A stretch of 64,000 nt of DNA from assembly GCA_029560465.1 (NCBI GenBank), contig JAKQKX010000016.1, positions 1,248 through 65,247 on the forward strand, given 5' to 3'. The notes beneath the pieces were generated by a model that was not told where the DNA came from, did not search any database, and saw only the letters and a program-made list of their open reading frames with translations. Of this stretch, positions 1 through 64,000 are shown piece by piece (within the stretch, counting starts at the first letter, position 1; the number at the start of each line of letters is the position of its first letter). The position numbers and the translations under genes were made by a program. The DNA comes from Candidatus Omnitrophota bacterium (GTDB lineage Bacteria > Omnitrophota > Gorgyraeia > Zapsychrales > JANLHA01).

Positions 1-253
1 TGAATATGTGCATGATCCGTTTAGACGACCCCTAGAATGGGGTGGATTCGTGGGGGCTAAAAACTTCCTTGGGATTTTTTTGTTTTTTCTGACAAAAAAC
101 TTAGTGCAGACATTGGACTTACCTTTCGATTCTTTTATCCAAATTATAAAAAAAGAAAGAATCAGATACTATAGGGGCAGATAAATATTTCCATTTTTTC
201 GTAATTTCATGATGATTTCTTCTGGCTTGCTTTTTTTCTGTTTTTAACCTGTT

Positions 254-275
254 TTTTGGTGCTTTATCACCAAAA
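254..275. promoter_or_regulatory. Perfect 8-bp inverted repeat TTTTGGTG-N6-CACCAAAA in the AT-rich region upstream of the giant gene
   Basis: Read directly: ttttggtg ctttat caccaaaa. It lies about 110 nt upstream of ATG 382 in a 380-nt AT-rich non-coding stretch. Candidate operator or hairpin. Confidence 0.3.
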
Positions 276-381
276 AGGGCTCAATTTTGGGGGCGGGTTA
301 CCATAGTGGTTTTTATGGCTTTTATATGTTATATTATTATAATAAATTTATATAAATTATATAAATAATTTCACTCCCAAA

Positions 382-3300
382 ATGAAAAGTAGCCCGCTTT
401 TTAAATTTTCCACCTGGACAGTTCTTTTTTCGTTTTTCTTTTCATTAATCGCCCCTCCGCGCAGTTCTGCGCAAGAATCATTTTCGCTTCCTGATCCCGG
501 AACGATGATCACCATTACCCCCGCTTTCGTACCCCCCATGTTAAAAGGAATGAAAGTGAATTTGGAAGATCCGTTTACCTTCGATTTCATTTTTGACAGC
601 GGGAATGCCAACCTGACCCCAGAAGAATTGAAAAGCGAGGCCAACAAATTAATTAAATATTTTTTGGCATCATTAACCATCCCCGAAGATGACCTGTGGG
701 TCAATTTATCGCCATATGAAAAAGATCGGGTCATTCCGAAAGAATTTGGCGTTACGGAGATGGGGCGAGATTTACTTGGACAGGATTATATTCTTAAACA
801 ATTGACCGCCTCATTGATTTATCCTGAGAAGGATTTAGGAAAAGAATTTTGGAATCGAGTTTTTTCAAAGGCCAGAGCGCTTTACGGCACAGAAGCCATC
901 CCGATTAATACCTTTAACAAAGTTTGGATCCTTCCAGATAAGGCCGTTGTTTATCAAAACCAAGACACAGTGTTTGTCCTGGAAAGCCATTTAAAGGTTA
1001 TGCTGGAAGGAGATTATCTTTCCCTTAAAGAAAATTTAAGCAATAAAAAATTGGGGATCGATAAATTAGACAAAGAGGCTATTCAGAAGCTGAATGATGT
1101 CTCCGCAGCCATTATTAAAGAGGTGGTTATTCCAGAAATTGAAAAAGAAGTTAATAGCGGGCAAAACTTCGCCAAATTGCGGCAGGTGTACCATTCTCTC
1201 ATTTTGGCGAAGTGGTATAAACAGAATCTCAAGGCCAGCATTTTGAATTGGAAATATTCCGATAAAAGAAAAGTGGTGGGGGTCGATGTCGAAGATAAAT
1301 CGATCAATGAAAAGATTTATGAGCAGTATTTGGAAGCCTTTAAGAAAGGCGTTTTTAATTATATTAAGGAGGATTACGACGTTGCCAAGCAGGAAGTTAT
1401 TCCCAGAAAATATTTTTCTGGCGGCATAGAACTTAAAGTCCCTCTTGAGGTGGAAACAGATCCGGCGATGCTGGCTAAAGCAACGTCGACTGGAAAATTA
1501 AACTGGATTAAAGGAATCTATCGTCAGCCCAGAGTTTCCGCCAGATTTGTCAACGAGTATATAAATCAAAAGTTTCGTGAAGGGGCCGTAAAGGAAGGGC
1601 AGCCGATAGACCTGCCTAACGGCAAACAGGCACAAGTCTATACCGTTAAGGGATTGTTAAAATCAACGGGGCAATTTGGGCACATTGGATTAGGAGCAAA
1701 AGAGAGAAAAGGAGCAGAGGTTGTTTATACGGATGGCGGATTACCGGTCATTTATCTGGACAGTGATTATGCTGAAAATTTAACAGTCAGGGATAACGAA
1801 AAATTCAAGGTTGAGAGGTGGGAAGAGCAAAAGATTGCTTTGGGCCGGGAAAGAGGTTTAAGCCGTCCACTGACCGCGCAAGAGATGCGGCAGTGGATCA
1901 AAAACAACACGACACAAGCCGCTGAATTGTTACAGGAATGGGATAGCCAGGCGCCTTCTTTAGTGCCGTTATTTGAAAAAGCGGAAGCAAAGGGGCTGTT
2001 GCCTTCTGATGAAGAAATTGCTGAGACGTACACGAGAGAAGAAGATTTTAGGGATTTAAATTTGGCGGCTGGCCGTTGGGGCATAAGAAGCGCTTCTTCT
2101 CGGGGGATCATGCCACAACACGCAGCGTATACGGTAGAAGCTGGCGAGAGTTACGATGACATAGTCATAAAAGAGCTTGCAAAACAGAGTGGCGTATCCG
2201 TCGATGATTTGGAGGCGAATTTCGAACGGACTGTTTCTATGCTTGAAGAGAGCCTGGGAAAGACCGGTTTTTCCCAACCAAATGCCGATGTGGTCGCTAA
2301 AAAAATACACGAGATATTCGATCGTCTGATCAAGGTTTATCAGACAAAAACGCAGGAAGCGCCGGGACGGTTACGAATTGTAGATGCGAATACTGTGAAT
2401 GCTTTTGTGATTCGCAAGCGCGCGGATGTGTATTTTTACAAGGGGCTATACGAAGCCCTGTACGATATCTCGACGCGGATGAATGTCCCTCTCACGGAAG
2501 ATATGATTGCTTTTATCATAGCGCATGAGCTTTCCCACGCTTTACAACATACATCCCGTCAAGGCCTCGATATCCGTGACCTTAACGAGAAGGCCTCTCC
2601 ATATCTGATTCAAATGATAAAAAATGGTGAGTACGACGCCGATATGAGAGCCCTTGAATTAATGGATAAAGCCGGATATTCAGTATTCGGCGCGGTTGAC
2701 GCGATGACATTTTTAGAATTCATCACGGGAACTAGCCAGGCCGAAAATGTGTTGAGTTCCCACCCGTATGTGAGCCTCAGAAAACACAGGTTATCACAAA
2801 TTATTTTTGATCAGAAAACGAACGTTTTTACTAATGTCAAGGCTTCAAGGGTTCCTATGGTTGGCAATGGTCGCATAAGGAGCCAGGACGTTGATTTTAG
2901 ACATTTAATGGATAAAAGCGAAGAAGAATTGTTGGCCATGGCGCAGAATGCAGAAAGCCTGGTGGCTTTGGATGAGTTAACGGGGATGCTGGTTCTTCGC
3001 AAGCGTATGAATGCGTTGAAAGGTTTAGTGAGAGAGGACCAATTAAAAGCAGCGTTCTTGCGCGATGTTTATGTTCAGGCTGTGCTGGCGGCAACGGGAA
3101 GAACCTCGCAAGGGATTGATTACTCTGACATGAAAGGTGCGGCGGCCATATATGATTTTGGAAAAGAAACAACAACGGAAAACGTCCTTGAAAGAAATGC
3201 GCCGGCATTTGAAGATAATCCAGATGATGTTATAAAAAAGATAAACGAGTCGCTCAAAGATGACGCATCAAGAGAGGGTGTTGCCGCCAAGAATGTGTTG

Positions 3301-6300
3301 GAAGGGTTGATTTCTTCTGGCAACCGGAGAGTTTATGGCCTTACACAGAATGACTTTGATGGATTTTTACTTCCTTTCGAGGATGTTAAGGATATTATTC
3401 CAATATTTACAAAGAGAAAAGGGGGGCTTAGAGGTGTTTTTGTAAGCAGACAAGAAGGCGCGAGTGTTGATCAAACGTTTTTTGAGGACGCAATGCGAGA
3501 CCCCCAAAGACTTATTTCTGCATTTTTCTACGCGAATTATCTTGGCCAGGAACCATCTGTTGAATTTGGTATCCCCACGACGGAAATGCGCGTAAAGTTA
3601 CAAAGAAGAAAGAATGAAGTGTATTTTGAAAATCCTGCTTATCGGGATACCGGGTCAGCGGAGAATAGAAGACATCTTCAAAATATTGTCCTTCTTCATT
3701 ACGCATTGGCAAAAACCCGTTCCAATATATTTGATAAGTATTTAGATGTTTCATTCCCGGGGATCAAGAGGCTTTTGCAAGTACCTGTACCCGATGTTCG
3801 CCAGCTTTTTGACAGGTATGAGACGTTATTTTCTAAGAAGTATCCTCAACCAATAGCAACTCAATTGGCCGGAAAAAGACTTTATGATTATTTTGGTGTG
3901 AAATTAGAAGGTGCCGGGGATGCCCCCACCGGATTCATTAATGAGGTTTCAAATTTTAAAACACAGGCCAAATCCGAATATGCGGAAGAAGAGGCAGGCT
4001 TTGCAGATTATATGAAGAACAAGGTTGGGGAGTTTGTAGATAGCCATCCTTTAATAATTTTTATGCGAACGGCCATACAACAGTATCGAGATCGGTTGTC
4101 GGTTCGGGATATAGAAAAGTTTGAAGAAACATTGGATCAATTGCGGACAAAAAGATTTGAAAAAAACTATAATTCACATTTGGACAGACAAAATATATCA
4201 AATATTTTAACTAAGCTCGCAGTGGTTTATTCACAAGAACCGCGAAGAGAAGCGCATGTTTCCGCTGTGTTTGCAAATGAGACTAGCTTGGAGTATTACC
4301 TCAAGGAAGAAGAAATTTTATCATTTAAGTCATTGCTGGAATTGCCGGATTGGGCCGTGTCTGACTATTTAAACAGAAAAAGCTATAGTGCCAATAAATT
4401 GATTGAGAATGCGCTGAAACAAGGCACGCCTCTAAGCGAAATATTTGCGTTTATGGGAACCCGCCTTGCGTATGCCGATAGACGAGAAGTTTTCGATAGC
4501 TTATTTTTGGGATGGTTCTCCGAGAATTCCAGGTACTTGTTCGATTTCTTTAAAACAAAGCTTAACAATAATTCACAGGAAATAATCGTGTGGTTCCTTG
4601 GGATGTTTTCCAAAAAGGACGCCCTTGAATTAATTGATAAGTTTTCCAGGGGGCTTTTGTACGAGAGAGCCAAAGACGCCCGCACCAATGTCGATGAAGC
4701 CGCGGAATTAAGAAACCTGGCCATTGCCTTGCTTGAATATATTTACAGGCAGACATCAAAGATATTTCACGCCGATGAAGAATCCGCAAAAGTTTATTTG
4801 GACTTAATAAATGAACGTATTGAAGAATCTGGGAAATCGGGAGATCAAAATTATGTGCGAGAGGTGGTTTACAATGCGCTTATGGTCCTGAGCGCTTCGG
4901 TTGCTCTTAAAATAGAATTCAGTCAACCGGAAGAACCTTCTGAGGATGGAACACCAGATTTTAAGTCTCAAAAGACAAGTCTTTTTCAACGGCAGGAATC
5001 TTTGGGGCGGTGGGAGACTGATTATAATTCACAATTTGCGCTCCATAATTTTGGCTGGAATGATAGAAAAGCAGCTTCTCAATCTGTTTTTGTGAGCCGT
5101 TTAACCGATTTATCAGTTGATCAGCTTAAGAAACTTTTAAAACAGAGATTGCGATACGTGGCGTCGCGAGCGGATGTTGAGTATAGAGGCGAAGTGTTTT
5201 CTTTGTCCAGTTTAAATGATTTTTTTGCAAATTTAATCACTTTAATAATATTAAAAAAAACACGTAACCCAGGATGGGAGAACACTAAGGAAAGCTTAAA
5301 CAGGCTCGATGATTTGATGGGCATCAAGGTTTCCTATTCCCAATATGATAAAAAGACATTTGCTATCCATGCGAAAATGAATTTGAAGATAGACCAGGAT
5401 GAAATCAACACAATATCTTACGACGCGATTAAAGAGAATTTTGTCGGGACTACGATCCCCTCTCCAGAACTTGATTATGTGTGGGGAGCTTATGTGGCGG
5501 CAAATGATCTCCATGGTAATTTTCCGGAAATCGTCCCCTTGCTTCAAAATCCCAACGCTGCAAACGAAAGCATTTACAATCCGATTGTTTTTCTCGAAAG
5601 ACACAAATATGGCAGGAGGGTCTCCTATCGACAAATAGTTCAAAAATTTTTTATGGATTCATCCGTTTACTCGAAACTTTTTAATGCCTATTTGAAAGTA
5701 CAGGGGAAAGGATATGTATACGGTAAATTCAGATCATTGGAAGAACGGCTGGCCTGGATAGCAAGAGTGCTGCCGAACAAGTCGATCATAAAAGACAGCA
5801 TTATTAACCTGTGGGAGACCGATATTTTCCCGGAGATAATCGCTGATTTGCCAGTTTTGGTAAAGTTGGCTCGACAGGCTTCCAGTGAGGGAGAAGGTTT
5901 ACTGCGGGATATGTGGGCGATCCTGGGGGAGATGGACGATGATGTGGGCCGATTAAAAAGGTTAAACGAGCAGATTGATTTATCACCAAAAAAAATACAT
6001 CAATTGTTGGATTTCTATGAAACCGTTATCCCTTTAGCGCTGTCACCCCAAAAAATAGCTCGATATGGAGCAACGGCATATATGCTGTGGCGGTTATTGC
6101 CAGAAAACGCCGGATTAGGCCTCTCGGAAAACCTTGAAGCCTTAACGAAATTTATGCCGGAGCCAGGAGTATTAAGAGACGAATTGTTAATGCGGATCGC
6201 AAACAAGTATGCAATGCGTTTGCAAGACGTGCCTCTTGTTTCTGAGAAATTGTATTCCAATAATTTGTTGTCACGAAGCAGGGACTTAAGAACAGAAGAC

Positions 6301-9237
6301 TTCGTTTCCGAGACCCTGTTACATCTGTTCGGTGGAGCAAAAACGGAAGACAGGAGAGATATTTTGTTGTGGGTCGTGGGCGCGCAGAGCAAGCCACTCT
6401 TCATAAGCGACATCGAGAATAAATATAATATTGATTTTACGACTTTGCCTAGCGACATAAAATTGCTTCCGGCAACAATGCGAGAAAAATTTATTGAAGG
6501 GTTCATGCTTGGTGATAATGGAGTCCTGGATCCTCAAAATGATAACGATAGACTCGTTATGTCCGACTTCTTGGAGCGCCTGTTTTTATACCTGTTCCCC
6601 GAGGGAACCAAGGGCATAGGCAACGAGGAGAGGCTGCTTATATCCAAAGTTTTTCTTATTGTTATGAAATCTTTCCCTCCATATCGAAGAGTACAGGTTA
6701 TAAAGGCCTTGGCGGCCCTACGCGTAAAGGCTGATTTTGAAAAAACAAGCACGGGGGAACGGCTGGCCGTCCTTCTGGGAGTGTTAGGGCCCGTTGGGAT
6801 AAAGGTTGCACAGTATTTATCTGAGAACGAAACGCTGGTTTCAGATGAGAAAATGCGCTCGAGCTTAGGCGCACTACGACACAAAGCCCCGGAGATTACA
6901 AAGATTTCAGCGTTTTCCGTGTTGGAGAAGGAAGTCCCCTTGAGTGAAGTATTGGTGCGAGAAATGGGCGAGCCCGTTGGCGTCGCCTCAATCAAACAGG
7001 TTAATCGCGGGGGATGGCTGGATATCGAGACATTAGCTGAATTGGTGATTCGTAAAGCTCGAGGGGCGGATATGAATGAAGTCAGAGAAAAAATGCGCGC
7101 TTATCAGGCTAAGGAAATTCCATTTTCTGAAGCGGTCGCGTTTGTGGTCGAAAAAGCTCAGCAATATAAAATAAATTTGGAGGAGGCCACGGCCTCGGTT
7201 GTTTTTAAAATTCGACGCCCTAATATGGAAACGACCCTCGGCACAGATTTTGCGGCCCTTGATGATGTGGCTCGGGAATTGCAAGGCACGGCTCATAAAG
7301 GCGAAGCCATTAATATCAGCGATTTGGTTCAAACCGTTAAAGAATGGGTGATCCTCGAGATGCTTTTTAGTAATGAGGCAAAGTTTGCCAAGATGCTTAT
7401 GGACCTGGATTATACGTGGTCTGAAAATTTTCAACAGCAGGCAGGGGTAACAATCGTTCATCCCAAAATATTGTATGTGACGGATTCGCTCATTGTTGAG
7501 GAAGAAATTCAAGGAGCCCCCGTATTAAGTCTTGCGCCGAAGCAACAGCCAATAACGATGGAAGACGTAATGGGCGCGGGATATTCCCGTTCCGAGGCTG
7601 AGCGGGTTTTTGTCGCATTGTCCTCAGTTGACCCTCGGCAAGCGCACCTCACGTTAAGTCTTAAGAAAGCCGGATTCCCAGAGGAAGAATTAAGCAACCT
7701 GACTAAAAGAATGCTTGCTTATGACTACGGGAAACTACGCGAGTTATTACGTCAAATGTTGTTGCACCAAATATTTGTTGATGGTGTTTTTCACGCCGAC
7801 CTTCATCAGGGAAACATCCTCATCACGCCTGATGGCAGGCTTGTGATGATAGATTGCGGCAATGTCGGCAGATTAAACAGGGCTCAAATTGAAGGAGCAA
7901 AAATTTTATTAAAAGGATTGTCGCTCAGAGAAAAAGATCTCATAAAACAAGGAGTCGATGAGATTTTCTTAAATGCCACGTATGAAGACGGAGTTCAGCC
8001 GAAAACTCCCAACATAACGTTAGCCGATATACAGGAAATATTGGGTAAAGGATATGACCTGAAAATGACAATGAACTTGATTAGCGTGAGAGCCGTTCAG
8101 GGAGCAAAGAATACCCCCGGCGGGAAGGATTTCTCGACGTTTTTAAAAGCCTTCACCCAAGCCATGTATCTATTTCCCACAGATCTAATAAACGGTATGG
8201 CGACACTACAGGCAATCGCTCAATATATTTCGATGAGCGAGGAGGATGCGATACGTGCGGCTCAAGAGCAAGCAAAGTATTTTGTCGTGCAGGAGGTAGA
8301 CACGGCTGAGGGAGAAGCCGAAGCTCAAGGAGATATATTACAGATAGCGGAAAGGATTTTTTATAAAAAAACAGAGCGGTCTTTCTTACGTTCGGTATGG
8401 CGACCCATGGTTTTTCGTATGCTGGCAGCTCCTATAAAAAGAGCGACCGCCAAAGCCCCGTCTATAGGAAGCAATGTGATGTCACTTGTTAGGGTGCAGG
8501 GCCGGCAAATTATAGAAGAAAATATTAATGAATTTTTAAAAAGACAGAATTCCGAAATTGGGGATGTAGTGAAGGACATGATATCCGTTCCATTTGCAGA
8601 GAAGTTTGTGACCTCTTATGTGGAGCGTGGCATGAAAGAAAGTCGAGGAGGAAAATTCTTAGCCCCCATCGCGATGCCTTTGTTGAAAGGCGTACTATTC
8701 TTAGTCCGGCCGTTGACGAGGATATATGTTGAGGCTGCCAAAGAATGGGTTGATACCACGGGGAAACAGTATATCGCAAGCATTGCCCCGCACATGACGA
8801 TAAGAGAAGGGATTGATCTTTTATCACAGGTGTTTGTGGACGATTTTTCGAGTATAAAAAAGAAATTTGATGAAGGACGAACCAATGGTGAATCCGTCCC
8901 CCTGGCCACGGAGCCGTTATCAGATATCCGAGTTAGGGAGGACATGCACGGAGGTTCTCAATTAGGCAATGAGAAAACTCTGTTTGCAACCGAAACAAGT
9001 TCTTCGGTTCAACAAAATCCAGGCGGTATTGATTTTAATCTCGATTTGTTGGAGCTTGAAATTCATGGGCAGGAGAGTGATTTTAATTTGCCCAATGTTA
9101 ATCAGAATTTCGACCACATTCAAATAGATGACGGTCTTTTGCCGGTGATTATTAATATAACCCCGATCACGACAACGCTCCCTATCATTTTAGGCACGGC
9201 TGAGAGCGAAAAACAGCAATTGACCAGTGTTCAATAA
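382..9237 (+). CDS. Very large (2951 aa) secreted/surface multidomain protein with an internal M48-type zinc metallopeptidase module and an ABC1/UbiB-type atypical kinase module
   Basis: Uninterrupted 8.8-kb ORF. N-terminal hydrophobic signal-like segment (WTVLFSFFFSLIAPPRSSA|QE). HEXXH (IIAHELSHALQH, nt ~2521-2550) is followed ~35 aa later by EYDADMRALEL (EXXAD), the hallmark pair of M48/HtpX-type peptidases. Further on, LGPVGIKVAQYLS (nt ~6781) ... VVFKIRRP ... FHADLHQGNILITPDGRLVMIDCGNVGRL (nt ~7795) matches ABC1/UbiB kinase motifs (LGPTFIKLGQ / FHADPHPGN...DFG). The N-terminal ~320 aa and C-terminal ~60 aa are shared with the 766-aa protein at 44123-46306. Confidence 0.85.
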   Translation: MKSSPLFKFSTWTVLFSFFFSLIAPPRSSAQESFSLPDPGTMITITPAFVPPMLKGMKVNLEDPFTFDFIFDSGNANLTPEELKSEANKLIKYFLASLTIPEDDLWVNLSPYEKDRVIPKEFGVTEMGRDLLGQDYILKQLTASLIYPEKDLGKEFWNRVFSKARALYGTEAIPINTFNKVWILPDKAVVYQNQDTVFVLESHLKVMLEGDYLSLKENLSNKKLGIDKLDKEAIQKLNDVSAAIIKEVVIPEIEKEVNSGQNFAKLRQVYHSLILAKWYKQNLKASILNWKYSDKRKVVGVDVEDKSINEKIYEQYLEAFKKGVFNYIKEDYDVAKQEVIPRKYFSGGIELKVPLEVETDPAMLAKATSTGKLNWIKGIYRQPRVSARFVNEYINQKFREGAVKEGQPIDLPNGKQAQVYTVKGLLKSTGQFGHIGLGAKERKGAEVVYTDGGLPVIYLDSDYAENLTVRDNEKFKVERWEEQKIALGRERGLSRPLTAQEMRQWIKNNTTQAAELLQEWDSQAPSLVPLFEKAEAKGLLPSDEEIAETYTREEDFRDLNLAAGRWGIRSASSRGIMPQHAAYTVEAGESYDDIVIKELAKQSGVSVDDLEANFERTVSMLEESLGKTGFSQPNADVVAKKIHEIFDRLIKVYQTKTQEAPGRLRIVDANTVNAFVIRKRADVYFYKGLYEALYDISTRMNVPLTEDMIAFIIAHELSHALQHTSRQGLDIRDLNEKASPYLIQMIKNGEYDADMRALELMDKAGYSVFGAVDAMTFLEFITGTSQAENVLSSHPYVSLRKHRLSQIIFDQKTNVFTNVKASRVPMVGNGRIRSQDVDFRHLMDKSEEELLAMAQNAESLVALDELTGMLVLRKRMNALKGLVREDQLKAAFLRDVYVQAVLAATGRTSQGIDYSDMKGAAAIYDFGKETTTENVLERNAPAFEDNPDDVIKKINESLKDDASREGVAAKNVLEGLISSGNRRVYGLTQNDFDGFLLPFEDVKDIIPIFTKRKGGLRGVFVSRQEGASVDQTFFEDAMRDPQRLISAFFYANYLGQEPSVEFGIPTTEMRVKLQRRKNEVYFENPAYRDTGSAENRRHLQNIVLLHYALAKTRSNIFDKYLDVSFPGIKRLLQVPVPDVRQLFDRYETLFSKKYPQPIATQLAGKRLYDYFGVKLEGAGDAPTGFINEVSNFKTQAKSEYAEEEAGFADYMKNKVGEFVDSHPLIIFMRTAIQQYRDRLSVRDIEKFEETLDQLRTKRFEKNYNSHLDRQNISNILTKLAVVYSQEPRREAHVSAVFANETSLEYYLKEEEILSFKSLLELPDWAVSDYLNRKSYSANKLIENALKQGTPLSEIFAFMGTRLAYADRREVFDSLFLGWFSENSRYLFDFFKTKLNNNSQEIIVWFLGMFSKKDALELIDKFSRGLLYERAKDARTNVDEAAELRNLAIALLEYIYRQTSKIFHADEESAKVYLDLINERIEESGKSGDQNYVREVVYNALMVLSASVALKIEFSQPEEPSEDGTPDFKSQKTSLFQRQESLGRWETDYNSQFALHNFGWNDRKAASQSVFVSRLTDLSVDQLKKLLKQRLRYVASRADVEYRGEVFSLSSLNDFFANLITLIILKKTRNPGWENTKESLNRLDDLMGIKVSYSQYDKKTFAIHAKMNLKIDQDEINTISYDAIKENFVGTTIPSPELDYVWGAYVAANDLHGNFPEIVPLLQNPNAANESIYNPIVFLERHKYGRRVSYRQIVQKFFMDSSVYSKLFNAYLKVQGKGYVYGKFRSLEERLAWIARVLPNKSIIKDSIINLWETDIFPEIIADLPVLVKLARQASSEGEGLLRDMWAILGEMDDDVGRLKRLNEQIDLSPKKIHQLLDFYETVIPLALSPQKIARYGATAYMLWRLLPENAGLGLSENLEALTKFMPEPGVLRDELLMRIANKYAMRLQDVPLVSEKLYSNNLLSRSRDLRTEDFVSETLLHLFGGAKTEDRRDILLWVVGAQSKPLFISDIENKYNIDFTTLPSDIKLLPATMREKFIEGFMLGDNGVLDPQNDNDRLVMSDFLERLFLYLFPEGTKGIGNEERLLISKVFLIVMKSFPPYRRVQVIKALAALRVKADFEKTSTGERLAVLLGVLGPVGIKVAQYLSENETLVSDEKMRSSLGALRHKAPEITKISAFSVLEKEVPLSEVLVREMGEPVGVASIKQVNRGGWLDIETLAELVIRKARGADMNEVREKMRAYQAKEIPFSEAVAFVVEKAQQYKINLEEATASVVFKIRRPNMETTLGTDFAALDDVARELQGTAHKGEAINISDLVQTVKEWVILEMLFSNEAKFAKMLMDLDYTWSENFQQQAGVTIVHPKILYVTDSLIVEEEIQGAPVLSLAPKQQPITMEDVMGAGYSRSEAERVFVALSSVDPRQAHLTLSLKKAGFPEEELSNLTKRMLAYDYGKLRELLRQMLLHQIFVDGVFHADLHQGNILITPDGRLVMIDCGNVGRLNRAQIEGAKILLKGLSLREKDLIKQGVDEIFLNATYEDGVQPKTPNITLADIQEILGKGYDLKMTMNLISVRAVQGAKNTPGGKDFSTFLKAFTQAMYLFPTDLINGMATLQAIAQYISMSEEDAIRAAQEQAKYFVVQEVDTAEGEAEAQGDILQIAERIFYKKTERSFLRSVWRPMVFRMLAAPIKRATAKAPSIGSNVMSLVRVQGRQIIEENINEFLKRQNSEIGDVVKDMISVPFAEKFVTSYVERGMKESRGGKFLAPIAMPLLKGVLFLVRPLTRIYVEAAKEWVDTTGKQYIASIAPHMTIREGIDLLSQVFVDDFSSIKKKFDEGRTNGESVPLATEPLSDIRVREDMHGGSQLGNEKTLFATETSSSVQQNPGGIDFNLDLLELEIHGQESDFNLPNVNQNFDHIQIDDGLLPVIINITPITTTLPIILGTAESEKQQLTSVQ

Positions 9238-9583
9238 ATTCCTTCAGCTCTTCTGTTATTATTAATCAGTCAAGAATCATGAGTTTCTTAAATGCTAACC
9301 CCTTAGGAATACGGACGCAGGAGATGAATTTTATGAGGGTTTATAAACGGAAAAAATGATATTTGGAGAATAAAGCACCGTCCTCATCAGTCCAGCAGGG
9401 CTTTTTTGAGATATTGAAATGCACCCCCCGCTCCCGCTGGAAAGGAGGAGCTTGTCCTTGTTCCTCGCATGTTTTTTGGGGTGCCCAGGTTGCCCCCGGG
9501 GTCACTTAACCGCCGGGATCTTTTGAAATGCTTGGGAGATATAAATTTTTTATTAACTTCGGGAACAGCAGAGGCTCACAACC

Positions 9584-11173
9584 GTGAAACACAAGAATCC
9601 TTCCAACCCGTTTCGTTTAATCCGCGGGGTGCTTTTCACCCTGACATGGCTTTTCGTTGCCCCAGCCATAAGTTGTGCCACCTTGTCCAATGTTGCCGAT
9701 CACGCGGCCCCTCACAAGTTGTTCAGGCTGACCATGAGCGCGGAAAACCTCCCCGTGGTTAAAGAGCCGGTCAAGCTCCTTACTATTGAGCAAATGGAAG
9801 AGATCAGGACATTGTTTAAAAATGAACGGTTTGGGGCCTTGAGCGTCATGATGGACAAATATCAGTCCGCATCCGAAGCCGATCCAGCGGATGAATTTTT
9901 GATCAGTGCCTTCCTTGATGTTTTTGGGGCGCCCTCCCGTGATTACGAGCGGTTGCTTTTAAAGTGGAAAGAAACGTTTCCCTATAACTATCAGCCGTAT
10001 TTGGCCTTGGCGCAATATTATTACAGTCAGGGATGGGAAAACCGCGGGTCCCAATTCGCCACGGAAACAACAACCGAGCAGTTTCAAAAGATGGAGGACA
10101 GTTTTCAGAAAGCGGAAGAGAACCTCGAGAAAGCTTTAAAGATGAAGCCCAAATTGATGCCCGCGTATTGCATGTTTATCAGTATGTATAATGCCGCAAG
10201 ACCAGAACAGGAGGAGAATGTTTTTATTGAGCGGGCTTTAGAGCTATTCCCCCATTCTTTCCTGGTCTGGTCGAGATGCATCGTAGCCAAAAAACCCCGC
10301 TGGGGCGGCAGTTATGATCAGATGCAGGCTATCGCCAAAGCAGCGGAACAATTTAATAAGGCCAATCCTAACCTGACGAAGTTATATGGTTTTATATACG
10401 CGGATCAAGCGTGGTATCTGAAACGGGCCAAGCAGTATAGTAAAGCGATCGGCCTGTTGCGGGAGGCTTTAGCTTTCGGAGAGCGTTCAAGCCTTCATCA
10501 GGAAATTGCCAAGATTTATTACTATAATTTAGAAGATTACCCACGGGCTTTGGAGGAATGCAATGAAGCGATACGGCTTGGCCCTGGCGCGGAATATTAT
10601 CTTCTTCGTTCCAAAATATATTATAAGCTGGAAAATTACGAGAAATCACTGAGTGACCTGGAAACGGCAAACCGTGTTAATCCGTTTTATGATGAGGTGA
10701 GAAAATGGGTTAAATGGGCTGGCCGGGACCTGATGCTTCAGGGGCATAAAAAATATAAAGCCCATCATGTGCGGGCGGCGATTGGTTTGTTTAATTTGTC
10801 CCTGAAATATAATGACCAAGATCCCGAGACATATCATTGGAGGGGGAAAGCGTTTTTTGACAAAGGCGACGCGGGTTCCGCGCTCAAAGATTTTGAGCGG
10901 GCGCTTGCCCTGAACCCGAGGGATTTTTATTCCGTCAGCATGATCGATTATATCGCCAATTCAGAAGGGCAGTTTGATTTCAGTATCGGATATTGGAGCC
11001 GGTTCCTGAAGCTTGAACCGAACCATTCCGGGGGCTATCTGAACAGGGCCAGGGTTTATTATTATAAAGGGGACTTCGTGAGCTGTTTGCAAGACTTAAA
11101 TCAAGGCTGCCGTTTGGGGAACCAGGAAGCGTGCTCCCGGATTAATAATATCAAAACCAGGGGCAAATTTTAA
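9584..11173 (+). CDS. TPR-repeat protein with N-terminal signal peptide
   Basis: 529-aa ORF. Hydrophobic N-terminus (FTLTWLFVAPAISCA). Repeated TPR-like helices (AIRLGPGAEYYLLRSKIYYKLENYEKSLSDLETANRVNP; ALNPRDFYSVSMIDY...). Confidence 0.7.
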   Translation: MKHKNPSNPFRLIRGVLFTLTWLFVAPAISCATLSNVADHAAPHKLFRLTMSAENLPVVKEPVKLLTIEQMEEIRTLFKNERFGALSVMMDKYQSASEADPADEFLISAFLDVFGAPSRDYERLLLKWKETFPYNYQPYLALAQYYYSQGWENRGSQFATETTTEQFQKMEDSFQKAEENLEKALKMKPKLMPAYCMFISMYNAARPEQEENVFIERALELFPHSFLVWSRCIVAKKPRWGGSYDQMQAIAKAAEQFNKANPNLTKLYGFIYADQAWYLKRAKQYSKAIGLLREALAFGERSSLHQEIAKIYYYNLEDYPRALEECNEAIRLGPGAEYYLLRSKIYYKLENYEKSLSDLETANRVNPFYDEVRKWVKWAGRDLMLQGHKKYKAHHVRAAIGLFNLSLKYNDQDPETYHWRGKAFFDKGDAGSALKDFERALALNPRDFYSVSMIDYIANSEGQFDFSIGYWSRFLKLEPNHSGGYLNRARVYYYKGDFVSCLQDLNQGCRLGNQEACSRINNIKTRGKF

Positions 11174-11376
11174 CTTTTTGAAAACAAGGCTGTTTTGACC
11201 CTTCCCCAAAACAGATTTCAAACCATCCTCGCTGTTTTAGCGCAGGACTCTTCGGGAGCCGTTTGGAACAGGGCAGGAGCCTCTCTGGGACGCCTGAGAG
11301 GCTGGGATTAGCAGATCACCCCTCCCCATGGAGTTTGGAAATGATATCATTTTGCGGATGGAGCGGATTAAAGTAG

Positions 11377-11664
11377 TTGAGCAAATATCCGTCGGAGGTT
11401 TTCAAGATGCTTCTTAAATCGACTAGCCAGTATCCATGCCAGTGGGATGACCTTGTCGACAAAAATGGGCGGGTTATTGTTACGATATATACGCTTCGGG
11501 AAAAAATTATAGATGGTCCGTCTGTCCCTGGCGTGAAATTTTGCGAGGATGGGATATTCGACATAGTTGTCGACGTCCCGGAGCTTACTGAAGAAGTGGT
11601 GGCGGAAGTATTAGTGGATTTGTCTTCGCGGGCAGGGAAAAGATACAGTTTGAAATTAGCGTGA
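11377..11664 (+). CDS. Hypothetical small protein
   Basis: 95-aa ORF in an otherwise non-coding region. No recognisable motifs and a weak RBS. Confidence 0.3.
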   Translation: MSKYPSEVFKMLLKSTSQYPCQWDDLVDKNGRVIVTIYTLREKIIDGPSVPGVKFCEDGIFDIVVDVPELTEEVVAEVLVDLSSRAGKRYSLKLA

Positions 11665-11866
11665 ACCGAATTTTTCGGGAGTTTGGGTGAAGCGCCGTTT
11701 GGCCTGGGAATCGATCGGAGAAACGCCTAACGGTGGCATGAACCAGCCGTTCAGGCCTGGTTTTTGCTGCGGCAACCGGCTTCGCTGGTTATGCCGAGTG
11801 TTATGGGATCATAAAGGAGGCATAAGATAGGATGCAAAGAATAAATTTTAGAGAATTATAAAAGTC

Positions 11867-11886
11867 CTACGGGCGTGAGCCCGTAG
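11867..11886 (+). other. 8-bp perfect hairpin with GNRA-type tetraloop (ctacgggc-gtga-gcccgtag) in a non-coding region
   Basis: Read directly. Not followed by a U-run. Lies in a ~300-nt non-coding stretch (11665-11961) that also contains a nested hairpin at ~11940-11985. Confidence 0.3.
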
Positions 11887-12024
11887 ATATCTAGCTTAAA
11901 AAGGAACGATTAACCAAAAGCGACGAGAAATCATTTTTAGGGGGTTTTTAACCCGGAATTTGTGTCCGGGTATGACCCCTATTGTCACGTTGACGGGAGA
12001 AGGGTGAGTTGGTACAATAACAGC

Positions 12025-12354
12025 ATGAAATTCGGGATTCGCGTTTTTTGCGTGATTTATAATATTTTAGGCTTGTTGGGGCTCGGCGCCTGCGTGTCCA
12101 GCGCTGCTGTCCTGTCCCGGTCCCGCAGCCTCGTGATCGGTGAGGCCGACATGATGCAGATTGTCGCTTATGTCGTGGCGGTGTTGTTTTTCTGCTCGGC
12201 ACTCCTGCTGATTAAAAGAAAAAAAATCGGATTTCTTCTGCCCATTCTTCTGCTCACCTTTTTCGTGTCCGGAGGGTTTGTCGTCCTGTTGCCGCTTCTT
12301 GTGGGACACATCCTGTTTTTTACCCGCCCACGGATCAAAGCCCAATTTTGTTGA
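12025..12354 (+). CDS. Small integral membrane protein (3 predicted TM helices)
   Basis: ORF 11962-12354. Internal ATG at 12025 begins MKFGIRVFCVIYNILGLLGLGA. Strongly hydrophobic segments. Confidence 0.4.
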   Translation: MKFGIRVFCVIYNILGLLGLGACVSSAAVLSRSRSLVIGEADMMQIVAYVVAVLFFCSALLLIKRKKIGFLLPILLLTFFVSGGFVVLLPLLVGHILFFTRPRIKAQFC

Positions 12355-12488
12355 TTCTGCTCTTCTGCTCTATTTTTGCATTTCATGGAAAATCTGCGGC
12401 GCGGTCGCCTTTTCTTTGTTAAACTAACGAGAGAAGAACGGACCCCAGTGTTTTTTATTCGGTCTTTTGTCAATATAAAGGAGGACAC

Positions 12489-13013
12489 ATGATCGATCTG
12501 TTGAGAAAACGGCGGAGCGTGCGGGCGTATCTGAATCAGACGATTGAGCCGGAGAAAGTGAGTATCCTTAAAGAGGCGTTGCTGCGGTCTCCTTCCTCGC
12601 GTGATATTCAGCCTTGGATGTTTATTTTTGTGGAGGATGAGAAGATGCTCAGCCATCTTTCCCGGGTGAAAGTCCATGGCTCGGCTTTTTTGGCCGGCGC
12701 CCAGATGGTCATTGTCGTCCTGGGCGACGAAGCGGCTTCGGATGTCTGGATAGAAGATTGCTCTATCGCTGCGGTTGTGGCCATGTTAACCGCTTCTTCG
12801 CTTGGGCTTGGCAGCTGCTGGGTACAGGTCAGAAACCGTCAGCATTCTCCGTCAGAAAGCGCTGAGGATTATGTCCGCAAAGCCCTGAATATCCCGGACA
12901 ATTTCCGGGTGGAAGCCATGATCGCACTTGGGTATCCGGATGAAGAAAAAGCCGGCATACCATTGGACGAGCTGCGGTTTGATAAAATTAAAACCGGGAC
13001 GTTTGCCGGTTGA
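12489..13013 (+). CDS. Nitroreductase-family protein
   Basis: 174 aa. N-terminus MIDLLRKRRSVRAY is typical of the nitroreductase fold. RBS aaggagg 7 nt upstream. Confidence 0.75.
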   Translation: MIDLLRKRRSVRAYLNQTIEPEKVSILKEALLRSPSSRDIQPWMFIFVEDEKMLSHLSRVKVHGSAFLAGAQMVIVVLGDEAASDVWIEDCSIAAVVAMLTASSLGLGSCWVQVRNRQHSPSESAEDYVRKALNIPDNFRVEAMIALGYPDEEKAGIPLDELRFDKIKTGTFAG

Positions 13014-13211
13014 ACTATGACGGGCAGAAAACGCTGTAAGTTTTCCCGTCCGGCCTTGGGCCCCGAGCGCCCCATCCCCAAGGCATCATCGTTTCAGAGA
13101 AACGGCTTCTTTTCCATTTTGAGAGGAGCGTTTCTTCGTGGCTTCGGGAAAGAAATTTTGCATAAAGGAGTATTTTGTCGTATATTAACTTAATTGTAAG
13201 AGCAGGACAGT

Positions 13212-14474
13212 ATGACCAAAATAACGGGAGTTGATATGCCAAGAAAACGGAATGTCGGGATGGGATTAAGTATTTCCCAAGGGGACGAGTTGAAGATATT
13301 ACGCCAGATTGTCGATATAACGTCTTCCGAGATGGACTTGGCGCGCACGCTGAAAGAGGTCGTTGGCATCGTGAATGAGGCGACCCGGGCGGATTCGGTT
13401 TTTATCTACCTTTTTGACGAGCGGAAAGAAAACCTGACGTTGATGGCCTCTAAATTGCCGCATAAAAGAATGCTGGGGCATCTTGTCTTGAAGGTCGGGG
13501 AAGGGATTACCGGCTGGGTAGCCAAGGAAAACAAGCCGGTGGCCATCAATGAGAACGCTTATCAGGACGCGCGGTTCAAGAATTTTGACGTCTTGCCGGA
13601 AGACCAATACGAAGCGTTTCTGTCCGTCCCCATCATTTATAAGGGCAAGGCGATCGGGGTTATTAATGTCCAGCATAAAAAGCCGCACGATTACAGTTCC
13701 CAGACCGTCACCCTGATCTGCACGATCGCCAAACAGGTCGGAGGGGTGATTGAACACGCGGTCCTTTATGAACATATCAAGCTGAAAGCGAAGCAGTTTG
13801 ACAGCCTGGTCAAGGTGAGCCAGTCCATCACATCGGAGAATTACCTGGATGAAATTTTAAACCTGATCGTGGTGGTGACGGCGGAAATGCTGAACTCCAA
13901 GATTTGCTCGATCCTTCTTCTGGATGACAGGAAACAGAAGGAGCTGGTGATCAAGGCCACCCAGAGCTTGAGCGAGGAATACAAGCAGAAACCGAACCTC
14001 AACGTGGACCGCAGCCTTTTGGGGGAGGTGATCAAACGCAAAAAGCCGTTGATGTTTCAGGATGTCCGCCAGGAACAGAAATACTTTTACCGGGATTTGG
14101 CGGTGAAAGAGAACCTGACTTCGATGATCGCGGTCCCCATGATTGTCAAAGACACCGCGATCGGAGTTATAAATGTGTATACCAAAGAGCCGCATGTGTT
14201 TTCGGACGAGGAAACAGGGGTCCTTCAGATGGTGGCCAACCAGGCGGCGGTCGCGGTGGAAAACACAAAATTGATGCAGGAGGCCCTCAAGGCCAAAGAA
14301 GCGTTGGAAACGCGCAAGCTCGTTGAGCGGGCTAAGGGTATTTTGATGAAGCTGAATAATTTGTCCGAACAGGCCGCGTACCGGTTGATCCATAAAAAGA
14401 GCATGGACACCTGCCGCTCCATGAAAGAGATCGCCGAGTCCGTGATCCTGATGGATGAATTGAGCTCCTCGTGA
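13212..14474 (+). CDS. GAF-GAF-ANTAR RNA-binding antitermination regulator
   Basis: 420 aa. Two GAF-like regions (…LKVGEGITGWVAKENKPVAINENAYQD… and …AVPMIVKDTAIGVINVYTKEPHVFSDEE…). C-terminal ANTAR-like helix bundle (ALETRKLVERAKGILMKLNNLSEQAAYRLIHKKSMDTCRSMKEIAESV). Confidence 0.8.
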   Translation: MTKITGVDMPRKRNVGMGLSISQGDELKILRQIVDITSSEMDLARTLKEVVGIVNEATRADSVFIYLFDERKENLTLMASKLPHKRMLGHLVLKVGEGITGWVAKENKPVAINENAYQDARFKNFDVLPEDQYEAFLSVPIIYKGKAIGVINVQHKKPHDYSSQTVTLICTIAKQVGGVIEHAVLYEHIKLKAKQFDSLVKVSQSITSENYLDEILNLIVVVTAEMLNSKICSILLLDDRKQKELVIKATQSLSEEYKQKPNLNVDRSLLGEVIKRKKPLMFQDVRQEQKYFYRDLAVKENLTSMIAVPMIVKDTAIGVINVYTKEPHVFSDEETGVLQMVANQAAVAVENTKLMQEALKAKEALETRKLVERAKGILMKLNNLSEQAAYRLIHKKSMDTCRSMKEIAESVILMDELSSS

Positions 14475-14598
14475 AGGTGTTTTAGCGGAGGCGCGCTAAA
14501 GCCTGGGATCCGGGTGCGGGACAGGCAGAAGGCGGCTTTTTTAGGGCGTTATTTTGGATTTTCAAAATTCGTAAATGCCGTGGATAAAAAAAACACCT

Positions 14599-14632
14599 TG
14601 ACAAAAAGCTCCGGAAATATTATATTTTAACC
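14599..14632 (+). promoter_or_regulatory. Sigma70-like promoter (TTGACA-17nt-TATATT) for the outer-membrane-protein/amtB operon leader
   Basis: ccTTGACAaaaagctccggaaatatTATATTtt. The same 14-mer CCTTGACAAAAAGC recurs at the carA promoter (31051). Confidence 0.55.
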
Positions 14633-14666
14633 AGACCATTGACGGTTTATCATAACGGGCAAGGAA

Positions 14667-14700
14667 GTCCGGATTCTTTATAAGATTCCGGGCTTTTTTA
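14667..14700 (+). terminator. Leader intrinsic terminator T1 (gtccgga...tccgggc + UUUUUU)
   Basis: Stem-loop followed by a T6 run, ~35 nt downstream of the predicted -10. Candidate attenuator of the ANTAR-controlled leader. Confidence 0.5.
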
Positions 14701-14725
14701 TTGTTAGTGCTTTTGGGCGTTGACG

Positions 14726-14768
14726 TCCTCTTGATCGCAGGGATTCTGCGGAAGAGGGCTTTTTTTTT
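14726..14768 (+). terminator. Leader intrinsic terminator T2 (tcctctt-[cgcag ggatt ctgcg]-g-aagaggg + U9)
   Basis: 7-bp outer stem enclosing a 5-bp inner hairpin, followed by nine T. Lies ~110 nt upstream of the OMP gene start. Confidence 0.55.
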
Positions 14769-14877
14769 GATATTTGATAAAGGGCATGGGGGTCCATAAC
14801 GAGCAAAGACAGCTTGCGGGTCCGTTGGCGGGGCAGAAAAATGGTGCAATAGTGAATAAGAAAATTAAGGAGAAACG

Positions 14878-15645
14878 ATGAAGTTAAAAAGTGAAATTCT
14901 GATCAGCGTTTGTATGACAGCCCTCTTTTGTGGACTTCCGGCTAAGGCGGAAAGCAAAACCATTTTTGGGGATTATCTTAAGGAGAACGCCGTTGAGGTC
15001 GAATTGAGCGCCCGTACCGATTTTTATTCCAAATATATCTGGCGCGGCTTTCGCCTTGATGATGACTATGTTCTTCAGCCAGGGGTTTCGGTAGGTGGGT
15101 ATGGATTCGAGGTTAATGTCTGGGGCAGTTTTGACACAGCCCAGAATGACGCTTTGGGGTCGGATGAAGTAGACACGACGGTGAGTTACAGCCGTGATTT
15201 TGACGCAGTATCCCTTTCCGTGGGGCACGTTTATTATGATTTTCCTTCCGCGGGAACGTTTAGCAAGGAGTTTTTCTTAGGAGTGGGTTACGACACCCTG
15301 CTGGCCCCGTCTTTCACCTGGTATCACGATTATGGCCGAGAAAGCCAGGGGGGAGGCCATGGGGATTATATGGTGCTCGCGTTGGGGCACACCCTGACGC
15401 TTAATGAGGAATACGGGATTACTTTGGATTTGTCCGGGCATGTTGGGTATAACCAACGCCTGTTTATTAAAGGAAAAGGCGGCGATGTTGCGTTGGGGGC
15501 GGGGCTGACAGTCCCTTTGACAGAGACCCTTTCCTTATCTCCCAGTTTGAATTACAGCCTTCCATACGGAGACATGGAAGATTCTTCCGACGGTAATCAG
15601 GATGATGAATTTTATTGGGGTGCCGGGGTGAGTTGCCGTTTCTAA
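14878..15645 (+). CDS. Outer-membrane beta-barrel protein (porin-like), first gene of the amt operon
   Basis: 255 aa. Signal peptide, alternating aromatic/glycine-rich beta-strand pattern, C-terminal ...GAGVSCRF ending in Phe. RBS aaggagaaacg-ATG. Confidence 0.7.
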   Translation: MKLKSEILISVCMTALFCGLPAKAESKTIFGDYLKENAVEVELSARTDFYSKYIWRGFRLDDDYVLQPGVSVGGYGFEVNVWGSFDTAQNDALGSDEVDTTVSYSRDFDAVSLSVGHVYYDFPSAGTFSKEFFLGVGYDTLLAPSFTWYHDYGRESQGGGHGDYMVLALGHTLTLNEEYGITLDLSGHVGYNQRLFIKGKGGDVALGAGLTVPLTETLSLSPSLNYSLPYGDMEDSSDGNQDDEFYWGAGVSCRF

Positions 15646-15694
15646 TGTTCAGTGATTTTGTCCGGGGTCAGTCCCGGATCGAAAGGAGTTCGAT

Positions 15695-17083
15695 ATGTTT
15701 AGAAAAATTTTAAAAATTCTCCCTGCGCTCGCGGTTATCCTGGGGGTCGGGGTGATGCTTGGCGCGGGCTTGGGGATGGCGGAAGAGCCGACTGTGGCTG
15801 GTAACGCTGCGGCCATCGAGGAAAAAAGCGTGGCGATGGATACGGTGTGGACGCTTATCGCCGGGATGCTGGTGATGTTCATGCAGGCGGGGTTCGCGAT
15901 GGTGGAAACTGGTTTCACCCGGGCGAAGAATGCCTGCAACATTATGATGAAAAACTTGCTTGATTTCACGGTCGGGGCGGTGATTTATTGGGCTGTCGGT
16001 TTTGGGATTATGTTCGGGGCCGGAAACTTGTTTTTCGGGACCAGCGGCTTTTTCCTGGCTGATACCGGAAGCACGTTCGCCTCTCTGGACTGGAGTCTGG
16101 TCCCCTTGGCGTGTAAATATTTCTTTCAAATGGTTTTTGCCGCGACGGCGGCGACCATTGTTTCCGGGGCCATGGCGGAACGCACCAAGTTTTCGGCGTA
16201 TCTGGTGTACAGCATGGTGATCAGCGCGTTGATTTATCCGGTCGTGGGCCACTGGATCTGGGGTGGCGGGTGGCTGGCTGAAATCGGGATGTGGGATTTT
16301 GCCGGGTCAACGGTTGTGCATTCCACGGGGGCCTGGATGGCGCTGATCGGCGCGATTTTCCTCGGGCCTCGGTTAGGGAAATACCGCCCGGATGGGTCTT
16401 CCAACGCGATCCCCGGCCATAATATCCCATTGGCCACGTTAGGGGTTTTTATCCTCTGGTTCGGGTGGTACGGGTTTAATCCCGGAAGCACGATGGCGGC
16501 GGTCCCAGGCATCGCTCATATCGCCATGACGACGACGATTGCTGCGGCGGTCGGGGTTAACGCTGCGATGGTGACATCATGGGTGATGTTTTCCAAACCG
16601 GATATTTCCATGGCGTTAAACGGCGGGCTGGCGGGCCTGGTGGCGATCACGGCGGGATGCGCCTTTGTGTCTCCCGGGAGCGCGGCTTTGATCGGACTGG
16701 TGGCCGGCGTTCTGGTCGTCCTATCGGTTGTCACTTTTGATAAGGTTTTTCATATCGATGATCCGGTGGGGGCGGTGTCGGTGCACGGGGTTTGCGGTGC
16801 CTGGGGCACGCTGGCTGTGGGTCTTTTCGCGCAGGACATTTTTTCTCCAGGGACAACCGGAAACGGGTTGTTGTTCGGCGGAGGTATCAAGTTGCTGATG
16901 TCCCAGCTGGCTGGCGTGGGCTCGGTCATGCTCTGGTGTTTTATCTGCGGGGTTGTCCTTTTCTCAGCCATTAAAGCGACCATCGGGTTACGGGTGAGCA
17001 AAGAGGAGGAGTTGCGGGGTCTGGATATTGATGAACATGGCATGGAGGCTTACTCAGGATTCCAGATTTTCACGACGGAATAA
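15695..17083 (+). CDS. amtB: Ammonium transporter (Amt family)
   Basis: 462 aa. Signal peptide plus 11 TM segments. Amt signatures (DFAGGTVVHSTGAW-like: DFAGSTVVHSTGAWMALIGAIFLGPRLGKY; GFNPGS; C-terminal GLRVSKEEELRGLDIDEHGMEAY). Confidence 0.92.
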   Translation: MFRKILKILPALAVILGVGVMLGAGLGMAEEPTVAGNAAAIEEKSVAMDTVWTLIAGMLVMFMQAGFAMVETGFTRAKNACNIMMKNLLDFTVGAVIYWAVGFGIMFGAGNLFFGTSGFFLADTGSTFASLDWSLVPLACKYFFQMVFAATAATIVSGAMAERTKFSAYLVYSMVISALIYPVVGHWIWGGGWLAEIGMWDFAGSTVVHSTGAWMALIGAIFLGPRLGKYRPDGSSNAIPGHNIPLATLGVFILWFGWYGFNPGSTMAAVPGIAHIAMTTTIAAAVGVNAAMVTSWVMFSKPDISMALNGGLAGLVAITAGCAFVSPGSAALIGLVAGVLVVLSVVTFDKVFHIDDPVGAVSVHGVCGAWGTLAVGLFAQDIFSPGTTGNGLLFGGGIKLLMSQLAGVGSVMLWCFICGVVLFSAIKATIGLRVSKEEELRGLDIDEHGMEAYSGFQIFTTE

Positions 17084-17167
17084 TCGCAGCTGTCCGCCCA
17101 ATCTGTGTAACCCCTGGGGGGAAGAAAAAGAAAAAGTTTTCAATATACAATAAGGAGGGACAATCCC

Positions 17168-17509
17168 ATGAAATTAATTATCGCGATGATTCAGCCGCAT
17201 AAACTTCCGGACGTGAAAAAGGAGCTTTTTGCCGCAGATGTCCATAAGATGACCGTGACCAATGTGCTCGGATGCGGTCAGCAGAAAGGATACAACGAGA
17301 CGTACCGGGGTGTTATGCACGAGGTGAACCTGTTAAAAAAAGTCCGTTTGGAAATCGCCGTGAATGAGGATTTTGTCAAGCGGACGGTTGACGCTATTGT
17401 CCGGGGGGCCAAGACGGGAAAAATCGGGGACGGGAAAATTTTTATTCTCGATTTGCCGGAATGCATCCGGGTGCGGACAGGCGAAAGGGGGAGCGAAGCC
17501 ATCGGGTAA
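17168..17509 (+). CDS. glnB: Nitrogen regulatory protein P-II (GlnB/GlnK)
   Basis: 113 aa. [20 protein letters not shown]... classic P-II. T-loop region YRGVMHEV. Placed between the two amt genes. Confidence 0.9.
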
Positions 17510-17573
17510 TGGGCGTAAGAGTTTTTCTTCGGGTCGGTAGGAGAGGATCAAGACAGAAAATAAGGAGGGGAGA

Positions 17574-18914
17574 GTGACACACATAAACCGCGTTAAAACG
17601 TTATTTCTGATCGGAGCCGCTTGTCTGATGATGGGCTCGGGTTGTCCTGCTTTTGCGGACGACGGAGCCGTTCCCAGCGTTACGGGCCTGGATACGCTTT
17701 GGGTGCTGATCACTGCTTTTTTGGTCTTTTTTATGCAGGCGGGGTTTGGGATGGTGGAGGCGGGTTTTATCCGGGCTAAAAATACCTGTAACATTTTGAC
17801 GAAAAATTTTATGGATTTTTGCATGGCGTCTTTGGGGTTTTTTATATTTGGATATGCGATCATGTTCGGGGAGGGGAACGGATTCCTCGGATTAACGGGG
17901 TGGTTTTTGGCGGGTGCGGAGTCGGCCGCCGGCGTTCCTCTTTATGCGTTCTGGCTTTTTCAGGCCGCCTTTTGCGGGGCGGCGGCCACGATCGTGGCCG
18001 GAGGCATGGCTGAACGGATGAAGTTCCAGGGGTATCTTATTTATTCCTTTGTTATTTCGGCGTTTATTTATCCGATCGTCGGGCATTGGGTCTGGGGTGG
18101 CGGCTGGCTGGCGGACCTTGGCTTCGCGGACTTCGCCGGATCCACGGTCGTTCACTCTCTCGGTGGTTTCGCCGCTTTGATCGGGACCATCATCCTCAAG
18201 CCGCGGATCGGAAAATATAACCCGGACGGGTCAGTCAACGCGATTGCCGGGCACAATATCCCCCTGGCGTCACTCGGGGTTTTTATCCTTTGGTTCGGGT
18301 GGTTTGGTTTTAACCCGGGCTCAACGTTATCCGTTGGAGACGGCAGCCTTATCGCCCGGGTGGCGATTAACACCAATCTGGCTGCGGCGGCGGGTGGGAT
18401 CGCGGCGATCATCACCGTGTGGGCGAAGTTCGGCAAGCCGGATTTGTCCATGGCCATGAACGGCGCTTTGGCCGGCTTGGTTGCGGTCACCGCGCCCTGC
18501 GCTTTTGTTGAGCCCTGGGCTGCCATTGCGATCGGCGGGATCGGCGGGATTATTGTTGTGTTTGGCGTTGTGTTCTTGGATCGCCTCCGGATTGACGATC
18601 CGGTCGGGGCCGTTCCTGTTCACGGTTTTAACGGCCTTTGGGGGACTTTGGCGGTCGGGATTTTTGGCCGCCAATCTTTGGGGCTGGCCCATGACGGCCT
18701 GCTGTATGGAGGGGGGGTGACACAACTGGGGATTCAGTTTCTGGGTGTTATGTCGGCCATCCTATTTATTGTGGTGACCATGGGAACGCTGTTCAAATTG
18801 ATTGATTCGACCATCGGATTGCGGGTGACGGTTGAAGAGGAGCACCGCGGACTGGATATCGGAGAACACGGCATGGAATCCTATTCGGGGTTTCAGATTT
18901 TTACGACATCATAA
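17574..18914 (+). CDS. amtB: Ammonium transporter (Amt family), second copy (GTG start)
   Basis: 446 aa. Paralogous to 15695-17083 (DFAGSTVVHSLGGFAALIGTIILKPRIGKY; GLRVTVEEEHRGLDIGEHGMESY). RBS aaggagggg. Confidence 0.9.
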   Translation: MTHINRVKTLFLIGAACLMMGSGCPAFADDGAVPSVTGLDTLWVLITAFLVFFMQAGFGMVEAGFIRAKNTCNILTKNFMDFCMASLGFFIFGYAIMFGEGNGFLGLTGWFLAGAESAAGVPLYAFWLFQAAFCGAAATIVAGGMAERMKFQGYLIYSFVISAFIYPIVGHWVWGGGWLADLGFADFAGSTVVHSLGGFAALIGTIILKPRIGKYNPDGSVNAIAGHNIPLASLGVFILWFGWFGFNPGSTLSVGDGSLIARVAINTNLAAAAGGIAAIITVWAKFGKPDLSMAMNGALAGLVAVTAPCAFVEPWAAIAIGGIGGIIVVFGVVFLDRLRIDDPVGAVPVHGFNGLWGTLAVGIFGRQSLGLAHDGLLYGGGVTQLGIQFLGVMSAILFIVVTMGTLFKLIDSTIGLRVTVEEEHRGLDIGEHGMESYSGFQIFTTS

Positions 18915-18957
18915 AAAGGCGCGTGTTTTTGATCCTGGGGTGCGTGGTCTTCTTTAA

Positions 18958-19152
18958 ATGAAGTTCTCCCGGGGACGAACCCGGGAGACGGGAGAGGAGG
19001 CGATCTGCGGTATGTGGGTGATCGTTATGCTTGTGCTTTTGGCCGGGACATCTTTTTTGATGTTCAAAAAATATTATTGGTCAAAAGTATTTTATACGAA
19101 AGAATCTCTTATTACGATCCTGAAAAAAGAGCATGAAGGGGCGGGATATTAA
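18958..19152 (+). CDS. Possible small single-TM membrane protein
   Basis: 64-aa ORF with one hydrophobic helix (MWVIVMLVLLAGTSFLMF). A strong hairpin (18966-18987) overlaps its 5' end, so coding status is uncertain. Confidence 0.25.
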   Translation: MKFSRGRTRETGEEAICGMWVIVMLVLLAGTSFLMFKKYYWSKVFYTKESLITILKKEHEGAGY

Positions 19153-19319
19153 AACGGCCGTCTGTGTTACAGGAGGGCGGAACGGGGCAGGACGGAGAAA
19201 TGAGCCCCGATCGGTGCCCTGAAAATCTTTTCCCTTTGCGGGCGCAATGCTTTATAATAAGCTCATTTCTAGGGAAGCATAAGGCCGCTGCAGGGACCAA
19301 TTAAAACGGAGGTAAAAAG

Positions 19320-21425
19320 ATGGAAGAACGGTGCGAACAATCAGCAGGGCAAGCAGTATCTGATATTTACGGCCAGAATGTTTTTAGCCTTAAAGTCATG
19401 CGTAATTATCTTTCGGAGAAGGCGTTTCAGTCTTTGAGCAAGACAATCAAAGACGGGGGGCCGCTTGATCCCGGCATCGCGGATGAGGTGGCGGACGCGA
19501 TGAAGACCTGGGCGGTGTCCAAGGGCGCCACGCATTTTACTCATTGGTTTCAGCCGTTAACCGGAACGACCGCGGAAAAACATGATTCCTTCATTGTCCC
19601 GGACGGCGAGGGCGGTGTCCTTTTGGACTTTTCCGGCAAGGAATTGATCCAGGGCGAGCCGGACGCTTCCAGTTTTCCATCTGGAGGGCTGCGATGGACT
19701 TTTGAAGCCCGGGGGTATACCGGTTGGGACCCGACGAGCCCGGCTTTTATTAAAGAAGGGCCGCAATGCGCCACGCTGTGCATTCCAACGTATTTTATCG
19801 GGTGGAACGGCGAGGCGTTGGATAAAAAGACTCCGCTGTTGCGGTCCATGAAAGCGCTCTCCAAACAGGTTTGCCGCTTGGCCGAATTGTTCGGCATTGA
19901 AACCAAGGGCAAGCAGGCCTATGCCACTTTGGGCGGTGAGCAGGAGTATTTTCTCATCGACCGTGAGTATTATTTGCAGCGCATTGACCTTATCCAGACG
20001 GGCCGCACGCTTTTTGGAAAGGAGCCGGCCAAGCATCAGCAGATGGCTGACCATTATTTCGGCGCCATCAAGAGCCGCATTATGGGGTTCATGGAAGATT
20101 TTGACCGGGAGATGTGGAGGCTCGGGGTTCCCACCAAGACACGCCATAACGAGGTGGCTCCCGGGCAATATGAGGTCGCGCCGATTTTTGAAAGCCTGAA
20201 CCTCGCGGTGGACCACAACATGCTGTGCATGGAGGTCATGAAACGGGTGGCCGAGGAGCATGATTTGGTCTGCCTCCTGCATGAAAAGCCGTTCGCCGGC
20301 ATTAACGGTTCCGGGAAGCACAATAACTGGGCTATTGTGGGACCCGACGGGAAGAACTGGCTGGATCCAGGGGCGAGCCCGCATGAAAACGCCAAATTCC
20401 TGGTCACCCTGTGCGCGGTGATTAAAGCCGTGGACACCTATGCCGGCGTGTTGCGTTCTTCGGTGGCGACCGCGGGCAATGATCACCGGCTGGGATCGCA
20501 TGAGGCACCTCCGGCGATTATTTCGATTTTCCTCGGCGAACAGCTTACGGATATTATTGAACAGATTGAGAAGGGGGAGGCCAAACGCTCCAAGTCCGGC
20601 GGTGTCCTTGAGATCGGGGTGGATTCTTTGCCAAACCTTCCGCGCCACGCGACCGACCGGAACCGCACGTCGCCGTTCGCTTTCACCGGGTCCAAGTTCG
20701 AGTTCCGGGCCGTGGGGTCTAACATGAGCTTGGCTGGCCCGAACATTATCCTCAACACGATCGTGGCCGACGCTATCGGCGATATTTGTTCTCAGCTGGA
20801 AAAAGACCTGGCCGCGAAAAAGGATTTTAACGCGTCTTTGCAAAAAGTTTTGAAGAACATCATTAAAACGCACAAACGGATTATTTTCAACGGGGACAAC
20901 TACACGGAAGCCTGGGTCAAGGAAGCCGCTCAACGGCAGCTCCCGAATCTTAAAAACACGCCGGAAGCCCTGGCCGTGATGAGCAACCCGGGGGTGGCCG
21001 CGCTTTTTGAACGGCATGGCGTTTTAACGAGAAAAGAGTTGGCGTCCCGCAACGACGTGTATCTTGAGGCCTACAACACGACCATTGATTATGAAGCCAA
21101 GCTTTCCGTGGACATGGTCAAGACCCTGATTATGCCCGGGGTGTTTAATTACCAGGAAGAGCTGGCGTGCAGCATTAAATCGACGGAGGCGGTCAATAAG
21201 TTTAAATCCACGGCGGCCCGCAAACTGCTCACGGAAATCACCCGGGAGTCGGAGGCGGCGTTGAAGAAGACAGACAAACTCCAGTCCGCCATCGCGAAAG
21301 GAGCCGCTTTAAAGACCAAGGCCGCCATGGAGGATTTGCGCGTCACGATTGATACCCTGGAAGGGCTTGTTCCGGCTGATTATTGGCCGTTACCCTCTTA
21401 CGCGGAAATGCTGTTTATTGTTTAA
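19320..21425 (+). CDS. glnN: Glutamine synthetase, type III (GlnN-like)
   Basis: 701 aa, the size of GSIII. GS active-site-like motif NGSGKHNNWAI. RBS ggaggt. Immediately downstream of amtB-glnB-amtB. Confidence 0.8.
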   Translation: MEERCEQSAGQAVSDIYGQNVFSLKVMRNYLSEKAFQSLSKTIKDGGPLDPGIADEVADAMKTWAVSKGATHFTHWFQPLTGTTAEKHDSFIVPDGEGGVLLDFSGKELIQGEPDASSFPSGGLRWTFEARGYTGWDPTSPAFIKEGPQCATLCIPTYFIGWNGEALDKKTPLLRSMKALSKQVCRLAELFGIETKGKQAYATLGGEQEYFLIDREYYLQRIDLIQTGRTLFGKEPAKHQQMADHYFGAIKSRIMGFMEDFDREMWRLGVPTKTRHNEVAPGQYEVAPIFESLNLAVDHNMLCMEVMKRVAEEHDLVCLLHEKPFAGINGSGKHNNWAIVGPDGKNWLDPGASPHENAKFLVTLCAVIKAVDTYAGVLRSSVATAGNDHRLGSHEAPPAIISIFLGEQLTDIIEQIEKGEAKRSKSGGVLEIGVDSLPNLPRHATDRNRTSPFAFTGSKFEFRAVGSNMSLAGPNIILNTIVADAIGDICSQLEKDLAAKKDFNASLQKVLKNIIKTHKRIIFNGDNYTEAWVKEAAQRQLPNLKNTPEALAVMSNPGVAALFERHGVLTRKELASRNDVYLEAYNTTIDYEAKLSVDMVKTLIMPGVFNYQEELACSIKSTEAVNKFKSTAARKLLTEITRESEAALKKTDKLQSAIAKGAALKTKAAMEDLRVTIDTLEGLVPADYWPLPSYAEMLFIV

Positions 21426-21451
21426 TGCGGGGATATTCTTGAGACTCATAC

Positions 21452-21498
21452 CCTTGGGGCCGACGCGTTGTGCCGTCGTCCCCAAGGTCTTTTTTTAT
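21452..21498 (+). terminator. Rho-independent terminator after glnN
   Basis: 14-bp stem (ccttggggccgacg / cgtcgtccccaagg, one mismatch) with 8-nt loop, followed by tcttttttt. Confidence 0.7.
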
Positions 21499-21505
21499 AT
21501 CTATT

Positions 21506-22216
21506 ATGATTTTATATATCAAACATATTGCTTTGGAAGGGCCGGAAACCCTGGGGACATTTTTGGCGCAGCAGGGGTTTTCTTCTAAGACGATTGAGGT
21601 CTGGCGCGGAGACCCCCTTCCGGAAGACCTGTCCGGGATCCAGGCGGTTGTGTGCCTGGGCGGCCCGATGAATGTTTATGAGGAAGAACAATATCCTTTT
21701 TTGAAACGGGAGGATTCTTTGATCCGGAAGGTCCTTGAGGAAGACGTGCCGTTCTTGGGGATTTGCCTGGGTTCCCAGCTTCTCGCAAAAGCCAACGGGG
21801 CCAGGGTGTCCCGGGCCAGGGAAGAGGAAATCGGGTTTTCTCAGGTCCGCCTGACGGAGGAGGGGATGCGGGACCCATTGCTGAAAGGGGTCCCGCCTGA
21901 CATGGAGGTGTTTCAGTGGCACGGGGACACTTTTGATATCCCTGCCCAAGCCGCCTGGTTGGCCCGGGGGGCTGTTTGCCCTCATCAGGCTTTCCGGGTG
22001 GGACGCTGTGCGTACGGGGTTCAGTTTCATGTTGAGATAACGGGAAAGAATATCCAGGAATGGGCCGAGGCTTATCTGGATTTAAGCACAGCGGCTCATC
22101 GGCTGAAAAAAGACGTCTTGCTGACGCGGTATGCGCAAAGAAAAGAAAAGTTCCACCAGACAGCGGAACAGATATATAATAATTTTTCGAAAATCATCAC
22201 CGGACATCGGCGTTAG
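21506..22216 (+). CDS. Class I glutamine amidotransferase (GATase1-like)
   Basis: MILYIKHIALEGPETLG... (MKILIIQHI.CEGPG-type N-terminus). Catalytic Cys in FLGICLGSQLLA. The ORF track start 21470 is probably too far upstream. Confidence 0.75.
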   Translation: MILYIKHIALEGPETLGTFLAQQGFSSKTIEVWRGDPLPEDLSGIQAVVCLGGPMNVYEEEQYPFLKREDSLIRKVLEEDVPFLGICLGSQLLAKANGARVSRAREEEIGFSQVRLTEEGMRDPLLKGVPPDMEVFQWHGDTFDIPAQAAWLARGAVCPHQAFRVGRCAYGVQFHVEITGKNIQEWAEAYLDLSTAAHRLKKDVLLTRYAQRKEKFHQTAEQIYNNFSKIITGHRR

Positions 22217-22260
22217 GGGCCCGGATGCAGGACGGTTTATAAACTTAAAAGGACGGGCGT

Positions 22261-23940
22261 ATGATACGTTTGGCGTTGGCGCAGATCAATTCCGTGGTGG
22301 GGAACCTGGAGGGCAACCGTCGGAAAATTTTGCAATACATCCACCAGGCTCAGGACCTTTCCGCGGATTTGGTTGTTTTTCCCGAGCTGGCTGTTTGCGG
22401 TTATCCGCCGGAAGACCTGTTGTTTAAGGATCATTTTGTCCAGGATAACTTGAAGACGTTGAGGGCGTTAAGCCGGGAGATCAACGGCATCACCGTGATC
22501 CTCGGGTTTGTTGACCGGGATAAGAAAGGAAATATTTTTAACGCGGCCGCGTTGGTTCAGGACCGGACGGTACGCGGGATTTATCATAAGCAGGAGCTTC
22601 CGAATTATGGCGTTTTTGATGAAAAGCGTTATTTTATGCCCGGCAGGGAAACTTTATGTTTCCGCCAGAATGGCATCGTTTTCGGAGTTAGTATCTGTGA
22701 AGATATCTGGCGGCACGGACCACTTTTAGAGAAGCAGATCAAGCAAAAGCTTCCGATGATTGTGAACCTTTCGGCGTCTCCTTACGATTATGGCAAGCTT
22801 GAACGGCGTGAGAAACGGTTAAAAGACCGCGCCCGGCAGATGCAGGCCTATGTTTGTTACACGAACCTTGTCGGCGGGCAGGATGAGCTGGTCTTTGACG
22901 GGGGCAGCATGGTGATCAATCCGCAGGGCCGTGTGATCGCCAACGCCAAGCCCTTTGAGGAGGACTTGGTCGTCCTGGACCTTCCCCTTGTCCCCCCGGG
23001 GAAAAAATCCCGGGCGCCCCGGGGGTGCATTGATCTTGGGGTGAAAACTCAAACGTTAAAATGCGCCCTGACTCCCCATAAGGAACGGCGGCTGCCTCCG
23101 TTGGAACGTGTTTACCGGGCGCTTGTTTTGGGTACGAGGGATTATGTCCGGAAAAACGGGTTTAAGAAAGTGCTCATCGGCTTGAGCGGCGGCATCGACT
23201 CGTCTCTGGTCGCGGCTTTGGCCGCGGAGGCGGTCGGCTGCGAGAACGTGGTCGGCGTTTCCATGCCATCGCAATACACATCGGATGGGACGCGGGCCGA
23301 CGCCCGGATTCTTGCGCAAAATTTGAAGATTAGTTTTAAAGAGATCCCTATCGACCATATCTTCCAGACGTATTTAGATGACCTGTCCCCGGAGTTCGCG
23401 GGTTTGCCTTTTGACGTGGCCGAGGAAAACCTCCAGGCCAGGATCCGGGGGAATATCCTGATGAAATTTTCCAACAAATTCGGCTGGTTGGTGTTAAATA
23501 CCGGGAACAAGAGCGAAATCGCCGTGGGATATTGCACCCTGTACGGTGACCTGGCGGGCGGCTTCGCGGTGATCAAAGATATCCCGAAGACCCAGGTTTT
23601 TCAACTGGCGCGATTTATCAACGAGAGAGAAAAAGTGATCCCGGACAGCGTTTTGGCGCGGGCGCCGTCCGCGGAATTGCGCTATAACCAGACAGACCAG
23701 GATACTTTGCCGCCGTACCCCGAACTGGATGCCGTGCTTAAGGGATATGTGGAAGAGCATCTCTCCGCAGTCCAATTGCAAAAGATTTGCCGGGACAAGG
23801 AAAAGATTAAAGATATTATCATCAAGGTGGATAAGAGCGAATATAAGCGCCGGCAATCGCCGCCGGGCATAAAAATTTCGACGCGGGCGTTTGGCAAAGA
23901 TTGGCGTTTGCCGATTACAAACGGCTATCGGGAAGATTAA
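22261..23940 (+). CDS. nadE: Glutamine-dependent NAD+ synthetase (CN-hydrolase + NAD synthase domains)
   Basis: 559 aa. N-terminal nitrilase-like domain (MIRLALAQINSVVGNLEGN...VVFPELAVCGYPPEDL). C-terminal PP-loop SGGIDSS of NAD synthetase. Confidence 0.9.
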   Translation: MIRLALAQINSVVGNLEGNRRKILQYIHQAQDLSADLVVFPELAVCGYPPEDLLFKDHFVQDNLKTLRALSREINGITVILGFVDRDKKGNIFNAAALVQDRTVRGIYHKQELPNYGVFDEKRYFMPGRETLCFRQNGIVFGVSICEDIWRHGPLLEKQIKQKLPMIVNLSASPYDYGKLERREKRLKDRARQMQAYVCYTNLVGGQDELVFDGGSMVINPQGRVIANAKPFEEDLVVLDLPLVPPGKKSRAPRGCIDLGVKTQTLKCALTPHKERRLPPLERVYRALVLGTRDYVRKNGFKKVLIGLSGGIDSSLVAALAAEAVGCENVVGVSMPSQYTSDGTRADARILAQNLKISFKEIPIDHIFQTYLDDLSPEFAGLPFDVAEENLQARIRGNILMKFSNKFGWLVLNTGNKSEIAVGYCTLYGDLAGGFAVIKDIPKTQVFQLARFINEREKVIPDSVLARAPSAELRYNQTDQDTLPPYPELDAVLKGYVEEHLSAVQLQKICRDKEKIKDIIIKVDKSEYKRRQSPPGIKISTRAFGKDWRLPITNGYRED

Positions 23941-23982
23941 GGGCAACAAATTATTTGCAATCAGAAGTTTCTGCGTCATAAT

Positions 23983-24020
23983 AAGGGCAGGCTTAAAAGC
24001 CTGCCCTTATGTTATTTCCA
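23983..24020 (+). terminator. Rho-independent terminator after nadE
   Basis: aagggcaggc-ttaaaa-gcctgccctt followed by a T-rich tract. Confidence 0.6.
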
Positions 24021-24118
24021 ACTGTCGGGGGCTAGTGCCTCGATGCGTTCCGGGAGGAATAAAGATTAAAATTTAATCGCTAAAAATGTGGAGTCAAGAC
24101 AGAATAAAGGAGGTCCCT

Positions 24119-24592
24119 GTGAAAAGATGGTGTGTGCTCGTTGGATTTTTGTTGTGTGTTTTAGGCTGTGAACAGAAAAAAGAAGTCAGAATTGATATCC
24201 CCGCCCCGAATCCGGATAAGCATGATTTTATGAAAGAAGGGGTTGATTACTTGCAGGAAGCCAAAATCCCGGAAGCGATCCGGAGTTTTGACGAAGCGAT
24301 TAAGCAGAATCCGGTTGACCCGCAGCCCTATATGGTGCTGGGCCAGACGTATATGCGCATTAATGATTATACCCGGGCGATCGATACCTTTTCAGCGGCG
24401 CTGCGGGTTTCTCCTGATAAAGGGGAATTGCATTATTTGATCGCGCTGAACTACCGGCTCCTGGGGGAAATGGACTTGGCCCGCAAGAACGCGGAAATAA
24501 GCATTGAAATGTTCCGTCAAAAACAGGATGAAAAGAATTTCCTGTTGGCCTTGACCCTGCTGCAGAGCCTGTCGCAGGAACAGGAGGAATAA
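24119..24592 (+). CDS. TPR-repeat lipoprotein
   Basis: Likely GTG start 9 nt after AGGAGG. Lipobox LLCVLGC. TPR helices (AIRSFDEAIKQNPVDPQPYMVLGQTYMRINDYTRAIDTFSAALRVSP). Confidence 0.65.
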   Translation: MKRWCVLVGFLLCVLGCEQKKEVRIDIPAPNPDKHDFMKEGVDYLQEAKIPEAIRSFDEAIKQNPVDPQPYMVLGQTYMRINDYTRAIDTFSAALRVSPDKGELHYLIALNYRLLGEMDLARKNAEISIEMFRQKQDEKNFLLALTLLQSLSQEQEE

Positions 24593-24596
24593 CGCA

Positions 24597-25070
24597 TTGG
24601 GCAGAAGGCACCGCATGACCTCCTTTTTTTCTTTTTTGACCTTTGTCCTGGTTCTGTCGCCGGCTATGATTCTTTTCCCTTCCTCCTGCGCGTGCTCCGA
24701 GGCCCCGCCGGACAGCAAAGAAATATTGTACAATTTACGGTTAAAACAGGAAGATATCCGGGATATTTACCTGAAGAAAAGACAGGAATTAGCCGGGGAT
24801 TTTCAGGAAAAGCTCCAAGAGCTCCGTGCGGAAGGGCACGACTCGGAAGCTATCCGGGCCGCGATGGAAGATTATAAGTATCAGCAGCGGTCTCTTAAGG
24901 CGGCGTATCGGAAAGTCATGAAGGAGACTCAGTCGAAAATCAACGCCCTGAAAATGAAAGACGGGGGATATTCTTCAGACGTGTCCGTCATTCAGCTTTT
25001 GCAGCCCAAGGTGGATACGTATTGCCCGCCGACTTTATACGAAAGAGTGTTGTTGAATATCAGGTGTTGA
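24597..25070 (+). CDS. Hypothetical secreted/coiled-coil protein
   Basis: 157 aa. Hydrophobic N-terminus and charged helical region. No recognisable catalytic motif. Confidence 0.5.
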   Translation: MGRRHRMTSFFSFLTFVLVLSPAMILFPSSCACSEAPPDSKEILYNLRLKQEDIRDIYLKKRQELAGDFQEKLQELRAEGHDSEAIRAAMEDYKYQQRSLKAAYRKVMKETQSKINALKMKDGGYSSDVSVIQLLQPKVDTYCPPTLYERVLLNIRC

Positions 25071-25119
25071 GGGCGGCCCGGGCCATGCGGGACGGAGTGG
25101 GTTTTGAACCGTTAAACGC

Positions 25120-25452
25120 GTGATGAAATATACAATTGAAAATATATTATCCGGGTTCCCGGATTCAAGCCGGGAAGAAAAATTCACGAGCCTTTTGAAG
25201 ACCCGGGAGTTTTTGCTGGAGCGCATTGTTTCCTCGGGACAAATTACGCCGCCGGGGGAATGGCTTTCGCAGGAGAAGCATGAATGGGTGCTGCTGTTAA
25301 AAGGCCGGGCGCGGCTGCGTTTCCGAGAGGCGGATGGCCTCTGTCAGATGGAACCCGGAGACGCGGTGTTGATCCCGGCCGGGTGTTTTCACCGGGTCGA
25401 GTGGACTGACCCGGGCCAAAAAACCGTATGGTTAGCCCTGCATTACGCATGA
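25120..25452 (+). CDS. Cupin-domain protein
   Basis: 110 aa. Cupin-like motif GDAVLIPAGCFHRVEW. Confidence 0.6.
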   Translation: MMKYTIENILSGFPDSSREEKFTSLLKTREFLLERIVSSGQITPPGEWLSQEKHEWVLLLKGRARLRFREADGLCQMEPGDAVLIPAGCFHRVEWTDPGQKTVWLALHYA

Positions 25453-27641
25453 TCCTTTTTTTTGCCCTCGCGGTTATCTCGACCCTTTCGGCGTTTCCAT
25501 CGTTTTTGTCCTGTTACGGGTTCTGGCCGGCCGCCTGGTTTTGCCTGGTCCCTTTGTTTTTTTTCTTGGGCCTTTTCAGCGACCCGTGGCGCCGGGTTTT
25601 GGCCGGCGGTTTTTTCGGGATTTGTTTTTATGCGCTTTTGGTGAGGTGGTTTGTCCCTTATAGCCTGCCGGGATATTTATTTTTTGTCCTTTTATTGAGT
25701 GTTCAACCCCTGATTTTCGCGGGATTTTTTCTCCCGCCGTTTCAGCCCAGGATGTTCCGGCTTTTTTATTGGCCGGCTTTGTGGACAGCGAGTGAATATG
25801 CCCGGCGGATTATCATGCGGGGATTTTCCTGGGACCTCGGTTGTTCCCAGGCATTTAACGGGCATATTCTGCAGTGGGCCAGCTTGGGTGGCTCGGGCCT
25901 GATTTCATTTCTTTTGGTCTTGTGTAACACCTGTTTTTATGAGGCGGTGCGGGCACGGAAGCAACGGTTGTTTTATATCAGGGCGCTGGTCGCGGTGAAC
26001 CTGCTGGCCTGGGCCGGGGGGGCGGCGCAGTATTATTTTTATCCCGGCGCAAGGAGCCCGCGGCGACTGTTGCGCGCAGCCGTCGTGCAAGCGGCCGTGG
26101 ACCCTCGAGAAAAACTCGATACCTGGCGGGTGAACCGGATCGTGGAGTCTCACGTCCGCTTGTCGTCTTCGCTTCCTCCCTCGGCCTCCGCAGAGATCAT
26201 TATTTGGCCGGAGACCGCGGTCCCGCAGGATCTCCGGCAGGACCCGTTTTTAAAGAAAAGGGTTGTTGATCTGTGCCGGAACCAGGGGGCGGGCGTGTTA
26301 ACTGGGATGGCGTGGGAGGATGAGGTAGGCCGTTTGTATAACGGGGCGGCCTGGGTCAGCCCTGAGGGGGCCATCCTGGAAATTTACCGTAAGAAATATT
26401 TGGTCCCTTTCAGCGAAGAACAGCCCTGGTCCGGGCCGCTCGGGGCGGTTTTAGAAAAAAGCCGGGGCAAGGACGCGTATCATTTCTCCCGGGGGCAGGG
26501 GTTGGGCGTGCTGCCGTTGTCTTCTATCCGCCCGGGCCTTGCCGGTTCCCTGGGCGTGGCAATTTGTTCGGAAGACACAATCAGCGCTCTTTTCCGCCGC
26601 TACGCGCGCGCCGGCGTCGGGTTGATGGTTGTGCTTTTAAACGACGGCTGGTTTAAAGATCCGGCCGCCCTGGTTCAGCACGCGCAGAATTCGATCCTGC
26701 GGGCGGTGGAAACCCGTTGCCCGGTCCTGCGGGCCACGAACAGCGGGTGGACCTGTTTGATCGATCCCCTCGGGCGCGTACACACTCCTTCGGGGGTGGA
26801 ATGGATGAAGGCTGGCGCCGGGATCATCAATTTCGACGCGTTTTCCGGACAGCCCCCTTATGTTTTTATTGGAGACACCTTTTGCATTTTATCAGCAGCG
26901 TTTGTTATAATAAGCCTGCTTTTATCCAAAATAAGGGGGCTATCAAAGGATTTTGTTATGAAAGTGTTTTTATGTTTATTGGGGATTTCTCTTGGGGTTT
27001 TGGGGTGCCCTTTGTTGTGTGAAGCCGGAGGGGTGGCGGCCCGGAAACAGCAGGGGGTCCGGGTGCGCCCCCAGATTCAGGTCCAACCGTCTGCGCCGGG
27101 CCGCTCCGGGGTTTGGCCGGCATCCGCGCCCGGGAGCCCGGCTGAAGACACGGCTGGGAAACAAGCGGCCCCGACGCCGTCATTGATCCCGAAACAGTCT
27201 TATCCGGAGAGCCGGGTCCTGACCAGCGCGCCGGGATACTCCGGCGCGGGCGGCTTTGATTCCGGGCGTGGCGCGCCGGGAGCGGATATGACCGCGGAAG
27301 AAAGCCTGATGCAGCTTTTGGCCGTGCTTGAGGAGTCCAGTGGAATCTGGATAAAAATCAGCGATGTTAATTATAAAAATCTGGTTGTTTCCCAGCATAT
27401 CGAACGTTACCGGCAGGAAGGGGTGCTGATCCGTAAACCCGCGGCGTATTATGCGCAGTTTATCACCACCATGGGGGAGGGGAACCCGGCGCTTTTATCC
27501 CGGCCGTTTTCAGAGCTTTTGCGGCTGGCCGCGATCATGGAATATGATTTTGAAAACGGGCAAAACAAAGACGCGATGGCGCGCTCGGTTCTCGGCGATG
27601 ATATGTATAAAGTCAACAGGAAACGGCTCGGTATGCCATGA
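25428..27641 (+). CDS. lnt: Apolipoprotein N-acyltransferase (Lnt) with ~250-aa C-terminal extension (extra TM, Pro/Ala/Gly-rich linker, conserved ~115-aa domain)
   Basis: N-terminal polytopic region followed by a CN-hydrolase domain (IIIWPETAVPQDL...; AICSEDTISALFRRYARAGVGLMVVLLNDGWF). After the usual last TM, the same ORF continues without a stop. The continuation is MKVFLCLLGISLGVLGC (lipobox-like), then a PAPG-rich linker, then a domain ~40% identical to the C-terminus of the 29386-30030 protein. Confidence 0.85.
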   Translation: MVSPALRMILFFALAVISTLSAFPSFLSCYGFWPAAWFCLVPLFFFLGLFSDPWRRVLAGGFFGICFYALLVRWFVPYSLPGYLFFVLLLSVQPLIFAGFFLPPFQPRMFRLFYWPALWTASEYARRIIMRGFSWDLGCSQAFNGHILQWASLGGSGLISFLLVLCNTCFYEAVRARKQRLFYIRALVAVNLLAWAGGAAQYYFYPGARSPRRLLRAAVVQAAVDPREKLDTWRVNRIVESHVRLSSSLPPSASAEIIIWPETAVPQDLRQDPFLKKRVVDLCRNQGAGVLTGMAWEDEVGRLYNGAAWVSPEGAILEIYRKKYLVPFSEEQPWSGPLGAVLEKSRGKDAYHFSRGQGLGVLPLSSIRPGLAGSLGVAICSEDTISALFRRYARAGVGLMVVLLNDGWFKDPAALVQHAQNSILRAVETRCPVLRATNSGWTCLIDPLGRVHTPSGVEWMKAGAGIINFDAFSGQPPYVFIGDTFCILSAAFVIISLLLSKIRGLSKDFVMKVFLCLLGISLGVLGCPLLCEAGGVAARKQQGVRVRPQIQVQPSAPGRSGVWPASAPGSPAEDTAGKQAAPTPSLIPKQSYPESRVLTSAPGYSGAGGFDSGRGAPGADMTAEESLMQLLAVLEESSGIWIKISDVNYKNLVVSQHIERYRQEGVLIRKPAAYYAQFITTMGEGNPALLSRPFSELLRLAAIMEYDFENGQNKDAMARSVLGDDMYKVNRKRLGMP

Positions 27642-27677
27642 GAGGCCCGGAGGGGGGCAGGAAAGGATGAGTTTCGC

Positions 27678-29399
27678 ATGAGGAAGAAAATGCCAGGTTT
27701 TTCCATTTCCGGCGCGTACACCGCGTTCCTTATTATTTTTATTGTTTTGATGACGGCCTGGCTGGGGCGGACCACCTGTTATATCAACGCCTGGCCATCG
27801 GACTCTGCGGCTTCGTATATTCCGACCGCCGCGAAATTGTTTGAGATGCGTTTTTTTTCGCAGATGCATGACCTGCACCTGCATGGGCTGAGCAGGCTTA
27901 ACATGAGGGGAAAAGAGGCGCTCATCGTTGATATCGCTATCCTGCAGCGGATCCTGGGAGACACAGAAAGCCTTTATCCGAACATCCTTTTATTGATCCT
28001 GTCCTGCGGGCTGTCCTCCGGGCTTCTTTTTCTGATTTTTAAGAAATTTTTTAATGCCACGGCCGGATTTGTCGCGTTTGTGCTTTTTGCCTTTAGTTTC
28101 TGGCCGTATATGTATGTCCTTTTGGGCGCGCACCAGCCCCTGGTCCTCTGCAATTTTCTTCTTTCGTTTTTCTTCCTGCAGCGTGCGGGTCCAAGGCGCG
28201 TTTATCTTTTCCTGGGCGGGCTGTTTTTTGGCCTGACTTTTTTTTCTTCCCCCACCGCTATTATGTATATGCCGTATTATGGGTTGCTGTTGTTGGCGGA
28301 TCATCAGGATTTCCGGCTCTCCCGCGTGTTTTCCAAGAAAACCGGCCAGGGGTTTTTGTTCTTTTTCGCCGGCCTGGCCGGGGTCCTACTGGCCTTTACG
28401 CTGCCGCGGCCTTTAGAGAGCCTGAAAATGTTTATTATCTATGTTTTTTTAAGCCGCGGAGGCAACCATTTTCAGTATTACGCGGATTACTTGAGCCGAT
28501 TTTTTGCGGTACCCGCTTTTTTGCGGGGAGGCGGATGGCTCTGGATTTTTAAATATTTTACGCTGACCATGCCTATCCTGTTTGCCGCGTGCGGGGTCAG
28601 CATGGCCTACCTCTTGACCCGCTCGTCTAAGCCCAGGAGGACGTTTATGCTGGTCCTCCTAGGGCTTTCCACGCCTCTGGCCGTGGAGATTATTCAGGTG
28701 GCCCAGTTCGGCCGGAATTATTTTTCCTGGTTTTTCGGGATGATTTTTCTGCTCTGCGCGGCGGTGGGATGTTACATGAACAATCACGCGCCGTTCGTTT
28801 GGAAAAAGCACAAGGTTTTTTCCGTGTCGTTAGCGGTTTTTCTGTTATGCCATGTCGTTTTTAATGCGCGTGTTTTTTTTAAAGATATCCTGCCGTCCCG
28901 CCTGGCTACGACATACGCGTATGAATGGCTACGGGAACGGAATATCGGGCAGGTGCTCGTTTACCAGGATCATCACAGCAACACATTCGCGGCGGATGTG
29001 TTGAATAATCCCAAATCACCCGTAAAAATCGAGTTCCGGGGCATCCGCTCTTTCCTGCAGGCCCGGACCGGGTATATCCTTTTGCCGGGAATCAGTGGAA
29101 CGACGATCTGGCAGGATTGTTCCCGGGACCCGTTTACCGGCGATCCGCCCTTGCAGGGGATTATTGCGGCCGGGCTTCTGCCCGAATGCGCGGCGGCCCG
29201 GTTTCCAACAGTGGCGTCGAGCCGGTACTGGCCGCAGGAAGAAGAAGTCTGCACGTACCGGGACCTTATGCTGGGGCAGGTGTCTGAGCAAACCCGCCGT
29301 TTGAGTGAAATTTATATTCTGGATGTGGCCTGTTTGCGAAAAGTTTACTTCGAGCAAGTTTTAAAAAACAGGGAAGAAGGGGAGCATGATGAAAAATAG
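27678..29399 (+). CDS. Large polytopic membrane protein (10-12 TM) with C-terminal soluble domain; possible GT-C-fold glycosyl/arabinosyl-transferase-like protein
   Basis: 573 aa. Many hydrophobic helices (FVAFVLFAFSFWPYMYVLL, LVLCNFLLSFFFL, ...). C-terminal ~190-aa hydrophilic domain. The family assignment is an inference from topology only. Confidence 0.6.
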   Translation: MRKKMPGFSISGAYTAFLIIFIVLMTAWLGRTTCYINAWPSDSAASYIPTAAKLFEMRFFSQMHDLHLHGLSRLNMRGKEALIVDIAILQRILGDTESLYPNILLLILSCGLSSGLLFLIFKKFFNATAGFVAFVLFAFSFWPYMYVLLGAHQPLVLCNFLLSFFFLQRAGPRRVYLFLGGLFFGLTFFSSPTAIMYMPYYGLLLLADHQDFRLSRVFSKKTGQGFLFFFAGLAGVLLAFTLPRPLESLKMFIIYVFLSRGGNHFQYYADYLSRFFAVPAFLRGGGWLWIFKYFTLTMPILFAACGVSMAYLLTRSSKPRRTFMLVLLGLSTPLAVEIIQVAQFGRNYFSWFFGMIFLLCAAVGCYMNNHAPFVWKKHKVFSVSLAVFLLCHVVFNARVFFKDILPSRLATTYAYEWLRERNIGQVLVYQDHHSNTFAADVLNNPKSPVKIEFRGIRSFLQARTGYILLPGISGTTIWQDCSRDPFTGDPPLQGIIAAGLLPECAAARFPTVASSRYWPQEEEVCTYRDLMLGQVSEQTRRLSEIYILDVACLRKVYFEQVLKNREEGEHDEK

Positions 29400-30030
29400 T
29401 GTCTGTCAGGCGGGTTGGTGCCTTGATATGATCAGCCTCTGGTGCATGCTGGTCATCTTTTTGACCCTCCTCCAGGGGAGGGCCTTGGCCGGTGGCGCGG
29501 CCGCCATGAAGAAACAACGTGGCCCGCAAATACAGCAGAGGATGATGCAGGAGGAGATGATCCAGCAGCGGGTCTTGCAGGAGACAGCGCGGCAGGAACA
29601 TTTGGCTCAGCAACACGCCTCGTTCCGGGAACAAGAAGCCAAGACCCGCGCGTTGTCTTCCGAGCAACTGGGCGTTCAATCGGAAGCGGACTTTTCCGAT
29701 GTGATCCAGGATCTCTTCAGGACAAGCCGCGCCTGGACACTGATGGTGGATGCGGACGCGAAAGAAGCGGTGGTCGCATATTTTTTAAAAGAGTTTCGCG
29801 GGAAAGGAATTGTGATTCAGAAACCGGCGTGGTATTATGCCGGTCTTATTGAATCGATGTCCCAGGAGTCTCCGGAAATGCTGGCCCAGCCCTTTGACCG
29901 GGTCTTGCAGGTGGTGGCAATTATCGAGTATGATTATGAAAACGGCCAGGATAAAGACATGCTGGCTTATCAGATTCTGGGCAGCAAGGAGGCCGTGGTC
30001 CAGAATCGGCAACGGTTGGGCCTTCCATGA
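29386..30030 (+). CDS. Secreted protein; Gln-rich N-terminal half and conserved C-terminal domain shared with the Lnt extension
   Basis: 214 aa. Signal peptide (MISLWCMLVIFLTLLQGRALAGGAAA). C-terminus ...VIQKPAWYYAGLIESM...PFDRVLQVVAIIEYDYENGQDKDMLAYQILG...NRQRLGLP aligns with the Lnt C-terminus ...LIRKPAAYYAQFITTM...PFSELLRLAAIMEYDFENGQNKDAMARSVLG...NRKRLGMP. Confidence 0.6.
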   Translation: MMKNSVCQAGWCLDMISLWCMLVIFLTLLQGRALAGGAAAMKKQRGPQIQQRMMQEEMIQQRVLQETARQEHLAQQHASFREQEAKTRALSSEQLGVQSEADFSDVIQDLFRTSRAWTLMVDADAKEAVVAYFLKEFRGKGIVIQKPAWYYAGLIESMSQESPEMLAQPFDRVLQVVAIIEYDYENGQDKDMLAYQILGSKEAVVQNRQRLGLP

Positions 30031-30045
30031 TCAGAGGGGGACAGG

Positions 30046-30933
30046 ATGGCGGATGCGGATATTTTAAAAACACTTTTAAGCGTTGTTGAAAAAGGCGGGT
30101 TCCTGGCGGACAGCATGATTCATGACAGCAAGCCGTCGCTGAAGCCGGATCAATCGGTCCTGACCCGGGCGGACAAAGCGGTTTCCGAGCTGGTCCGGGA
30201 CAGCCTTAAAGGATTTTTGGCCACAGGCGAGCATGCCCTGGTTGACGAAGAAGACCCTGGGAGCGCGCAGCTTTTTGGGCCGGTCATGTCCGGCGCGTAT
30301 CAATATGTTTGGTCCCTGGATCCTATCGACGGGACAAGGGCGTATTCCAACCAGATGCCGGTTTACGGGGTGTCCCTGGGGGTCCTGCGCGACGGACAGC
30401 CGTGGATGGGGGCTGTTTTCTTTCCGTCTTTGCGGGAATTTTATTATTGCAACGGCCCGGAGGCCTTTTTTGTGCGGAACGCTTTCACGCCTTCGGCCTC
30501 TGAACAACGGATCGGCCCGCTGGACCAGGACATCACCCCGCAATCGGTCTTTTTGTCCTCCGATCATTTTTTGCGCCGGTACCGATGGGACACGGCGTTT
30601 TGCCAGATCATGATGCCCACGGTGGCCGTGGTGGAGCTGTGCTGGCCGGCCATTGGCCGGGGATGTGGCAGTTATTTCGAAGCCAACTTCTGGGATTTTG
30701 CCGGGGCTTGGCCGGTGTTCCGCGCGGCCGGATTGGACCTGCGTTGCTGCAAAACCGGACAGGTCCTGGACCGGTTACGGAGAGACGCTTTTATCGGGAA
30801 AGGTCCAAAAACCTGGCGCATGAGCGGTGATTATATTTTATCTTCCAGCCGTAATTATCCTCTTATTAAGAAGCACATCAAGCCTTTTCCTGCCTGGCTT
30901 AAGGTGGCGTGGAAAGCCGTTCCCATGATGTAA
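30046..30933 (+). CDS. Inositol-monophosphatase-family phosphatase
   Basis: 295 aa. IMPase signature WSLDPIDGTRAY. RBS agaggggg. Confidence 0.75.
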   Translation: MADADILKTLLSVVEKGGFLADSMIHDSKPSLKPDQSVLTRADKAVSELVRDSLKGFLATGEHALVDEEDPGSAQLFGPVMSGAYQYVWSLDPIDGTRAYSNQMPVYGVSLGVLRDGQPWMGAVFFPSLREFYYCNGPEAFFVRNAFTPSASEQRIGPLDQDITPQSVFLSSDHFLRRYRWDTAFCQIMMPTVAVVELCWPAIGRGCGSYFEANFWDFAGAWPVFRAAGLDLRCCKTGQVLDRLRRDAFIGKGPKTWRMSGDYILSSSRNYPLIKKHIKPFPAWLKVAWKAVPMM

Positions 30934-31053
30934 ACATCGGGGGCCGGATGGGGGCTGTTTTCTTTAAAGCTGGAATTAAAACAGATCATTTTCCGCGGGG
31001 ACACAGGGGTGGTTTATCGTCGACATTAAAGCCGTGCGGCAGCGGGATAACCC

Positions 31054-31081
31054 TTGACAAAAAGCCTTAAAATGATATATT
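31054..31081 (+). promoter_or_regulatory. Sigma70-like promoter (TTGACA-16nt-TATATT) for carA-carB-purF-pyrG
   Basis: ccCTTGACAAAAAGCcttaaaatgaTATATTg. Shares the 14-mer CCTTGACAAAAAGC with the amt leader promoter. Confidence 0.55.
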
Positions 31082-31136
31082 GATGCAGGCTCCCAAAGAA
31101 GGGTCTTGCCTGAATTCCTCAACATTTGACTCACAC

Positions 31137-32249
31137 ATGAAAGAAGCGATCTTATATCTGGAAGATGGTACGAGCTTTATAGGGCGTACGCTCGGCACCC
31201 CTGGAGAAACTGCAGGAGAAGTGGTTTTTAACACCGCTATGACCGGCTACCAGGAGATTCTGACCGACCCGTCTTATGCCGGGCAGATTGTCGTTATGAC
31301 ATATCCCCTGATCGGCAACTATGGGGTGAACGCGGAAGATGCGGAGTCCAACGGCGTCCATGTGAAAGGCTTTGTCGTTAAGGAGTTCTGCCGCCGTCAT
31401 TCCAATTTCCGGGCCGATCAAAGCTTGATCGATTATCTGGACCAGCATCATATTATCGCGATGGAAGGGATCGATACCCGGAAGTTGACCCGTCATCTGC
31501 GCCAGCGCGGGGCCATGAAAGGGTTGATTTCAACGGACGATTTTAATCCGGAAAGTTTGGCTGGGAAAATAGCCCGGGTCCCGGCTATGGCCGGAAGCGA
31601 CTGGGTCAAGGAAGTGACAGCCAAAGAAAAGTATGTCTGGCCTGCGGACGCGTCTTTCGGGGCTCCGGGATACAGAGTGGCGGCGCTTGACTGCGGGATT
31701 AAGTTTAATATTTTGCGGATATTGTCCAGGCTGGGATGCGAAGTGCATGTCTTCCCGGCGCGGTCGACCTATGAGCAGATTATGGCTGTCCAGCCAGCCG
31801 GCCTTTTCCTCTCGAACGGGCCTGGAGACCCGGCGGCTTTGGATTACGTGATCAAGACGGTGCGTCAATTCATCGGCACCCTGCCGATTTTTGGTATTTG
31901 CCTCGGCCACCAGATTCTTGGGTTGGCGCTTGGAGGCCAGACGTACAAGATGAAATTCGGGCATCACGGGGCCAACCATCCGGTTCAGGACATGCGGGAT
32001 AGCAGGATCGGGATTACCTCCCAGAATCATGGCTTTTGCGTGGATTTGGAGACGCTTCCTAAAGACGAGGTGGAGCTTATGGCTTTGAATCTGAACGACC
32101 GGACGGTTGAGGGGATCAGTCACCGGAAATTCCCGCTCTATTCGGTTCAACATCATCCGGAGGCCGCTCCCGGGCCCCATGACGCGCAATATCTGTTCCG
32201 GGAGTTTATCGCGATGATGAAACAACACAAGAATCACTCACAGCCGTAA
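31137..32249 (+). CDS. carA: Carbamoyl-phosphate synthase small (glutaminase) subunit
   Basis: Starts MKEAILYLEDGTSFIG (canonical CarA N-terminus). GATase triad region GICLGHQ. The ORF track start 31080 overlaps the predicted -10. Confidence 0.9.
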   Translation: MKEAILYLEDGTSFIGRTLGTPGETAGEVVFNTAMTGYQEILTDPSYAGQIVVMTYPLIGNYGVNAEDAESNGVHVKGFVVKEFCRRHSNFRADQSLIDYLDQHHIIAMEGIDTRKLTRHLRQRGAMKGLISTDDFNPESLAGKIARVPAMAGSDWVKEVTAKEKYVWPADASFGAPGYRVAALDCGIKFNILRILSRLGCEVHVFPARSTYEQIMAVQPAGLFLSNGPGDPAALDYVIKTVRQFIGTLPIFGICLGHQILGLALGGQTYKMKFGHHGANHPVQDMRDSRIGITSQNHGFCVDLETLPKDEVELMALNLNDRTVEGISHRKFPLYSVQHHPEAAPGPHDAQYLFREFIAMMKQHKNHSQP

Positions 32250-32317
32250 CCGGTCCGCGGCGTAATAACGTCCCCCGGATGGCGCTTTTGTCGAGAATTT
32301 GTAAATAGGTTAACCTC

Positions 32318-35605
<3,288 letters not shown>

Positions 35606-35608
35606 TTT

Positions 35609-36982
35609 ATGTGTGGAATTATCGGAATTTCAAATCATGATGAAGCCGCCCGGGTGGCTTTCTGGGGGTTGTACGCCCTGCAGCACCGCGGAGAAGAATC
35701 CGCCGGCATTGTGAGTTTTGACGGTAAGAAAGCCCATGCCATCAAGAACATGGGGCTGGTGTCCGACACCTTCAGCGAGAAATCATTAGACACGCTTAAA
35801 GGAAAGTGCGCTATCGGGCACACGCGTTATTCCACGATGGGGTCGAACAACATAAAGAATGTCCAGCCGTTTTGGGTGACCCACAAGAGCCGCCCCATCG
35901 CCGTGGCGCATAACGGGAATTTGACCAACACGGAGAAACTGTACAGGGAGCTTGAAGAAGAAGGGGCGATTTTTCAGACGACTATGGATTCGGAGATCGT
36001 GATTCATCTCCTCGCCCGGAGTAAGGGTGAGGACATGAAAGACCGGTTTTCCCGTGTGCTCTCTGCGCTGGAAGGCGCGTTTTCTCTGATTTTTTTAGTC
36101 GGGGATATGGTGGTCGGCGCCCGCGACCCGCAGGGGTTCCGGCCGCTCTGTCTTGGGAAAATTAACGGGAGTTATATCCTGGCGAGTGAAAGCTGCGCCT
36201 TGGATTTAAGCCGGGCGGAGTTCGTTCGGGAAATTGAGCCTGGCGAGATTGTTTTTATCCGCGGCGAAGACATTGAATCTTTCCGGTTCGCGCCTCGGGC
36301 CAGCAAGTCGGCCCAGTGCATTTTTGAAAATATTTATTTCTCCCGCCCGGACAGCCATATTTTTGATGACAATGTTTACCTGGTCCGCAAGCGCCTCGGC
36401 GCCCGGCTGGCCCAGGAGCATCCTGTGAAAGACGCGGATTTTGTGATGTCTTTCCCTGATTCTGGGAGTTACGCCGGGATCGGGTACGCACAGGAACTCA
36501 ACCTGCCTTTTGAGATCGGCATTATCCGGAATCATTATATTGGGCGGACTTTTATTCAGCCCACGCAGCTGGCGCGGGACGCCGGGGTCCGGGTGAAGCT
36601 GAACCCGATCCGGGAACTGCTGAAGGGGAAGAAAGTCGTTGTCGTGGATGATTCGATCGTGCGCGGCACGACCAGCCGGAACCGTATTGCGGAGTTGCGC
36701 CGGGTTGGCGTTAAGGAAATCCATTTGCGCATTTCCTGCCCGCCGATTCAATCCCCCTGTTTTTACGGCGTCGATTTCCCCAGCAAAAAGGAGCTGATCG
36801 CCGCCAGCAAGTCGGTCGAAGAGATCGCGCAATATATAGAAGTCGATTCCCTGGGATACCTGAGCCTCGAGGGGATGCTGTCTTGCATGAAGCACCCTAA
36901 AGATTTTTGCTCAGCGTGTTTTACCGGCGAGTATCCGGTCAACATCCCTGAGAATAAAAGCAAGTATCTGTTGGAAGTCTAG
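35609..36982 (+). CDS. purF: Amidophosphoribosyltransferase (glutamine PRPP amidotransferase)
   Basis: 457 aa. MCGIIGI N-terminal nucleophile. PRTase motif [14 protein letters not shown]-terminal Cys cluster for Fe-S. Starts 3 nt after carB. Confidence 0.93.
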
Positions 36983-37068
36983 GGCCGCGGCGCGCGGCTG
37001 GCGCCCCGGTAAAAGCACGAACAGGTTGGCTATTAATATTTTTTGACAATTGGAACCAGGGTGACGCT

Positions 37069-38676
37069 ATGAGTAAATTTATTTTTGTGACCGGAGGAGT
37101 TGTTTCCAGCTTGGGAAAAGGCATCGCCGCGGCGACTATTGGAAAACTTCTCGAAGCCCGCGGTTTGACCACGAGCCTTATTAAATGCGACCCGTACCTC
37201 AACGTGGATCCGGGGACCATGAGCCCCTTTCAGCACGGCGAGGTGTATGTGACAGATGACGGGGCCGAGGCTGACTTGGATTTGGGGCATTACGAGCGTT
37301 TCACCAATGCCAGCATTTCCCGGGACAGCAGCATCACGACCGGGAAAATTTATTATTCGGTGATCACCAAAGAACGCCGGGGGGATTATCTCGGGAAGAC
37401 GGTGCAGATTATCCCTCACATCACGGATGAGATCAAGCACTCCATCCGGCTCGTCCCTCACAATAAACCGGTGGATATTACGATTGTGGAGATCGGCGGC
37501 ACAGTGGGGGATATTGAGGGCCTTCCTTTCCTGGAGGCGATCCGTCAGATGCGCTGGGAACTGGGAGAAAGCTACGCGCTTAATATCCACGTGACCCTTT
37601 TGCCGTATATCAGGGCTGCGGGAGAACAGAAGACCAAGCCGACCCAGCACAGCGTGGGGCGGCTGCGGGAAATAGGCATCCAGCCGGATATCCTTTTATG
37701 CCGGACGGAAAAACACATTAATAAGGAGCAGAAAGATAAAATCGCTTTGTTCTGCAACATTGACAAGGAAAGCGTGATCGAAGCCGGTGATGTGAAGCAT
37801 ATTTACGAGGTGCCGCTGTCGTTTAAACGGCAAGGGCTGGACGACCTGATCCTTAAGAAATTAAACATCAAGGCGGCGGACAACGATTTGAAGGACTGGA
37901 ATATGAATGTTGTGCAGCGGCTAAGGAACCCGTCCCATGAGGTGAAGATTTCCGTGGTCGGGAAATATATTTCGCTGCCGGACGCCTATAAATCCATTTA
38001 TGAGGCCCTGGTGCATGGCGGCATCGCCAATGACACCAAGGTGGTTATCAATAAAGTGGATTCCGAAGACCTGGAAAAAGAGAAAGACCTCCGTAAATAC
38101 TTGGGTGACTCGCATGGGATTTTGATCCCCGGCGGGTTCGGCAACCGGGGGATTGAAGGTAAAATCCGCACGGTTCAGTTTGCCAGGGAAAATAATATCC
38201 CCTTTTTCGGGATTTGCCTGGGCATGCACGTTGCCACGATAGAGTTTGCCCGTAACGTCTGCGGTTTGCGTGACGCCAATTCCACAGAGTTTGACACGAA
38301 CACAAAACACCCCGTGATCAGTTTGCTGGAAGAGCAAAAGAGCATCGCCGAGATGGGGGCCAGTATGAGGCTGGGTGCGTACACCTGCAAGCTGCTGAAA
38401 AGCTCTGTGTCTTACGGCGCGTATAAAAAAGAAAGTATCAGTGAGCGCCACCGGCACCGCTATGAATTCAACAATAAATATAAGAAAATGATGGAGCAGA
38501 AAGGGATGGTGTTCGCAGGACGTAATCTTCAAAAAGATTTGGTGGAGGTGCTGGAGATCAGGAAGCACCCCTGGTTTGTCGCTTGCCAGTTTCATCCGGA
38601 GTTTAAGTCAAAGCCGGACCGGTGCCATCCTCTTTTCAGGGAGTTTATTAAATCGGCCTTGATGAAAAAAGCGTGA
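37069..38676 (+). CDS. pyrG: CTP synthase
   Basis: 535 aa. [19 protein letters not shown]. GATase domain GICLGMH. Confidence 0.95.
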
Positions 38677-38758
38677 GGGGGCGGGGTATATCCGGCCTGG
38701 CTGTTTAATAAAAAATTTTTCATATTTTTAAAAATTACGGTACAATACTAATCATTTT

Positions 38759-38840
<82 letters not shown>

Positions 38841-38917
38841 CTATTTTAATCTCCGGCGCGCCGGGCTTCTGGACAGCCAGGAAGCGGTGCGACGGGCCGA
38901 CCTTTATTAGAGGCTCC

Positions 38918-39637
38918 TTGAAATTGAACAAACCCATTTTAGTCAGCGCGAGTATTTTGTGCGCGGATTTTTCCTGCCTTAAAGAGGAGATACGCCGTTG
39001 TGAAAACGCCGGCGTGGACATGCTGCACGTGGATGTGATGGACGGGCATTTCGTGCCCAATATCACAACCGGGCCGTTGCTGGTCTCCGCTATCCGCCCT
39101 CTGACCCGGCTGCCTTTGGAATCTCACTTGATGATTGAGCATCCCGGCGATTATATCGATGAATTCTGCCGCGCGGGGACGGATATCGTGTCTATTCACG
39201 CGGAATGCTATGGCCCGTTAAAAGAGGGCTGCCGGGATTACGGGCAGTACCCCAAAGAAGTGAGTTCCGTTGACCCGGCACTGGCTCTGGCCGATATCCG
39301 CAAGATCAAGGCGCACGGGAAAAAGGTTCATATGGTGATCAGCCCGGGCACCCCCTTGTGCATTGACGCCCTGCTGGATGATCTTGACGGCGTTTTGATT
39401 ATGTCGGTTAATCCCGGGTTTCCCAAACAGAAGTTTATGCCGGAGGTTTTGCCGAAAGTGACACGGTTGAGAAGCTGTTTTAAAGGGGATATCGCCATAG
39501 ATGGCGGGATCAACGATAAAACCGCTCCGGCCGCCGTTAAAGCCGGGGTTAATATCCTGGCGACGGCGAGTTATTTCTTCGGGGCTCCTGACCAGCGGGA
39601 AGCGGTCAGGCTGCTTAAAAGCCTTTCCACCGGTTAA
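38918..39637 (+). CDS. rpe: Ribulose-phosphate 3-epimerase
   Basis: Homology begins ...KPILVSASILCADFSCLKEEIRRCENAGVDMLHVDVMDGHFVPNIT. Probable TTG start at 38918 with AGAGG 5 nt upstream. The ORF track start 38816 overlaps the tRNA. Confidence 0.8.
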   Translation: MKLNKPILVSASILCADFSCLKEEIRRCENAGVDMLHVDVMDGHFVPNITTGPLLVSAIRPLTRLPLESHLMIEHPGDYIDEFCRAGTDIVSIHAECYGPLKEGCRDYGQYPKEVSSVDPALALADIRKIKAHGKKVHMVISPGTPLCIDALLDDLDGVLIMSVNPGFPKQKFMPEVLPKVTRLRSCFKGDIAIDGGINDKTAPAAVKAGVNILATASYFFGAPDQREAVRLLKSLSTG

Positions 39638-39718
39638 AATATCTTTATTCCTCTGAATTGAAAAAAACAGGGGGTTGTGCTATAGTTCTTGTAGGCAAAA
39701 GAAAGGATTTTTTCCACG

Positions 39719-39949
39719 ATGTTTTTTACTCTTCAAAAAGACAGATCCGTTTTTCCACGGAGAAAGAAAGCCCAGACCGCCATTGAATACCTGCTTGTGC
39801 TGGGGGTGGTGACGGCTGTTACTTTGGTGGGGTTCCGTCTTTATGTGCCTTTGGCCCGGGATGACGCGAACAGGTATTACCTGTCTCTTTTAAGAGGCGT
39901 TTACGGTAATTCGCCGCCCTGGGACCCGTCATTTAATGCCTATCCGTGA
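39719..39949 (+). CDS. Flp/Fap-family (Tad-type) pilin-like small protein
   Basis: 76 aa. ...RRKKA|QTAIEYLLVLGVVTAVTLVGF matches the Flp prepilin X|XXXXEY processing motif plus hydrophobic helix, but has Ala rather than Gly at -1. No tad/cpa genes adjacent. Confidence 0.5.
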   Translation: MFFTLQKDRSVFPRRKKAQTAIEYLLVLGVVTAVTLVGFRLYVPLARDDANRYYLSLLRGVYGNSPPWDPSFNAYP

Positions 39950-39965
39950 GTTGTTTATAAGCGTT

Positions 39966-40916
39966 TCAGTCTTTTTCTTCCTGCCGGTTGTTTTTCCTTT
40001 TATCCCGAACATAGTTGCTTTGCTGAAAGCTTTTGGCGTATTTTTTTAGCTCCGCCCCGATTTCGCTGATCTGGGCTACGTGGGTGATGGCCGCGGCTTT
40101 ATTGCTGACAATCCCGATGGAAATGGAGAGAAGCCCGGTTTTGATTTCGTTCCCGAGCCGGTCTTTCCCTATGATGTATCCGGCGCTTTTATCGTTTTCG
40201 TTGTAGAAACTGGGCGCGATCGCGTCAAATTGTTCGATAACCGCCTGGCAGACGTCGTCCATTATGTTATCGTCGGCGATAAAGACAAAATCATCCCCGC
40301 CGATATGCCCGATAAAGCTTTCCGGGCCGACTTTTTTCCGCACGATGGTGACCAGCAGCCGGGCGATTTCTTTAATCACTTCGTCGCCTTTTTTAAACCC
40401 GTATTTGTCGTTATATATTTTAAACTTGTCGATGTCCGCGTAGGCCACGGCAAATTCTTTGCCGCTGGAGATGTTGGCCTGAAATTCTTCCATGATAGAT
40501 GTGTTCCCCGGCAAATGCGTGAGGGGGTTGGCGTCCAGGCTGCGGACCGTGCGGCGCAGGATCATCCGTATCCTGGCCAAAAGCGATTCCGGATCGAACG
40601 GTTTGACGATATAATCATCTGCGCCGGCGTCAATGCCCCCGATCATGTCTTTCACTTCGCCTTTTCCTGTCAGCATGATCACAGGGATGTGTTGCAGGAG
40701 GATGTCTTTCTTGATGGTGCGGACAAATTCCCTGCCGTTCATGATCGGCATCATATAATCGCAGATGATCAGGTTTGGGATTTGGGTTTGTATCATATCC
40801 AGGGCCTCTTTGCCGTTCTGGGCCTGGATCACGTCATACGATTCGGACAACGTGAGGTCCAGGACGTCCAGGATGTCCGGATCGTCATCAATCGTGAGTA
40901 TTTTTTCCTTGTGCAT
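39966..40916 (-). CDS. Response regulator with REC and GGDEF (diguanylate cyclase-like) domains; signature reads GGDDF
   Basis: 316 aa. REC: ILTIDDDPDILD...LIICDYMMP...K. GGDEF region NPLTHLPGN... VAYADIDKFKIYNDKYGFKKGDEVIKEIA... GHIGGDDFVFIADD. Confidence 0.8.
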   Translation of the reverse strand: MHKEKILTIDDDPDILDVLDLTLSESYDVIQAQNGKEALDMIQTQIPNLIICDYMMPIMNGREFVRTIKKDILLQHIPVIMLTGKGEVKDMIGGIDAGADDYIVKPFDPESLLARIRMILRRTVRSLDANPLTHLPGNTSIMEEFQANISSGKEFAVAYADIDKFKIYNDKYGFKKGDEVIKEIARLLVTIVRKKVGPESFIGHIGGDDFVFIADDNIMDDVCQAVIEQFDAIAPSFYNENDKSAGYIIGKDRLGNEIKTGLLSISIGIVSNKAAAITHVAQISEIGAELKKYAKSFQQSNYVRDKRKNNRQEEKD

Positions 40917-40948
40917 GGCGTCTCCTTTGCTTCAGCGGTGCCGCGTCG

Positions 40949-42436
40949 TTAAGCCTCCGGTGTTGAGGTTTTCGGCCCTGTCGGTAAAGTGAAATAAAAG
41001 CAGGTCCCCACGCTCACTGTGCTGGTCACCCATATTTGGCCTCCGTGCGCTTCCACGATTTTCTTTACAAGGGCCAGCCCCAGCCCGGTGCCTTTTACGT
41101 TCTGGTTGATTTCGTTTTCGACGCGGTAGAATTCGGTAAATAGTTTTTTAATGTCCTCTTCTTTGATCCCGATGCCGGTGTCGGCTATGCCGACCGTGAC
41201 TTTTCGGCTGTCATGGGTGACTTTGGCTGTGATCGTGCCGCTGATCGGGGTGAATTTGATGGCGTTATTGATGAGGTTGATAAAAACCCTTTCGATCTGC
41301 CCGGCGTCCATGAAGACGTTCGGCAGGGCGTCATCAAAAGCCGTGGTAAACTGGATGTTTTTATCCCGCAACTGCGGGGTCAGCAGGTCCTGCACGTTGG
41401 CGATGATCGAAGGTATGTCGTGTTCAAGGAATTTCATTTCGACGCGGCCGGATTCGATCCGCGATATGTCAAGCAGGTTGTTGATTAAGCCGACGAGGTT
41501 GTCGGTGTGCTTGTTGATTTTTTCAAGCCGTTCCCGCACTTTGTCCGGGACCGCGCCGACTTTGCCGGTTATGAGGATGGAGGCGTATCCTTTAATAGAC
41601 GTCAGCGGGGTCCGCAGCTCGTGCGAAACCGCGGAGATGAAATCGGACTTGGTTTTGCTGATCCGTTTGACTTCTTCCAGCGCGGAGGTCAATTCTTTGG
41701 TGCGGTCCTGCACCTTGCGTTCAAGCTCCTGGCTGGAGCGGAAGACCTGCTCGAACAGACGCGCGTTGGCCAGGGAATGCCCGATCTGGTCGGCGAGAAT
41801 GGCAATGACTTCTTCATCCCCTTCCGTCATGGTGTAGCTTTCCGATTGGTTGCCGGCCAGGATGATGCCCAGGACGTTTTTCTGGGACAGGATCGGAGTG
41901 GCGATAAATTGCCGCACGGATAAAATGCCGGTGAAAATATCTTTGATATCTTTGGGCGCGCTGAGGGAAGAGATGATTTTGCCTTGTTTAACCGGTTGCA
42001 GGATTTGCGGCTTGCTGTTGAAGGTCTTCCCCAGGGGGGCCACCTCGTTGCGCGGGAACCCGAAGTCGACCCGCACCGTGAATGGGCCGTTATTTTGGAA
42101 CGTCAGGATCAGGAATTTTTCAAATCCTAGCTCAATGAGAAACGGCTGGTTCAGGCGGTGAAAGATTTCATCTTCGATCAGGGTTGTGCTGATCAGCCGG
42201 GAGATTTTATGAAGGGCGTCGAGTCCGTTGAGACGTTTATCCAGGGCTTCTTGGGTTTTATTCAGCTCAAGGTCGGTCTGCAGGATAAGCTTGGCCTGAG
42301 CGTCCAGTTCCTGGAAGGATTTGGAAACTTGCACAAGGGAGGCCTTCAGGTTTTTAACGTTCCGGAAGTAGCGCCCGAAAAAAAGCGCCAGCATCCCGAA
42401 AATAACGAAAAGCAGCAAACCGTAGAAATTGTGCAT
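40949..42436 (-). CDS. Sensor histidine kinase (TM anchor, coiled coil, GAF, HisKA, HATPase)
   Basis: 495 aa. H-box SHELRTPLTSIKGYASIL. G-boxes GTGLGLALVKKIVEAHGGQIWV. N-terminal TM MHNFYGLLLFVIFGMLALFF. Confidence 0.85.
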   Translation of the reverse strand: MHNFYGLLLFVIFGMLALFFGRYFRNVKNLKASLVQVSKSFQELDAQAKLILQTDLELNKTQEALDKRLNGLDALHKISRLISTTLIEDEIFHRLNQPFLIELGFEKFLILTFQNNGPFTVRVDFGFPRNEVAPLGKTFNSKPQILQPVKQGKIISSLSAPKDIKDIFTGILSVRQFIATPILSQKNVLGIILAGNQSESYTMTEGDEEVIAILADQIGHSLANARLFEQVFRSSQELERKVQDRTKELTSALEEVKRISKTKSDFISAVSHELRTPLTSIKGYASILITGKVGAVPDKVRERLEKINKHTDNLVGLINNLLDISRIESGRVEMKFLEHDIPSIIANVQDLLTPQLRDKNIQFTTAFDDALPNVFMDAGQIERVFINLINNAIKFTPISGTITAKVTHDSRKVTVGIADTGIGIKEEDIKKLFTEFYRVENEINQNVKGTGLGLALVKKIVEAHGGQIWVTSTVSVGTCFYFTLPTGPKTSTPEA

Positions 42437-42475
42437 AGTTCGTGTTCTCCTGCGCGGTCCGGCCGCGGGCGTCTT

Positions 42476-43663
42476 TTACAGAACTCCGACGATAATAACG
42501 TTGCCGTTCTGGACGAGCCAGGGGTCGGTTGATGGATCTTGGCTGAAACGGAAAAACTGATTGAGGCAGAACGTGCCAATCATGGGAACTCCGTCGCCAA
42601 AGATGTTCTTGATCGTGCTTATCTCTTCCGCGGCGCCCCGGCCCATCAGTTTACAGCGGGTGATTGACTCGAAGATCAGGACAAAGCTGGGCTTTTTCAA
42701 GGTGAGCTGCGCGCGGACATCCTTGGCCGCCTCTGCCGCCGCTTCTAAGTGCGAAGCCTGGTTCCCGATCATGATGTTCACCTCTGCGCCTTTGGGAACT
42801 TTATCTTGACAGATTAAGGCCCCTCCGTCAAGAACGCCCAGAACATTTCTTAGGATATATTGCTGGCTTCCCGGCAGCCGCACGCCTAAAGGGTAACGGA
42901 AACTCAACGGGCTGGAAGGTCCTTTTTTCAGGGTTTCCGCTTCCGTGCCAAAATACTGTTCGTAGAGGGCGCTGGCTTTGCGCCCGTTGATGGACAGGAT
43001 GAGGGGGCCGTCAACCTTATCCACGGTGCGGGGTTTCCCTATCGGCTTGAATCCGTGCTGGATGGAAATCCCGACCTGCATGCGTCCCCCCAGGACAAGA
43101 GACGTCGCTCCTTCCGACATGGCGGTGTCTTTGTAGTATTGAAACGTTTGTTGAAAGCGGAAGTCATCGCTGCTGCCGATCATAATCATGGGGAGATTAT
43201 ACATGAGTTCCTGTTTGATTCCGTCTATCAGGTCAGACAGCCCGTCCAGCAGGCCGTCGGCGATACAAAAAAAAAGCTGGCGCTGTTTTTGCCCGAACTC
43301 GGAAAGGGTGGACTTTACGAGTTCCCGCCCGGCTTCGGTTTTATCCTTGAGTTTCAGGTAGGGCACGCAGCCGGATTCAAAACGGATCTGGTCTGAAATT
43401 ATGGCCATCACGGCCACGCCCCGGTTGGCCACCTGGCTGGGCAGAATAATGGATGGCGTTGACGCGCCGATGATCCGCGTGCGGTTCATGATGTCGTAAA
43501 TGACAGGGATCACCTCGGCCGGGGCGTAATGGATGGTGCTGAACACAATCGCCAGGTCGACCCGGGTTGACTGTAAATATTTTTTAGCCTGTTCCGCCGC
43601 TTCTTGGGCGGCCAGACGGGTGTTGTAATTTTGGCTAAAGCCGATTCCCACGCGGGTGGCCAC
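42476..43663 (-). CDS. FIST-domain sensor protein (FIST_N + FIST_C)
   Basis: 395 aa. The N-terminus MATRVGIGFSQNYNTRLAAQEAAEQAKKYLQ...DLAIVFSTIHY is typical of FIST proteins. First gene of the minus-strand FIST-HK-RR operon. Confidence 0.6.
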   Translation of the reverse strand: MATRVGIGFSQNYNTRLAAQEAAEQAKKYLQSTRVDLAIVFSTIHYAPAEVIPVIYDIMNRTRIIGASTPSIILPSQVANRGVAVMAIISDQIRFESGCVPYLKLKDKTEAGRELVKSTLSEFGQKQRQLFFCIADGLLDGLSDLIDGIKQELMYNLPMIMIGSSDDFRFQQTFQYYKDTAMSEGATSLVLGGRMQVGISIQHGFKPIGKPRTVDKVDGPLILSINGRKASALYEQYFGTEAETLKKGPSSPLSFRYPLGVRLPGSQQYILRNVLGVLDGGALICQDKVPKGAEVNIMIGNQASHLEAAAEAAKDVRAQLTLKKPSFVLIFESITRCKLMGRGAAEEISTIKNIFGDGVPMIGTFCLNQFFRFSQDPSTDPWLVQNGNVIIVGVL

Positions 43664-43689
43664 AAGAACGCTCCTTTGTGTGCTGTTGC

Positions 43690-43703
43690 GTTATAACTAT
43701 AAC
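43690..43703. promoter_or_regulatory. Perfect palindrome GTTATA-AC-TATAAC immediately upstream of the FIST gene start (minus-strand operon)
   Basis: Read directly. Lies ~30 nt upstream of the FIST start codon on the - strand. Candidate operator. Confidence 0.3.
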
Positions 43704-43845
43704 ATACCAAACATGTTCCTGCATAAGAAAATGGAATAAATTGAAGGTAAAATAATTTTTATTGACCGCTTAATGGATTATGGTAATATTGAAAGTTAAC
43801 AGCCCGGCGTTTTTCGAGGGAGGATGTCCGGGTTGACAGGTTTTC

Positions 43846-43919
43846 GGCCCCATCGTCTAGCCTGGTTAGGACGAATGGTTCTCAGCCATTAAACACCGGT
43901 TCAAATCCGGTTGGGGCTA
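43846..43919 (+). tRNA. tRNA-Glu (anticodon CUC), 74 nt, no encoded CCA
   Basis: GGCCCCA acceptor paired with TGGGGCT. D-arm TCGTCTAGCCTGGTTAGGAC, typical of tRNA-Glu. Anticodon stem AATGG/CCATT with loop TTCTCAG. T-arm ACCGG-TTCAAAT-CCGGT. Discriminator A. Confidence 0.8.
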
Positions 43920-43926
43920 TATGTAA

Positions 43927-43960
43927 CCCCCTGCGATTTAATAATTGCAGGGGGTTTTTG
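43927..43960 (+). terminator. Rho-independent terminator of tRNA-Glu
   Basis: ccccctgc-gatttaataatt-gcaggggg followed by ttttt. Confidence 0.75.
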
Positions 43961-44122
43961 TTTGGGGTAGAATGGGAATGATTTTATAGAAGAGCAGTTT
44001 TTTTCTTGGGAAGTTTTGCCATTTTTCTATTTTTAAGTGGCACAATTTCTGGGGTGCAGGTCAGGCGGGTCAATTTGCAAAAACTTAAAGGGGTCGGGAG
44101 ATCCAATAAAAGGGATTTAAAA

Positions 44123-46306
44123 ATGCGAAAATCAATTCCAAAATATCTGTATCGTCTTATCGTAACTGTAGTTGTGGGAATCTTTTTTGCCACTCAAGTC
44201 TCAACTTCAGCGGGTTATGCCCAGATTCCCTCACCCTCAAATTCCAAAGCTTTGCAAAACCTGCCGCCCGCAGGTTCGCAAGTGGGTTTAAGCCAGAAGT
44301 TTTTCCCGGCCAACTTGCGTGGCCTCAAGACTTATCCTGGAAATCCGCTGCAGTTTGATTTTGTTATTGATACCGGTGATGACAACCTCTCCGGCCCGGT
44401 TTTTGAGGAGGAAGCGAAGAAATTGATTAAGTATTTTCTCGCCGTTTTAACTGTTCCCGAAGACGAATTGTGGGTGAACCTTTCGCCGTATGAAAAAGAC
44501 CGCATTATCCCGGAAGGCCTGAGCGTAACGGAACTCGGAGTGGATATGCTAGCCCAAGACTATCTTTTAAAACAGTTCACAGCTTCGTTGACCTATCCGG
44601 AAGAAAAATTGGGCGCGGAATTTTGGCAGAGAATATACGCGAAGGCCAAGGAAGAGTACGGTACGGATAACATCCCGCTCAATACGTTCAACAAGGTTTG
44701 GATCGTGCCGGACAAGGCAGGGGTTTATGAATACAAAGACAGTGTTTTTGTCATCGAACGGCATTTTAAAGTCATGCTGGAGAATGATTACCTGGCGCTG
44801 AAGGAGAATCTGGGGAGGAAAGACGCGGGGGCCGATGAGCAATCAAAAATAGTAGCAAATCAGGTGAATAATATGTCGGGAAAGATTGTCAAAGAGATTA
44901 TTCTGCCGGCGATCGAACAGGAAGTCAATGAGGGCAAGAATTTCGCGCAGTTGCGGCAGATTTATAACGCAATGATTTTAGCGACCTGGTACAAGAAAAG
45001 GTTAAATGCGGGTTTCCTGGGGCAGGTGTATGTGAATAAGAATAAGATCAAAGGCGTTGATACGGATGACCATGCCGCCAAAGAGAAGCTTTACGCGCAG
45101 TACCTGGAGGCGTTTAAAAAAGGCGTTTACAATTATATTAAGGAAGACCATGACGCGGCCAGCCAAAAAGCCATTCCGCGAAAATATTTTTCCGGCGGGC
45201 TAGGTGCTGGAGTGGTGACAACAGAGAAGCTGCGGATTCTCCGCGGCGACCCGGCTCGTTTACCCAAATCGGTATCATCCGCCGTGATGCTGCCGGAATC
45301 AAAGCAGGGGAAGGACCACAAGGTGACGATTCAGTTAATAGAAAGCGCGACAAACGGAAGGCAGGGGTCTCCGGTGTCGTTACCATCACTACAGCTAGCC
45401 GGCACAGTGGACAGAAAAGGGATTTTTTCTCCGGAAGAGGCGGCTCGGGCCGGCTTTCTTCCCGAGGATGATTATAGTGCCCTGGTCAGTTCCCCTATAT
45501 TCGTCTCCGGTGGAAAGTTTGTCAAAAGCGCACTGATCCTTTGCACAGGACTTGTTACCGCGTACTATTCTTATTTAAATGAAATTGAGATAGTCCAGCG
45601 TATAGCGGGAATTTTACTCGCCGGGGGCGGTCTTTTGGGGGTTCTGAGCGCCATTAAGGACAACGTCTCGATATGGACAAGCCAGTTTTCTTATGAAAGA
45701 GGAATACGGGAAGAATATAGGCAGTTAGTTCATTACAATCTGGATGTCGTTCAGAAATTGCGGGACCGTCTTCCAGTAACGAGGATGGCGACCCTGGAGC
45801 AGGATTTGGCATTGTTGAGAGATGCGATCGCATTTAGAAATCAGGGATATGATTTCGCAGTGCTTATCCAGCCGGGGGAGTGGGCAGCAGTTGAGCGATC
45901 AGAGACACGGTGGGAAGACGATCCTGATACTTATAGTTTGGAAGGCGGGCAGCCACAAAAGTTGGTGACGCACACATGGACAGAAGAGGCCTGGGTTGAG
46001 GAAAGGATTATAATCGTTCAAGGAGAACGTCTTTTTGACAGGAGTTCTTCTCCGATTCAGGAGGATGGCCGTTTAACGCAAGCCAATGACAAGAATGTTG
46101 GAGGTATTAATCTTGATGCTGAATTATTGAATTTGCAAATCAAACGCGACGGAGCTGGCGTGCCCTTGCCTTTACCGCAGCAACCGATCCAGAATATGAA
46201 AATAGACGGTTTCCTGCCGTTGATTATCAATATTGAACCGGTTAGTATTCCGCAACTGTTGGGAATTTTGTCGGATAGGAAGAAAAAGGAAGACGTCTTT
46301 TATTAA
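44123..46306 (+). CDS. Secreted/membrane protein paralogous to the N- and C-terminal modules of the giant protein (382-9237) but lacking its enzymatic core
   Basis: Signal peptide MRKSIPKYLYRLIVTVVVGIFFATQVSTSAGYA. Residues ~90-400 align with giant-protein residues ~75-385 (LIKYFLAVLTVPEDELWVNLSPYEKDRIIPE... vs LIKYFLASLTIPEDDLWVNLSPYEKDRVIPK...; NTFNKVWIVPDKAGVY vs NTFNKVWILPDKAVVY). The C-terminal ~55 aa (…DGFLPLIINIEPVSIPQLLGIL) aligns with the giant C-terminus (…DGLLPVIINITPITTTLPIILG). The central region has two hydrophobic helices. Confidence 0.8.
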   Translation: MRKSIPKYLYRLIVTVVVGIFFATQVSTSAGYAQIPSPSNSKALQNLPPAGSQVGLSQKFFPANLRGLKTYPGNPLQFDFVIDTGDDNLSGPVFEEEAKKLIKYFLAVLTVPEDELWVNLSPYEKDRIIPEGLSVTELGVDMLAQDYLLKQFTASLTYPEEKLGAEFWQRIYAKAKEEYGTDNIPLNTFNKVWIVPDKAGVYEYKDSVFVIERHFKVMLENDYLALKENLGRKDAGADEQSKIVANQVNNMSGKIVKEIILPAIEQEVNEGKNFAQLRQIYNAMILATWYKKRLNAGFLGQVYVNKNKIKGVDTDDHAAKEKLYAQYLEAFKKGVYNYIKEDHDAASQKAIPRKYFSGGLGAGVVTTEKLRILRGDPARLPKSVSSAVMLPESKQGKDHKVTIQLIESATNGRQGSPVSLPSLQLAGTVDRKGIFSPEEAARAGFLPEDDYSALVSSPIFVSGGKFVKSALILCTGLVTAYYSYLNEIEIVQRIAGILLAGGGLLGVLSAIKDNVSIWTSQFSYERGIREEYRQLVHYNLDVVQKLRDRLPVTRMATLEQDLALLRDAIAFRNQGYDFAVLIQPGEWAAVERSETRWEDDPDTYSLEGGQPQKLVTHTWTEEAWVEERIIIVQGERLFDRSSSPIQEDGRLTQANDKNVGGINLDAELLNLQIKRDGAGVPLPLPQQPIQNMKIDGFLPLIINIEPVSIPQLLGILSDRKKKEDVFY

Positions 46307-46480
46307 TTTTACCGGAAGCATGATTCAGGATGAATCTGGAAATGTTATCCGCGCAATTTTTATAGACTGTTCGGCGCGCTGATGCAGATATCCGGAGGAG
46401 TTCCAGGGACACAATACTTAATTGAGGAGAAAACTGTAGGTGCCAGGCTCCCAATTGGGATGTCGACAAAGGAGGCCGGC

Positions 46481-47044
46481 ATGAAAAATAAAAACCAAAG
46501 AAATGCTTTGTCGTGCACGCAGGGATTTTTAATCGGATTAATTGCTTTCAGTAATTTTATCCATCAAGAAAAATCCGCCTTTGCCATGGCGATGTGCCCC
46601 TATATAGACATTGAGGCCACCGTTGTTTCTTTGTCATTGGAAAGCCCCGAGGGCTATTATGAGGACGGGAAACTGATCCGGGCTCCGCTTGATTCTGCCG
46701 TTGTGAGAATAGATAAAGTTTATGAAAGAGGCGGAGACGGGCTATTTGACTGGGCTTCTCTCGGGATTGAAGAAGGGAAGGACGTGGAGCTTGAATTTAA
46801 ATATTCAGTAAGGCCCGCTAAAATTGTGACCGTTGTTGGGCGAACGATACACTCCGGCCGAGTTGTTTCTCATGTTGGTGCCCCTGCTGAAAACACGTTT
46901 GAAGACGGTTATTTTGTTTTTAGAGAAGACGGGAGCGCGGAAGCCGAAACAATATTGCCGGGCTTGCAGGCCGGGTCCCGTTTCCGGACGAAATTATGGA
47001 AGACTTTCGAGGTTAAAGTAGGTCAGTATGAGGTGGTGCATTAG
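46481..47044 (+). CDS. Hypothetical secreted protein
   Basis: AGGAGG RBS, then ATG. Signal peptide MKNKNQRNALSCTQGFLIGLIAFSNFIHQEKSAFA. No recognisable motif. Confidence 0.55.
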   Translation: MKNKNQRNALSCTQGFLIGLIAFSNFIHQEKSAFAMAMCPYIDIEATVVSLSLESPEGYYEDGKLIRAPLDSAVVRIDKVYERGGDGLFDWASLGIEEGKDVELEFKYSVRPAKIVTVVGRTIHSGRVVSHVGAPAENTFEDGYFVFREDGSAEAETILPGLQAGSRFRTKLWKTFEVKVGQYEVVH

Positions 47045-47119
47045 TTATCCGGACAACGATCCTTTTGTATTCTACCCTTAGCCGCGGAAATAGATCTCCA
47101 AGACGGAAGACAAAGAAAT

Positions 47120-49819
47120 ATGAGCATGGCGTTGATAAAACATTGCGCTAAAATAAAGTCCGCTGAATCAAGCGCGGCGAAGGCCGGCAGAAACATGGGG
47201 CACGCGATGAATTCGCAGGAAGCCATGCGTAAGGATTATGTGAAGAGTTTGTGGTGCATTATTTTATTGTTTTTTATCATAGGGATTCCCGGACAGGGCT
47301 TGTCTTATTCTAAAGACGAGTCTGTTGTGGCAGCCGTCACGGCGCTGCGCGAGATCACGTCTGTTGACCAGTTGCTTGAGTATTTGGATGATCAAGAATG
47401 GTTTAATCGCTTCGCTGCGATTCAGGTTTTGGGAGAAAGAAAGGATGGCCGCGCGGTTGAGCCTTTACTGGCAATGCTTAAACATGAAAATGACCCTGCC
47501 TTTCGTAAGGAAATCCTTAGCGCTCTTACGGGAATTGGGGGACGGGGGGTGGTTGAGCCTTTACTGACCGTGCTTAAAGACGAACAGGACTCTTCGACCC
47601 GTAAGGACATTTTTGTCGCGCTTGCTGAAATGAATGATCCGCGGGCTATCACCGCTTTCGTAGATGAGCTGGAAAAGGATACGTTTCAATTTTATGATGA
47701 TCCGGAGATATATTTGGTCAGGCTTGTGAACGGGGCGCAGGATTCGGCGATGGTGTTGCCGGCGCTTCATGCCCGTGATGTTGCTGTGCGGCAAGCTGCG
47801 GCCGCGGCCTTGGACAAACTCGGATGGAGGCCCTCGAACAAAGAGCAAGAGGTTTTATATTCCGCGGCGAAGCGGGAATGGGAAAAATGTGTTCTGCTCG
47901 GTAGCTTTTCCGTTGACGTTTTGGCGGAATTGCTGAATGACGCGTATTGGTCGGAGCATGCTTCCGAGATCGGGTTGGCTCTCGGGAGGATAAACGATAC
48001 CAGGGCCTTTGCGGTGTTGGAAAGGGCTTTGCAGTCAGATATGTGGTATCTTCGTGAAACAACAGCCGAAGTTCTGGGGGATCTCGGGGACCCTCGCGGC
48101 GTTGAGCCTTTGATCCGCGCCGTTTCTGATCATGATGAGAGAGTGAGCAGCAAGGCGGTCGAGGCCTTGGGAAAGATGAAAGCTTCGCAGGCACAGCCCG
48201 CCCTGGTCGCTGCGTTGATGCATGAGGACAGCCGCGTCCGAAAAGCCGCGGCTGCGGCTCTGGAGGCGATGGCCTGGAACCCTTCTACCCCGCAGGAGAA
48301 AGCGGCTTATTACACCGTGAAGCAGGACACGGAGGCGTGTGTGGCGCTCGGGCAGGCTGCTGTCGCGCCTCTGCTGGTTTCCGCTTCGGATTCTTTTGAT
48401 TTTGAGGGGCGTGATTTTGCGGTTGCCGCGTTAGCGGAAATCGGACCTCCTGCTGTTGAGCCGCTGCTTGCTGAGTTTGCCTCGCGTGCGGAATTTTCCT
48501 CCGCAGCAGGTAACACCGGGGCCGACGAGGCCAGGTTTTATGAATTTCAGCAGGCGAATATCCGCAGGCGCCAAGCCATTGTCAGGGCGTTGGGGGAGAT
48601 CAAGGACCTGCGGGCAATAGAGCCCCTGATCAGGTCATTGGCGGACGCAGAGATCAGGAACACGGTTATTGAAGCCTTGGGGAAGGTGGGGTCTTCGGAC
48701 GCGAATACGATGCTTATTGGTTTGCTTAAGGATGATGAGCCGCAGATACGGAAAGTGACGGCTGACGCTTTGGGCCAGATCGGGTGGATGCCGGCAACGG
48801 AGGCCGAAAAAGTCGCTTATTATATTGCGGGTCAGGATTGGGAGGCCTGTGAAAAACTGGGGCCGGCGGCTGTCGAACCGTTGATCGCCCTTGTGTTGGC
48901 CGGGCAGGAAGTCAATTTTGATGCCGATCCGGTTGTCAGCGTGCTGGGCAGGATCAAAGACCCTCGGGCGATCAGGCCCCTGGTATGGGCGTTAAGCCTG
49001 TATCATTTTTTCAGCGATTACGGGGTGCGTGATGAGAATAAACTCATAGAAGCGATTGCCGGTTTCGGCCCGGCGGCCGTAGGGCCTTTGATGGAAGCCA
49101 TGGATAAACGTCCGGTCATTTTAAGCGTTAGTGACCTGCCCGTGGATAGCAGGGAACGCGTTATGGATATTTTACTGAAAAACAATTGGGCGGTACGACT
49201 GAGATTATGGCAGTTTTTGCTGACCGTTGATCCTGCAAGCGTCGAGGACCGGATGGCTGAGGCGTTGGGCGAGGATTTTGAGAGATTGAAAAAATTTTTT
49301 ATCCCGTCAGACGCAGAACCGAACCGCCAACTGATCGCCCGGGCCATCGCCGTGATCGGCGATGCGCGCGCTATCCCTGTTCTGGCCGCGCATCTGCAGG
49401 ACTGGGAAGCCCGTTATGAGATCGCAGGTGCTTTGCGGCAGTTGCAGTGGCAGCCGACGACCGAAAAAGAAAGAATTTATTTTCTGCTCAGCGGAGGAAG
49501 CGATGACGGCATTAACGCGCAATGGGGCGCCGTGGAAAAAGTATTGATGGATGACCTTGATAATGGAGACGAGCGCGCGGTCCGTTTTGCCTTGTACACA
49601 TTCATTTATCTGGGCCGGGAGGAGTACGTCCCGAAACTTATCGAGGTCCTATGGGAACGAGATTCCAGCAAGCTGGCCGAGGCCTATTTGAATTGCGGGC
49701 ATGATAAATTGGCAGAGGCCGCCAGTAAGTGGGCATTGGCCAACGGGTATATGGTGACTTCCCATAACGCCACGCCCAACGATGGTTCCTACCATCCCGT
49801 CAGTTGGGATTCTAAATGA
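47120..49819 (+). CDS. HEAT-repeat (PBS-lyase type) protein, ~899 aa, N-terminal membrane/signal anchor
   Basis: At least 12 repeats of the pattern RA(V/I)EPL(I/L)..L.D.....R..A..ALG.IGD.RA (e.g. DGRAVEPLLAMLKHENDPAFRKEILSALTGIGGRGVVEPLLTVLKDEQDSSTRKDIFVALAEMNDPRAI). Hydrophobic segment LWCIILLFFIIGIPG near the N-terminus. The true start may be at an internal Met. Confidence 0.75.
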   Translation: MSMALIKHCAKIKSAESSAAKAGRNMGHAMNSQEAMRKDYVKSLWCIILLFFIIGIPGQGLSYSKDESVVAAVTALREITSVDQLLEYLDDQEWFNRFAAIQVLGERKDGRAVEPLLAMLKHENDPAFRKEILSALTGIGGRGVVEPLLTVLKDEQDSSTRKDIFVALAEMNDPRAITAFVDELEKDTFQFYDDPEIYLVRLVNGAQDSAMVLPALHARDVAVRQAAAAALDKLGWRPSNKEQEVLYSAAKREWEKCVLLGSFSVDVLAELLNDAYWSEHASEIGLALGRINDTRAFAVLERALQSDMWYLRETTAEVLGDLGDPRGVEPLIRAVSDHDERVSSKAVEALGKMKASQAQPALVAALMHEDSRVRKAAAAALEAMAWNPSTPQEKAAYYTVKQDTEACVALGQAAVAPLLVSASDSFDFEGRDFAVAALAEIGPPAVEPLLAEFASRAEFSSAAGNTGADEARFYEFQQANIRRRQAIVRALGEIKDLRAIEPLIRSLADAEIRNTVIEALGKVGSSDANTMLIGLLKDDEPQIRKVTADALGQIGWMPATEAEKVAYYIAGQDWEACEKLGPAAVEPLIALVLAGQEVNFDADPVVSVLGRIKDPRAIRPLVWALSLYHFFSDYGVRDENKLIEAIAGFGPAAVGPLMEAMDKRPVILSVSDLPVDSRERVMDILLKNNWAVRLRLWQFLLTVDPASVEDRMAEALGEDFERLKKFFIPSDAEPNRQLIARAIAVIGDARAIPVLAAHLQDWEARYEIAGALRQLQWQPTTEKERIYFLLSGGSDDGINAQWGAVEKVLMDDLDNGDERAVRFALYTFIYLGREEYVPKLIEVLWERDSSKLAEAYLNCGHDKLAEAASKWALANGYMVTSHNATPNDGSYHPVSWDSK

Positions 49820-49855
49820 TTAATTGTATAGAAGAAGTGGTTGGAGCGAAGCGGA

Positions 49856-49917
49856 AACCATTCAAATCCGGCTTAGGCTATATTTGCCATCTGCGATTGA
49901 TAAATGGCCGGGGGCTT
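49856..49917 (+). repeat. Degenerate direct repeat of the 3' end of tRNA-Glu plus its terminator (partial tRNA remnant; putative att-site scar)
   Basis: ACCATTCAAATCCGGCTTAGGCTATATTTGCCATCTGCGATTGATAAATGGCCGGGGGCTTT versus tRNA-Glu 3' half plus terminator ACCGGTTCAAATCCGGTTGGGGCTATATGTAACCCCCTGCGATTTAATAATTGCAGGGGGTTTT. Identical blocks are TTCAAATCCGG, GGCTATAT and CTGCGATT. No 5' acceptor strand, D-arm or anticodon arm. Confidence 0.55.
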
Positions 49918-50263
49918 TAGTGTAAAATAAGCCTGATCCTTGTAATGTTTTTCCTGAAAATACTCGAGTGTCTTTTATCTGACACTTGTTTGATGCAGTT
50001 TTCAGGGAGCAGGCCAGCTTGCCGGCGCACATCGGCATGTTTTATGGGACTGCGCATCAACATTTTAAGGCCCTGATCGGGTTTTTTTATCCATAATTTG
50101 GACGCAAGTGTTTCCGGTTATCTTTTTTATGGAAAATCCGGTAGAATCATCAAGAAATAATTGATTTTACTGTTTGTGTATGATTAAATATTTATACTTT
50201 AATAATAGCTTTTCCTCGTTGTGCGAAGCTTGAGAGTCTAATATCGGAAATTATGCAAGCCGA

Positions 50264-51019
50264 ATGAATCAAAACATCCGTTTCCATTCTCCCTCAACGG
50301 ACCCAGGTTGGGGTGACCAGGGCCGGGCCGAAAAAGCTTCCGCCATTCTGTTAACGCTAGAGTTAATGACCGGATTAAATTTTCAGGATAGTCGTTGGGT
50401 GGACGTGGGTTGTGGGTGTGGCGAGATTGCGGCGCATCTTTCCACACAGGTTGGGCACATGATTGCGATTGACCCGGCGCCTTGGCAACGGTGGCCGACG
50501 CTTAGGGACACCCACCCGAATTTAGAATTTGTCCAAGGAGATTACACCAGCAATTACCCTGAACCGGCTTCAGTCGATGTCGTTATCTGTAACCAAGTCT
50601 ACGAACATGTGCCGGATCCTGAAGCGTTGCTTGGATTTATATACCGTATTTTGAAACCGGGCGGATATGCTTATTTCGCAGGCCCCAATCTCCTGTTTCC
50701 TATTGAACCTCATGTTTTTTGGCCTTTTGTACATTGGTTGCCAAGGCAGTTTGCAAGAGCGCTGATGCGTTTTTTTCATGCCAAGTATCTCGTTACTGCA
50801 AATTTGGTAACGATCTGGACTTTACGTCGTTGGTTTCATGACTTTGAAGTACGCAACGCCGTGCCAACAATCCTGCGCAACCCAGATAAATATGGTCGTA
50901 AGGGCTTGCTTTGGCATGCCGCATCCATGGTCCCGTGGTGCATTTTTGACATGCTGACAGTTTTTTCCCCCGGATTTATCTTTGTCCTTCGTAAACCAGA
51001 TATATATCAAACCCTGTAA
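50264..51019 (+). CDS. Class I SAM-dependent methyltransferase
   Basis: 251 aa. Motif I VDVGCGCGEIAAHL. Post-I acidic residue. Motif ILKPGGYAYFAGPN. Preceded by a ~340-nt AT-rich non-coding stretch. Confidence 0.75.
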   Translation: MNQNIRFHSPSTDPGWGDQGRAEKASAILLTLELMTGLNFQDSRWVDVGCGCGEIAAHLSTQVGHMIAIDPAPWQRWPTLRDTHPNLEFVQGDYTSNYPEPASVDVVICNQVYEHVPDPEALLGFIYRILKPGGYAYFAGPNLLFPIEPHVFWPFVHWLPRQFARALMRFFHAKYLVTANLVTIWTLRRWFHDFEVRNAVPTILRNPDKYGRKGLLWHAASMVPWCIFDMLTVFSPGFIFVLRKPDIYQTL

Positions 51020-51047
51020 AACGAGTTCTTCTTTGTTCTATAGAAGG

Positions 51048-51076
51048 AACCCCTTCGATTGAAGGGGTTTTTTGTT
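51048..51076 (+). terminator. Rho-independent terminator after the methyltransferase gene
   Basis: aaccccttc-gatt-gaaggggtt followed by ttttgttttg. Confidence 0.75.
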
Positions 51077-51249
51077 TTGTGAAGATGAGCATGACTTTAG
51101 ACTTTGTCCGAGAGCAATATGTTTTAAAGAGGCCTGTTTTATGGGCGTTTTTTAACGCGGTGAAGGACAAGCGATTTTTCATGACTTGTGATACAATCAT
51201 TATGAAAGCCAGGGTGTTCACACGCGGTTCCATAAACAGGAGGTGAACT

Positions 51250-51594
51250 ATGGTCCTCTTTCATGCCCTTCGGAGGGGCCGGCCTTTCCGGTGGCATATT
51301 TTTTTGATTTTACTCGCAGCAGGATTCCTGATGAATCCGCAAAGGGTATCCGCGCAGGCCATGACAGAGTATATGATGTTACAGGGGCAGGTCCAGAAGG
51401 ATATGCAGCAGGGGATCGCCACCGCGACCGCTCCGTCCCAACAGCAGGCCACGGCCTCTGTCCAGGAGCCCATTCAGGCGGCTTCTTCGGATCAACCCGC
51501 CCGCCCCGGCGGGATTACCGTAACATTTACTCCTGTGCATATCGGAGTGATTTTGACTCTGGGCGCGCTGTTTTGGATGTTCATGAATAAGTAA
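51250..51594 (+). CDS. Small secreted/membrane protein, Gln-rich, C-terminal TM
   Basis: AGGAGGTG RBS 6 nt upstream of the ATG. Signal-like FLILLAAGFLMNPQRVSAQA. C-terminal hydrophobic HIGVILTLGALFWMFM. Confidence 0.5.
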   Translation: MVLFHALRRGRPFRWHIFLILLAAGFLMNPQRVSAQAMTEYMMLQGQVQKDMQQGIATATAPSQQQATASVQEPIQAASSDQPARPGGITVTFTPVHIGVILTLGALFWMFMNK

Positions 51595-51685
51595 TTGAAT
51601 CGAGTTTTTGGGCCCTGAGGATCTGAGTGCGTCCTGCCCAGCCTGGCAGGATATTTTTTATCTTTTCAGAGACGTTTTATCTCAC

Positions 51686-52525
51686 ATGAAATCATCCCTA
51701 AAAAAACCGCAACCCAAAGATCCTTTCATCGCCCTTATGTTTTCTTTCATTTTCCCCGGCTTCGGGCAGATATACGCGGGGAGAATCAAAAGAGGCATTT
51801 TCTTCTCCTTGGCGCATTTAAATTTTATCCTCGCCTTACTGTTGGTTATATTCCATCCCACACAGAAATTAAATCAGCATATTTTATGGCCTGCCTTTCT
51901 TTTCATCCTTTTTGAGATCTTCGTCGTCCTGGACGCGTACATTTACACCCTGAGTTTAAAGTATCCCTTTAAAAAAACGTTCGTCCGGGTCGTCCTGATC
52001 CCTCTCGCCACCGTGATCTTCGTGCTTGTCTTTAATTTGAACATCCTTTTGGCGGAAATCGTGAATAAATTTATTGTGCTGGCGCCCAGGATCGTGTCGA
52101 ATTCCATGAGCCCCGTGTTGGTGGAAGAGGACTGGTTTCTCGTGAACAGGTTCCAATATCTGGCGGGGGCGCCGGAGCGGGGGGACATTGTGTTTTTTGT
52201 TTTTCCGAAAGACCAGAGCAGGGTTGTTGTCAAAAGGCTGATTGCCAAGGAGGGTGAGTCCGTCGAAATCAGGGACGGCCATATTTATGTCAATAACCAG
52301 CTCGTCAAAACTTCCGGCACTGCCGATATTTATTATTTTAACGGGGGCGATTACGGCCAGGCCAATCAGGTGATAAACGTGCCTCGGGGCCAGTACTATG
52401 TTCTGGGTGATTACAGCGAGAAAAGCACGGACAGCCGCTTCTGGGGGTTTGTCCCGAGAAAAAACATTATCGGGAAAGCCTATAAAATAGTTTTTCCTTT
52501 TGAGCGTTCCGGGTTTATCCAATGA
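51686..52525 (+). CDS. lepB: Signal peptidase I (S26 family) with extended 4-TM N-terminal region
   Basis: S26 boxes: SNSMSPVL (Ser box), VVKRLIAKEGESV (Lys box), VLGDYSEKSTDSRFWGFV (GDN..S.DSR box). Confidence 0.85.
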   Translation: MKSSLKKPQPKDPFIALMFSFIFPGFGQIYAGRIKRGIFFSLAHLNFILALLLVIFHPTQKLNQHILWPAFLFILFEIFVVLDAYIYTLSLKYPFKKTFVRVVLIPLATVIFVLVFNLNILLAEIVNKFIVLAPRIVSNSMSPVLVEEDWFLVNRFQYLAGAPERGDIVFFVFPKDQSRVVVKRLIAKEGESVEIRDGHIYVNNQLVKTSGTADIYYFNGGDYGQANQVINVPRGQYYVLGDYSEKSTDSRFWGFVPRKNIIGKAYKIVFPFERSGFIQ

Positions 52526-52649
52526 GCATTTAGTTGAGACGACCCAAGCGAGCGTAAACTAGAAATGCGAATTGATCCTGAGTGCGAGAGAGCTAAAGCG
52601 AACGCGGCGAAGGATGTTGGTTTACTGCTGATTAAAGGGGACGAAGACC

Positions 52650-53942
52650 ATGGGCCTTAACGCGGTTTTAACAAAGTCCTTGCGAAGTTACCTTTCCGGC
52701 CGGGACAGCCAATATGTGTTTCAGAAATTTGATCCGGCCGTGGATGCGTTTTCGTTTCCGCCGCGGGGCGGGTTGTATCTTCACATCCCGTTTTGCAAGA
52801 ACCTGTGCCCGTATTGCCCTTATTTTAAGATCCCCTATGAAGCGGAAAAGGCGCGGCAATATAAAGAGGCGGTGCGCAAAGAAATCCGTATGTATGGCCG
52901 GATGCTTCCGGGCGCCCGGTTTACTTCTTTGTATGTCGGCGGGGGCACGCCGACATTAATGATTGATGAATTGTTTGAGATTATAGGCGAGTTAAGAAAT
53001 AATTTTAATTTTGACGGGCCGATCGGACTGGAGACGTCGCCCGGAGATATCACCGAAACCAATTTAGCCAAGTTGCGGGCTTTGGGCGTGAACCTGTTGA
53101 GTGTCGGCGTGCAGAGTTTTCAGGACAGGTTTCTGCGCAGTATTGGAAGAAATTATGGCGGGGAGGAGATTGCCCGTGCCTTGGGGGCGCTAAAGAAGTT
53201 CAAATTTGACACGGTTAATTTTGACCTGATTTTTGTTCTGCCCCGGCAAACGATGCGCGCCCTGGAAGATGATATCCGGAAAGCGCTTGGCTTTCGCCCG
53301 GACCAGATAACATATTATCCCTTGTTCACTTTTCCCTATACCTCCATCGGGGAGTATAGAAAATTGAAGGGGTTAAAACTCCCTAATGTGTTTAAACGGA
53401 GGGCCATGTATTACCGTATTTATGACGTCCTTTCGCGGGAAGGATACGCGCCGACCTCGGTCTGGTCGTTTAACCGGAAAGGCACGGTGCCTTATTCTTC
53501 CGTGACGCGGGATTTTTTTCTCGGGCTGGGGGCGGGGGCCGGAACGTATACCAGGGAAGGGTTTTATTTTAATATTTTTTCTGTTGAACATTATAACGCG
53601 TTCTTAAACCAGGAGAAGCGTTTGCCGTTAGCCCTGAAAATGAACGTTTCCGAACGGATGGCGAAATTGTTTTGGCTTTACTGGCGTTTTTATGAAACAA
53701 AGGTCCCCTTTGAGGATTATCGCCGGCTTTTCGGGCGGGATTTAGAAGAAGATTTTGCCGCGGTTTTCAAAGTTGTTAAGTTGTTGAGCCTGGCTGACGA
53801 CCAGAAGGGGCCGGTGTTAAGGCTGAATAAGGCGGGCTCGCATTGGATTCATTTGTTGCAGAATTATTTCGCTTTGAATTATGTCAGCAAAATCTGGAAG
53901 ATATGCAAGGACAATCCACTGCCCCAACAGATCGCGATTTAA
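52650..53942 (+). CDS. HemN/HemW-like radical SAM enzyme (oxygen-independent coproporphyrinogen-III oxidase family)
   Basis: 430 aa. LYLHIPFCKNLCPYCPYF (CxxxCxxC). YVGGGTPTLM motif typical of the HemN family. Confidence 0.8.
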   Translation: MGLNAVLTKSLRSYLSGRDSQYVFQKFDPAVDAFSFPPRGGLYLHIPFCKNLCPYCPYFKIPYEAEKARQYKEAVRKEIRMYGRMLPGARFTSLYVGGGTPTLMIDELFEIIGELRNNFNFDGPIGLETSPGDITETNLAKLRALGVNLLSVGVQSFQDRFLRSIGRNYGGEEIARALGALKKFKFDTVNFDLIFVLPRQTMRALEDDIRKALGFRPDQITYYPLFTFPYTSIGEYRKLKGLKLPNVFKRRAMYYRIYDVLSREGYAPTSVWSFNRKGTVPYSSVTRDFFLGLGAGAGTYTREGFYFNIFSVEHYNAFLNQEKRLPLALKMNVSERMAKLFWLYWRFYETKVPFEDYRRLFGRDLEEDFAAVFKVVKLLSLADDQKGPVLRLNKAGSHWIHLLQNYFALNYVSKIWKICKDNPLPQQIAI

Positions 53943-53943
53943 T

Positions 53944-54843
53944 ATGGTCATAAAGAAAATTTTTTATTATATAAAATGGCTCGTGAGGTGTCAGGTCCTG
54001 GGGGAAAGAATCCCATTGAACAGCTCGATTATTTTGACGGATAAATGCAATCTCCATTGCAAACACTGCGTTGTGGCCCACCTGGGGTATAACGACCAGA
54101 ATTTTTCTGCGGTGCAGTCGGATATTAAAAAGCTGTATCTTGCCGGTTCGCGTGTGCTTGTCATAACCGGAGGGGAACCGTTTTTGTGGCGGGATAAAAA
54201 TTTTTTTATGGAAGATGTTGTCCAGTACGCTAAAAAGCTGGGATTCTTTCGCGTTGTAATTTGCACAAACGGGACGTTCCCGCTCGCGTCAGAGGCCGAT
54301 TATCTTTGGGTCAGCCTGGACGGATTCCCGAAAGAACATAATTTGATGCGGGGGGACATTTATTCCCGGGTGGTCCATAATATTGTCACTTCGCCGCACA
54401 AAAGAATTTATATTAATTTTACTATCAGCCGGGTCAATGCCGATGATTTTGAAAAGGCCGCGGAGAGGATTTTTAAACTAAAGAATGTCCGTGGCATTTT
54501 GTTCCATTTGTTTACCCCGTATTTAGGGTCGGAGAAAAGTTTAACGCTCCCTGCGGCAGAGAGGGGCGAGGTTGTCCGAAAAATTTATGACATCAAGAAA
54601 AGGCATCCCTGGAAGGTTTTTAATACTTTTGACGGCATTAAGGCCTTAAGAGATGACCGCTGGCCGCGGCGGGTCTGGGGGAGCCTGACCATCAATCAGG
54701 GGGAGATGGTCCCGTGTTGCTGCCGGAAAGGGATTTATGACGGGGCCGTATGTAAAAATTGCGGTTGCACGCCGGCGGTGGAAACCTGGGTTTTGCAAAC
54801 AGCCAAACCGCTGGCGTTGTTGGAAAACCTGAGATTCATTTAG
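53944..54843 (+). CDS. Radical SAM enzyme with C-terminal Cys-rich (SPASM/twitch-like) region
   Basis: LTDKCNLHCKHCVV (CxxxCxxC). GGEPFL glycine-rich motif. C-terminal CCCRKGIYDGAVCKNCGC. Start overlaps the stop of the upstream gene (TAATATG). Confidence 0.7.
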   Translation: MVIKKIFYYIKWLVRCQVLGERIPLNSSIILTDKCNLHCKHCVVAHLGYNDQNFSAVQSDIKKLYLAGSRVLVITGGEPFLWRDKNFFMEDVVQYAKKLGFFRVVICTNGTFPLASEADYLWVSLDGFPKEHNLMRGDIYSRVVHNIVTSPHKRIYINFTISRVNADDFEKAAERIFKLKNVRGILFHLFTPYLGSEKSLTLPAAERGEVVRKIYDIKKRHPWKVFNTFDGIKALRDDRWPRRVWGSLTINQGEMVPCCCRKGIYDGAVCKNCGCTPAVETWVLQTAKPLALLENLRFI

Positions 54844-54994
54844 CTCTTTATGCGCCAATATTTTAGATTAATTGATTGCGGGGGACTTTTTGGGGGGTGT
54901 AAAATGAGGAGGTTTTTGATAACACGCGAGTTCCCGTAATTTCTTATCGTTGTTTTATTATAAAAAGCAGGCTAACTTTGGATGGAGGTGGGTC

Positions 54995-55546
54995 ATGAAG
55001 GGTCCAAGAAGACTTGGTTTATGTCTCGTCGTGTTCTTGCTGGGATGGGCTGCCGCGGGGGCGGCCAATGAAATTAAAGTTGATGTCAGGGGGGATGTTT
55101 ATGACCAGAACGGCGAATATTTTCTGGATTTCAGCCAGATTCCATCAAGAATTAAGACATTGAGTGAAGCGGTTCCCCAAAAGGCCGAATATGAGTCTGA
55201 CGTGGAATACGCCGCGAAGGTACAACCCTATGAAAACAAGTTGTCAGAACTTTACGATTCGGAATACAGCATTACGTTAACGCCGCAACTGCTCGCCTCC
55301 AGCCCAGAGGTTGAATTTTACCGCTTTGTTTTAAACTTCCCCTTTCCGATTTACAGGAAAGACAACTTTATCAGCACGCAATCCTTAGAATACATTTATG
55401 AAGTCCCTCAAGAGGAGATAAAAACAATTGGAGGGAAAAAGGACGACATGAAAATTAAATTGTATTTTAAGATTTTACAGGACAAGACGGTTGCGATACA
55501 AAAGGTGATTTTGATATTTAATAACAAAAAGATGCGTCAATGGTAA
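54995..55546 (+). CDS. Hypothetical secreted protein
   Basis: GGAGGTG RBS. Signal peptide MKGPRRLGLCLVVFLLGWAAAGAA. Confidence 0.55.
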   Translation: MKGPRRLGLCLVVFLLGWAAAGAANEIKVDVRGDVYDQNGEYFLDFSQIPSRIKTLSEAVPQKAEYESDVEYAAKVQPYENKLSELYDSEYSITLTPQLLASSPEVEFYRFVLNFPFPIYRKDNFISTQSLEYIYEVPQEEIKTIGGKKDDMKIKLYFKILQDKTVAIQKVILIFNNKKMRQW

Positions 55547-55704
55547 TAGGATTGTTTTGATGGAAATGTCATCCCGAAAGAAATACGCCAGCATAACGTC
55601 TTTGCCTTGCCCCTAGTGTTGCCCTGGAGGAGGGAGGAAACAGTTCAGCCGAGCCTTTTCCCGAGCGTTGTTAGAATTATTAAATCTGCTTCCTCAAACA
55701 TGTT

Positions 55705-56769
55705 ATGAAGCGCCCTTTTTATCAATCCATACGGTCCATTTTTACGGAGTACTATGTCTCTTTGGAAGACGGCGTGGCGGAAGCCCGGCGCCATCCCCTG
55801 CCCCCGGAGGACCTTGAGCGTGTTCAGGCCAGAATTCAGGAAAAATGGAACGCCTTTTGGCGCGTTCCTCTGTTGGCGGATACGCCAGATCCGGAGATGT
55901 ATCTGAATAACGTACAAAAGACGCTGCGCGCCGAAGGATATTGTTTGGATATCACCCCTCAATACGGGCTTGACGCCGGAGGATTGAATTTTGAGATAAT
56001 CAACCATATAAGCTTGAGGCCGGTCCTGGAACGGACGCGAAGGAAGGCCAGGGCCGGGGGCCAGGAGATCGAATATGAAGAATTCCTCCTTGGAGAAAAT
56101 TTGATAAAGGTTCCCCCTTTTATCGAGCCGATTTTGGAAAGCGCGTCTGCGTCCGAAGTGATGATTTTTACCGATGATTTGAAAGAAAGCTTAGATAATG
56201 ATTATGCCCTGTTCGAAGATTATTGGGAAGAATCCCAGCGGCATTATCAGAAGGGCCTTGTTTCCGCGGACAATCTGTGTTGTGTGACCCTGCGGTTGCA
56301 TAAACGCCAGTGGGGGACGGGACGCCCGGGGCCTGAGGCCCAGAACCTTTTGATGGAACACTTCCGGCGGCACGGTGAACAACATGTGGCGGACTTCAAT
56401 TTGATCAATACGGGAACACTGAAATTTTCGCTGGAAGACCCGGCCTTGACGGAAGATTTAAACAAGGACAGCCTCCTGGAAGCCAGGGTCTTGCTGCAGC
56501 AATTGTTGAGAGGGTCTTTGCCGTATTATACATTGGGGCAGATCATTTTGTTTGAACGGGAATGGTTGACAGGATCCCGCTCGGAATACGCCTGGGCGGG
56601 GCACGTCCTGTTTGACGGCCTGCCCCGGGGGGTGGCCAACGGCCTTGACAATAGGGAGTTCTGGGTTACTGGAATTGAGGATGTGGCCGAAGAGGTGATT
56701 TGTCGCCTCGCGCTCGGGTTCGCGCGGAGAAACAGAAATTTTACGGACCTTTTGCCCCCAGGCCATTAA
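55705..56769 (+). CDS. Hypothetical cytoplasmic protein
   Basis: 354-aa ORF with no hydrophobic segments and no recognisable motif. Confidence 0.5.
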   Translation: MKRPFYQSIRSIFTEYYVSLEDGVAEARRHPLPPEDLERVQARIQEKWNAFWRVPLLADTPDPEMYLNNVQKTLRAEGYCLDITPQYGLDAGGLNFEIINHISLRPVLERTRRKARAGGQEIEYEEFLLGENLIKVPPFIEPILESASASEVMIFTDDLKESLDNDYALFEDYWEESQRHYQKGLVSADNLCCVTLRLHKRQWGTGRPGPEAQNLLMEHFRRHGEQHVADFNLINTGTLKFSLEDPALTEDLNKDSLLEARVLLQQLLRGSLPYYTLGQIILFEREWLTGSRSEYAWAGHVLFDGLPRGVANGLDNREFWVTGIEDVAEEVICRLALGFARRNRNFTDLLPPGH

Positions 56770-56931
56770 AAGACGTGCGGTCTTTGACGGTTGATAAAAC
56801 ATGAAGGCGATGCGGCGAATGCGTTTTCGGAGGGGTCCGGAATGCGGTAGTTTTTATTTAGGAAAAAAACAGTTTTATATTTCAAGGGACGCCAAACCGG
56901 ATTATAGTGTTTATTAACAAAGGAGGGAAGA

Positions 56932-58797
56932 ATGAAAAAAATATTTTTTGTAACTTTGACACTGTGGATGACCATAGTGGTTTCGGCTTCCGCGGCACCG
57001 GTGGTTTTTTTTGATGACATCCCGGCGGGAAGAAACACGTTTGACACAAACATTTCGGCTGTTGGTGGCACCCAAACCAATGACGCCCTGTCAGGACTCG
57101 CAAGCGACGCCAATTCTTGGAGCAGGACGGGGTACACCATAACCTCGACAAACGGGGCCAGCAGAACCGTCGACACGACGTATTTGGCCACGCCCCAGCC
57201 CGGGAGTATCCCCGGCGGGGATGCTATCCAAATGACCGCGGATGGGACCACCACGTCCGGGTTGACGTTTACCTTCTCTTCTCCTATCAATGGATTTGGC
57301 ATTGATTTTGGCGATTGGGGTACATGCTGCCACCCTTCGACTATTTATATCTGCTTTGACGGTGGAGCGCCGATTGCCATCGGCACGGCGAACGCGACGA
57401 CGGATAATCCGGGCTTTGCCACCTATGGTGTGTTTGAAAATTTTATCGGCAGCATTGACGATTCCGGGACGTTTTCGGTCGTCACGCTTTACGGTACCGG
57501 GACCGGCGACGTCCTTTACGCTGGCGGCGTTATCCGTTACGCCATTGTGCCGATCGGCTCTATTTCCTCCCCGTCCTCTTCGCCCAGCTATCCCACAACG
57601 GTCAGTACCAGGCCGGTGAGCCCTTTGGCCAATTATCTGGATGAGTATGACGGCAGCGGGACGTTGCAGACGGTGGCCACGACCCTGGACGGCTATTCTG
57701 AATCCGAAGTGGAAGAGGCCCTGAAACACATTTTTCCCGTTGACAGCGTTTCAAGTTCCCGCGCCTCCATGGCCAATATTCAGAACGTCAATTCCTTGGT
57801 CCACGACAAAATCGGAACTGTCTTGGGCGGCATGGACACGGGCTCAAATTTTAACCAGGTTTTCAACCCTCATGCTGATCCGTATGGCTTGTCATCAACG
57901 GGGGGCGCTTTTGAGTCGTTCATGCAAGCGTTTTCGAACATCAATTATAAGCAATTTGAGAAAGGCGAAAGAGGGCTGTGGATCCAGGGGATGTTCGGTG
58001 GGAGTCAGGGCGAGCGCACTGATTACAGTAACGGGTATAACACGGAAAAGTACGGCGTCCTGGCCGGGTATGAATTCGCCGTTGATTCCAATCACCTGCT
58101 GGGGGTTTACGCCAACAGCCTTTATTCGGAAATCGATCTGACCCAGAACGCGGGGACGACGGAAATCAAAGATTATATATTCGGCGTGTACGGTCAGAAA
58201 ATAATGGATGCTTATAAACTATCAGCGACGATAGGTGGAGGAATCGCCCGGTATGATGCTATCAGGCATGTGGTCGTTGGGTCTGTGTCCGGAAGCCCCG
58301 AGGCCGAATACGACGGGAATCATTTTTCGTCCACCTTTTCCATCAGCCGGTTGTTCGAGCATAAAAACGTGCAGCTGGAACCTTTTTTGCAGACAGGATA
58401 TCTTTATAATAAAACAGACGGGTATACCGAGTCCAACGGGGGGTCGTTCAACATGCAGGTTGACGGGAATTCTTTCGCCCAGATGAATATCAAAGCCGGG
58501 ATGGCGTTTAAAAAAGATTTCCAAGCCAACGCAAAGACCGTTTCCATCAAGGTCCGGCCGTTTATTAATCACATTTTTGAAGTCGAAGACAGCGATGATA
58601 TCAATGTCAGGTTTATCGGAGCGTCAACCCAAACGACAATAAAAGGCCGGGATTCTTCCGTCACGGAAAGAGGAGCCAATTTTGAATTGAGTTGCCCTAT
58701 TAGCCCGATGTTTGGTTTAAAGGGATTTATAGATTACTCTTCTGATAAATATGAAGAAAGGTATGTGGGATTTTTAGAACTCAACGCGAAATTCTGA
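56932..58797 (+). CDS. Autotransporter (type Va) outer-membrane protein: signal peptide, ~320-aa passenger, C-terminal beta-barrel translocator
   Basis: AAGGAGGGAAGA RBS. Signal peptide MKKIFFVTLTLWMTIVVSASA. C-terminal ~290 aa has the autotransporter beta-domain pattern (GLWIQGMFGGSQGERTDYSNGYNTEKYGVLAGYEFAV...) and ends in ...ELNAKF. Confidence 0.8.
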   Translation: MKKIFFVTLTLWMTIVVSASAAPVVFFDDIPAGRNTFDTNISAVGGTQTNDALSGLASDANSWSRTGYTITSTNGASRTVDTTYLATPQPGSIPGGDAIQMTADGTTTSGLTFTFSSPINGFGIDFGDWGTCCHPSTIYICFDGGAPIAIGTANATTDNPGFATYGVFENFIGSIDDSGTFSVVTLYGTGTGDVLYAGGVIRYAIVPIGSISSPSSSPSYPTTVSTRPVSPLANYLDEYDGSGTLQTVATTLDGYSESEVEEALKHIFPVDSVSSSRASMANIQNVNSLVHDKIGTVLGGMDTGSNFNQVFNPHADPYGLSSTGGAFESFMQAFSNINYKQFEKGERGLWIQGMFGGSQGERTDYSNGYNTEKYGVLAGYEFAVDSNHLLGVYANSLYSEIDLTQNAGTTEIKDYIFGVYGQKIMDAYKLSATIGGGIARYDAIRHVVVGSVSGSPEAEYDGNHFSSTFSISRLFEHKNVQLEPFLQTGYLYNKTDGYTESNGGSFNMQVDGNSFAQMNIKAGMAFKKDFQANAKTVSIKVRPFINHIFEVEDSDDINVRFIGASTQTTIKGRDSSVTERGANFELSCPISPMFGLKGFIDYSSDKYEERYVGFLELNAKF

Positions 58798-58814
58798 TAA
58801 TACCCCTTTTCGGC

Positions 58815-59357
58815 ATGATCAAACGAACGTTGGGTTTCTTCCTGTTTTTCTGGGTCATGGTCATCGGCGCCGGCCAGGCGACGATGTTCTGGCGTCCGGC
58901 CGAGGCGGCCATGGAGAGGGTGTATGAGATCCTTGACCCGGAAACTCCGGACATATCGTTGCCCGGCGGCCTTTCTGAAGAGATTCGCGCGCGCCTTCAA
59001 AAGAGCGGCCAAGCCATGCCGTTGGGCGAATATCCCTCAGAAAACCTATCAACGCTCGCGTGGGAAGCGCTTAAAGCTCGGGAGGTCACAAAAGTAGAAG
59101 CGGCGGCTTTTTGGTGCCTTGAGGTTTATGGCGAAGAAGCCGGAAAGCTGCAGGCGGAGTTTGACGCGGACAATAACCAATATTATACCGTCCTGATGAC
59201 CCCGGGTCTGACGACTATGCGGCCGTTAGTTTATGCCGGGGAAGCGCTTTGGGCTTTAGGCGAGGCTTATCGTCAGGCCGGACGGGAGGAGGAAGCCGTC
59301 ATCGTTTACAGCGAATTGATCCGCAATTATTATCTCAGCGCCACGGAGAGGCATTAA
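58815..59357 (+). CDS. Hypothetical secreted protein
   Basis: 180 aa. Signal peptide MIKRTLGFFLFFWVMVIGAGQA. Confidence 0.55.
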   Translation: MIKRTLGFFLFFWVMVIGAGQATMFWRPAEAAMERVYEILDPETPDISLPGGLSEEIRARLQKSGQAMPLGEYPSENLSTLAWEALKAREVTKVEAAAFWCLEVYGEEAGKLQAEFDADNNQYYTVLMTPGLTTMRPLVYAGEALWALGEAYRQAGREEEAVIVYSELIRNYYLSATERH

Positions 59358-59502
59358 GAGCAGGAAAGGTTTTGAAATAACATCCTTATCTTTGTGAGTC
59401 CGCGGGATGGGCCGAATGACAATTCAGCCGGAAACCCGCTCACGAAGTAAGGATTTTTTTATTTATGTTAGATATCGGGCAAATTAACGTCAGTAATAGT
59501 TC

Positions 59503-59548
59503 GCAGAAGAAGGCGTGGTCATGTTGTTTTGCGGTGTGACCTCGCCTT
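59503..59548 (+). terminator. Rho-independent terminator (long nested hairpin + T-run)
   Basis: gaagaaggcg-t-ggtca-[15 nt]-tgacc-t-cgccttctt followed by ttttttc. Confidence 0.65.
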
Positions 59549-59718
59549 CTTTTTTCTTGCCATTCTCAAAAGTTGGAACACAGATAAAAATATCCTGTAA
59601 TATCCGCACGCAGTATAATTATTTATGTCCTTGTTATCATCAGAAACAAATAATAAAATATAGAAAACTTTGCGGAAACACAGGCTGCTTTCATAAGGGG
59701 ATTCCGTGCCGGTGAAAG

Positions 59719-60858
59719 GTGCCCCAGGACAGGGAAAGGATGTGTGACATGGGCCTCTATGTTTGGAAATACGGATATCGAAAAATATTAGAACCTTGGG
59801 CTGAAAAATTCGCCTGGCTTGACCCGGATATCGTGAGTTACGCGGCGTTAATTATTTCGGGTTTTACCGCCGGCTGTTATGTCCTGGCCGCCGAATACCC
59901 GGTTCTCTTATTATTAGCCATCCTCCTGATTTTTACGCGGATGACCATGAACACAATCGACGGCGTGATGGCGATACAGCAGGGGAAAACAACTTTAGCC
60001 GGAGAAATCGTGAACGCCTTGCCGGACCGGTACGCGGATGTTGTGCTACTTTTGGGGTTGGTTTATTGCCCTTTTTGCCGGCAGGATTTGGCGATTTTCG
60101 CCATGGGCACGGTTTTTTTAGTGAGTTATACCGGGATGCTTGGGAAAGCCATTGGAGTGAGCTGGCAGCACCACGGGCCTTTGGGGAAGGTCGAACGGCT
60201 GATTCTTCTTATGGTGTTTACTTTAATTCAGTTATTTTCCCCCGCCCTTTCCTTCTTGGGCTTTAGCTTGAGCCCTCTTTCCTGGTGCATGGTGTTCTAT
60301 ATTATTCTTGGGCAGATAACGGTGTTTAACAGGCTGCGGGGACAGCTGCGGGAAGTGTGTTTAAAGGAATGGCCGGCCAGCCGGGAGCGGCAGGCTGTCG
60401 CCGGGAGGGCTTTGGTTGTATATGATTCGCAAACCGGAAACACAAAGATCATCGCGGAAAGAATAGCGTCAACATTATCGGTAAAGTGCTGTTCGGTGAA
60501 AGAACCTTTTGATGACAGGCTGTATGACTTGGCTATTTTTTGTACTCCTAATATCCGGGGGAATTGCACCGCGCGCATGGTGGAGTTCCTTAAGAAAACG
60601 CCCCCTCGATTTAATTATTACGGTATTGTCGTGAGTTATGGGGCGCCCCTTTGGGGCTGGCCGACAGCCGTTAAAACCGGGTGGTCTGTGGCAAGCCGGC
60701 TGGGCGGCCGGCCGTTAAAATGTTTTTTGGTTAAGGGGTATCACGCGAAATTTAAAACTTATAAAGGGCGGCCGAATCGGGCGGATCAGGACAAGGCCGC
60801 CGTGTTCGCCGTAAGTGTCGCGCGCAAAATGATCAAAAGGAGCGCCTATGAACAATGA
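59719..60858 (+). CDS. Fusion protein: CDP-alcohol phosphatidyltransferase-like membrane domain + C-terminal flavodoxin-like domain
   Basis: N-terminal ~230 aa with 5-6 TM helices and a CDP-OH-P-transferase-like motif NTIDGVMAIQQGKTTLAGEIVNALPDRYAD (DG..A......G.......D...D). The C-terminal domain begins ALVVYDSQTGNTKIIAERIA, the flavodoxin FMN phosphate-binding loop signature. Start overlaps cdsA. Confidence 0.7.
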   Translation: MPQDRERMCDMGLYVWKYGYRKILEPWAEKFAWLDPDIVSYAALIISGFTAGCYVLAAEYPVLLLLAILLIFTRMTMNTIDGVMAIQQGKTTLAGEIVNALPDRYADVVLLLGLVYCPFCRQDLAIFAMGTVFLVSYTGMLGKAIGVSWQHHGPLGKVERLILLMVFTLIQLFSPALSFLGFSLSPLSWCMVFYIILGQITVFNRLRGQLREVCLKEWPASRERQAVAGRALVVYDSQTGNTKIIAERIASTLSVKCCSVKEPFDDRLYDLAIFCTPNIRGNCTARMVEFLKKTPPRFNYYGIVVSYGAPLWGWPTAVKTGWSVASRLGGRPLKCFLVKGYHAKFKTYKGRPNRADQDKAAVFAVSVARKMIKRSAYEQ

Positions 60859-61756
60859 CGCCAGGACAGTTGTGTGGATTGCCGGTTCCCTCCTGGGGAT
60901 TTTTGGCCTGATCGTGATCATCTGGTCCGGCATCGCCAAAGCCCGCGGGCAGAATGTTAAAACCATCTGGACGCGTTATCTCGCGTGGTTTTTGATCGCG
61001 CCGCCGCTGATTATCCCGTTGATTTGGGGGAGGGTCCCTTTTATTATTTTGATGGGGTTCCTTTCGCTTTTGTGTTTCCGGGAATACGCTCATGCCGTCG
61101 GCTTGTGGCGGGACAAGGCCCTCATGTGGATTTGCTATATAGGGATTGCCTGCATCTACGGGCCCATTTTTGGTTTTGAATACGGGATATTTCAGGCCAT
61201 GCCCATTTATGTGATCGCCTTTATCTTGACCATCCCGATGCACCGGGATGAATACGAGCACATGATTCAAAAAATCTGCCTGGCGGTCCTAGGGGTTGTT
61301 TATTTCGGATGGTTTTTTTCCCACCTGGCGTATTTGCGCAACCTTTCCTACGGGATGTTGGCCACTTTTTTGCTCATCCTGCTCGTGGAAAGCAATGATG
61401 CCTGCGCGTACCTCTGGGGCATGGTGTTTGGCAAACACAAATTGATCCCGCGGTTAAGCCCGAATAAAACTGTGGAAGGCATGTTCGGCGCAACCATTTC
61501 CGTGGTCGGGTTGGCGTTCGCTTTTAGGTTTCTTATCCCGTTCGTTTCCGCGGCGCACCTCGTTGTCCTGGCGTTTGCCGTGTCCGTGTTTGGCATGTGC
61601 GGGGATCTGACGATTTCGTTCATAAAGCGGGATTTAAAAATCAAAGACATGGGGAATTTGATCCCCGGGCACGGCGGATTGCTGGACCGGTTTGACAGTA
61701 TTATTTTTACCGCCCCGATCTTTTTTCATTTTTTGAGGTACCTTTATGGAGAATGA
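60848..61756 (+). CDS. cdsA: Phosphatidate cytidylyltransferase (CDP-diglyceride synthase)
   Basis: 302 aa, polytopic. CdsA signature SFIKRDLKIKDMGNLIPGHGGLLDRFDSIIF. Confidence 0.9.
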   Translation: MNNDARTVVWIAGSLLGIFGLIVIIWSGIAKARGQNVKTIWTRYLAWFLIAPPLIIPLIWGRVPFIILMGFLSLLCFREYAHAVGLWRDKALMWICYIGIACIYGPIFGFEYGIFQAMPIYVIAFILTIPMHRDEYEHMIQKICLAVLGVVYFGWFFSHLAYLRNLSYGMLATFLLILLVESNDACAYLWGMVFGKHKLIPRLSPNKTVEGMFGATISVVGLAFAFRFLIPFVSAAHLVVLAFAVSVFGMCGDLTISFIKRDLKIKDMGNLIPGHGGLLDRFDSIIFTAPIFFHFLRYLYGE

Positions 61757-62447
61757 TTGGAAATTCGACAGGCCTCCATCGGCTCTGGAGCTGGTCCAGA
61801 ATAACGTATTTTCAAATTTTCTAAGGACAGCCCTCCATGTTATCGTCCGGTTGTCTTTTCTTTGTTATCATCGTTTTCAAACCGTGCATCCAGAGCGGCT
61901 GGAAGGAATTCAATCTAAAATCATCGCCGCAAATCATTCCAGCCATTTAGACGTCTTGGCGTTGTTCAGCGCGTTTCCTTTAAAAGACATTAACAGGATC
62001 CGGACTTTTGCCGCCAAGGATTATTTTTTTAAAAACCCTTTTTTGCGCTGCGTCGGGTTCTTTTTCGCCAATGTTATCCCGATAGACAGGCAGGGGTGGA
62101 GCGCGGAATCCTTGTCTTATGCCGGGCGAGCGCTTGCGGAAGGCGGGATTTTTATCATTTTCCCGGAAGGGACGCGGTCTGTTGACGGGGAAATTCACTC
62201 CTTTCGCCCGGGAATAGGCATGCTGGCTTTGCATTATGGGGTGGCCATGGTACCGGTTTATATTGACGGGACGTTTTCATGTCAAAAAAAGGGGGACTGT
62301 TTCCCAAAACCGCATAAAATCCGCATTATCGTGGGGACCCCGATCGATTTTTCGCATTTGGAAAATAACCGGCAGAGCTGGGAAACAATAACGAGCGCAT
62401 TAGAATTACGGATTAAAAACCTTAAGGAGGAAATAAAGCATGTTTAA
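61746..62447 (+). CDS. plsC: 1-acyl-sn-glycerol-3-phosphate acyltransferase
   Basis: 233 aa. HX4D motif NHSSHLD. FPEGTRS motif. Confidence 0.88.
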   Translation: MENDWKFDRPPSALELVQNNVFSNFLRTALHVIVRLSFLCYHRFQTVHPERLEGIQSKIIAANHSSHLDVLALFSAFPLKDINRIRTFAAKDYFFKNPFLRCVGFFFANVIPIDRQGWSAESLSYAGRALAEGGIFIIFPEGTRSVDGEIHSFRPGIGMLALHYGVAMVPVYIDGTFSCQKKGDCFPKPHKIRIIVGTPIDFSHLENNRQSWETITSALELRIKNLKEEIKHV

Positions 62448-63243
62448 AAGTTTGAAGATTATATTCACGAAATTCCTTGTCCGCACGATTGGCCGGACCA
62501 GTGACGGCATACAGATGAGTTTTAAGTACGGTTTTATATCGGGCAAGATGCTTGATTATATCTATGCCAATAAGCCGGCTGGAAAGTTTCTGATCGGGAA
62601 ATGGATTGACCGGATGTATCTCTCGCATCCCGGATGGAAGGTTATCCGGGAGAGAAAAGACAACCTGGTCCGAGCCTTGACCCGGGCCATAGATTTAACA
62701 TTGAAGGGGCAGAAATCCGTTCATATTTTAGACGTCGCCTCGGGCCCGGCGCAATATATTATTGATGTCCTTCAGCGGTTCCCCGCCGATACCGTGGCGG
62801 CCGTGTGCCGGGATTACGATCCGAAATGGGTTGAGGAGGGCACCCGCAAGGCGGCCGCGGCCGGATTGACAAATATTTCTTTCGAGCAGGGGGACGCTTT
62901 TGAAGCGGACAGTTTCAAAGAAATGACGGGCACGCAGGATGTCGTCGTCTCTTCGGGTTTTTATGACTGGATTGTTGACGACGCTTTGGTTAAAAAATCC
63001 ATGAAGATTATTTATGATGTCTTGCGTCCGGGGGGCTATTTTGTGTTTACAAATCAGAGCGGGCATGTTGACCTGGACATGGTTGAAAAAATCTTTATAG
63101 ATTTTAATAAGGACCCGCTTAGGATGAAGACGCGGCCAGAGAAACTCATCAATGGTTGGGCCCAAGACATTGGTTTCGAGATTGTAGACACGGCCGCTGA
63201 CCAGAAAGAATATTATTCCGTCACATTGGCTCTTAAAAAATGA
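62440..63243 (+). CDS. Class I SAM-dependent methyltransferase (in phospholipid operon)
   Basis: 267 aa. VHILDVASGPAQY (motif I). VLRPGGYFVFTNQ. Confidence 0.7.
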   Translation: MFKSLKIIFTKFLVRTIGRTSDGIQMSFKYGFISGKMLDYIYANKPAGKFLIGKWIDRMYLSHPGWKVIRERKDNLVRALTRAIDLTLKGQKSVHILDVASGPAQYIIDVLQRFPADTVAAVCRDYDPKWVEEGTRKAAAAGLTNISFEQGDAFEADSFKEMTGTQDVVVSSGFYDWIVDDALVKKSMKIIYDVLRPGGYFVFTNQSGHVDLDMVEKIFIDFNKDPLRMKTRPEKLINGWAQDIGFEIVDTAADQKEYYSVTLALKK

Positions 63244-63379
63244 GCGTGTCCTCCTCATCCTGCCGCAGAGCCTGGAGTGTATCCTGGGAGCAGGCCGGGG
63301 AGGGGGGGCCGTTGAATTTTCAGGCTGTTCAATGATTCATAAGAGATTCAACGTCTGGCGCACACGCGTGAGGGGGAAA

Positions 63380-64000
63380 ATGAGAAAAGAACCATTATAT
63401 AAATCGACCCTGGGAAGCCTTTTGATTGTCCTATTCTTGGGTTGGGGGGGCTTTCATGTTTGGGCTAATCAGACTGGCCCGTACAAGGTCTATTATGAAA
63501 GCGGGCAGGTGCAGGAAGAAGGAAGGTACAAAGACGGCAAGAAAGACGGCCCGTTTAAGGCGTATTACGAAAGCGGACAGTTGCAGGAAGAAGGGGTTTA
63601 CAAGGACGATAATCTGGACGGCCCGTTTAAGGCGTATTATGAAAGCGGGAAACTGCAAATGGAAGGGGCTTACAAGAATAATAAGCTGAACGGTTTGTAT
63701 AAGCTGTATTACGAAAGCGGACAACTGCAAATGGAGCGAATGTTCCGGGACGATAAACAAGACGGCGAGGGAAAGGCGTATTACGAAAGCGGACAATTGC
63801 AGGAAGAGGGGATCTTTAAGGACGATAAACGGGACGGCCCGTATAAGCTCTATTATGGAAGCGGGGAGCTGCAAATGGAAGGGATGTTTAAAGGTGGCAA
63901 GAGGGACGGTGGGTATAAGGCGTATTACGAAAATGGACAACTGCAGGAAAAAGGGGTCTTTGACGGCGATAAATTGAACGGCCCGTATAAGTTTTATTCA
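63380..64000 (+). CDS. MORN-variant (YwqK-like) repeat protein, 5' partial (runs off window end)
   Basis: GAGGGGG RBS, then ATG 63380. Signal/TM segment LGSLLIVLFLGWGGF. At least eight tandem 23-aa repeats with consensus YKxYYESGQLQxEGxxKDDKxDGP. This frame is not in the ORF track because no stop lies within the window. Confidence 0.7.
   Translation, partial: MRKEPLYKSTLGSLLIVLFLGWGGFHVWANQTGPYKVYYESGQVQEEGRYKDGKKDGPFKAYYESGQLQEEGVYKDDNLDGPFKAYYESGKLQMEGAYKNNKLNGLYKLYYESGQLQMERMFRDDKQDGEGKAYYESGQLQEEGIFKDDKRDGPYKLYYGSGELQMEGMFKGGKRDGGYKAYYENGQLQEKGVFDGDKLNGPYKFYS
63470..64000 (+). repeat. 69-nt period DNA tandem repeat (coding MORN-variant repeats)
   Basis: Units such as ggcccgtttaaggcgtattacgaaagcggacagttgcaggaagaagg recur with about 75-90% identity every 69 nt. 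Confidence 0.7.

Follow-up and report, generated by a model that had tools for sequence, protein, structure and literature searches.

A giant Omnitrophota protein with a predicted signal peptide, an M48 peptidase-type domain and an ABC1/UbiB-type domain, and the head-and-tail family to which it is assigned

The Omnitrophota are widespread, uncultured, ultra-small bacteria that are thought to live as predators or parasites, and large proteins are the most striking feature of their genomes. According to published work, the domains of long Omnitrophota proteins include HEAT, glycolytic, methyltransferase and kinase domains; signal peptides or transmembrane (TM) helices are present in 94% of these proteins, and an action on prey envelopes has been proposed for them. 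Predator RNA reaches archaeal prey cells. Two described classes come closest to the protein analyzed here: the 'Archaeovorins' (West-Roberts et al. 2023, bioRxiv 10.1101/2023.11.21.568195) and a class that Nielsen and Lui (2026, bioRxiv 10.64898/2026.06.07.730766) name 'multi-enzyme metabolic cluster'. In both, a signal peptide precedes a chain of cytoplasm-type enzyme domains, and both are proposed to act where the bacterium meets its host or prey. The domains named for them are kinases, methyltransferases, glycolytic enzymes, HEAT repeats and peptidases. The preliminary description of the giant protein had likened it to multi-enzyme giant proteins of uncultured lineages, and this likeness fits the published Omnitrophota work. 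Compared with the two classes, the giant protein shares the enzyme chain behind a signal peptide and lacks the length and the multiple TM anchors: the proteins treated in those studies reach a minimum length of 10,000 or 30,000 aa and usually have many TM helices, whereas the giant protein has 2951 aa and, by hydropathy, no strong TM helix. Within its aa 25-1494, no 19-residue window has a Kyte-Doolittle mean above 1.5. In West-Roberts et al. 2023 the terms 'ABC1', 'M48' and 'UbiB' occur 0 times each, and the searched parts of the two studies describe neither a shared N-/C-module frame nor an M48+ABC1 pair.

The giant gene lies on the forward strand at positions 382-9237 of the window (the whole 64,000-nucleotide stretch of DNA that was analyzed), with an ATG start and the stop codon included. 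The ORF listing and translation reproduced exactly the single 8.8-kb ORF of 2951 aa reported in the preliminary description, with 0 internal stops. Orthologues of about 2950 aa (P0001-P0003, P0005 and P0006) each align to it in one collinear BLASTP segment, from residue ~2 to ~2948, at 47-62% identity, and at least 24 contigs, each assembled independently, encode orthologue P0006 identically. Chance cannot account for an open frame of 2951 codons; because the orthologues are collinear and P0006 was assembled repeatedly and independently, the assembly join or frameshift for which the preliminary description had allowed is excluded in practice as the source of the ORF. The two enzymatic regions are separated by a spacer of ~970 aa (aa 811-1779, positions 2812-5718, forward strand) without a recognizable domain, whose conservation, judged by BLASTP coverage, is limited to the full-length orthologues; it has no Pfam match, and an orthologue profile found nothing for it among PDB sequences. 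Across the ~2000 unannotated residues, a Pfam search of six segments at E ≤5 and the orthologue profile against PDB gave nothing beyond M48 and ABC1. The terminal segments had no Pfam match at E ≤5, and the whole protein searched against Pfam at E ≤1 returned only M48, ABC1, APH and Pkinase.

Judged by its sequence, the giant protein is a member of a very large Omnitrophota family in which the same head and tail surround interchangeable enzymes. We call it the head-and-tail ("bookend") family; it is apparently undescribed, and a literature search of incomplete coverage yielded no description of the head and tail modules. The family has four traits, namely a Sec-type signal peptide ending in (A/S/V)xA↓Q (the arrow marks the cleavage site), an N-module of ~320 aa, a variable enzyme cargo and a C-module of ~85 aa, and the giant protein carries all the bookend traits, including the signal peptide, both modules and a near absence of Cys. 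A profile search collected 8454 cluster representatives, in which the N-module is always N-terminal; family proteins range from 549 to more than 5300 aa, and the cargo between head and tail consists of quite different enzymes of a type that is normally cytoplasmic. Family genomes hold several copies each, frequently in tandem arrays, with at least nine members in one hydrothermal-vent bin. At least 598 loci matched in species-representative genomes; among the best 80 of these, at most five come from any single genome, and the bins are titled Omnitrophota or Omnitrophica (~50), 'uncultured Planctomycetales' or 'Planctomycetales' (~27) and 'bacterium' (1). We read the Planctomycetales titles as mislabels, and the family has been seen only in Omnitrophota genome bins. 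In the 2-kb flank upstream of 79 family loci there is no conserved partner or transporter gene, and only further family members recur.

The scarcity of cysteine is extreme. The giant protein has a single Cys in 2951 aa, whereas Cys reaches 1.45% across 34 other ORFs in the window (binomial P 8e-18), and Cys makes up 0.10% of the 563,367 residues of 328 collected family proteins (both modules are present in 236 of the 328). Despite this scarcity, the catalytic Cys of the GAPDH cargo (SCTTN) is retained; the family proteins are purged of all but essential cysteines. Few cysteines are also seen in modular effector and adhesin families whose proteins must cross a narrow channel.

The N-module, the family-wide head, occupies aa 31-352 (positions 472-1437, forward strand) and runs from LPxPG through DLWVNLSPYEKDRIIP and LAQDYILKQ to RKYFSGG. 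It shows 46-70% identity over giant residues ~2-350 in all 120 listed BLASTP matches (120/120), and its alignment (A1) has 50 invariant columns. This module of ~320 aa has no Pfam or PDB match; two AlphaFold runs modelled it with moderate confidence, and Foldseek against PDB gave nothing below E 0.26, so no structural relative hints at a mechanism. It is followed by a head extension domain (aa 353-565, positions 1438-2076, forward strand), which only some family members share, for the most part those whose cargo is HEAT repeats; BLASTP segments reach giant residue 565 in P0008, P0009, P0011, P0012, P0015, P0017, P0018, P0028, P0033, P0036 and P0043. The extension is the most confident part of the model (pLDDT ~85-96) and has no Pfam match. 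At the other end, the C-module or family-wide tail (aa 2866-2951, positions 8977-9234, forward strand) reads GGIDFNLDLLELEIHG...LLPVIINITPITTTLPIILG, followed by a short polar end, and BLASTP matches it to the C-termini of most hits. Its consensus of ~85 aa, GGIDLNP...PVIxxIxP...LG, ends ~20 residues before the C-terminus (aa 2881-2938 of the giant protein); in the alignment (A3) G-G, G, P, I and P are invariant, and both motifs occur in 101 of 120 proteins in a first search and 96 of 120 in a second. When the 727-aa family member encoded in the window was modelled with 45 natural short relatives aligned, its C-module stayed below pLDDT 55 and no packing against the head was predicted. A strict motif at the extreme C-terminus, LSx[IV][RQ], was considered as a family hallmark and dropped, as it occurs in only 47 of 236 proteins.

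The predicted signal peptide comprises aa 1-30 (positions 382-471, forward strand) and is assigned from the sequence and family statistics. The N-terminus is MKSSPLFKFSTWTVLFSFFFSLIAPPRSSA↓QES: two lysines, Lys2 and Lys8, precede the hydrophobic core FSTWTVLFSFFFSLIA, and S-S-A at residues 28-30 forms the predicted signal-peptidase I site SSA↓Q in the context SSA↓QESFSLPDPG, with A30 invariant across the orthologues. The same pattern, an n-region of net charge +3.4 and a small-x-small↓Q site five residues before LPxPG, recurs in 269 of 295 family members. The signal-like hydrophobic start mentioned in the preliminary description has the three parts of a Sec signal peptide, from which we infer that the giant protein is exported.

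The M48-type zinc metallopeptidase domain (Pfam PF01435) spans aa 640-810 (positions 2299-2811, forward strand). Only the first half of the Peptidase_M48 profile, positions 5-95 of 186, matches well: on the giant protein the match covers aa 640-739 at E 2.4e-11 with 44.3 bits, above the curated cut-off of 20.3, and on the isolated segment it reaches E 1e-13 and 52 bits. The match had been expected at about aa 650-800, and the two motifs placed near aa 706 and 748 in the preliminary description lie at aa 715-719 (HELSH, positions 2524-2538, forward strand) and aa 750-754 (EYDAD, positions 2629-2643, forward strand). A third element, SSHPYVSLRKHR (aa 792-803, forward strand), contains SHPYVSLRKHR (aa 793-803), and HExxH, E.xAD (which holds the third, Glu ligand) and HPxxxxR are conserved in 30 homologues. 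These residues make it a predicted zinc peptidase with complete catalytic motifs. The membrane-embedded M48 type (HtpX, Ste24, Oma1) was rejected, as hydropathy over aa 25-1494 places no hydrophobic helix beside the domain. The soluble and periplasmic M48 peptidases BepA/YfgC and LoiP and the M48 of plastoglobules and cyanoglobules, PGM48/sll1280, resemble it in combining HExxH, a downstream Glu ligand and an HPxxxxR helix with no TM helices, but here the peptidase is one domain inside a giant multi-domain chain. BepA works outside the cytoplasm.

The second enzymatic region lies within a block conserved across the M48+ABC1 subfamily (aa 1780-2640, positions 5719-8301, forward strand), which BLASTP aligns over giant residues 1774-2640 at 20-30% identity. 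Its ABC1/UbiB kinase-like core (Pfam PF03109) spans aa ~2125-2520 (positions 6754-7941) and contains LGPVGIKVAQ (2135-2144, with KVAQ at 2141-2144), ASIKQVN (2202-2208), VFKIRRP (2274-2280) and FHADLHQGN...IDCG (2470-2493, with HADLHQGN at 2471-2478 and DCG at 2491-2493). The ABC1 core named in the preliminary description, expected at about aa 2090-2500, was recovered by Pfam at aa 2259-2518 (E 5.1e-22, 78.6 bits against a cut-off of 22.9). Among PDB sequences the region finds the ABC1-family entries 7cy2 and 5yjz, to which the motifs align, and kinases only at E >0.5. K2141, Q2144, K2276, D2473, N2478 and D2491 are invariant in the orthologues, and HxDxHxGN...DxG is conserved in 22 subfamily members; KVAQ corresponds to KxGQ with a G to A change, paralogues having KVGQ or KLGQ. 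The domain is thus a predicted ABC1/UbiB atypical kinase/ATPase with complete catalytic motifs. It was rejected as a UbiB orthologue because it falls far below the NCBIfam equivalog cut-offs (TIGR01982 / NF003404): UbiB is hit at E 1e-34, but with 119.9 bits against 487.55, and the second model scores 75.2 against 667 bits. The KxGQ-type motif, the Ala/Ser-rich loop, the catalytic Lys, HxDxHxGN and DxG are shared with UbiB, COQ8 and ABC1K; the domain differs in an insert of ~60-70 aa that separates the Ala-rich loop from the catalytic Lys, and it lacks the C-terminal membrane helices of UbiB. It also sits behind a predicted signal peptide in a 330-kDa protein, whereas the known UbiB, COQ8 and ABC1K proteins act on the cytoplasmic, matrix or stromal side.

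At least 22-30 proteins, 2.2-4.1 kaa long, carry the M48+ABC1 pair and form a conserved cargo subfamily, whose paralogues keep the catalytic motifs although they are only 20-30% identical. The preliminary description had called the combination unusual, which is right against textbook ABC1 biology and wrong within the Omnitrophota, where the pair recurs in these proteins and the frame in thousands; the recurrence of the frame with other cargo outweighs the pairing in importance. A literature search of incomplete coverage found no description of M48+ABC1 in Omnitrophota. M48 and ABC1 proteins are, however, co-located on cyanobacterial and plastid lipid droplets, where PGM48/sll1280 shares a compartment with ABC1 kinases, and this co-location is an independent hint of a functional link between the two families.

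A second, minimal family member of 727 aa is encoded in the window at positions 44123-46306 (forward strand). It consists of a signal peptide, the N-module, ~250 aa with two hydrophobic helices and the C-module; tblastn gives 57% identity to the N-module of the giant protein at 44258-45202, and P0225 (97%) and P0226 (86%, from an Omnitrophota genome bin) are nearly identical to it. Directly downstream of the giant gene, positions 9584-11173 (forward strand) encode a TPR-repeat protein (Pfam TPR_2, E 1.8e-21). A TPR protein also lies 3' of orthologue P0006 (L001-L003) and is absent after P0001 and P0003; it is a possible partner of the giant protein, though the link is weak. The chromosomal surroundings are otherwise ordinary, with genes of nitrogen and nucleotide metabolism.

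On balance, we lean towards reading the giant protein as an exported modular enzyme carrier, held at the surface or delivered, and directed at a membrane. It would cross the inner membrane via Sec and lose its signal peptide at SSA↓Q, and head and tail may serve as a common handle, either for retention at the surface or for hand-over to another stage of export or delivery. The cargo would work on a membrane; membrane surfaces are where both M48 peptidases and UbiB-family proteins act. M48 enzymes cleave membrane or envelope proteins, and UbiB proteins either handle isoprenoid lipids in an ATP-dependent manner or are protein kinases. The giant protein may act on a host or prey envelope, as the preliminary description suggested. 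To our knowledge there is no ATP in the bacterial periplasm or medium; since the ATP-site residues of the ABC1 domain are all kept, the site of action would most probably lie in a host or prey cell to which the bacterium attaches, in the cytoplasm or membrane of that cell. A normal periplasm would leave ATP-, NAD- and SAM-dependent cargo without a use, which can equally be read as a sign that these proteins stay in touch with the cytoplasm of the producer. Against the export-carrier reading stand the absence of a linked transporter upstream, a head without structural relative, a tail whose fold is not confident and the ~2000 aa of the giant protein to which no function is assigned.

A wider version of this proposal is tentative and, in our estimate, has perhaps a minor share of the probability. 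Head and tail would be the substrate marks of a phylum-wide, undescribed route of export, display or delivery, by which hundreds of cytoplasm-type enzymes, ATP-dependent ones included, leave these ultra-small cells and end up in or on the cells that carry them. Under this proposal the giant protein would be an effector attacking or remodelling the membrane of the partner, for example an archaeal isoprenoid-lipid membrane, its peptidase cutting membrane proteins and its UbiB-type ATPase extracting or modifying isoprenoid lipids with the ATP of the victim.

We hold it to be rather unlikely that the giant protein is instead a self-directed housekeeping scaffold, which stays at the inner membrane or periplasmic face of its producer for membrane-protein quality control and quinone or lipid homeostasis, with head and tail only docking it to the own envelope. 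Both M48 (HtpX, BepA) and UbiB/COQ8 proteins are classically self-directed in membrane housekeeping, and the two families co-localize on cyanobacterial lipid droplets. The ordinary neighbourhood of nitrogen and nucleotide metabolism genes is consistent with such a role, as is the TPR protein that comes after the gene both in this window and in L001; BepA itself combines M48 with TPR in one fusion protein. Nielsen and Lui moreover interpret close to half of the long Omnitrophota proteins as anchored in the inner membrane with their domains in the cytoplasm. However, given the positive n-region and the AxA↓Q site, the whole chain past residue 30 is predicted to be translocated, and the giant protein has no strongly hydrophobic internal helix to return the chain. 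The periplasm offers no ATP to an ATP-dependent domain, the UbiB equivalog models are missed widely, and the extreme loss of Cys is unexpected on the cytoplasmic face.

Still less probable, in our view, is a function as a building block of the cell coat, in which head and tail are assembly domains that polymerize or insert into a surface layer, like the termini of flagellin around its variable middle, so that the giant protein is displayed and not injected. Such a role would suit proteins that range in length from 549 to more than 5300 aa, with termini that are conserved while the middle is hypervariable, and with many, often tandem paralogues per genome. The tail module, unfolded alone in the model, behaves as expected if it needs a partner strand, and the cultured relative Velamenicoccus is a 'coated coccus' for which a giant protein is proposed to form the coat. 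No likeness to a known S-layer, pilin or flagellin fold was found, though, with one archaellum chain only at Foldseek E 4.3, and on the outer surface no activity would be expected of ATP-, NAD- and SAM-dependent cargo. Finally, that the ORF is a chimeric assembly, an erroneous fusion of neighbouring genes or a decaying pseudogene can be dismissed: the exact protein is absent from other public assembly records and its gene has a GC3 of 0.44 against 0.65-0.71 in the housekeeping genes of the window, but equal-length, end-to-end collinear orthologues exist in five other lineages, one of them is identically assembled on at least 24 contigs, and the catalytic motifs and both terminal modules are intact.

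Returning to the export-carrier reading, the presence of head and tail on thousands of proteins defines candidate substrates to look for in proteomes, and the frame predicts a cleavage site with the mature N-terminus at Gln31. It renders testable why glycolytic enzymes and kinases stand behind signal peptides, and the small family members offer material for structural and localization work. That M48 and ABC1 occur in a fixed pairing also hints independently, in the manner of a gene fusion, that the two families cooperate, which bears on the ABC1K-PGM48 pair of plastid and cyanobacterial lipid droplets, itself poorly understood. Among known delivery systems, the bookend family can be compared with the TpsA/CdiA proteins of two-partner secretion, the C-terminal-domain substrates of T9SS, the mycobacterial PE/PPE proteins and the CRN effectors of oomycetes. 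It differs from them in having no sequence or fold similarity to their delivery domains, in the conservation of both termini and in the absence of a linked cognate transporter; the giant protein has no Pfam match to a TPS, autotransporter or Por_Secre_tail domain, and PF18962 matches only 1 of 120 listed relatives. The logic is nevertheless the same as in those effectors and adhesins: one or more conserved terminal modules, a swappable middle or end, many paralogues and few cysteines.

The giant is encoded by a single large ORF (382..9237, + strand) of 2951 codons, which opens with ATG, is the only ORF listed there and translates without an internal stop, as the preliminary description had proposed. 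The HELSH/EYDAD pair that it took as the mark of an M48 metallopeptidase lies at aa 715-719 and 750-754, a few residues off the positions claimed, and the motifs it quoted for an ABC1/UbiB kinase core were located at aa 2135-2144, 2274-2280 and 2470-2493. Both assignments are borne out by Pfam profiles that exceed their curated cut-offs: Peptidase_M48 matches the whole protein with an E-value of 2.4e-11 (44.3 bits; cut-off 20.3) and the isolated segment with 1e-13, and ABC1 matches with 5.1e-22 (78.6 bits; cut-off 22.9). The UbiB equivalog models of NCBIfam give a partial match (119.9 vs 487.55 bits), by which the ABC1 domain is rejected as a UbiB orthologue; it is a member of the family nonetheless. 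No family or solved relative was detected for aa 353-640, 811-1779 and 2640-2865 (~2000 residues) by Pfam searches of segments or by comparing an orthologue profile with PDB sequences. Five database proteins of 2949-2977 aa (P0001, P0002, P0003, P0005 and P0006) are full-length orthologues that align with the giant as one collinear segment (~2 to ~2948) at 47-62% identity; the source of four is named as an Omnitrophota genome bin. A look-up in public assemblies gave no record of the giant's exact protein elsewhere, and at least 24 contigs, from different samples, encode an identical P0006. Together with the collinear orthologues, this recurrence of P0006 rules out in practice a chimera, a frameshift or a pseudogene.

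The homology search with the giant returned 1743 matches, only about seven of them full-length relatives. Residues ~2-350 are common to all 120 matches listed (46-70% identity), the last 70-85 residues to most of these and the middle to very few. The family frame consists, in order, of (a) a signal peptide, (b) an N-module, or head, of ~320 aa, (c) a variable enzyme middle, the cargo, and (d) a C-module, or tail. The N-module has 50 invariant columns in an alignment of 36 diverse members, with the motifs LPxPG, DLWVNLSPYEKDRIIP, LAQDYILKQ and RKYFSGG in that order; the C-module follows the pattern GGIDLNPxxLxLQxxGxGxxFxxPxDxxxxxxIxIxGFxPVIxxIxPxxNLPxxLG and usually ends ~22 residues short of the C-terminus. 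Both C-module motifs occur in 101 of 120 proteins from a first search and 96 of 120 from a second, and the proteins that carry both modules are 549 to 5312 aa long. A head-domain profile run against 1.84 billion cluster representatives matched 8454 proteins, 6791 of them at E up to 1e-30, and 149 of the best 150 matches start within the first ~50 residues.

A scan in which each prokaryotic species was represented by one genome found at least 598 family loci. Record titles of the best 80 name Omnitrophota or Omnitrophica in ~50 cases, 'uncultured Planctomycetales' or 'Planctomycetales' in ~27 and plain 'bacterium' in one; the Planctomycetales titles (loci L009, L011, L015, L016 and others) are probably taxonomic mislabels or mis-binned Omnitrophota contigs. 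A partial family protein, P0290, is attributed to a Heimdallarchaeota bin, probably also through mislabelling or mis-binning of an Omnitrophota contig. One genome supplies up to five of the best 80 loci, and one hydrothermal-vent bin holds at least nine members. Members also stand in tandem: a 751-aa member (7526-9781) lies directly upstream of P0001 (10001-18910) in locus L004, P0003 (402-9335) is followed directly by P0021, a 3722-aa M48+ABC1 paralogue (9877-19335), in L006, and an upstream member ending in a C-module is present at 10 or more of 79 loci.

According to the precomputed Pfam content of the relatives, the cargo is extremely diverse. HEAT repeats are commonest, and AAA_5 ATPases, methyltransferases, response-regulator receivers, HATPase_c, PP2C, Nudix, radical SAM, RelA/SpoT, macro and DnaJ domains also occur, as do enzymes of glycolysis (hexokinase, phosphofructokinase, aldolase and triose-phosphate isomerase, then GAPDH, phosphoglycerate kinase and enolase) and other metabolic enzymes (phosphoglucomutase, UDP-glucose pyrophosphorylase and acyl-CoA enzymes). 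M48 followed by ABC1, in the giant's order, is found in ~30 of the 120 matches listed, in proteins of 2.2-4.1 kaa whose cargo is only 20-33% identical to the giant's, and the pairing has been retained through deep divergence. The zinc-site motifs HExxH, E.xAD and HPxxxxR are kept in 30 of 30 aligned sequences, and a pattern search found the ABC1 catalytic loop HxDxHxGN...DxG with an upstream HExxH in 22 proteins. KVAQ, the catalytic Lys2276, Asp2473, Asn2478 and Asp2491 are invariant in the six orthologues, and the orthologue profile aligns the ABC1 motifs with the solved ABC1-family proteins 7cy2 and 5yjz. Because the catalytic motifs are kept across homologues, the M48 and ABC1 domains of the giant are very probably active enzymes. 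No TM helix was found flanking its M48 domain, which therefore resembles soluble M48 types, unlike HtpX or Ste24.

Across 295 family N-termini, a mean net charge of +3.4 precedes a hydrophobic core with a mean Kyte-Doolittle value of 2.46 over 12 residues, and a small-x-small site, mostly (A/S/V)-x-A followed by Q, is present in 269, at a median of 5 residues ahead of LPxPG. Judged by sequence, these N-termini conform to the textbook Sec/signal-peptidase I pattern. That of the giant, MKSSPLFKFSTWTVLFSFFFSLIAPPRSSA|QES, has two lysines, a hydrophobic core of 16 residues, helix-breaking prolines and a small-x-small site, and the positive-inside rule predicts that all residues beyond 30 are translocated. 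The giant contains one cysteine in 2951 residues, against an average of 1.45% in the window's 34 other ORFs (binomial P 8e-18), and cysteine makes up 0.10% of 328 collected proteins (563,367 residues), 236 of which carry both modules. Members with GAPDH cargo retain the catalytic cysteine (SCTTN): P0096 (2016 aa) has four cysteines, of which the signal peptide holds two and the active site (SCTTN region, aa 600-603) the others, and P0084 (4828 residues) has seven, the GAPDH catalytic cysteine being kept at aa 3783. Cysteine is retained selectively against a strong purge; since the catalytic residue is kept and cysteine is otherwise near absent, the cargo enzymes appear to have been kept functional and every dispensable cysteine removed. 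Proteins that are exported from the cytoplasm or have to travel unfolded typically show such loss, which would be evidence for export, not direct proof. The giant's sole cysteine, aa 2492 (window 7855-7857), is the middle residue of the DFG-type motif (DCG); this position is Arg (DRG) in the five orthologues and F, W, A, V, L or M in distant paralogues.

An AlphaFold2 model of aa 1-580 built with 36 sequences has a mean pLDDT of 70. The N-module is predicted to fold as an alpha/beta domain that contains long helices and a pair of beta-hairpins (pLDDT about 50-85), the extension at aa 353-565 is modelled confidently (pLDDT 85-96), and Foldseek found no PDB relative of the head model below E 0.26. 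A second model, of a 727-aa member and built with 45 short natural relatives, had a better head (pLDDT 60-90), and its C-module was left unplaced (pLDDT below 55). Because many polar head residues are invariant (N108, S110, E113, D135, K139, Q140, D211, E256, N258, R267 and Q268), we infer that the N-module may hold a binding or catalytic site and is not a mere spacer.

This 727-aa protein is a minimal family member encoded in the window itself (44123-46306, +). Behind its signal peptide come an N-module that shares 57% identity with that of the giant, a stretch of ~250 aa containing two hydrophobic helices, and a C-module; the protein has one cysteine and is 97% identical to P0225 and 86% to P0226, the latter from an Omnitrophota bin. 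A tRNA-Glu gene (43846-43919) lies just ahead of it and an 899-aa HEAT-repeat protein that has a hydrophobic N-terminal segment of its own (47120-49819, +) just downstream, with a further ORF (46382-47044, +) between the two. ORFs 44006-46306, 46382-47044 and 47120-49819 share one reading frame with stop codons between them; a broken gene is disfavoured, and the arrangement looks like coincidence because a complete C-module closes the first ORF. The gene directly after the giant encodes a 529-aa TPR-repeat protein (9584-11173, +), and a 196-aa one follows P0006 directly (L001, 18943-19533); neither P0001 nor P0003 has a TPR gene directly downstream. BepA, an M48 peptidase of E. coli, is an M48-TPR fusion, and by this analogy a functional link between the giant and the TPR protein is conceivable. 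The chromosomal context at 13212-23940 and 31080-38676 is one of ordinary nitrogen and nucleotide metabolism, including a GAF-GAF-ANTAR regulator, two ammonium transporters, type III glutamine synthetase, NAD synthase, carbamoyl-phosphate synthase, PurF and CTP synthase; an apolipoprotein N-acyltransferase gene implies a lipoprotein-bearing outer envelope. The giant has a GC content of 43% and a GC3 of 0.44, housekeeping genes of the window (amt, glutamine synthetase, carB, pyrG) a GC3 of 0.65-0.71, and the minimal member (0.52) and the TPR gene (0.55) intermediate values. The low value may reflect transfer among Omnitrophota or another horizontal origin, low expression, or the amino-acid bias of the family.

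We propose that the giant would be exported through Sec and cut at SSA|Q, that head and tail would form a common handle for surface retention or a subsequent step of export or delivery, and that the cargo would work at a membrane. M48 peptidases (HtpX, Ste24, Oma1, BepA, PGM48) and UbiB-family proteins (UbiB, COQ8, ABC1K) are enzymes of membrane or lipid surfaces. An M48 peptidase and three ABC1 kinases also occur together on cyanobacterial lipid droplets and on plant plastoglobules. To our knowledge the periplasm and the medium hold no ATP, and with the ABC1 site conserved in full, the giant is most economically read as acting in or at a partner cell. The main rival, a self-directed scaffold for envelope housekeeping, would suit the classical roles of the two enzyme families and perhaps the downstream TPR gene, but is opposed by the predicted topology, the absent ATP and the cysteine loss. 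The head-and-tail proteins could also form a surface-coat polymer, in which the conserved termini would be the assembly domains. A role in or at a partner cell would fit the published picture of Omnitrophota as predators or parasites that attach to other cells, a report that predator RNA reaches archaeal prey, and the proposal that Omnitrophota giant proteins act on prey envelopes.

The likeness to multi-enzyme giants of uncultured lineages, drawn in the preliminary description, holds: long multi-enzyme Omnitrophota proteins with signal peptides have been published (West-Roberts et al. 2023; Seymour et al. 2023; Nielsen and Lui 2026). In the portions consulted we found no description of the head and tail modules or of the M48+ABC1 pair, and the terms 'ABC1', 'M48' and 'UbiB' each occur 0 times in West-Roberts et al. 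2023; a wider literature search for either feature in Omnitrophota, whose incomplete coverage makes it no proof of novelty, found nothing. The giant's orthologues are already in public databases, under automatic names ('AarF/UbiB family protein' or 'M48 family metalloprotease'). The published giants differ in being at least 10-30 kaa long with many TM helices. We regard the giant itself as one uncharacterised example of a phenomenon already recognised, and the head-and-tail family with its swappable cargo as an apparently undescribed variant, which deserves description.

Follow-up and report, generated by a model that had tools for sequence, protein, structure and literature searches.

In the 64,000-nucleotide stretch of Candidatus Omnitrophota DNA analyzed here (the window), a gene for a putative ANTAR-domain protein precedes a group of ammonium transport genes, which raises the question of whether this protein governs the neighboring genes through their leader RNA, at which RNA sites it would act, and what signal it would read. 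The preliminary description, made from the nucleotide sequence alone, had ascribed to the protein two GAF-like domains and a C-terminal ANTAR domain, and the Pfam HMM search bore this out. The gene at 13212–14474 (forward strand, as are all features below unless stated otherwise) encodes a one-component regulator with GAF domains at about residues 42–178 and 212–350 and one ANTAR domain (PF03861) at residues 361–412 (72.8 bits against a cutoff of 27.3, E-value = 1.9 × 10−20); a receiver domain (Response_reg) was not found in it by Pfam, the N-terminal part being GAF-GAF. The open reading frame stands as described, whereas the length of 420 aa probably does not: the true start is probably ATG 13236 (M9), giving 412 aa, since homologs begin there, a GGGAG Shine–Dalgarno sequence precedes this codon, and residues 1–18 have pLDDT < 50. 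In the AF2 model (pLDDT 79), the tandem GAF domains are followed by a long helix leading into a three-helix ANTAR domain (helices 332–382, 386–400, and 404–419), and helix 332–382 is predicted to be the coiled coil preceding ANTAR, as for dimerization. The ANTAR domain aligns to those of EutV, Rv1626, and NasR; Tyr390 lies opposite the G4-stacking Tyr164 of EutV (6wsh alignment), a position occupied by Phe in Rv1626 and by Trp in NasR.

A sigma-70-type promoter (TTGACA-17-TATATT, 11 of 12 consensus matches) was found at 14598–14626, which confirms the motif read earlier and corrects its coordinates (previously 14599–14632); it was the best-scoring site within 12900–21600. The two intrinsic terminators previously placed in the leader were confirmed by folding energies and z-scores, namely, T1 (stem 14667–14693, U6 at 14694–14699; −20.3 kcal/mol, z = −6.2) and T2 (stem 14725–14759, U9 at 14760–14768; −19.7 kcal/mol, z = −3.6). 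Between the −35 box and 14838, the leader was nearly invariant in the copies at loci L001–L003, with both promoter hexamers unchanged, whereas the flanks diverged and the DNA from the ANTAR stop codon to the promoter was not conserved. These leader copies precede different genes: an outer-membrane-protein gene, amt, or the glnN region. An Rfam scan of 12500–22500 at E-value ≤ 10 returned nothing relevant and no match near its gathering score, glutamine riboswitches included; the best match over the leader, L20_leader, reached 25 bits where its gathering score is 58.7, and was rejected, as it covers the T1 terminator alone.

ANTAR proteins recognize A1/G4 hexaloops overlapping terminators, and such sites have been linked to P-II, amt, and glutamine synthetase genes (Ramesh 2012, PMC3369931). 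The preliminary description could not find the canonical ANTAR dual hexaloop in the leader by eye, but such a target exists at 14633–14671. It consists of P1, AGACC[AUUGAC]GGUUU (14633–14648), the predicted recruitment hairpin, and P2, CGGGC[AAGGAA]GUCCG (14656–14671), the predicted antiterminator, both with an A1/G4 hexaloop and separated by a linker of 7 nt; together they form the MFE fold of 14630–14672, and P1 is invariant in L001–L003. Nucleotides 14667–14671 are common to the 3′ arm of P2 and the 5′ arm of T1, and the two structures are therefore mutually exclusive. P1/P2 is the sole dual A..G.. hexaloop in the window that combines stems of 5 bp with a U-run spaced as for a terminator. 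A covariance-model search, which the preliminary description had suggested, led to the same site: model R1, built from 16 dual hairpins of distant relatives, none of them from the studied leader or its copies in L001–L003, ranked 14633–14670 first in the window (26.4 bits, E-value = 3.7 × 10−5), followed by hairpins H2 and H3 (see below). Another R1 match, at 58949–58997 of the reverse strand (E-value = 0.2), was attributed to chance, as it falls within an ORF and lacks a terminator. The sequence GGRCRNNGNNGYCC occurred seven times in the window against 1.7 expected, with three of the seven occurrences no more than 140 nt from this leader.

Alternative antiterminator structures, for which folding of the leader had also been advised, were found at both terminators: besides P2 at T1, the single hairpin H2, GGGC[GUUGAC]GUCC (14715–14728), overlaps the 5′ arm of T2. 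H2 was the second R1 match in the window (E-value = 0.033), through the P2 half of the model alone. No P1 partner for H2/T2 was found in the 15 nt between the T1 U-tract and H2, where the P1 half of R1 is non-pairing. Thus, the dual hexaloop architecture is absent at T2, and H2 fits the minimal ANTAR site, which is a single hexaloop, with hairpins being bound successively (Walshe 2022, PMC8934654). At position 1, the H2 loop has G in the window and L003, as against A in L001 and L002. The apical loop of the terminator was considered as a second hexaloop and rejected as a general rule, RNNGNN being present in 14 of 115 terminators and absent from T1 and T2. The third hairpin, H3, GGGC[AUGGGG]GUCC (14782–14795; R1 E-value = 0.058), is a terminal hexaloop without a terminator of its own; it is conserved in L001–L003, and analogous terminal hairpins are present in L007, L013, and L035. 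H3 competes with an alternative stem-loop, SL3 (GGGUCC...CGAGC[AAAGACA]GCUUG...GGGUCC, 14790–14823), which has no U-tract and whose pairing is maintained in L003 (GGGUCC/GGGCCC) and L002 (GGGCCC/GGGUUC). The folding energy of H3/SL3 is unexceptional (z about 0).

The downstream gene order, previously given as outer-membrane-protein/amtB-glnB-amtB-glnN, was borne out by Pfam, with borderline support for the first gene, which encodes a secreted beta-barrel-like protein (Gcw_chp, 14878–15645; 24.5 bits against a cutoff of 24) and has outer-membrane-protein orthologs in the same position in L003, L062, L065, L073, and L074. It is followed by the genes of ammonium transporter 1 (15695–17083; PF00909, E-value = 8.6 × 10−128), the P-II signal protein glnB/glnK (17168–17509; PF00543, E-value = 2.1 × 10−27), ammonium transporter 2 (17574–18914; PF00909, E-value = 2 × 10−130), and the type III glutamine synthetase glnN (19320–21425; GSIII_N, E-value = 1.9 × 10−76). 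No hairpin-terminator leader was found before glnN (18915–19320); the region 5′ of this gene in the window contains a conserved promoter-like block and a small ORF. As glnN has its own promoter block and no upstream hairpin-terminator, its control here would be by read-through alone, and such control by the regulator in the studied genome is uncertain. In many relatives, glnN does belong to the predicted regulon: in other loci, 17 hairpin-terminators precede glnN, and in L002, the leader directly precedes the glnN region. The earlier proposal that the regulator governs both ammonium transport and glutamine synthetase is supported by the 74-locus comparison; for glnN in this genome, its own promoter block speaks against it.

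Orthologs of the regulator were found in 74 Omnitrophota loci, mostly with 66–91% identity. The amt, glnB, glnN, or outer-membrane-protein genes lie at most 3.5 kb downstream, on the same strand, in 49 of the 67 informative loci, and hairpin-terminators are present in 44 of these 49 syntenic loci. Hairpins of the form GGRC[RNNGNN]GYCC with an overlapping terminator were counted 104 times in sense and 14 times in antisense orientation; when the loop was left unconstrained (GGRC-N6-GYCC), position 1 of the 104 hairpins was A in 84 and G in 18 cases, and position 4 was G in 102. The logo of the hairpin family had frequencies of 81% for A1, 98% for G4, and 80% for A5. At least 115 of 153 hairpins had an overlapping terminator, and at least 12 of the remaining 38 also had obvious terminators. 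Of 113 cases, 36 had a P1 hairpin upstream, where 3.3 would be expected, and the R1 matches across the loci at E-value ≤ 0.01 comprised 58 on the forward strand and 2 on the reverse strand. The pairing statistics of the P1/P2 alignment were discounted because the sequences had been picked for having stems, which makes these statistics partly circular. Hairpin-terminator modules also occur between amt-glnB units and before glnN, often 14–18 nt after promoters of their own. The terminators of the relatives form tandem arrays of up to four, most of them with one hexaloop hairpin, and some single hairpins start 8–11 nt after the transcription start site, leaving no room for P1. Across the 74 loci, this comparison of sequences ties the amt, glnB, and glnN genes to hairpin-terminator modules and to the gene of the regulator.

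Considering these data, the regulator is very probably an RNA-binding antiterminator of the adjacent outer-membrane-protein-amt-glnB-amt operon and, possibly, of glnN by read-through. Control would be exerted at the level of transcription elongation by a protein in which a coiled-coil helix joins a tandem GAF sensor to ANTAR. Transcription would start about 7 nt past the −10 box, near 14633; P1 begins at or within 1 nt of this predicted +1, so that the assignment of the start site is tight. By default, the polymerase would stop at T1 and, if it escapes, at T2. In the active state of the regulator, the ANTAR dimer would first bind P1, formed from +1, and then P2; closed P2 would keep GUCCG, at the base of the 5′ arm of T1, sequestered, and T1 could not form. 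The same protein would then capture H2, the GUCC of which is the base of T2, and the polymerase would enter the operon. Nitrogen limitation would presumably switch RNA binding on, the sign of this response being inferred. Stepwise capture of P1, P2, and H2 agrees with the "successive binding" that has been proposed for EutV. The single hexaloop at T2 and in many relatives counts against antitermination as described here, given that in vivo EutV requires P1 as well as P2 (Ramesh 2012, PMC3369931); the same is true of G rather than A at position 1 of the H2 loop, and H3/SL3 does not fit the terminator logic of antitermination.

Other explanations of the leader were weighed against antitermination by the ANTAR protein. 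T1 and T2 could be plain tandem terminators of the ANTAR gene, with the hairpins and the promoter being incidental and the operon being regulated by a DNA-binding factor. They lie about 190–290 nt 3′ of the end of the ANTAR gene, the hairpin immediately following its stop codon (14479–14547) was rejected as a terminator (z = −1.1), and the region has no excess of promoter-like sites over shuffled sequence (6 against 6.3 expected). However, the 11/12 promoter with its invariant hexamers lies between the gene and T1, downstream of DNA that is not conserved; the same modules are also found at a great distance from the ends of ANTAR genes; 98% of cases keep loop positions 1 and 4, which a plain terminator would not need; and the hairpin-terminators have a strand bias of 104:14, all of which makes this explanation extremely unlikely. 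It is also quite improbable, although slightly less so, that the GGRC[RNNGNN]GYCC hairpins are bound by another trans-acting factor or belong to a metabolite-sensing RNA, with the ANTAR targets being elsewhere. The combination of the A1/G4 loop with terminator overlap corresponds exactly to the ANTAR recognition rules, the hairpin is close to the proven GnfR-bound sequence, and the ANTAR gene is a neighbor in 44 of the 49 syntenic loci, whereas the numerous single-hairpin sites, atypical of classical ANTAR targets, and H3 without a terminator would be easier to reconcile with such a factor or RNA. An RNA sensor is further opposed by the Rfam scan, in which no family matched the leader even at E-value ≤ 10, and by the size of the 14-nt hairpin, which is too small for a riboswitch aptamer.

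The signal read by the regulator was approached through its GAF domains. The NifA GAF domain binds 2-oxoglutarate, and in some NifA proteins, it is the target of P-II. GAF-B matched the N-terminal GAF domain of NifA (TIGR01817, positions 2–183, E-value = 2 × 10−28), while GAF-A matched the GAF domain of Acinetobacter PtsP (PDB 3ci6; E-value = 9 × 10−26, 34–36% identity, TM 0.85–0.89) and NCBIfam PRK11061 (PtsP, positions 2–166, E-value = 6 × 10−41); the whole-protein scores for PRK11061 and TIGR01817 are far under the equivalog cutoffs, since the GAF parts alone match. The EI-Ntr (PtsP) GAF domain binds glutamine, and the title of Lee 2013 relates PtsP/EI-Ntr GAF to 2-oxoglutarate sensing. The earlier suggestion of 2-oxoglutarate as the ligand thus receives indirect support from the similarity of GAF-A to PtsP/EI-Ntr and of GAF-B to NifA, although an identity of about 35% to PtsP GAF is too low for the ligand to be inferred reliably. 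We infer that the GAF domains read nitrogen status by sensing low glutamine, high 2-oxoglutarate, or both, and that P-II may feed in as well. A regulator of the same kind that responds, instead of to a small nitrogen metabolite in its GAF domains, to contact with the operon-encoded P-II protein or to another GAF ligand, such as a cyclic nucleotide, heme/redox, or NO signal, is rather unlikely, though much less so than the explanations of the leader weighed above. The P-II gene is located inside the regulated operon in most loci, GAF-B is NifA-like, and the nearest folds to the tandem GAF are the cNMP-binding domains of PDE2, PDE5, and CyaB2. Meanwhile, the best match of GAF-A in both sequence and structure is the glutamine-binding PtsP GAF, and the similarity to phosphodiesterases, at 13–19% identity, reflects architecture rather than a ligand pocket.

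Among known systems, the GnfK/GnfR pair of Geobacter sulfurreducens is similar in that an ANTAR antiterminator acts on nitrogen-gene leaders, including those of glnK and amtB; CAGGCAANGGCGCC is the site through which GnfR brings about antitermination at the glnK, amtB, and nif leaders (Ueki & Lovley 2010, PMC2995071). This GnfR site, a C-G-closed A1/G4 hexaloop hairpin upstream of an intrinsic terminator that it overlaps, is almost the same as GGGCAANGANGUCC in the studied leader, and the P2 core GGGC[AAGGAA]GUCC ahead of the amt-glnB operon is a GnfR-type GGC-AANGGC-GCC hairpin. GnfR, however, takes its input through a receiver domain that a histidine kinase phosphorylates, and the expression of GnfK depends on a sigma-54 cascade, whereas here, two GAF domains are fused to ANTAR without a receiver, the promoter is sigma-70-like, and the Omnitrophota terminators form tandem arrays of up to four. 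Enterococcus faecalis EutV/EutW shares the P1-linker-P2 arrangement of A1/G4 hexaloops, with P2 overlapping the 5′ arm of the terminator, and a coiled-coil-linked ANTAR domain with a G4-stacking aromatic residue; its sensor is REC (ethanolamine via EutW) and its regulon is eut, in contrast to GAF-GAF and ammonium assimilation here, where many terminators, T2 included, have one hairpin only. Klebsiella oxytoca NasR is likewise a one-component protein, in which a sensing domain fused by a helix to ANTAR controls leader antitermination in nitrogen assimilation, but this sensor is a NIT domain for nitrate/nitrite, unrelated to tandem GAF, and the target is nasF. PtsP (EI-Ntr) and NifA, whose GAF domains both sense nitrogen status, resemble the regulator in GAF-A and GAF-B, respectively, and differ in output, which is a phosphotransferase in PtsP and a sigma-54 AAA+ activator in NifA, as opposed to RNA-binding ANTAR.

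The preliminary description had called the input architecture uncommon. GAF-ANTAR is a listed architecture and among the most abundant ANTAR forms; no protein of this kind stands among the characterized regulators named in the reviews consulted. A literature search for ANTAR in Omnitrophota gave only "Antarctic" matches. ANTAR control of amt, P-II, and glutamine synthetase genes is already known as a principle (Ramesh 2012; Geobacter GnfR), and the new elements here are the one-component tandem-GAF input and the leaders with tandem or single hairpins; as ANTAR antitermination of nitrogen genes is established, the advance is incremental rather than conceptual. It is possible, and proposed here tentatively at somewhat less than even probability, that the tandem-GAF-ANTAR protein is the master nitrogen regulator of Omnitrophota, replacing factors of the NtrBC/GlnR/NtcA type, reading glutamine/2-oxoglutarate directly, and passing successively along up to four mostly single-hairpin terminators, with H3 having a further role, for example, in hand-off, mRNA stabilization, or translation. 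If true, this would be natural evidence for co-transcriptional single-hexaloop ANTAR antitermination, which is not predicted by the EutV paradigm.

The system constitutes a clean, testable case: the regulator is highly conserved across the phylum, the predicted RNA regulon is well defined and comprises over 100 sites, and the physiological output is obvious, with ammonium uptake, P-II, and glutamine synthetase all belonging to it. It also provides antiterminators of the dual, tandem, and single-hexaloop kinds, a series found in nature for testing the successive-binding model, and, possibly, a compact metabolite-responsive RNA switch for synthetic biology, and it would offer a first view of nitrogen control in Omnitrophota.

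The leader and the adjacent GAF-GAF-ANTAR regulator very probably form a switch that controls the ammonium-assimilation operon by ANTAR antitermination. The promoter TTGACA-17-TATATT (11/12 consensus match) lies at 14598–14626 on the + strand, as do the regulator gene, the other leader elements and the operon; the preliminary description had recognized it correctly but placed it at 14599–14632, and its positions for the intrinsic terminators (T1, 14667–14700; T2, 14726–14768) were essentially correct. Both terminators are strong, with a stem at 14667–14693 followed by U6 in T1 (−20.3 kcal/mol, z = −6.2) and at 14725–14759 followed by U9 in T2 (−19.7 kcal/mol, z = −3.6). The dual hexaloop that had escaped inspection by eye exists at 14633–14671: the MFE fold of 14630–14672 contains hairpins P1, AGACC[AUUGAC]GGUUU (14633–14648), and P2, CGGGC[AAGGAA]GUCCG (14656–14671), separated by a 7-nt linker, each hexaloop beginning with A and carrying G as its fourth base. 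The T1 stem starts with the five bases of the P2 3′ arm, and this layout is precisely the element known to be recognized by EutV, NasR and AmiR (Ramesh 2012, PMC3369931). A single hairpin 5′ of T2, H2, GGGC[GUUGAC]GUCC (14715–14728), likewise shares its GUCC with the base of the T2 stem. Hairpins thus overlap both terminators, two in tandem guarding T1 and one guarding T2.

In a mechanical scan of the window, P1+P2 was the only one of seven dual A..G.. hexaloop candidates that combined stems of 5 bp with a U-run at the distance of a terminator. The GGRCRNNGNNGYCC pattern occurred seven times in the window versus 1.7 expected, with three of the seven within 140 nt of the leader. An Rfam search returned nothing for the leader region. 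The covariance search proposed earlier was performed with R1, a model built from 16 dual hairpins that included neither the window leader nor its copies in the three closest relatives (L001–L003); on both strands of the window it ranked 14633–14670 first (26.4 bits, E = 3.7 × 10−5), followed by H2 and H3, each matched through the P2 half only. H3, GGGC[AUGGGG]GUCC (14782–14795), stands directly 3′ of the T2 U-tract without a terminator of its own, and SL3 (14790–14823), a stem-loop without a U-tract, is an alternative pairing to it; L002 and L003 preserve the pairing of SL3, and the folding energy of H3/SL3 is unremarkable. Similar terminal hexaloop hairpins, 3′ of the last U-tract and lacking a terminator, were found in three unrelated, independent lineages (L007 5442, L013 9761 and L035 8927).

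Regulator orthologues were found in 74 Omnitrophota loci, with identities mostly of 66–91% and one partial match at 51%. Downstream sequence extended for at least 1.5 kb in 67 loci; in 49 of these, amt, glnB, glnN or the gene of the secreted Gcw_chp-like protein (OMP) lay on the same strand within 3.5 kb downstream. At least one hairpin-terminator (a hexaloop hairpin overlapping an intrinsic terminator) was present in 44 of these 49, which, together with the P1/P2–T1 and H2–T2 overlaps, supports the earlier reading of an ANTAR-controlled leader of an ammonium-transport operon. In L001–L003, the leader is nearly invariant from the −35 box through T1, T2 and H3/SL3, whereas no conservation was observed in the stretch that separates the promoter from the ANTAR stop codon or after 14838, and the gene that follows varies (OMP, amt or glnN region). 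A conserved leader amid diverged flanks and varying downstream genes is characteristic of a regulatory module under selection.

In the complete set of loci, hairpins GGRC-N6-GYCC whose 3′ arm forms the terminator base numbered 104 on the sense versus 14 on the antisense strand. Although the loop was left unconstrained, its position 1 was A in 84 and G in 18 of the 104, position 4 was G in 102, and position 5 was A in 83. These hairpin-terminators stand 5′ of amt (65), glnN (17), OMP (14) and the regulator gene (3). A P1 (stem of at least 5 bp, RNNGNN loop, at most 20 nt upstream) was found in 36 of 113 cases versus 3.3 expected; compensatory changes were numerous in P1 stems, these sequences having been selected for having stems. 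R1 gave 60 matches at E ≤ 0.01 in the 74 loci, 58 sense and 2 antisense. The few hairpin-terminators directly upstream of the regulator gene (L060 510, L062 1757/1847, L065 5890) suggest autoregulation in these relatives; no comparable module was found at 13014–13211 in the window.

Usually, the first terminator of a leader is accompanied by P1+P2 and later ones, 23 of which directly follow a preceding U-tract, by one hairpin only. About 20 hairpins, especially 5′ of glnN, begin 14–18 nt past the −10 box, which leaves no space for P1. In many relatives glnN has its own leader, in which a promoter close to consensus is followed, 14–18 nt past its −10 box, by one GGGC[A..G..]GUCC hairpin and an overlapping terminator (L012 9738, L024 9461, L029 9712, L030 11379, L039 10778, L046 9546, L049 11034, L066 9822), and in L002 a copy of the window leader stands upstream of the glnN region. 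These single-hairpin terminators depart from EutV, for which both hairpins are required in vivo (Ramesh 2012, PMC3369931); they are compatible with structural work in which one hexaloop constitutes the minimal ANTAR site and a dimer takes hairpins successively (Walshe 2022, PMC8934654).

In the window, the leader is followed on the same strand by genes for OMP (borderline Pfam match), Amt, P-II and Amt and, after a 405-nt spacer, by glnN (GS type III), a class-I glutamine amidotransferase and a glutamine-dependent NAD synthetase. No hairpin-terminator was found 5′ of glnN here; a block at ~19218–19262 common to the window, L001 and L002, CCTGAAAAT.TTT.CCC.TTTG.GGGC...TATAAT, is probably glnN's own promoter with a protein-binding site, so the leader may control glnN in this genome through read-through only, and the block would constitute a second layer of control, at the DNA level. 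Between amt2 and glnN, 19013–19153 (inside ORF 18958–19152) encodes a small single-helix membrane protein of ~46 aa (MWVIVMLVLLAGTSFLMFKKYYWSKVFYTKESL...) with a strong Shine-Dalgarno sequence (GGAGAGGAGG), protein-level conservation in L001 and no family match. Downstream of glnN, 21470–38676 contains unusually many glutamine-amidotransferase enzymes (class-I GATase, glutamine-dependent NadE, CarA, CarB, a PurF-like amidotransferase and PyrG) interspersed with Lnt-like, PMT-like and IMPase-family genes, and upstream of the locus a 2951-aa ORF (382–9237) with an N-terminal signal peptide encodes a giant secreted or surface protein.

According to Pfam, the regulator ORF (13212–14474) encodes a pair of GAF domains and, at the C terminus, ANTAR (PF03861, 72.8 bits, E = 1.9 × 10−20), as had been proposed. 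Its homologues start at the equivalent of M9 (ATG 13236, with the Shine-Dalgarno sequence GGGAG ahead of it), and residues 1–18 are disordered in the AF2 model (pLDDT < 50); the true start is therefore probably ATG 13236 rather than the annotated ATG 13212, giving 412 aa. In this model (pLDDT 79), GAF-A, a long connecting helix and GAF-B are followed by helix 332–382, which continues into a three-helix ANTAR bundle that aligns with EutV (6wsh), Rv1626 (1s8n) and NasR (4akk); in this alignment, Tyr390 corresponds to the tyrosine through which EutV stacks on loop base G4.

GAF-B (residues 194–377) is closest to the N-terminal GAF of NifA (TIGR01817 positions 2–183, E = 2 × 10−28), which binds 2-oxoglutarate. 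GAF-A (residues 26–192) is closest to the N-terminal GAF of PtsP/EI-Ntr (PDB 3ci6, E = 9 × 10−26; NCBIfam PRK11061 positions 2–166, E = 6 × 10−41; TM 0.85–0.89 at 34–36% identity with the PtsP GAF structure). Glutamine is bound by the EI-Ntr GAF, and a paper citing Lee 2013 describes reciprocal regulation of E. coli EI-Ntr by glutamine and alpha-ketoglutarate. Judging from these likenesses, the earlier suggestion of 2-oxoglutarate is reasonable, with glutamine at least as likely. Sensing of one or both by the GAF domains is tentatively proposed, at slightly under even chances, and input through interaction with P-II instead of a GAF-bound metabolite is a live alternative.

In the proposed mechanism, transcripts beginning near 14633 would by default stop at T1 or T2. 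Under presumed nitrogen limitation, the active regulator dimer would bind P1 and then P2, blocking T1, and next H2, blocking T2, whereupon polymerase would proceed into the OMP-amt-glnB-amt operon. Such a mechanism is typical of ANTAR proteins, and its closest functional analogue is Geobacter GnfR, which acts by antitermination of glnK, amtB and nif leaders at a site (CAGGCAANGGCGCC) of the same hairpin type (Ueki & Lovley 2010, PMC2995071); GnfR is, however, a phosphorylated response regulator, unlike the tandem-GAF one-component regulator described here. In many bacteria, genes for P-II, amt and GS have predicted ANTAR sites upstream according to Ramesh et al., who also remarked that GAF- and PAS-ANTARs were still uncharacterized (PMC3369931); in a 2020 paper, NasR and PAL are the only one-component ANTARs named as characterized, and a 2025 review still gives GAF-ANTAR only as an architecture. 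Thus, the novelty lies in variant features rather than in the mechanism, namely, a one-component input through tandem GAF domains, conservation across the phylum, and leaders of tandem or single-hairpin form. As a probable ANTAR switch for ammonium assimilation, the finding is solid and testable, but conceptually incremental.

Follow-up and report, generated by a model that had tools for sequence, protein, structure and literature searches.

We know of no accessory protein of the apolipoprotein N-acyltransferase Lnt in Gram-negative bacteria, and the Omnitrophota are uncultured, poorly understood bacteria of ultra-small size, perhaps dependent on hosts. The sole documented Lnt fusion that we found in the literature is Ppm1 (Rv2051c) of Mycobacterium tuberculosis, a bi-domain protein composed of Lnt and a polyprenol-phosphate-mannose synthase, with ppm2 and ppm1 being adjacent separate genes in M. 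smegmatis and Corynebacterium (PMC3460810); on Lnt or lipoproteins in Omnitrophota, our literature search found nothing. Canonical Gram-negative Lnt proteins, such as those of E. coli and P. aeruginosa (PDB 5N6H, 5XHQ, 5VRG, 6NWR), feature an LNT_N domain, a periplasmic nitrilase-like domain, the triad motifs and a final TM helix, and stop a few residues past the latter (alignments end at query position ~493-502). The Lnt encoded in the window analyzed here, a 64,000-nucleotide stretch of Candidatus Omnitrophota DNA, shares all of these elements but extends for 230 residues more. We propose, with a probability of about 0.6, that it belongs to an envelope operon conserved in Omnitrophota, and that lnt has here become fused with a downstream partner gene. 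The locus comprises the following features:

23981..24010, + strand: terminator-like hairpin with a 13-bp stem, 3' of nadE (sequence)
24086..24592, + strand: small TPR protein with a lipobox-like N-terminus, LCVLGC (Pfam TPR_16 and others)
24597..25070, + strand: 157-aa protein with a hydrophobic segment at its N-terminus, no family match
25120..25452, + strand: small cupin protein (Cupin_2; C-terminal half of TIGR03890)
25428..26957, + strand: Lnt core, apolipoprotein N-acyltransferase (TIGR00546, E 7e-74; motifs against 6nwr; hydropathy scan)
26945..26960, + strand: apparent gene-boundary relic, SD-like AAAGGA (26945-26950) plus in-frame ATG (26958-26960) (sequence; junction comparison with L057, L007 and L008; ATGA overlaps in relatives)
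26958..27026, + strand: former Sec signal peptide MKVFLCLLGISLGVLGCPLLCEA (hydropathy; AxA followed by GGA[VA]A[KR], conserved in homologs)
27027..27299, + strand: low-complexity linker rich in Pro, Ala, Gly and Ser
27300..27641, + strand: copy A of a shared ~112-aa all-alpha domain, stop codon included
27678..29399, + strand: GT-C fold glycosyltransferase (PMT_2/GT39-like)
29386..30030, + strand: 214-aa secreted protein with signal peptide, Gln-rich linker and copy B of the domain (29689-30027)
30046..30933, + strand: inositol-monophosphatase-family gene, a conserved downstream neighbor

The hairpin is the probable upstream limit of the transcription unit, and the inositol-monophosphatase-family gene is probably its last gene before a carA promoter-like site at 31054-31081. 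The TPR-protein gene precedes lnt across Omnitrophota (conserved synteny in L001, L003, L007-L010 and others), and the 157-aa protein is confined to the window's clade. The cupin stop overlaps the probable true start of lnt at 25449 in an ATGA arrangement (gene calls in L054), and the public gene call of the GT-C protein begins at 27690.

The Lnt core scores 249 bits against TIGR00546 (cut-off 133), and both PF20154 and PF00795 exceed their gathering scores, corresponding to the LNT_N membrane domain followed by the CN_hydrolase module. The IIWPE, YRKKYLVPF and AICSE segments align with the E. coli Lnt motifs of the catalytic Glu-Lys-Cys triad (6nwr_A), and the putative activity is N-acylation of diacylglyceryl-Cys lipoproteins. 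The hydropathy scan places the last canonical TM helix at aa 481-499, followed by a basic loop (SKIRGLSKDFV), and in aa 505-737 of the ORF no GT2 and no other Pfam or NCBIfam domain was found. To judge from the junction, this extension is no native part of Lnt but a neighboring gene captured via a small frame change: in relatives the lnt stop overlaps or adjoins the site 26945..26960, the window lacks this stop, and its ATG at 26958-26960 is, by the same comparison, the old start of the downstream gene. The segment encoded from this ATG had been described as lipoprotein-signal-like in the sequence-only reading, and it is a type-I signal peptide instead, with a predicted SPase-I site between CEA and GG. 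The window has LGVLGC, the Cys of which is displaced or missing in L007 and L008 and absent in most family members; a lipoprotein reading of MKVFLCLLGISLGVLGC was rejected, as this Cys is not conserved and the AxA site with its following GGA[VA]A[KR] is. The linker, which is the fastest-evolving portion (comparison with P0206), opens with a conserved mature N-terminus, GGVAARKQQG. Given this conservation, we considered that Lnt might N-acylate the mature Gly of the partner, making the latter a substrate, and regard this as highly improbable.

A one-base sequencing or assembly error joining two genes could produce the same picture, and precisely such an artefact is present in L005: compared with the finished chromosome L008, a G-run there has one G too many, which produces a spurious in-frame junction; the single ORF of L026, for its part, runs through an N-run. 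L005 was discarded as independent support for fusion and L026 was set aside. The window is a different case: three more assemblies, drawn from two data sources, match it exactly over 4.7 kb, a fourth source supplies a 98% variant that is also fused, with a substitution and no indel at the junction, and no long homopolymer is found there. An artefact in the window is thereby largely refuted and, in our view, hardly credible, and the long extension noticed earlier is real, its fused junction recurring in further assemblies. The near-identical false fusion in the noisy long-read contig L005 nonetheless means that each fusion call needs a check at the nucleotide level.

The duplication of the C-terminal domain also held up, with copies A and B being members of a true, previously unannotated family of 449 clusters at 50% identity, which has a confident fold and no annotation, is essentially limited to Omnitrophota and could receive a family model. 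Its members begin with a Sec signal peptide that has an AxA cleavage site, and the mature chain then opens with a conserved GGA[V/A]A[K/R]. A low-complexity stalk follows, which measures 45-300 aa and is in most cases rich in Gln and Ala, and eight helices form the C-terminal domain, whose core EYDxxNGQxKD...LG...N+xRLG is invariant. None of 18 members has a Pfam or NCBIfam match, a search of PDB sequences with the domain returned nothing meaningful (best match E 0.035, in the low-complexity part), and Foldseek against the PDB gave no match. The small periplasmic all-alpha proteins HdeA/HdeB, YmgD, Rap1a and Tai4 show 6-10% identity to the domain. These proteins span ~75-100 residues, as opposed to ~112 residues and about eight helices here, and neither a Pfam HdeA match among the 18 members nor any conserved Cys or Cys pair (alignment A3) was found; the genomic context differs from that of Rap1a/Tai4 in that no T6SS effector gene, such as a cognate Tae/Ssp amidase, lies beside the domain gene. 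In the 214-aa protein, signal-peptide cleavage is predicted after ALA, at ~29490. Copy B clusters with the genes that adjoin lnt in other Omnitrophota and is therefore apparently the ancestral ortholog; copy A falls in a divergent paralog clade present only in GT-C-bearing genomes.

The link between Lnt and the domain, proposed from this single locus, proved more than local: about 20 of the 31 core-subfamily loci lie directly 3' of lnt, and in most genomes the two genes are separate and tightly coupled, typically through a 4-nt ATGA or GTGA stop/start overlap. Among ~25 pairs there are at least three independent fusions, with the fused lineages being those of the window, L007, L033/L035 and L034, in which a small indel within the final codons of lnt skips the stop. 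Such a phylum-conserved, usually translationally coupled pair, fused at least three times, constitutes 'Rosetta-stone' evidence for physical or pathway partnership. The two genes could instead be neighbors with no functional link, held together by a phylum-wide syntenic housekeeping block, with the 4-nt overlap easing accidental in-frame fusion and the product being tolerated because signal peptidase or an internal start yields two normal proteins. A long nadE...carAB block is indeed conserved among relatives, the fusions sit only at tree tips with unfused sister lineages, and in L003, L022, L037 and many other contexts the domain gene is retained away from lnt. The window fusion moreover keeps its SPase-I (AxA) site plus the internal SD and ATG, so the same mature domain protein is probably still released from it. 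The fusions of L033 and L035, however, have no internal SD, so that the fusion protein there must function, and the pair is kept together in L026 and L034, where all other neighbors differ. Together with the number of independent fusions and the shared compartment of the Lnt and domain moieties, these observations render mere neighborhood unlikely, albeit with an appreciable chance of being correct.

Under the preferred operon-and-fusion reading, with the Lnt C-terminus on the cytoplasmic side, topology predicts that the old signal peptide would insert as a ninth TM helix, bringing the stalk and domain to the periplasm, the compartment of the Lnt catalytic domain. There, as the gene context suggests, the domain may act with Lnt on lipoproteins as a non-enzymatic binding or chaperone-like module, which could, for example, receive or present lipoproteins around the N-acylation step. 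The window's clade has also acquired the fused copy, an additional and divergent one, together with the GT-C gene, inserted between lnt and the ancestral copy. Overall, the data suggest that Lnt has a working partner in the cell envelope, supplied by an undescribed protein family. Of the sequence-only proposal of a periplasmic module for lipoprotein or envelope-glycolipid maturation, the tie to Lnt thus extends beyond this locus; the lipoprotein or glycolipid role is drawn from gene context, and paralogs of the domain also adjoin S41 proteases and occur in unrelated contexts. By analogy with Rap1a/Tai4 immunity proteins or TPR-lipoprotein/protease pairs, the domain might act in the periplasm on envelope hydrolases (Ctp/Prc-type S41 proteases, peptidoglycan hydrolases), as their regulator, adaptor or inhibitor, with lnt adjacency being secondary. 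This is very doubtful, as the window's operon contains no hydrolase gene, the fold scores lie in a grey zone and the repeated fusion to Lnt specifically is left unexplained.

The suspected GT-C nature of the 573-aa protein is confirmed by its match to PF13231 (34.5 bits against a gathering score of 26.1, E 2.9e-8) and by fold comparison, which alone succeeded where a phmmer search of PDB sequences gave no match. The protein features an N-terminal multi-TM module and a periplasmic domain, a WPxDS motif directly after TM1 (P40, D42 and S43 invariant in 42 sequences), which provides the acidic residue that GT-C enzymes conserve in their first extracytoplasmic loop, and a C-terminal soluble alpha/beta domain (~aa 420-573); its homologs carry the NCBI name 'glycosyltransferase family 39 protein'. 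Compared to PMT_2 / GT39-GT83 enzymes (protein O-mannosyltransferases, ArnT), it has no MIR domains and fits no one subfamily. ALG12, Pmt4, ArnT and STT3B score alike in the fold comparison, which does not single out a protein Ser/Thr acceptor with a polyprenol-P-mannose donor. The three-gene association is present in the window, L004, L005/L008, L007 and L057 but not beyond this small clade, and the GT-C protein was therefore dropped as a general partner of the domain.

Compatible with the preferred reading, the Pro/Ser/Thr-rich stalk of the Lnt-fused copy might, in the window's clade, be O-glycosylated by the adjacent GT-C enzyme, which would mirror in Omnitrophota the Lnt-Ppm1-Pmt axis of actinobacteria; a Lnt/glycosylation link has precedent (PMC3460810). 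Pmt4 and Pmt2 are among the top structural matches of the PMT_2/GT39-like protein, its gene is flanked by two secreted-protein genes, and in 4/4 GT-C lineages the lnt-adjacent copy has a P+S+T fraction of 0.27-0.34 and Q of ~0.1, with the second copy being Gln-rich. The correlation nevertheless reflects one evolutionary event (n=1), and PST-rich stalks without a nearby GT-C gene occur in L015 and L020, so such stalks are not an exclusive GT-C marker. ArnT, ALG12 and STT3 fit the model as well as PMTs, so that a lipid or glycan is also conceivable as acceptor, and more distant GT-C homologs reside elsewhere, in sugar-nucleotide clusters without a domain gene. We consider stalk glycosylation improbable.

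The lnt-domain pair suggests that lipoprotein biogenesis in Omnitrophota involves a new periplasmic component. A bolder version, in which the family is a dedicated Lnt partner for an Omnitrophota-specific lipoprotein maturation or hand-off step and the stalk is additionally a GT-C substrate in the window's clade, appears quite unlikely; if true, it would add an accessory lipoprotein-maturation step absent from knowledge of model diderms, and the way in which actinobacteria couple acylation and glycosylation through Lnt-Ppm1-Pmt would have a parallel of separate origin that faces the periplasm. In both Ppm1 and the window's protein, Lnt forms the N-terminal part, and relatives encode the partner in an adjacent ORF of its own, fusion being limited to some lineages; the Ppm1 theme likewise includes a GT-C (Pmt) enzyme (PMC3460810). 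The Ppm1 partner, however, is a GT2 PPM-synthase enzyme domain, whereas the window's Lnt carries no C-terminal GT2 domain, and its partner is unannotated, has no enzyme signature and, unlike that of Ppm1, is preceded by an extra TM helix/signal peptide that would place it in the periplasm.

The three open reading frames proposed by the sequence-only reading are all present, and they lie between a terminator-like hairpin and a promoter match whose placement makes it plausible, as predicted from sequence, that the intervening genes form one transcription unit comprising a TPR gene, a 157-aa gene, a cupin gene, the Lnt-domain fusion, a GT-C gene (PMT_2/GT39-like glycosyltransferase fold), a second domain gene and an inositol-phosphate phosphatase gene:

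23981-24010, strong terminator-like hairpin, after nadE
24086-24592, + strand, small TPR protein with a lipobox-like N-terminus, a conserved upstream neighbour of lnt
24597-25070, + strand, 157-aa unannotated protein with an N-terminal hydrophobic segment
25120-25452, + strand, small cupin resembling the C-terminal half of TIGR03890 (Nif11/cupin)
25428-27641, + strand, ORF of 737 aa, Lnt plus extension
27678-29399, + strand, ORF of 573 aa, GT-C middle gene
29386-30030, + strand, ORF of 214 aa, secreted domain protein
31054-31081, best promoter match, before carA

The 157-aa and cupin genes sit between the TPR gene and lnt in the window's clade only (loci L007, L008 and L057), and the stop codon of the cupin gene overlaps the probable start of lnt.

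The initial ~500 residues of the first ORF are a bona fide Lnt (TIGR00546, E 7e-74, 249 bits against a cut-off of 133), in which Pfam matches both LNT_N and CN_hydrolase and the Glu/Lys/Cys triad motifs align with those of the solved E. coli Lnt, whose sequence stops at the equivalent of window residue ~500. In a hydropathy scan, aa 481-499 form the last canonical TM helix; beyond it lie a basic loop (SKIRGLSKDFVMK) and a hydrophobic segment at aa 513-531, after which come an Ala/Gly/Pro/Ser-rich linker and a terminal domain of ~112 aa (copy A). The suspected duplication of this domain was borne out: copy A aligns with the C-terminus of the 214-aa protein (copy B) at 42% identity over 105 residues (E 2e-28), and a family HMM run against the six-frame translation of the window returned exactly these two matches. 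We looked for a hidden stop or frameshift between the Lnt core and its extension and found none in three other assemblies of the window lineage (two from ENA samples, one from a JGI sample), each matching window 25401-30100 at 100% identity with the gene called at 730 aa, nor in P0206, a variant at 98% identity that comes from a fourth source and is an ungapped 730-aa protein whose junction differs by substitution rather than indel. The window junction contains no long homopolymer. The 14 differences in P0206 affect about 1.2% of the Lnt core, 5.9% of the linker and 1.7% of the domain, indicating that both ends are conserved while the linker drifts. The lnt-domain fusion in the window is real.

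The fused partner belongs to a novel family. A search with the two-copy alignment returned only short standalone proteins (115-198 aa), an exhaustive profile search 449 clusters at 50% identity, and a genome scan 47 loci, essentially all from Omnitrophota. Members share a Sec signal peptide with a terminal small-x-small site, a conserved GGA[V/A]A[K/R] immediately after it, a low-complexity, usually Gln/Ala-rich stalk of 45-300 aa, and a C-terminal domain with the invariant aligned core EYDxxNGQxKD...LG...N+xRLG; none of the 18 aligned domain members matches Pfam or NCBIfam. AlphaFold predicts from the 18-sequence alignment a compact bundle of about eight helices (pLDDT 90, pTM 0.81), whose resemblance to small periplasmic all-alpha proteins would be consistent with a non-enzymatic periplasmic binding module. 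Assignment to HdeA/HdeB, YmgD, Rap1a or Tai4 was dropped, since identity to these is at most 10%, the domain alignment holds no conserved cysteine pair and a Foldseek search of the PDB with the domain gave no match. The 568-aa protein P0017 combines a signal peptide with ~240 aa rich in Gln, Ala and Lys and with about three tandem domain copies, in which HMMER matches four stretches; the full NGxxKD...N+RR core survives in the last copy alone. A divergent subfamily (L040-L052, e.g. L049 4652-8333) of ~160-aa proteins has an N-terminal anchor without the GGAVA motif, lipobox-like in L046 (MATAC), and its genes sit at the end of a conserved gene order (GT2, GspK-like pseudopilin, S41/PDZ tail-specific protease, domain gene), with two convergent genes of ~480 and ~160 aa, both unannotated, downstream.

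In published Lnt crystal structures the chain emerges on the cytoplasmic side after its last TM helix, so the captured signal peptide is predicted to recross the membrane as a ninth TM helix, which would put stalk and domain in the periplasm, beside the Lnt catalytic domain. The window's CEA|GG matches the AxA|GG sites of standalone proteins, and signal peptidase I is thus predicted probably still to free the mature protein.

The domain gene lies directly downstream of lnt in about 20 of the 31 core-subfamily loci. Among the 15 unfused pairs with an assignable partner start, stop and start overlap (ATGA/GTGA) in eight, are 2-4 nt apart in two and are separated by 58-188 nt in five. Nucleotide comparison of the window with L007, L008, L057 and others reveals the junction histories: on the finished chromosome L008 (OY759724.1) the lnt TGA overlaps the GTG start of the partner; the sister lineage L057-L062, seen in at least six assemblies, has TAG, 4 nt and ATG; L007 is fused and, near an A-run, one base shorter than L057; and the window, also fused, has a different junction sequence, retaining AAAGGA 7 nt upstream of an in-frame ATG at 26958. 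L033/L035 and L034 also hold in-frame fusions, and no SD-like sequence precedes any in-frame start in L033 and L035, so the domain there is probably made solely as part of Lnt. In an approximate NJ tree, fusions occupy three or four separate positions. Two apparent fusions are artefacts: the L026 ORF crosses an N-run, and the noisy long-read contig L005 (ena ERZ21831251 ctg3242l) has one extra G relative to L008, where the true GTGA overlap is visible, homopolymer indels also splitting its GT-C gene into four pieces.

The proposed three-gene association is present but narrow: GT-C is flanked by two domain genes in the window's clade only (window, L004, L005/L008, L007, L057), and a 43%-identical GT-C homolog belongs to a sugar-nucleotide cluster that lacks a domain gene. 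On the NJ tree copy B groups with lnt-adjacent genes of other genomes and copy A belongs to a divergent clade found only in GT-C genomes, so copy A and GT-C look like a clade-specific insertion between lnt and its ancestral partner. Stalks in this clade are Pro/Ser/Thr-rich (0.27-0.34) in the fused copy and Gln-rich in the second; PST-rich stalks are found also with no GT-C nearby. Tandem domain genes directly after lnt without an intervening GT-C (L012 1671-2939; L017 5779-7168) indicate that partner duplication arose, or persisted, outside this clade.

Tight coupling, repeated fusion and a common compartment suggest a partnership with Lnt, as do L026 and L034, which keep the pair among otherwise entirely different neighbours; this persistence also speaks against a less likely alternative, that the genes are adjacent merely through housekeeping-block synteny. 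That alternative would fit the pair's place within a long syntenic housekeeping block, the confinement of fusions to tree tips, the other neighbours at nine core loci, the position of the divergent subfamily after GspK-like and S41/PDZ protease genes, and loci L003, L022 and L037, where lnt is absent and the domain gene directly adjoins the TPR gene, a pairing that may be as conserved as that with lnt. The proposed tie to lipoprotein or envelope-glycolipid maturation is partly supported: the Lnt extension and the shared domain stand, adjacency to lnt and repeated fusion add to them, and the function is suggested by gene context only. We hold the evolutionary and architectural account of the fusion with high confidence; that the domain works with Lnt on lipoproteins is a tentative reading of gene context; and we give the combined account of fusion history and Lnt function a probability of roughly 0.6.

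Elsewhere, only two parts of a 2951-aa ORF (382-9237, +) in a lower-GC stretch (0.40-0.45 vs ~0.52) are recognisable: aa 640-739 are an M48 peptidase region, and aa 2259-2518 are ABC1 atypical kinase-like. Omnitrophota are known for very long ORFs (PMC10066038). Across the operon, locus L055 does not differ from the window, and 3' of carA (L055 10339-12412, compared with window ~32318 onward) full-length carB gives way to a 290-aa ORF (CPSase_L_D1 plus cupin) and a gene for an MCP-type chemoreceptor, either a strain-level rearrangement or a chimeric assembly. MAGs behind L007, L009, L010, L013-L015, L018, L019, L021, L027 and L036, L016, and L037 are titled Planctomycetales/Planctomycetia, Patescibacteria or Elusimicrobia; most, though several do not, carry Omnitrophota-type TPR-lnt-domain-carA synteny, and the DNA of L007, one of those titled Planctomycetales, has about 79% identity to that of the window; the taxonomic titles therefore look unreliable.

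The fusion evidence is genuine and reproducible, and points in a testable way to a possible accessory factor of Lnt; among the papers searched, none dealt with Lnt or lipoprotein maturation in Omnitrophota. In M. tuberculosis, Ppm1 (Rv2051c) is a bi-domain Lnt and PPM synthase whose parts are adjacent ORFs in other Actinobacteria (PMC3460810). Whereas its partner is a PPM synthase, that of Omnitrophota is periplasm-directed and carries neither enzyme signature nor family annotation; Ppm1 is nonetheless the closest precedent, being, like the window's protein, fused in some lineages and adjacent in others.

Follow-up and report, generated by a model that had tools for sequence, protein, structure and literature searches.

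A decayed copy of the tRNA-Glu(CUC) 3' end in a probable tandem array of small gene units in a Candidatus Omnitrophota genome

The DNA considered in this study, a stretch of 64,000 nucleotides from a Candidatus Omnitrophota bacterium (contig JAKQKX010000016.1) that I will call the window, carries an intact tRNA-Glu(CUC) gene, and the features at and downstream of that gene are listed in Table 1. An earlier note on this DNA had described the tRNA and its terminator, a degenerate copy of the tRNA 3' end and terminator, without the 5' half, about 5.9 kb downstream, and between the two a paralogue of a giant protein, a secreted hypothetical protein and an 899-aa HEAT-repeat protein. All of these elements are present as described. 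The hairpin and T-run that follow the tRNA (43925-43956) are strong (-23.9 kcal/mol, z -6.4) and are listed by the terminator scan. Overlapping the hairpin is a promoter-like site, TTGCAG (43945-43950) and TAGAAT (43968-43973) at a spacing of 17 nt, which was read from the sequence and is not among the predictions of a promoter scan of the window. I will refer to the terminator and promoter-like site together as the module. A unit like its intact copy 1 lies directly 3' of the tRNA in the relative L006.

Table 1. Features at the tRNA-Glu(CUC) locus, in window coordinates. RE-A, a conserved right end; S26, signal peptidase S26.
Feature	Position	Strand	Basis
tRNA-Glu(CUC), intact, without encoded CCA	43846..43919	+	ARAGORN; Rfam 58.1 bits
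Module copy 1, intact (terminator hairpin 43925-43956 overlapping promoter-like site)	43920..43977	+	fold, terminator scan, nhmmer
Cassette 1 gene p766	44123..46306 (listed ORF 44006-46306; probable start ATG 44123)	+	translation, BLASTP
Junction of cassettes 1 and 2	46307..46480	+	pairwise alignments, sequence
Cassette 2 gene p220	46481..47044 (listed ORF 46382-47044)	+	translation
Cassette 2 gene, 899-aa HEAT-repeat protein	47120..49819	+	Pfam HEAT_2 E 5e-54, HEAT_PBS
Right-end remnant RE-A, conserved, non-tRNA: GAAGAAGTGGTTGGAGCGAAGCGGAAACCA	49831..49860	+	similarity to relatives' junctions
Displaced tRNA-Glu 3' fragment: TTCAAATCCGGCTTAGGCTATAT	49861..49883	+	repeat search, local alignment, fragment census
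Module copy 2, degenerate, hairpin no longer stable	49884..49930	+	nhmmer, fold, L011 comparison
AT-rich leader of methyltransferase gene	49931..50263	+	sequence, GC, L011 comparison
Class I SAM methyltransferase, in variable array	50264..51019	+	Pfam Methyltransf_23/11/25
Possible module copy 3, weak: terminator hairpin and GTTTTGTGAAGATGAG tail	51044..51095	+	terminator scan, fold, nhmmer
First right-hand stretch common to genus-level relative L039 (115-aa ORF and S26)	51240..52260	+	blastn

The first gene after the tRNA, p766, is a paralogue, though a short one, of the N-terminal part of the 2951-aa protein encoded at 382-9237 (BLASTP, 47% identity over 440 aa within the N-terminal 426 aa of the larger protein, E 1e-125). 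The second, p220, probably starts past an AAGGAGG, giving 187 aa, as in the gene call of L011. Pfam found no domain in either protein, and no recombinase or integrase in 43920-51240 when applied to the three bracketed ORFs and the methyltransferase, in keeping with the absence of an integrase reported for the bracketed segment.

The displaced copy, or scar (49831-49930), starts 11 nt past the HEAT stop codon. Its resemblance to the tRNA is not in doubt: when the tRNA and terminator were aligned locally to the rest of the window, the best non-self match was 49861-49921, paired with 43900-43961 (T-loop to terminator), with 47 of 62 columns identical, a single 1-nt gap and a score of 47. The background over 840 tiles has a mean score of 16.4 (sd 2.9) and a next best of 30, so the match stands about 10 sd above it. 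A repeat search of the window recovered the same pair twice (D9 and D12, at spacings of 5960 and 5961), and an nhmmer profile built from the copies in related genomes alone, leaving out the window, matched 43903-43977 at E=1.4e-22 and 49864-49928 at E=4e-8. The homology begins exactly at the T-loop (TTCAAAT). The tRNA-derived fragment covers the T-loop, the 3' strands of the T-stem and acceptor, the discriminator and TAT, and agrees with the tRNA 3' end and TAT at 20 of 23 positions; its T-stem strand reads CCGGC, as in the tRNA of relatives, versus CCGGT in the window tRNA. Rfam called no tRNA at the scar even at E<=1, nor any other family.

The module portion of the scar has decayed. Its fold (49878-49925, -12.4 kcal/mol, z -1.2) is no better than that of shuffled sequence, the whole of 49833-49925 gives z -0.09, and the terminator scan lists nothing there, although a weak hairpin GCCAT...ATGGC persists. 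In L011 an 11-nt deletion and a 1-nt insertion have removed the G-run and T-tail. To the left of the tRNA fragment lies RE-A, which also adjoins a T-loop fragment in L011 (proximal copy), L038, L040 and L046, and 49836-49873 is 97% identical to L001_rc 15129-15167. Since this conserved right end sits on it, the scar is taken to be an attR-type remnant, and the degenerate copy, which is real, appears to be a decaying relic of site-specific insertion.

Synteny with the window ends at the 3' end of tRNA-Glu(CUC), at 43919-43921, in nine related genome types (seen in L001, L002, L037, L038, L039, L040/L043 and L011); in L011 it picks up again past a 156-nt insert. Content is replaced even between close strains: L040/L043 are 99.3% identical to the window upstream, yet a 2851-aa SpvB/TcdB/RHS (RHS/Tc toxin) gene stands in place of p766-HEAT. 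The tRNA is itself affected. With a flank 99.3% identical to L040, the window tRNA-Glu is from the D-loop onward unlike that of every relative, showing six differences (a D-loop indel and substitution, and two compensated stem pairs) from the tRNA common to L001, L002, L006, L011, L038, L039 and L040. Each relative has a single copy, and no second full tRNA-Glu(CUC) gene was found at the locus in any of them. L001 has at least five successive junctions and, between the tRNA and one of these, a 2.7-kb unit with a 203-aa serine recombinase (Pfam Resolvase, E 2e-43) adjoining the tRNA. L006 has the mirror arrangement, in which the tRNA is followed by TAT and the module and then, 3.2 kb downstream, by a displaced fragment with CCA, in a unit with a transposase fragment and GIY-YIG and restriction-endonuclease-like genes; the module can thus be the inserted element's own arm. 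L002 and L005 are 92% identical over a B12-radical-SAM gene, an RRM gene and the module, which they have in common, and diverge exactly past the -10 hexamer of the module. In about 70-90 kb of variable-side sequence of relatives I saw no tyrosine integrase, the sole recombinases being the resolvase-type small serine recombinase of L001 and an IS110 transposase in L038, and viral contigs scanned for the tRNA end, the module and RE-A contained no carrier. Judged by these comparisons, the tRNA-Glu gene is a hot spot of recombination and gene swapping in this lineage of Omnitrophota.

A census of tRNA 3' fragments in ten sequences (score at least 11.5) revealed a consistent orientation: all 14 share the strand of the tRNA and are found downstream of it. 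Relatives have one to five further fragments each, differing in their 5' limits, and each of these adjoins one of three conserved non-tRNA right ends. RE-A joins the tRNA at TTCAAAT (the window scar, L011 in two copies, L001, L038, L040 and L046), RE-B at AATCCGG (L037, L039, L002 and L001) and RE-C at (G)GCTGGGGCTA (L001 in three copies, L037 in two, L038, L006 and L039). In L040, RE-A and TTCAAAT are directly followed by unrelated DNA, and the end of homology right after the T-loop places the crossover there. The recombinase-bearing unit of L001 lies against an RE-C end, and none was linked to RE-A. Most fragments have a module copy after them, and the promoter-like core of the module occurs also without an adjacent tRNA fragment, in L003, L007, L009 and L010 and at 54856-54908 of the window; for this reason the terminator half of the repeat is not specific. 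The earlier note had read the whole repeat as an attL/attR pair. What survives of that reading is an attR-type fragment at a hot-spot tRNA, and evidence specific for an att-type site comes only from the 23 nt derived from the tRNA and from the conserved element end on their left.

The note had further proposed that the two copies bracket one decayed island of atypical composition, with the scar as its boundary. An old relic in decay is borne out by the lost hairpin, the deletion in L011 and the lack of an integrase; a single island is not supported. Orthologues of p766 follow tRNA-Glu in L011 and L039, whereas p220-HEAT is found in L002 (86.6% aa identity for p220, with a module copy ahead of it, and 77.8% for HEAT, DNA homology stopping at 49830) and L011. 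The window, L011 and L039 are similar until about 46388 ('GATGCAG') and diverge beyond, and at this junction L011 retains 'ATATCCGGAGGA' and a partial module before p220. With their different distributions and a junction between them, p766 and p220-HEAT are separate units, and the bracketed 5.9 kb comprises at least two cassettes. Nor is the composition atypical: GC is 0.501 in the segment and 0.500 in the window, and the tetranucleotide distance, 0.134, lies under the tile average (0.163, sd 0.043; rank 76/117). Genes inside have diverged from their orthologues in step with the flanks (86.8 vs 87.7% for L039, 84.9 vs 84.7% for L002) and have therefore long been resident in the lineage rather than being imported recently. 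Given the normal composition, the flank-like divergence and the p766 paralogue in the same genome, the cargo bears no foreign mark.

The AT-rich 340 nt after the scar (GC 0.39 over 49820-50263), which had been seen as continuing the atypical composition, are an ordinary intergenic leader, 96-97% conserved in L011 and containing AAATCCGG with TAGAAT directly after (50134-50147). As for the outer limit, the suggestion that in related genomes tRNA-Glu might be directly followed by the methyltransferase gene found no example: such an empty site was seen in no relative. The gene is missing at the tRNA-Glu locus in L001, L002 and L037-L040, its close homologues are in L011 and L012 only (97%), and the next best (69%) lies within an unrelated glycosyltransferase cluster. 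Between it and the next ORF is a candidate third module (-18.3 kcal/mol, z -4.5), which aligns locally to 43943-43986, with an nhmmer E of just 0.022. Sequence shared with L039 resumes only at 51240, where 1021 nt are 79.9% identical to L039_rc 9746-10750, a stretch about 8.3 kb downstream of the tRNA-Glu of L039 and after a module copy. The methyltransferase thus belongs to the variable array, and the scar is not the outer boundary, the region without conserved synteny reaching to about 51240.

I consider it probable, at roughly 65%, that an old and non-functional junction of the attR type occupies 49831-49930, and that it is one relic inside a tandem array of the accretion type, not the edge of a single island. 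RE-A would be the right end of an element that had integrated site-specifically, and at the T-loop it would join a displaced copy of both the 3' end of tRNA-Glu(CUC) and the module that follows that tRNA. The tRNA 3' end would be an insertion site used repeatedly in the lineage, each insertion restoring that end, usually contributing a terminator of its own, often together with the module, and moving the older copy downstream. Units of one to three genes would therefore pile up between tRNA fragments, subsequently to be lost, truncated or swapped. Under this scheme the array would start at 43920 and reach about 51240. Module 1 with p766 would come first, next the junction with p220 and HEAT, then RE-A with the tRNA fragment, the decayed module copy 2 and the methyltransferase gene, and lastly a possible module 3 ahead of the 115-aa ORF and S26. 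The homology, the places of the junctions, the conserved ends, the bias in orientation, the replacement between strains and the decay are all shown by the data, whereas I infer that a site-specific recombinase made the junctions, which one it was and in what order events took place. As only about 30 nt of RE-A are left, directly after HEAT, the element that made the scar is not identifiable with the present content, and the repeats of fragment and module, at about 80-110 nt, could also serve RecA-dependent exchange.

Could the array have been built without a dedicated site-specific recombinase? Cassettes might be shuffled by homologous recombination, the units of tRNA fragment and module (about 80-110 nt, about 75-96% alike between copies) acting as portable homology blocks that let RecA loop units out and re-insert them and let alleles be replaced once DNA has been taken up. 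I judge this unlikely as the main cause, although several observations are in its favor: the window array has no integrase, the module core occurs at fragment-free loci, L002 and L005 part exactly where the shared module ends, the short patch of tRNA body and module that differs from a 99.3%-identical strain resembles allele replacement, and the variant 'TATTTGCC' is found both in the L011 proximal module and in the distal scar, as expected had one derived from the other. It does not account for three conserved non-tRNA sequences meeting the tRNA at three fixed positions in several genomes, for homology in L040 that ends right past a 7-nt T-loop, or for a recombinase gene at the tRNA-proximal end of the L001 unit. 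Homologous exchange may well operate alongside site-specific integration.

The correct order and orientation of tRNA 3' end and terminator-like sequence would fit a tandem duplication of the tRNA gene and its terminator that later lost the second 5' half, but this is very improbable in view of homology that starts exactly at the T-loop, the non-tRNA sequence ahead of it conserved at the same junction elsewhere, the many fragments in relatives with varied 5' limits, and the lack of two full genes in any relative. Just as improbable is a functional element, either a tRNA-like or terminator RNA in which the HEAT transcript ends or a leader that regulates the methyltransferase gene: a terminator is expected so soon after a stop codon, and some hairpin is left, but the fold is like that of shuffled sequence, the G-run and T-tail are deleted in so close a relative as L011, and neither Rfam nor the terminator scan has anything there. 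Chance likeness of two GC-hairpin terminators sharing the common T-loop motif draws on the fact that T-loop-like 10-11-mers such as CAAATCCGGCT turn up by chance elsewhere in the window; it is refuted by the alignment score, the independent profile and the 38 flanking nt that match the junction in L001.

An accretion-type array has precedents with which this one may be compared. Williams in 2002 reportedly distinguished crossover sublocations in the tRNA T-loop or 3' end. Islands in tRNA and tmRNA genes are mapped by Islander, which requires an integrase (PMC4383910). The locus resembles such islands in its intact tRNA with a displaced, directly oriented 3' fragment starting at the T-loop, in the synteny break at the tRNA 3' end, in strain-variable content and in tandem arrays with one fragment per unit. 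It differs in that the window unit and most units of relatives have no integrase, the units, at about 1-3.5 kb and one to three genes, are very small, homology runs about 40-60 nt beyond the tRNA into the module, and composition, a supportive rather than a defining feature, is not atypical.

Closer still are the ssrA islands of Dehalococcoides, tandem islands inserted in the T-loop, with every direct repeat closely preceded by a conserved motif, whose integrase-less units were read as cis-mobilizable elements (PMC3146451, McMurdie et al. 2011). Both systems have tandem units downstream of one small-RNA gene and bounded by direct repeats of its 3' end, an upstream motif not alignable to the RNA gene, an inferred T-loop insertion, many units without an integration module (read as cis-mobilizable or fixed) and some with a small (about 200-aa) serine recombinase. 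Here, in contrast, the target is tRNA-Glu(CUC), neither a large CcrB-like serine recombinase nor a six-gene integration module was found, there are three types of right end and crossover position versus one, and the repeated block includes a promoter-like module. Cis-mobilizable elements (CIMEs), and tandem accretion of elements of the ICESt1 type, were reportedly described by Pavlovic et al. in 2004. The window holds three to four tandem att-flanked units without recombination or transfer genes, at one target, as in an accretion array of CIMEs, and short remnants of internal deletion have a counterpart in the insert of about 150 nt between tRNA and module in L011, L037 and L002. In this case no autonomous element (ICE or IME) with an RE-A end was found, and mobility of the units is putative.

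The one-directional units of one to three genes, the recurring short separator and the single fixed chromosomal site also recall integron cassette arrays. An integron as such was rejected: no IntI integrase, attI or attC-type imperfect palindrome was found, the recurring unit being a tRNA fragment and a terminator hairpin, and the likeness is one of layout only. Because that unit has both a terminator and a promoter-like site, each unit, unlike an integron cassette, would own a promoter. One may nonetheless imagine the locus as an active, integron-like capture site for integrase-less cassettes exchanged between strains, each carrying its own tRNA 3' fragment and module and inserted at the T-loop or acceptor end by a recombinase acting in trans, perhaps the resolvase-type small serine recombinase of L001. 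I regard this as doubtful; if true, the module would supply a promoter to every captured cassette.

Overall, the feature is best read as an old array of tandem, accretion-type units beside a tRNA gene, a kind of feature already known. It is well established that elements insert at tRNA 3' ends, accrete there in tandem and decay, and so the finding is confirmatory and unsurprising. What it adds concerns a phylum that is uncultivated and poorly studied: the DNA from 43920 to about 51240 is flexible and strain-variable, anchored on a tRNA gene, and includes the short paralogue of the giant protein, the HEAT-repeat protein and the methyltransferase. For annotation, the genes of the array are best treated as accessory. 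In Omnitrophota genomes such arrays can be delimited by their tRNA-gene fragments and by the recurring unit of terminator and promoter-like site, and this array offers a tractable place to seek the recombinase and to follow the spread of small integrase-less units.

I examined the tRNA-Glu(CUC) gene and the sequence about 5.9 kb downstream that an earlier note had read as a degenerate copy of its 3' end plus terminator, the two bracketing a single decayed island. The displaced copy (hereafter the scar) is the top non-self match to the tRNA plus terminator in a local alignment over the whole 64 kb, with 47 of 62 columns identical, one gap and a score of 47. The background mean is 16.4 (sd 2.9) and the runner-up scores 30; a repeat search also gives the scar pair (D9, D12). 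A profile HMM made solely from the copies in other genomes matched 49864-49928 at E=4e-8. The similarity rises above the window's background, and the degenerate copy of tRNA 3' end plus terminator is real. The copy begins in the T-loop, the 5' half of the tRNA being absent. Its first 23 nt (TTCAAATCCGGCTTAGGCTATAT) are tRNA-derived (T-loop, 3' strand of the T-stem, 3' strand of the acceptor, discriminator, then TAT), and the remainder is a degenerate copy of a conserved terminator-plus-promoter-like module. Rfam makes no tRNA call at the scar even at E<=1; the only matches at that cut-off were the tRNA and two sub-threshold sRNA hits on terminator hairpins, and membership of the scar or of the AT-rich leader behind it in a known RNA family was rejected.

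Features in and around the variable array of the window
Feature	Position	Strand	Remarks
tRNA-Glu(CUC)	43846-43919	+	ARAGORN; Rfam 58.1 bits
Strong hairpin and T-run after tRNA-Glu	43925-43956		-23.9 kcal/mol, z -6.4
Promoter-like core, intact	43945-43973		one copy in the window
p766	probable start 44123		short paralogue of the N-terminus of a 2951-aa protein (382-9237); 47% identity, E 1e-125
p220	probable start 46481		recurs with the HEAT gene in L002
RE-A, 30 nt	49831-49860		GAAGAAGTGGTTGGAGCGAAGCGGAAACCA; left of the fragment, not tRNA-derived
Scar	49861-49921		tRNA fragment and decayed module
T-loop/T-stem motif AAATCCGG plus TAGAAT	50134-50147		in the methyltransferase leader; directly followed by TAGAAT
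Terminator after methyltransferase gene	51044-51095		good terminator; weak module resemblance, nhmmer E=0.022
Sequence common with L039	from 51240 rightward
Repeat of ~105 nt	52514-52624		between S26 peptidase and radical-SAM genes
Degenerate core copy	54856-54908		upstream of a 198-aa ORF

Relatives (handles L001 to L046 denote related Omnitrophota genomes or contigs) were found through orthologues of the FIST gene adjoining the tRNA. All are metagenome assemblies, read over 10 kb either side of the anchor genes. They comprise nine genome types, L001/L005, L002, L006, L011, L037, L038, L039, L040/L043 and the less reliable L046, and four contigs (L041, L042, L044 and L045) 100% identical to the window. 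The window population is present in JGI metagenomes 3300010355, 3300025855, 3300009780 and 3300025871, and its sister strain in 3300045917 and 3300038673. In every related genome type, DNA homology with the window ends at 43919-43921, and the content after the tRNA varies by genome: a 2.7-kb unit with a 203-aa Resolvase-domain protein in L001; a transposase fragment, a TPR protein, a GIY-YIG protein and a restriction-endonuclease-like gene in L006; TIR, DUF5677 and IS110 genes in L038; a two-component system in L037; and a p766 orthologue, then NHL and PKD proteins, in L039. The strain of L040/L043 is 99.3% identical to the window in the part upstream of tRNA-Glu but has, instead of p766-p220-HEAT, a toxin-like gene of the SpvB/TcdB/RHS (YD-shell) kind encoding 2851 aa (L040 560-9115, - strand), followed by a 124-aa ORF and an SseB_C protein. 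The L001 unit also contains a c-di-GMP-I riboswitch (L001 7841-7932, - strand; Rfam RF01051, 63.5 bits) upstream of a 182-aa ORF without a Pfam domain.

The window's gene order is kept only in L011 (94-98% identical), and sliding identity between the two gave no clean step that could mark a recombination boundary, varying from 84 to 99% gene by gene. A search for an empty site with methyltransferase orthologues found none, L011 and L012 being arranged as the window is; the next homologue (69%) lies inside an unrelated glycosyltransferase cluster. The S26 orthologue is ~585 kb from tRNA-Glu in the 3.35-Mb genome behind L037, so the right flank is not conserved, the right boundary comes from L039 only, and the tRNA is also a long-range synteny breakpoint. 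L046 (8072-11188) joins two non-identical FIST/HK/GGDEF/Rpe/CTP-synthase arms (FIST to CPSase), inverted, at tRNA-Glu, and its tRNA is a hybrid, of the relatives' type in the 5' half and of the window's type in the 3' half. An assembly chimera formed at the hot spot is the probable explanation, a real inversion being the alternative, and the contig was kept out of the primary evidence on that suspicion.

Three classes of junction can be told apart among the displaced tRNA fragments by the conserved non-tRNA sequence to their left: RE-A meets the tRNA at TTCAAAT, RE-B (...GGGGATCCACG...GCGCA) at AATCCGG, and RE-C (...AATTAGAAAGA...AAAAGTTYTTTCTTTTRT) at (G)GCTGGGGCTA. The scar belongs with the first. 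In L001, an Omnitrophota MAG with ~85% identity to the window in its core genes, one junction matches 49836-49873 at 97%, and RE-A abuts a T-loop fragment also in L011, L038, L040 and L046. Searching with the final 25 nt of the tRNA together with TAT (cut-off score 11.5, tRNAs themselves not counted) yielded 14 fragments at or above the cut-off, all 14 downstream of tRNA-Glu and on the same strand. L001 has at least five successive junctions. In L040, unrelated DNA directly follows RE-A and TTCAAAT, which places a crossover at the T-loop. L006 mirrors L001, with the tRNA followed by TAT and the module and the displaced fragment, with CCA, 3.2 kb away, so the module can be the inserted unit's own arm.

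In the intact module (GTAACCCCCTGCGATTnAnnAATTGCAGGGGGTTTTTGTTTGGGGTAGAAT), the 3' arm of a terminator hairpin overlaps with TTGCAG, 17 nt and TAGAAT, a promoter-like site judged so by sequence and absent from the output of an automated promoter scan. A metagenome scan found this core after tRNA-Glu in L006, at tRNA-fragment junctions in L004, L005 and L008, and near-exact over 29 nt (TTGCAGGGGGTTTTTGTTTGGGGTAGAAT), with no adjoining tRNA-Glu fragment, in L003 (282-311), L007, L009 (3336-3365) and L010 (10299-10328); one copy lies ~350 nt past a tRNA-Pro/Arg/His cluster. Since the core is also found without tRNA fragments, the "terminator" half of the repeat is a lineage-wide regulatory motif. 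The tRNA/terminator repeat thus survives as att evidence in its tRNA-derived part and left neighbour but not in its terminator half, and it is the tRNA-derived part with the sequence to its left that constitutes the specific att-type evidence. The core is conserved to a degree unusual in promoters and could be the mark of one particular regulon or sigma factor. The motif in the methyltransferase leader that runs into the module's -10-like hexamer may be a further collapsed junction, or chance, the expectation for an 8-mer being ~2 per 64 kb.

Within the window, the p766 gene has orthologues after tRNA-Glu in both L039 and L011. The three sequences are alike to ~46388 and divergent beyond; at this point "ATATCCGGAGGA" and part of a module are left in L011, and the junction in L039 resembles RE-C. 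In L002, p220 and HEAT come right after a copy of the module and are preceded by other genes than in the window, and homology with the window stops 11 nt past the HEAT stop codon. There follow RE-A, the fragment, the decayed module, an AT-rich leader of 330 nt and then the gene for the methyltransferase, which has close homologues in L011 and L012 alone. This makes the stretch from 43920 to ~51240, of three or four units, the variable array: the displaced 3' fragment stands, but it lies inside this larger array rather than closing a single island. The TPR/DUF4034 protein of the L006 unit (1804-2994, - strand) is 28% identical to window ORF 9584-11173, beside the giant gene; with the paralogy of p766, this means that pieces of the giant-gene neighbourhood recur as tRNA-Glu cargo. 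The repeat of ~105 nt also occurs immediately 3' of tRNA-Leu(GAG) in L001 and L002, and inverted inside the tRNA-Glu variable region of L002 and L005 (copies at L001 14705-14807, L002 14883-14990 and 6669-6735, L005 5395-5505). Its central 41-50 nt are absent in L011, and it showed no significant fold (z 0.09) and no Rfam match.

The atypical composition claimed for the segment did not materialize: the segment has a GC of 0.501 where the window has 0.500, same-size tiles show on average a larger tetranucleotide distance, and a compositional island signal was rejected. The scar is decaying, its hairpin folding no better than shuffled sequence (z -1.2) and L011 having lost 11 nt of it. It is older than the separation of L011 from the window. 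Identity to L039 is 86.8% over the p766 region vs 87.7% over the upstream flank, and identity to L002 is 84.9% over p220-HEAT vs 84.7% over the flank; the residence of the cargo in the lineage is therefore about as old as the divergence of these genomes. No exact order of insertion events emerged from the data, L011 having RE-A both proximal and distal and the window only 30 nt of it.

I consider the scar a relic of site-specific insertion, with a probability of roughly two in three. In the most economical account, units would have inserted repeatedly at the T-loop or 3' end of tRNA-Glu and accreted in tandem, later to be deleted, truncated or replaced. That homologous exchange alone made the array is unlikely. 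Such exchange probably also contributed, by way of the 80-110-nt repeats of fragment and module: L002 and L005 diverge exactly past a shared module and, in a ~90-nt patch of tRNA body and module, the window differs from all relatives, the 99.3%-identical strain included. Comparison of this patch (window 43872-43960, L040_rc 6240-6320, L011 3446-3730, _rc denoting reverse complement) shows six positions differing from the relatives' common tRNA-Glu (a D-loop indel and substitution and two compensated stem pairs), and the window lacks a ~150-nt insert found after the tRNA in L011, L002 and L037; it looks like a recent short allele replacement. Site-specific over general recombination is favored by junctions at fixed positions, element ends that are conserved, fragments strictly in one orientation and, in one unit, a recombinase gene at the end nearest the tRNA. 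No tyrosine integrase was seen at any tRNA-Glu locus examined, and in the sequences covered no recombinase was linked to RE-A, though an RE-A element carrying one may exist. That the locus is an integron-like site actively capturing cassettes, with a recombinase supplied in trans, is unlikely. IMG/VR scans with the module, an RE-A 16-mer and the tRNA 3' end returned nothing, or 18 matches confined to the 16-mer, and a viral origin was rejected. Each of the remaining rivals is very improbable.

The same architecture has been described in the ssrA islands of Dehalococcoides (PMC3146451) and mapped across prokaryotes by Islander (PMC4383910). The window feature behaves as a tRNA-anchored island array, but fails strict membership in the Islander type because it has no integrase; the best fit is a CIME-like, integrase-less unit within an accretion array. 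Less usual in this tRNA-Glu array are the very small units, the three distinct crossover positions within one tRNA and the promoter-like module travelling with the fragments, features that are still inside the known kind of system.
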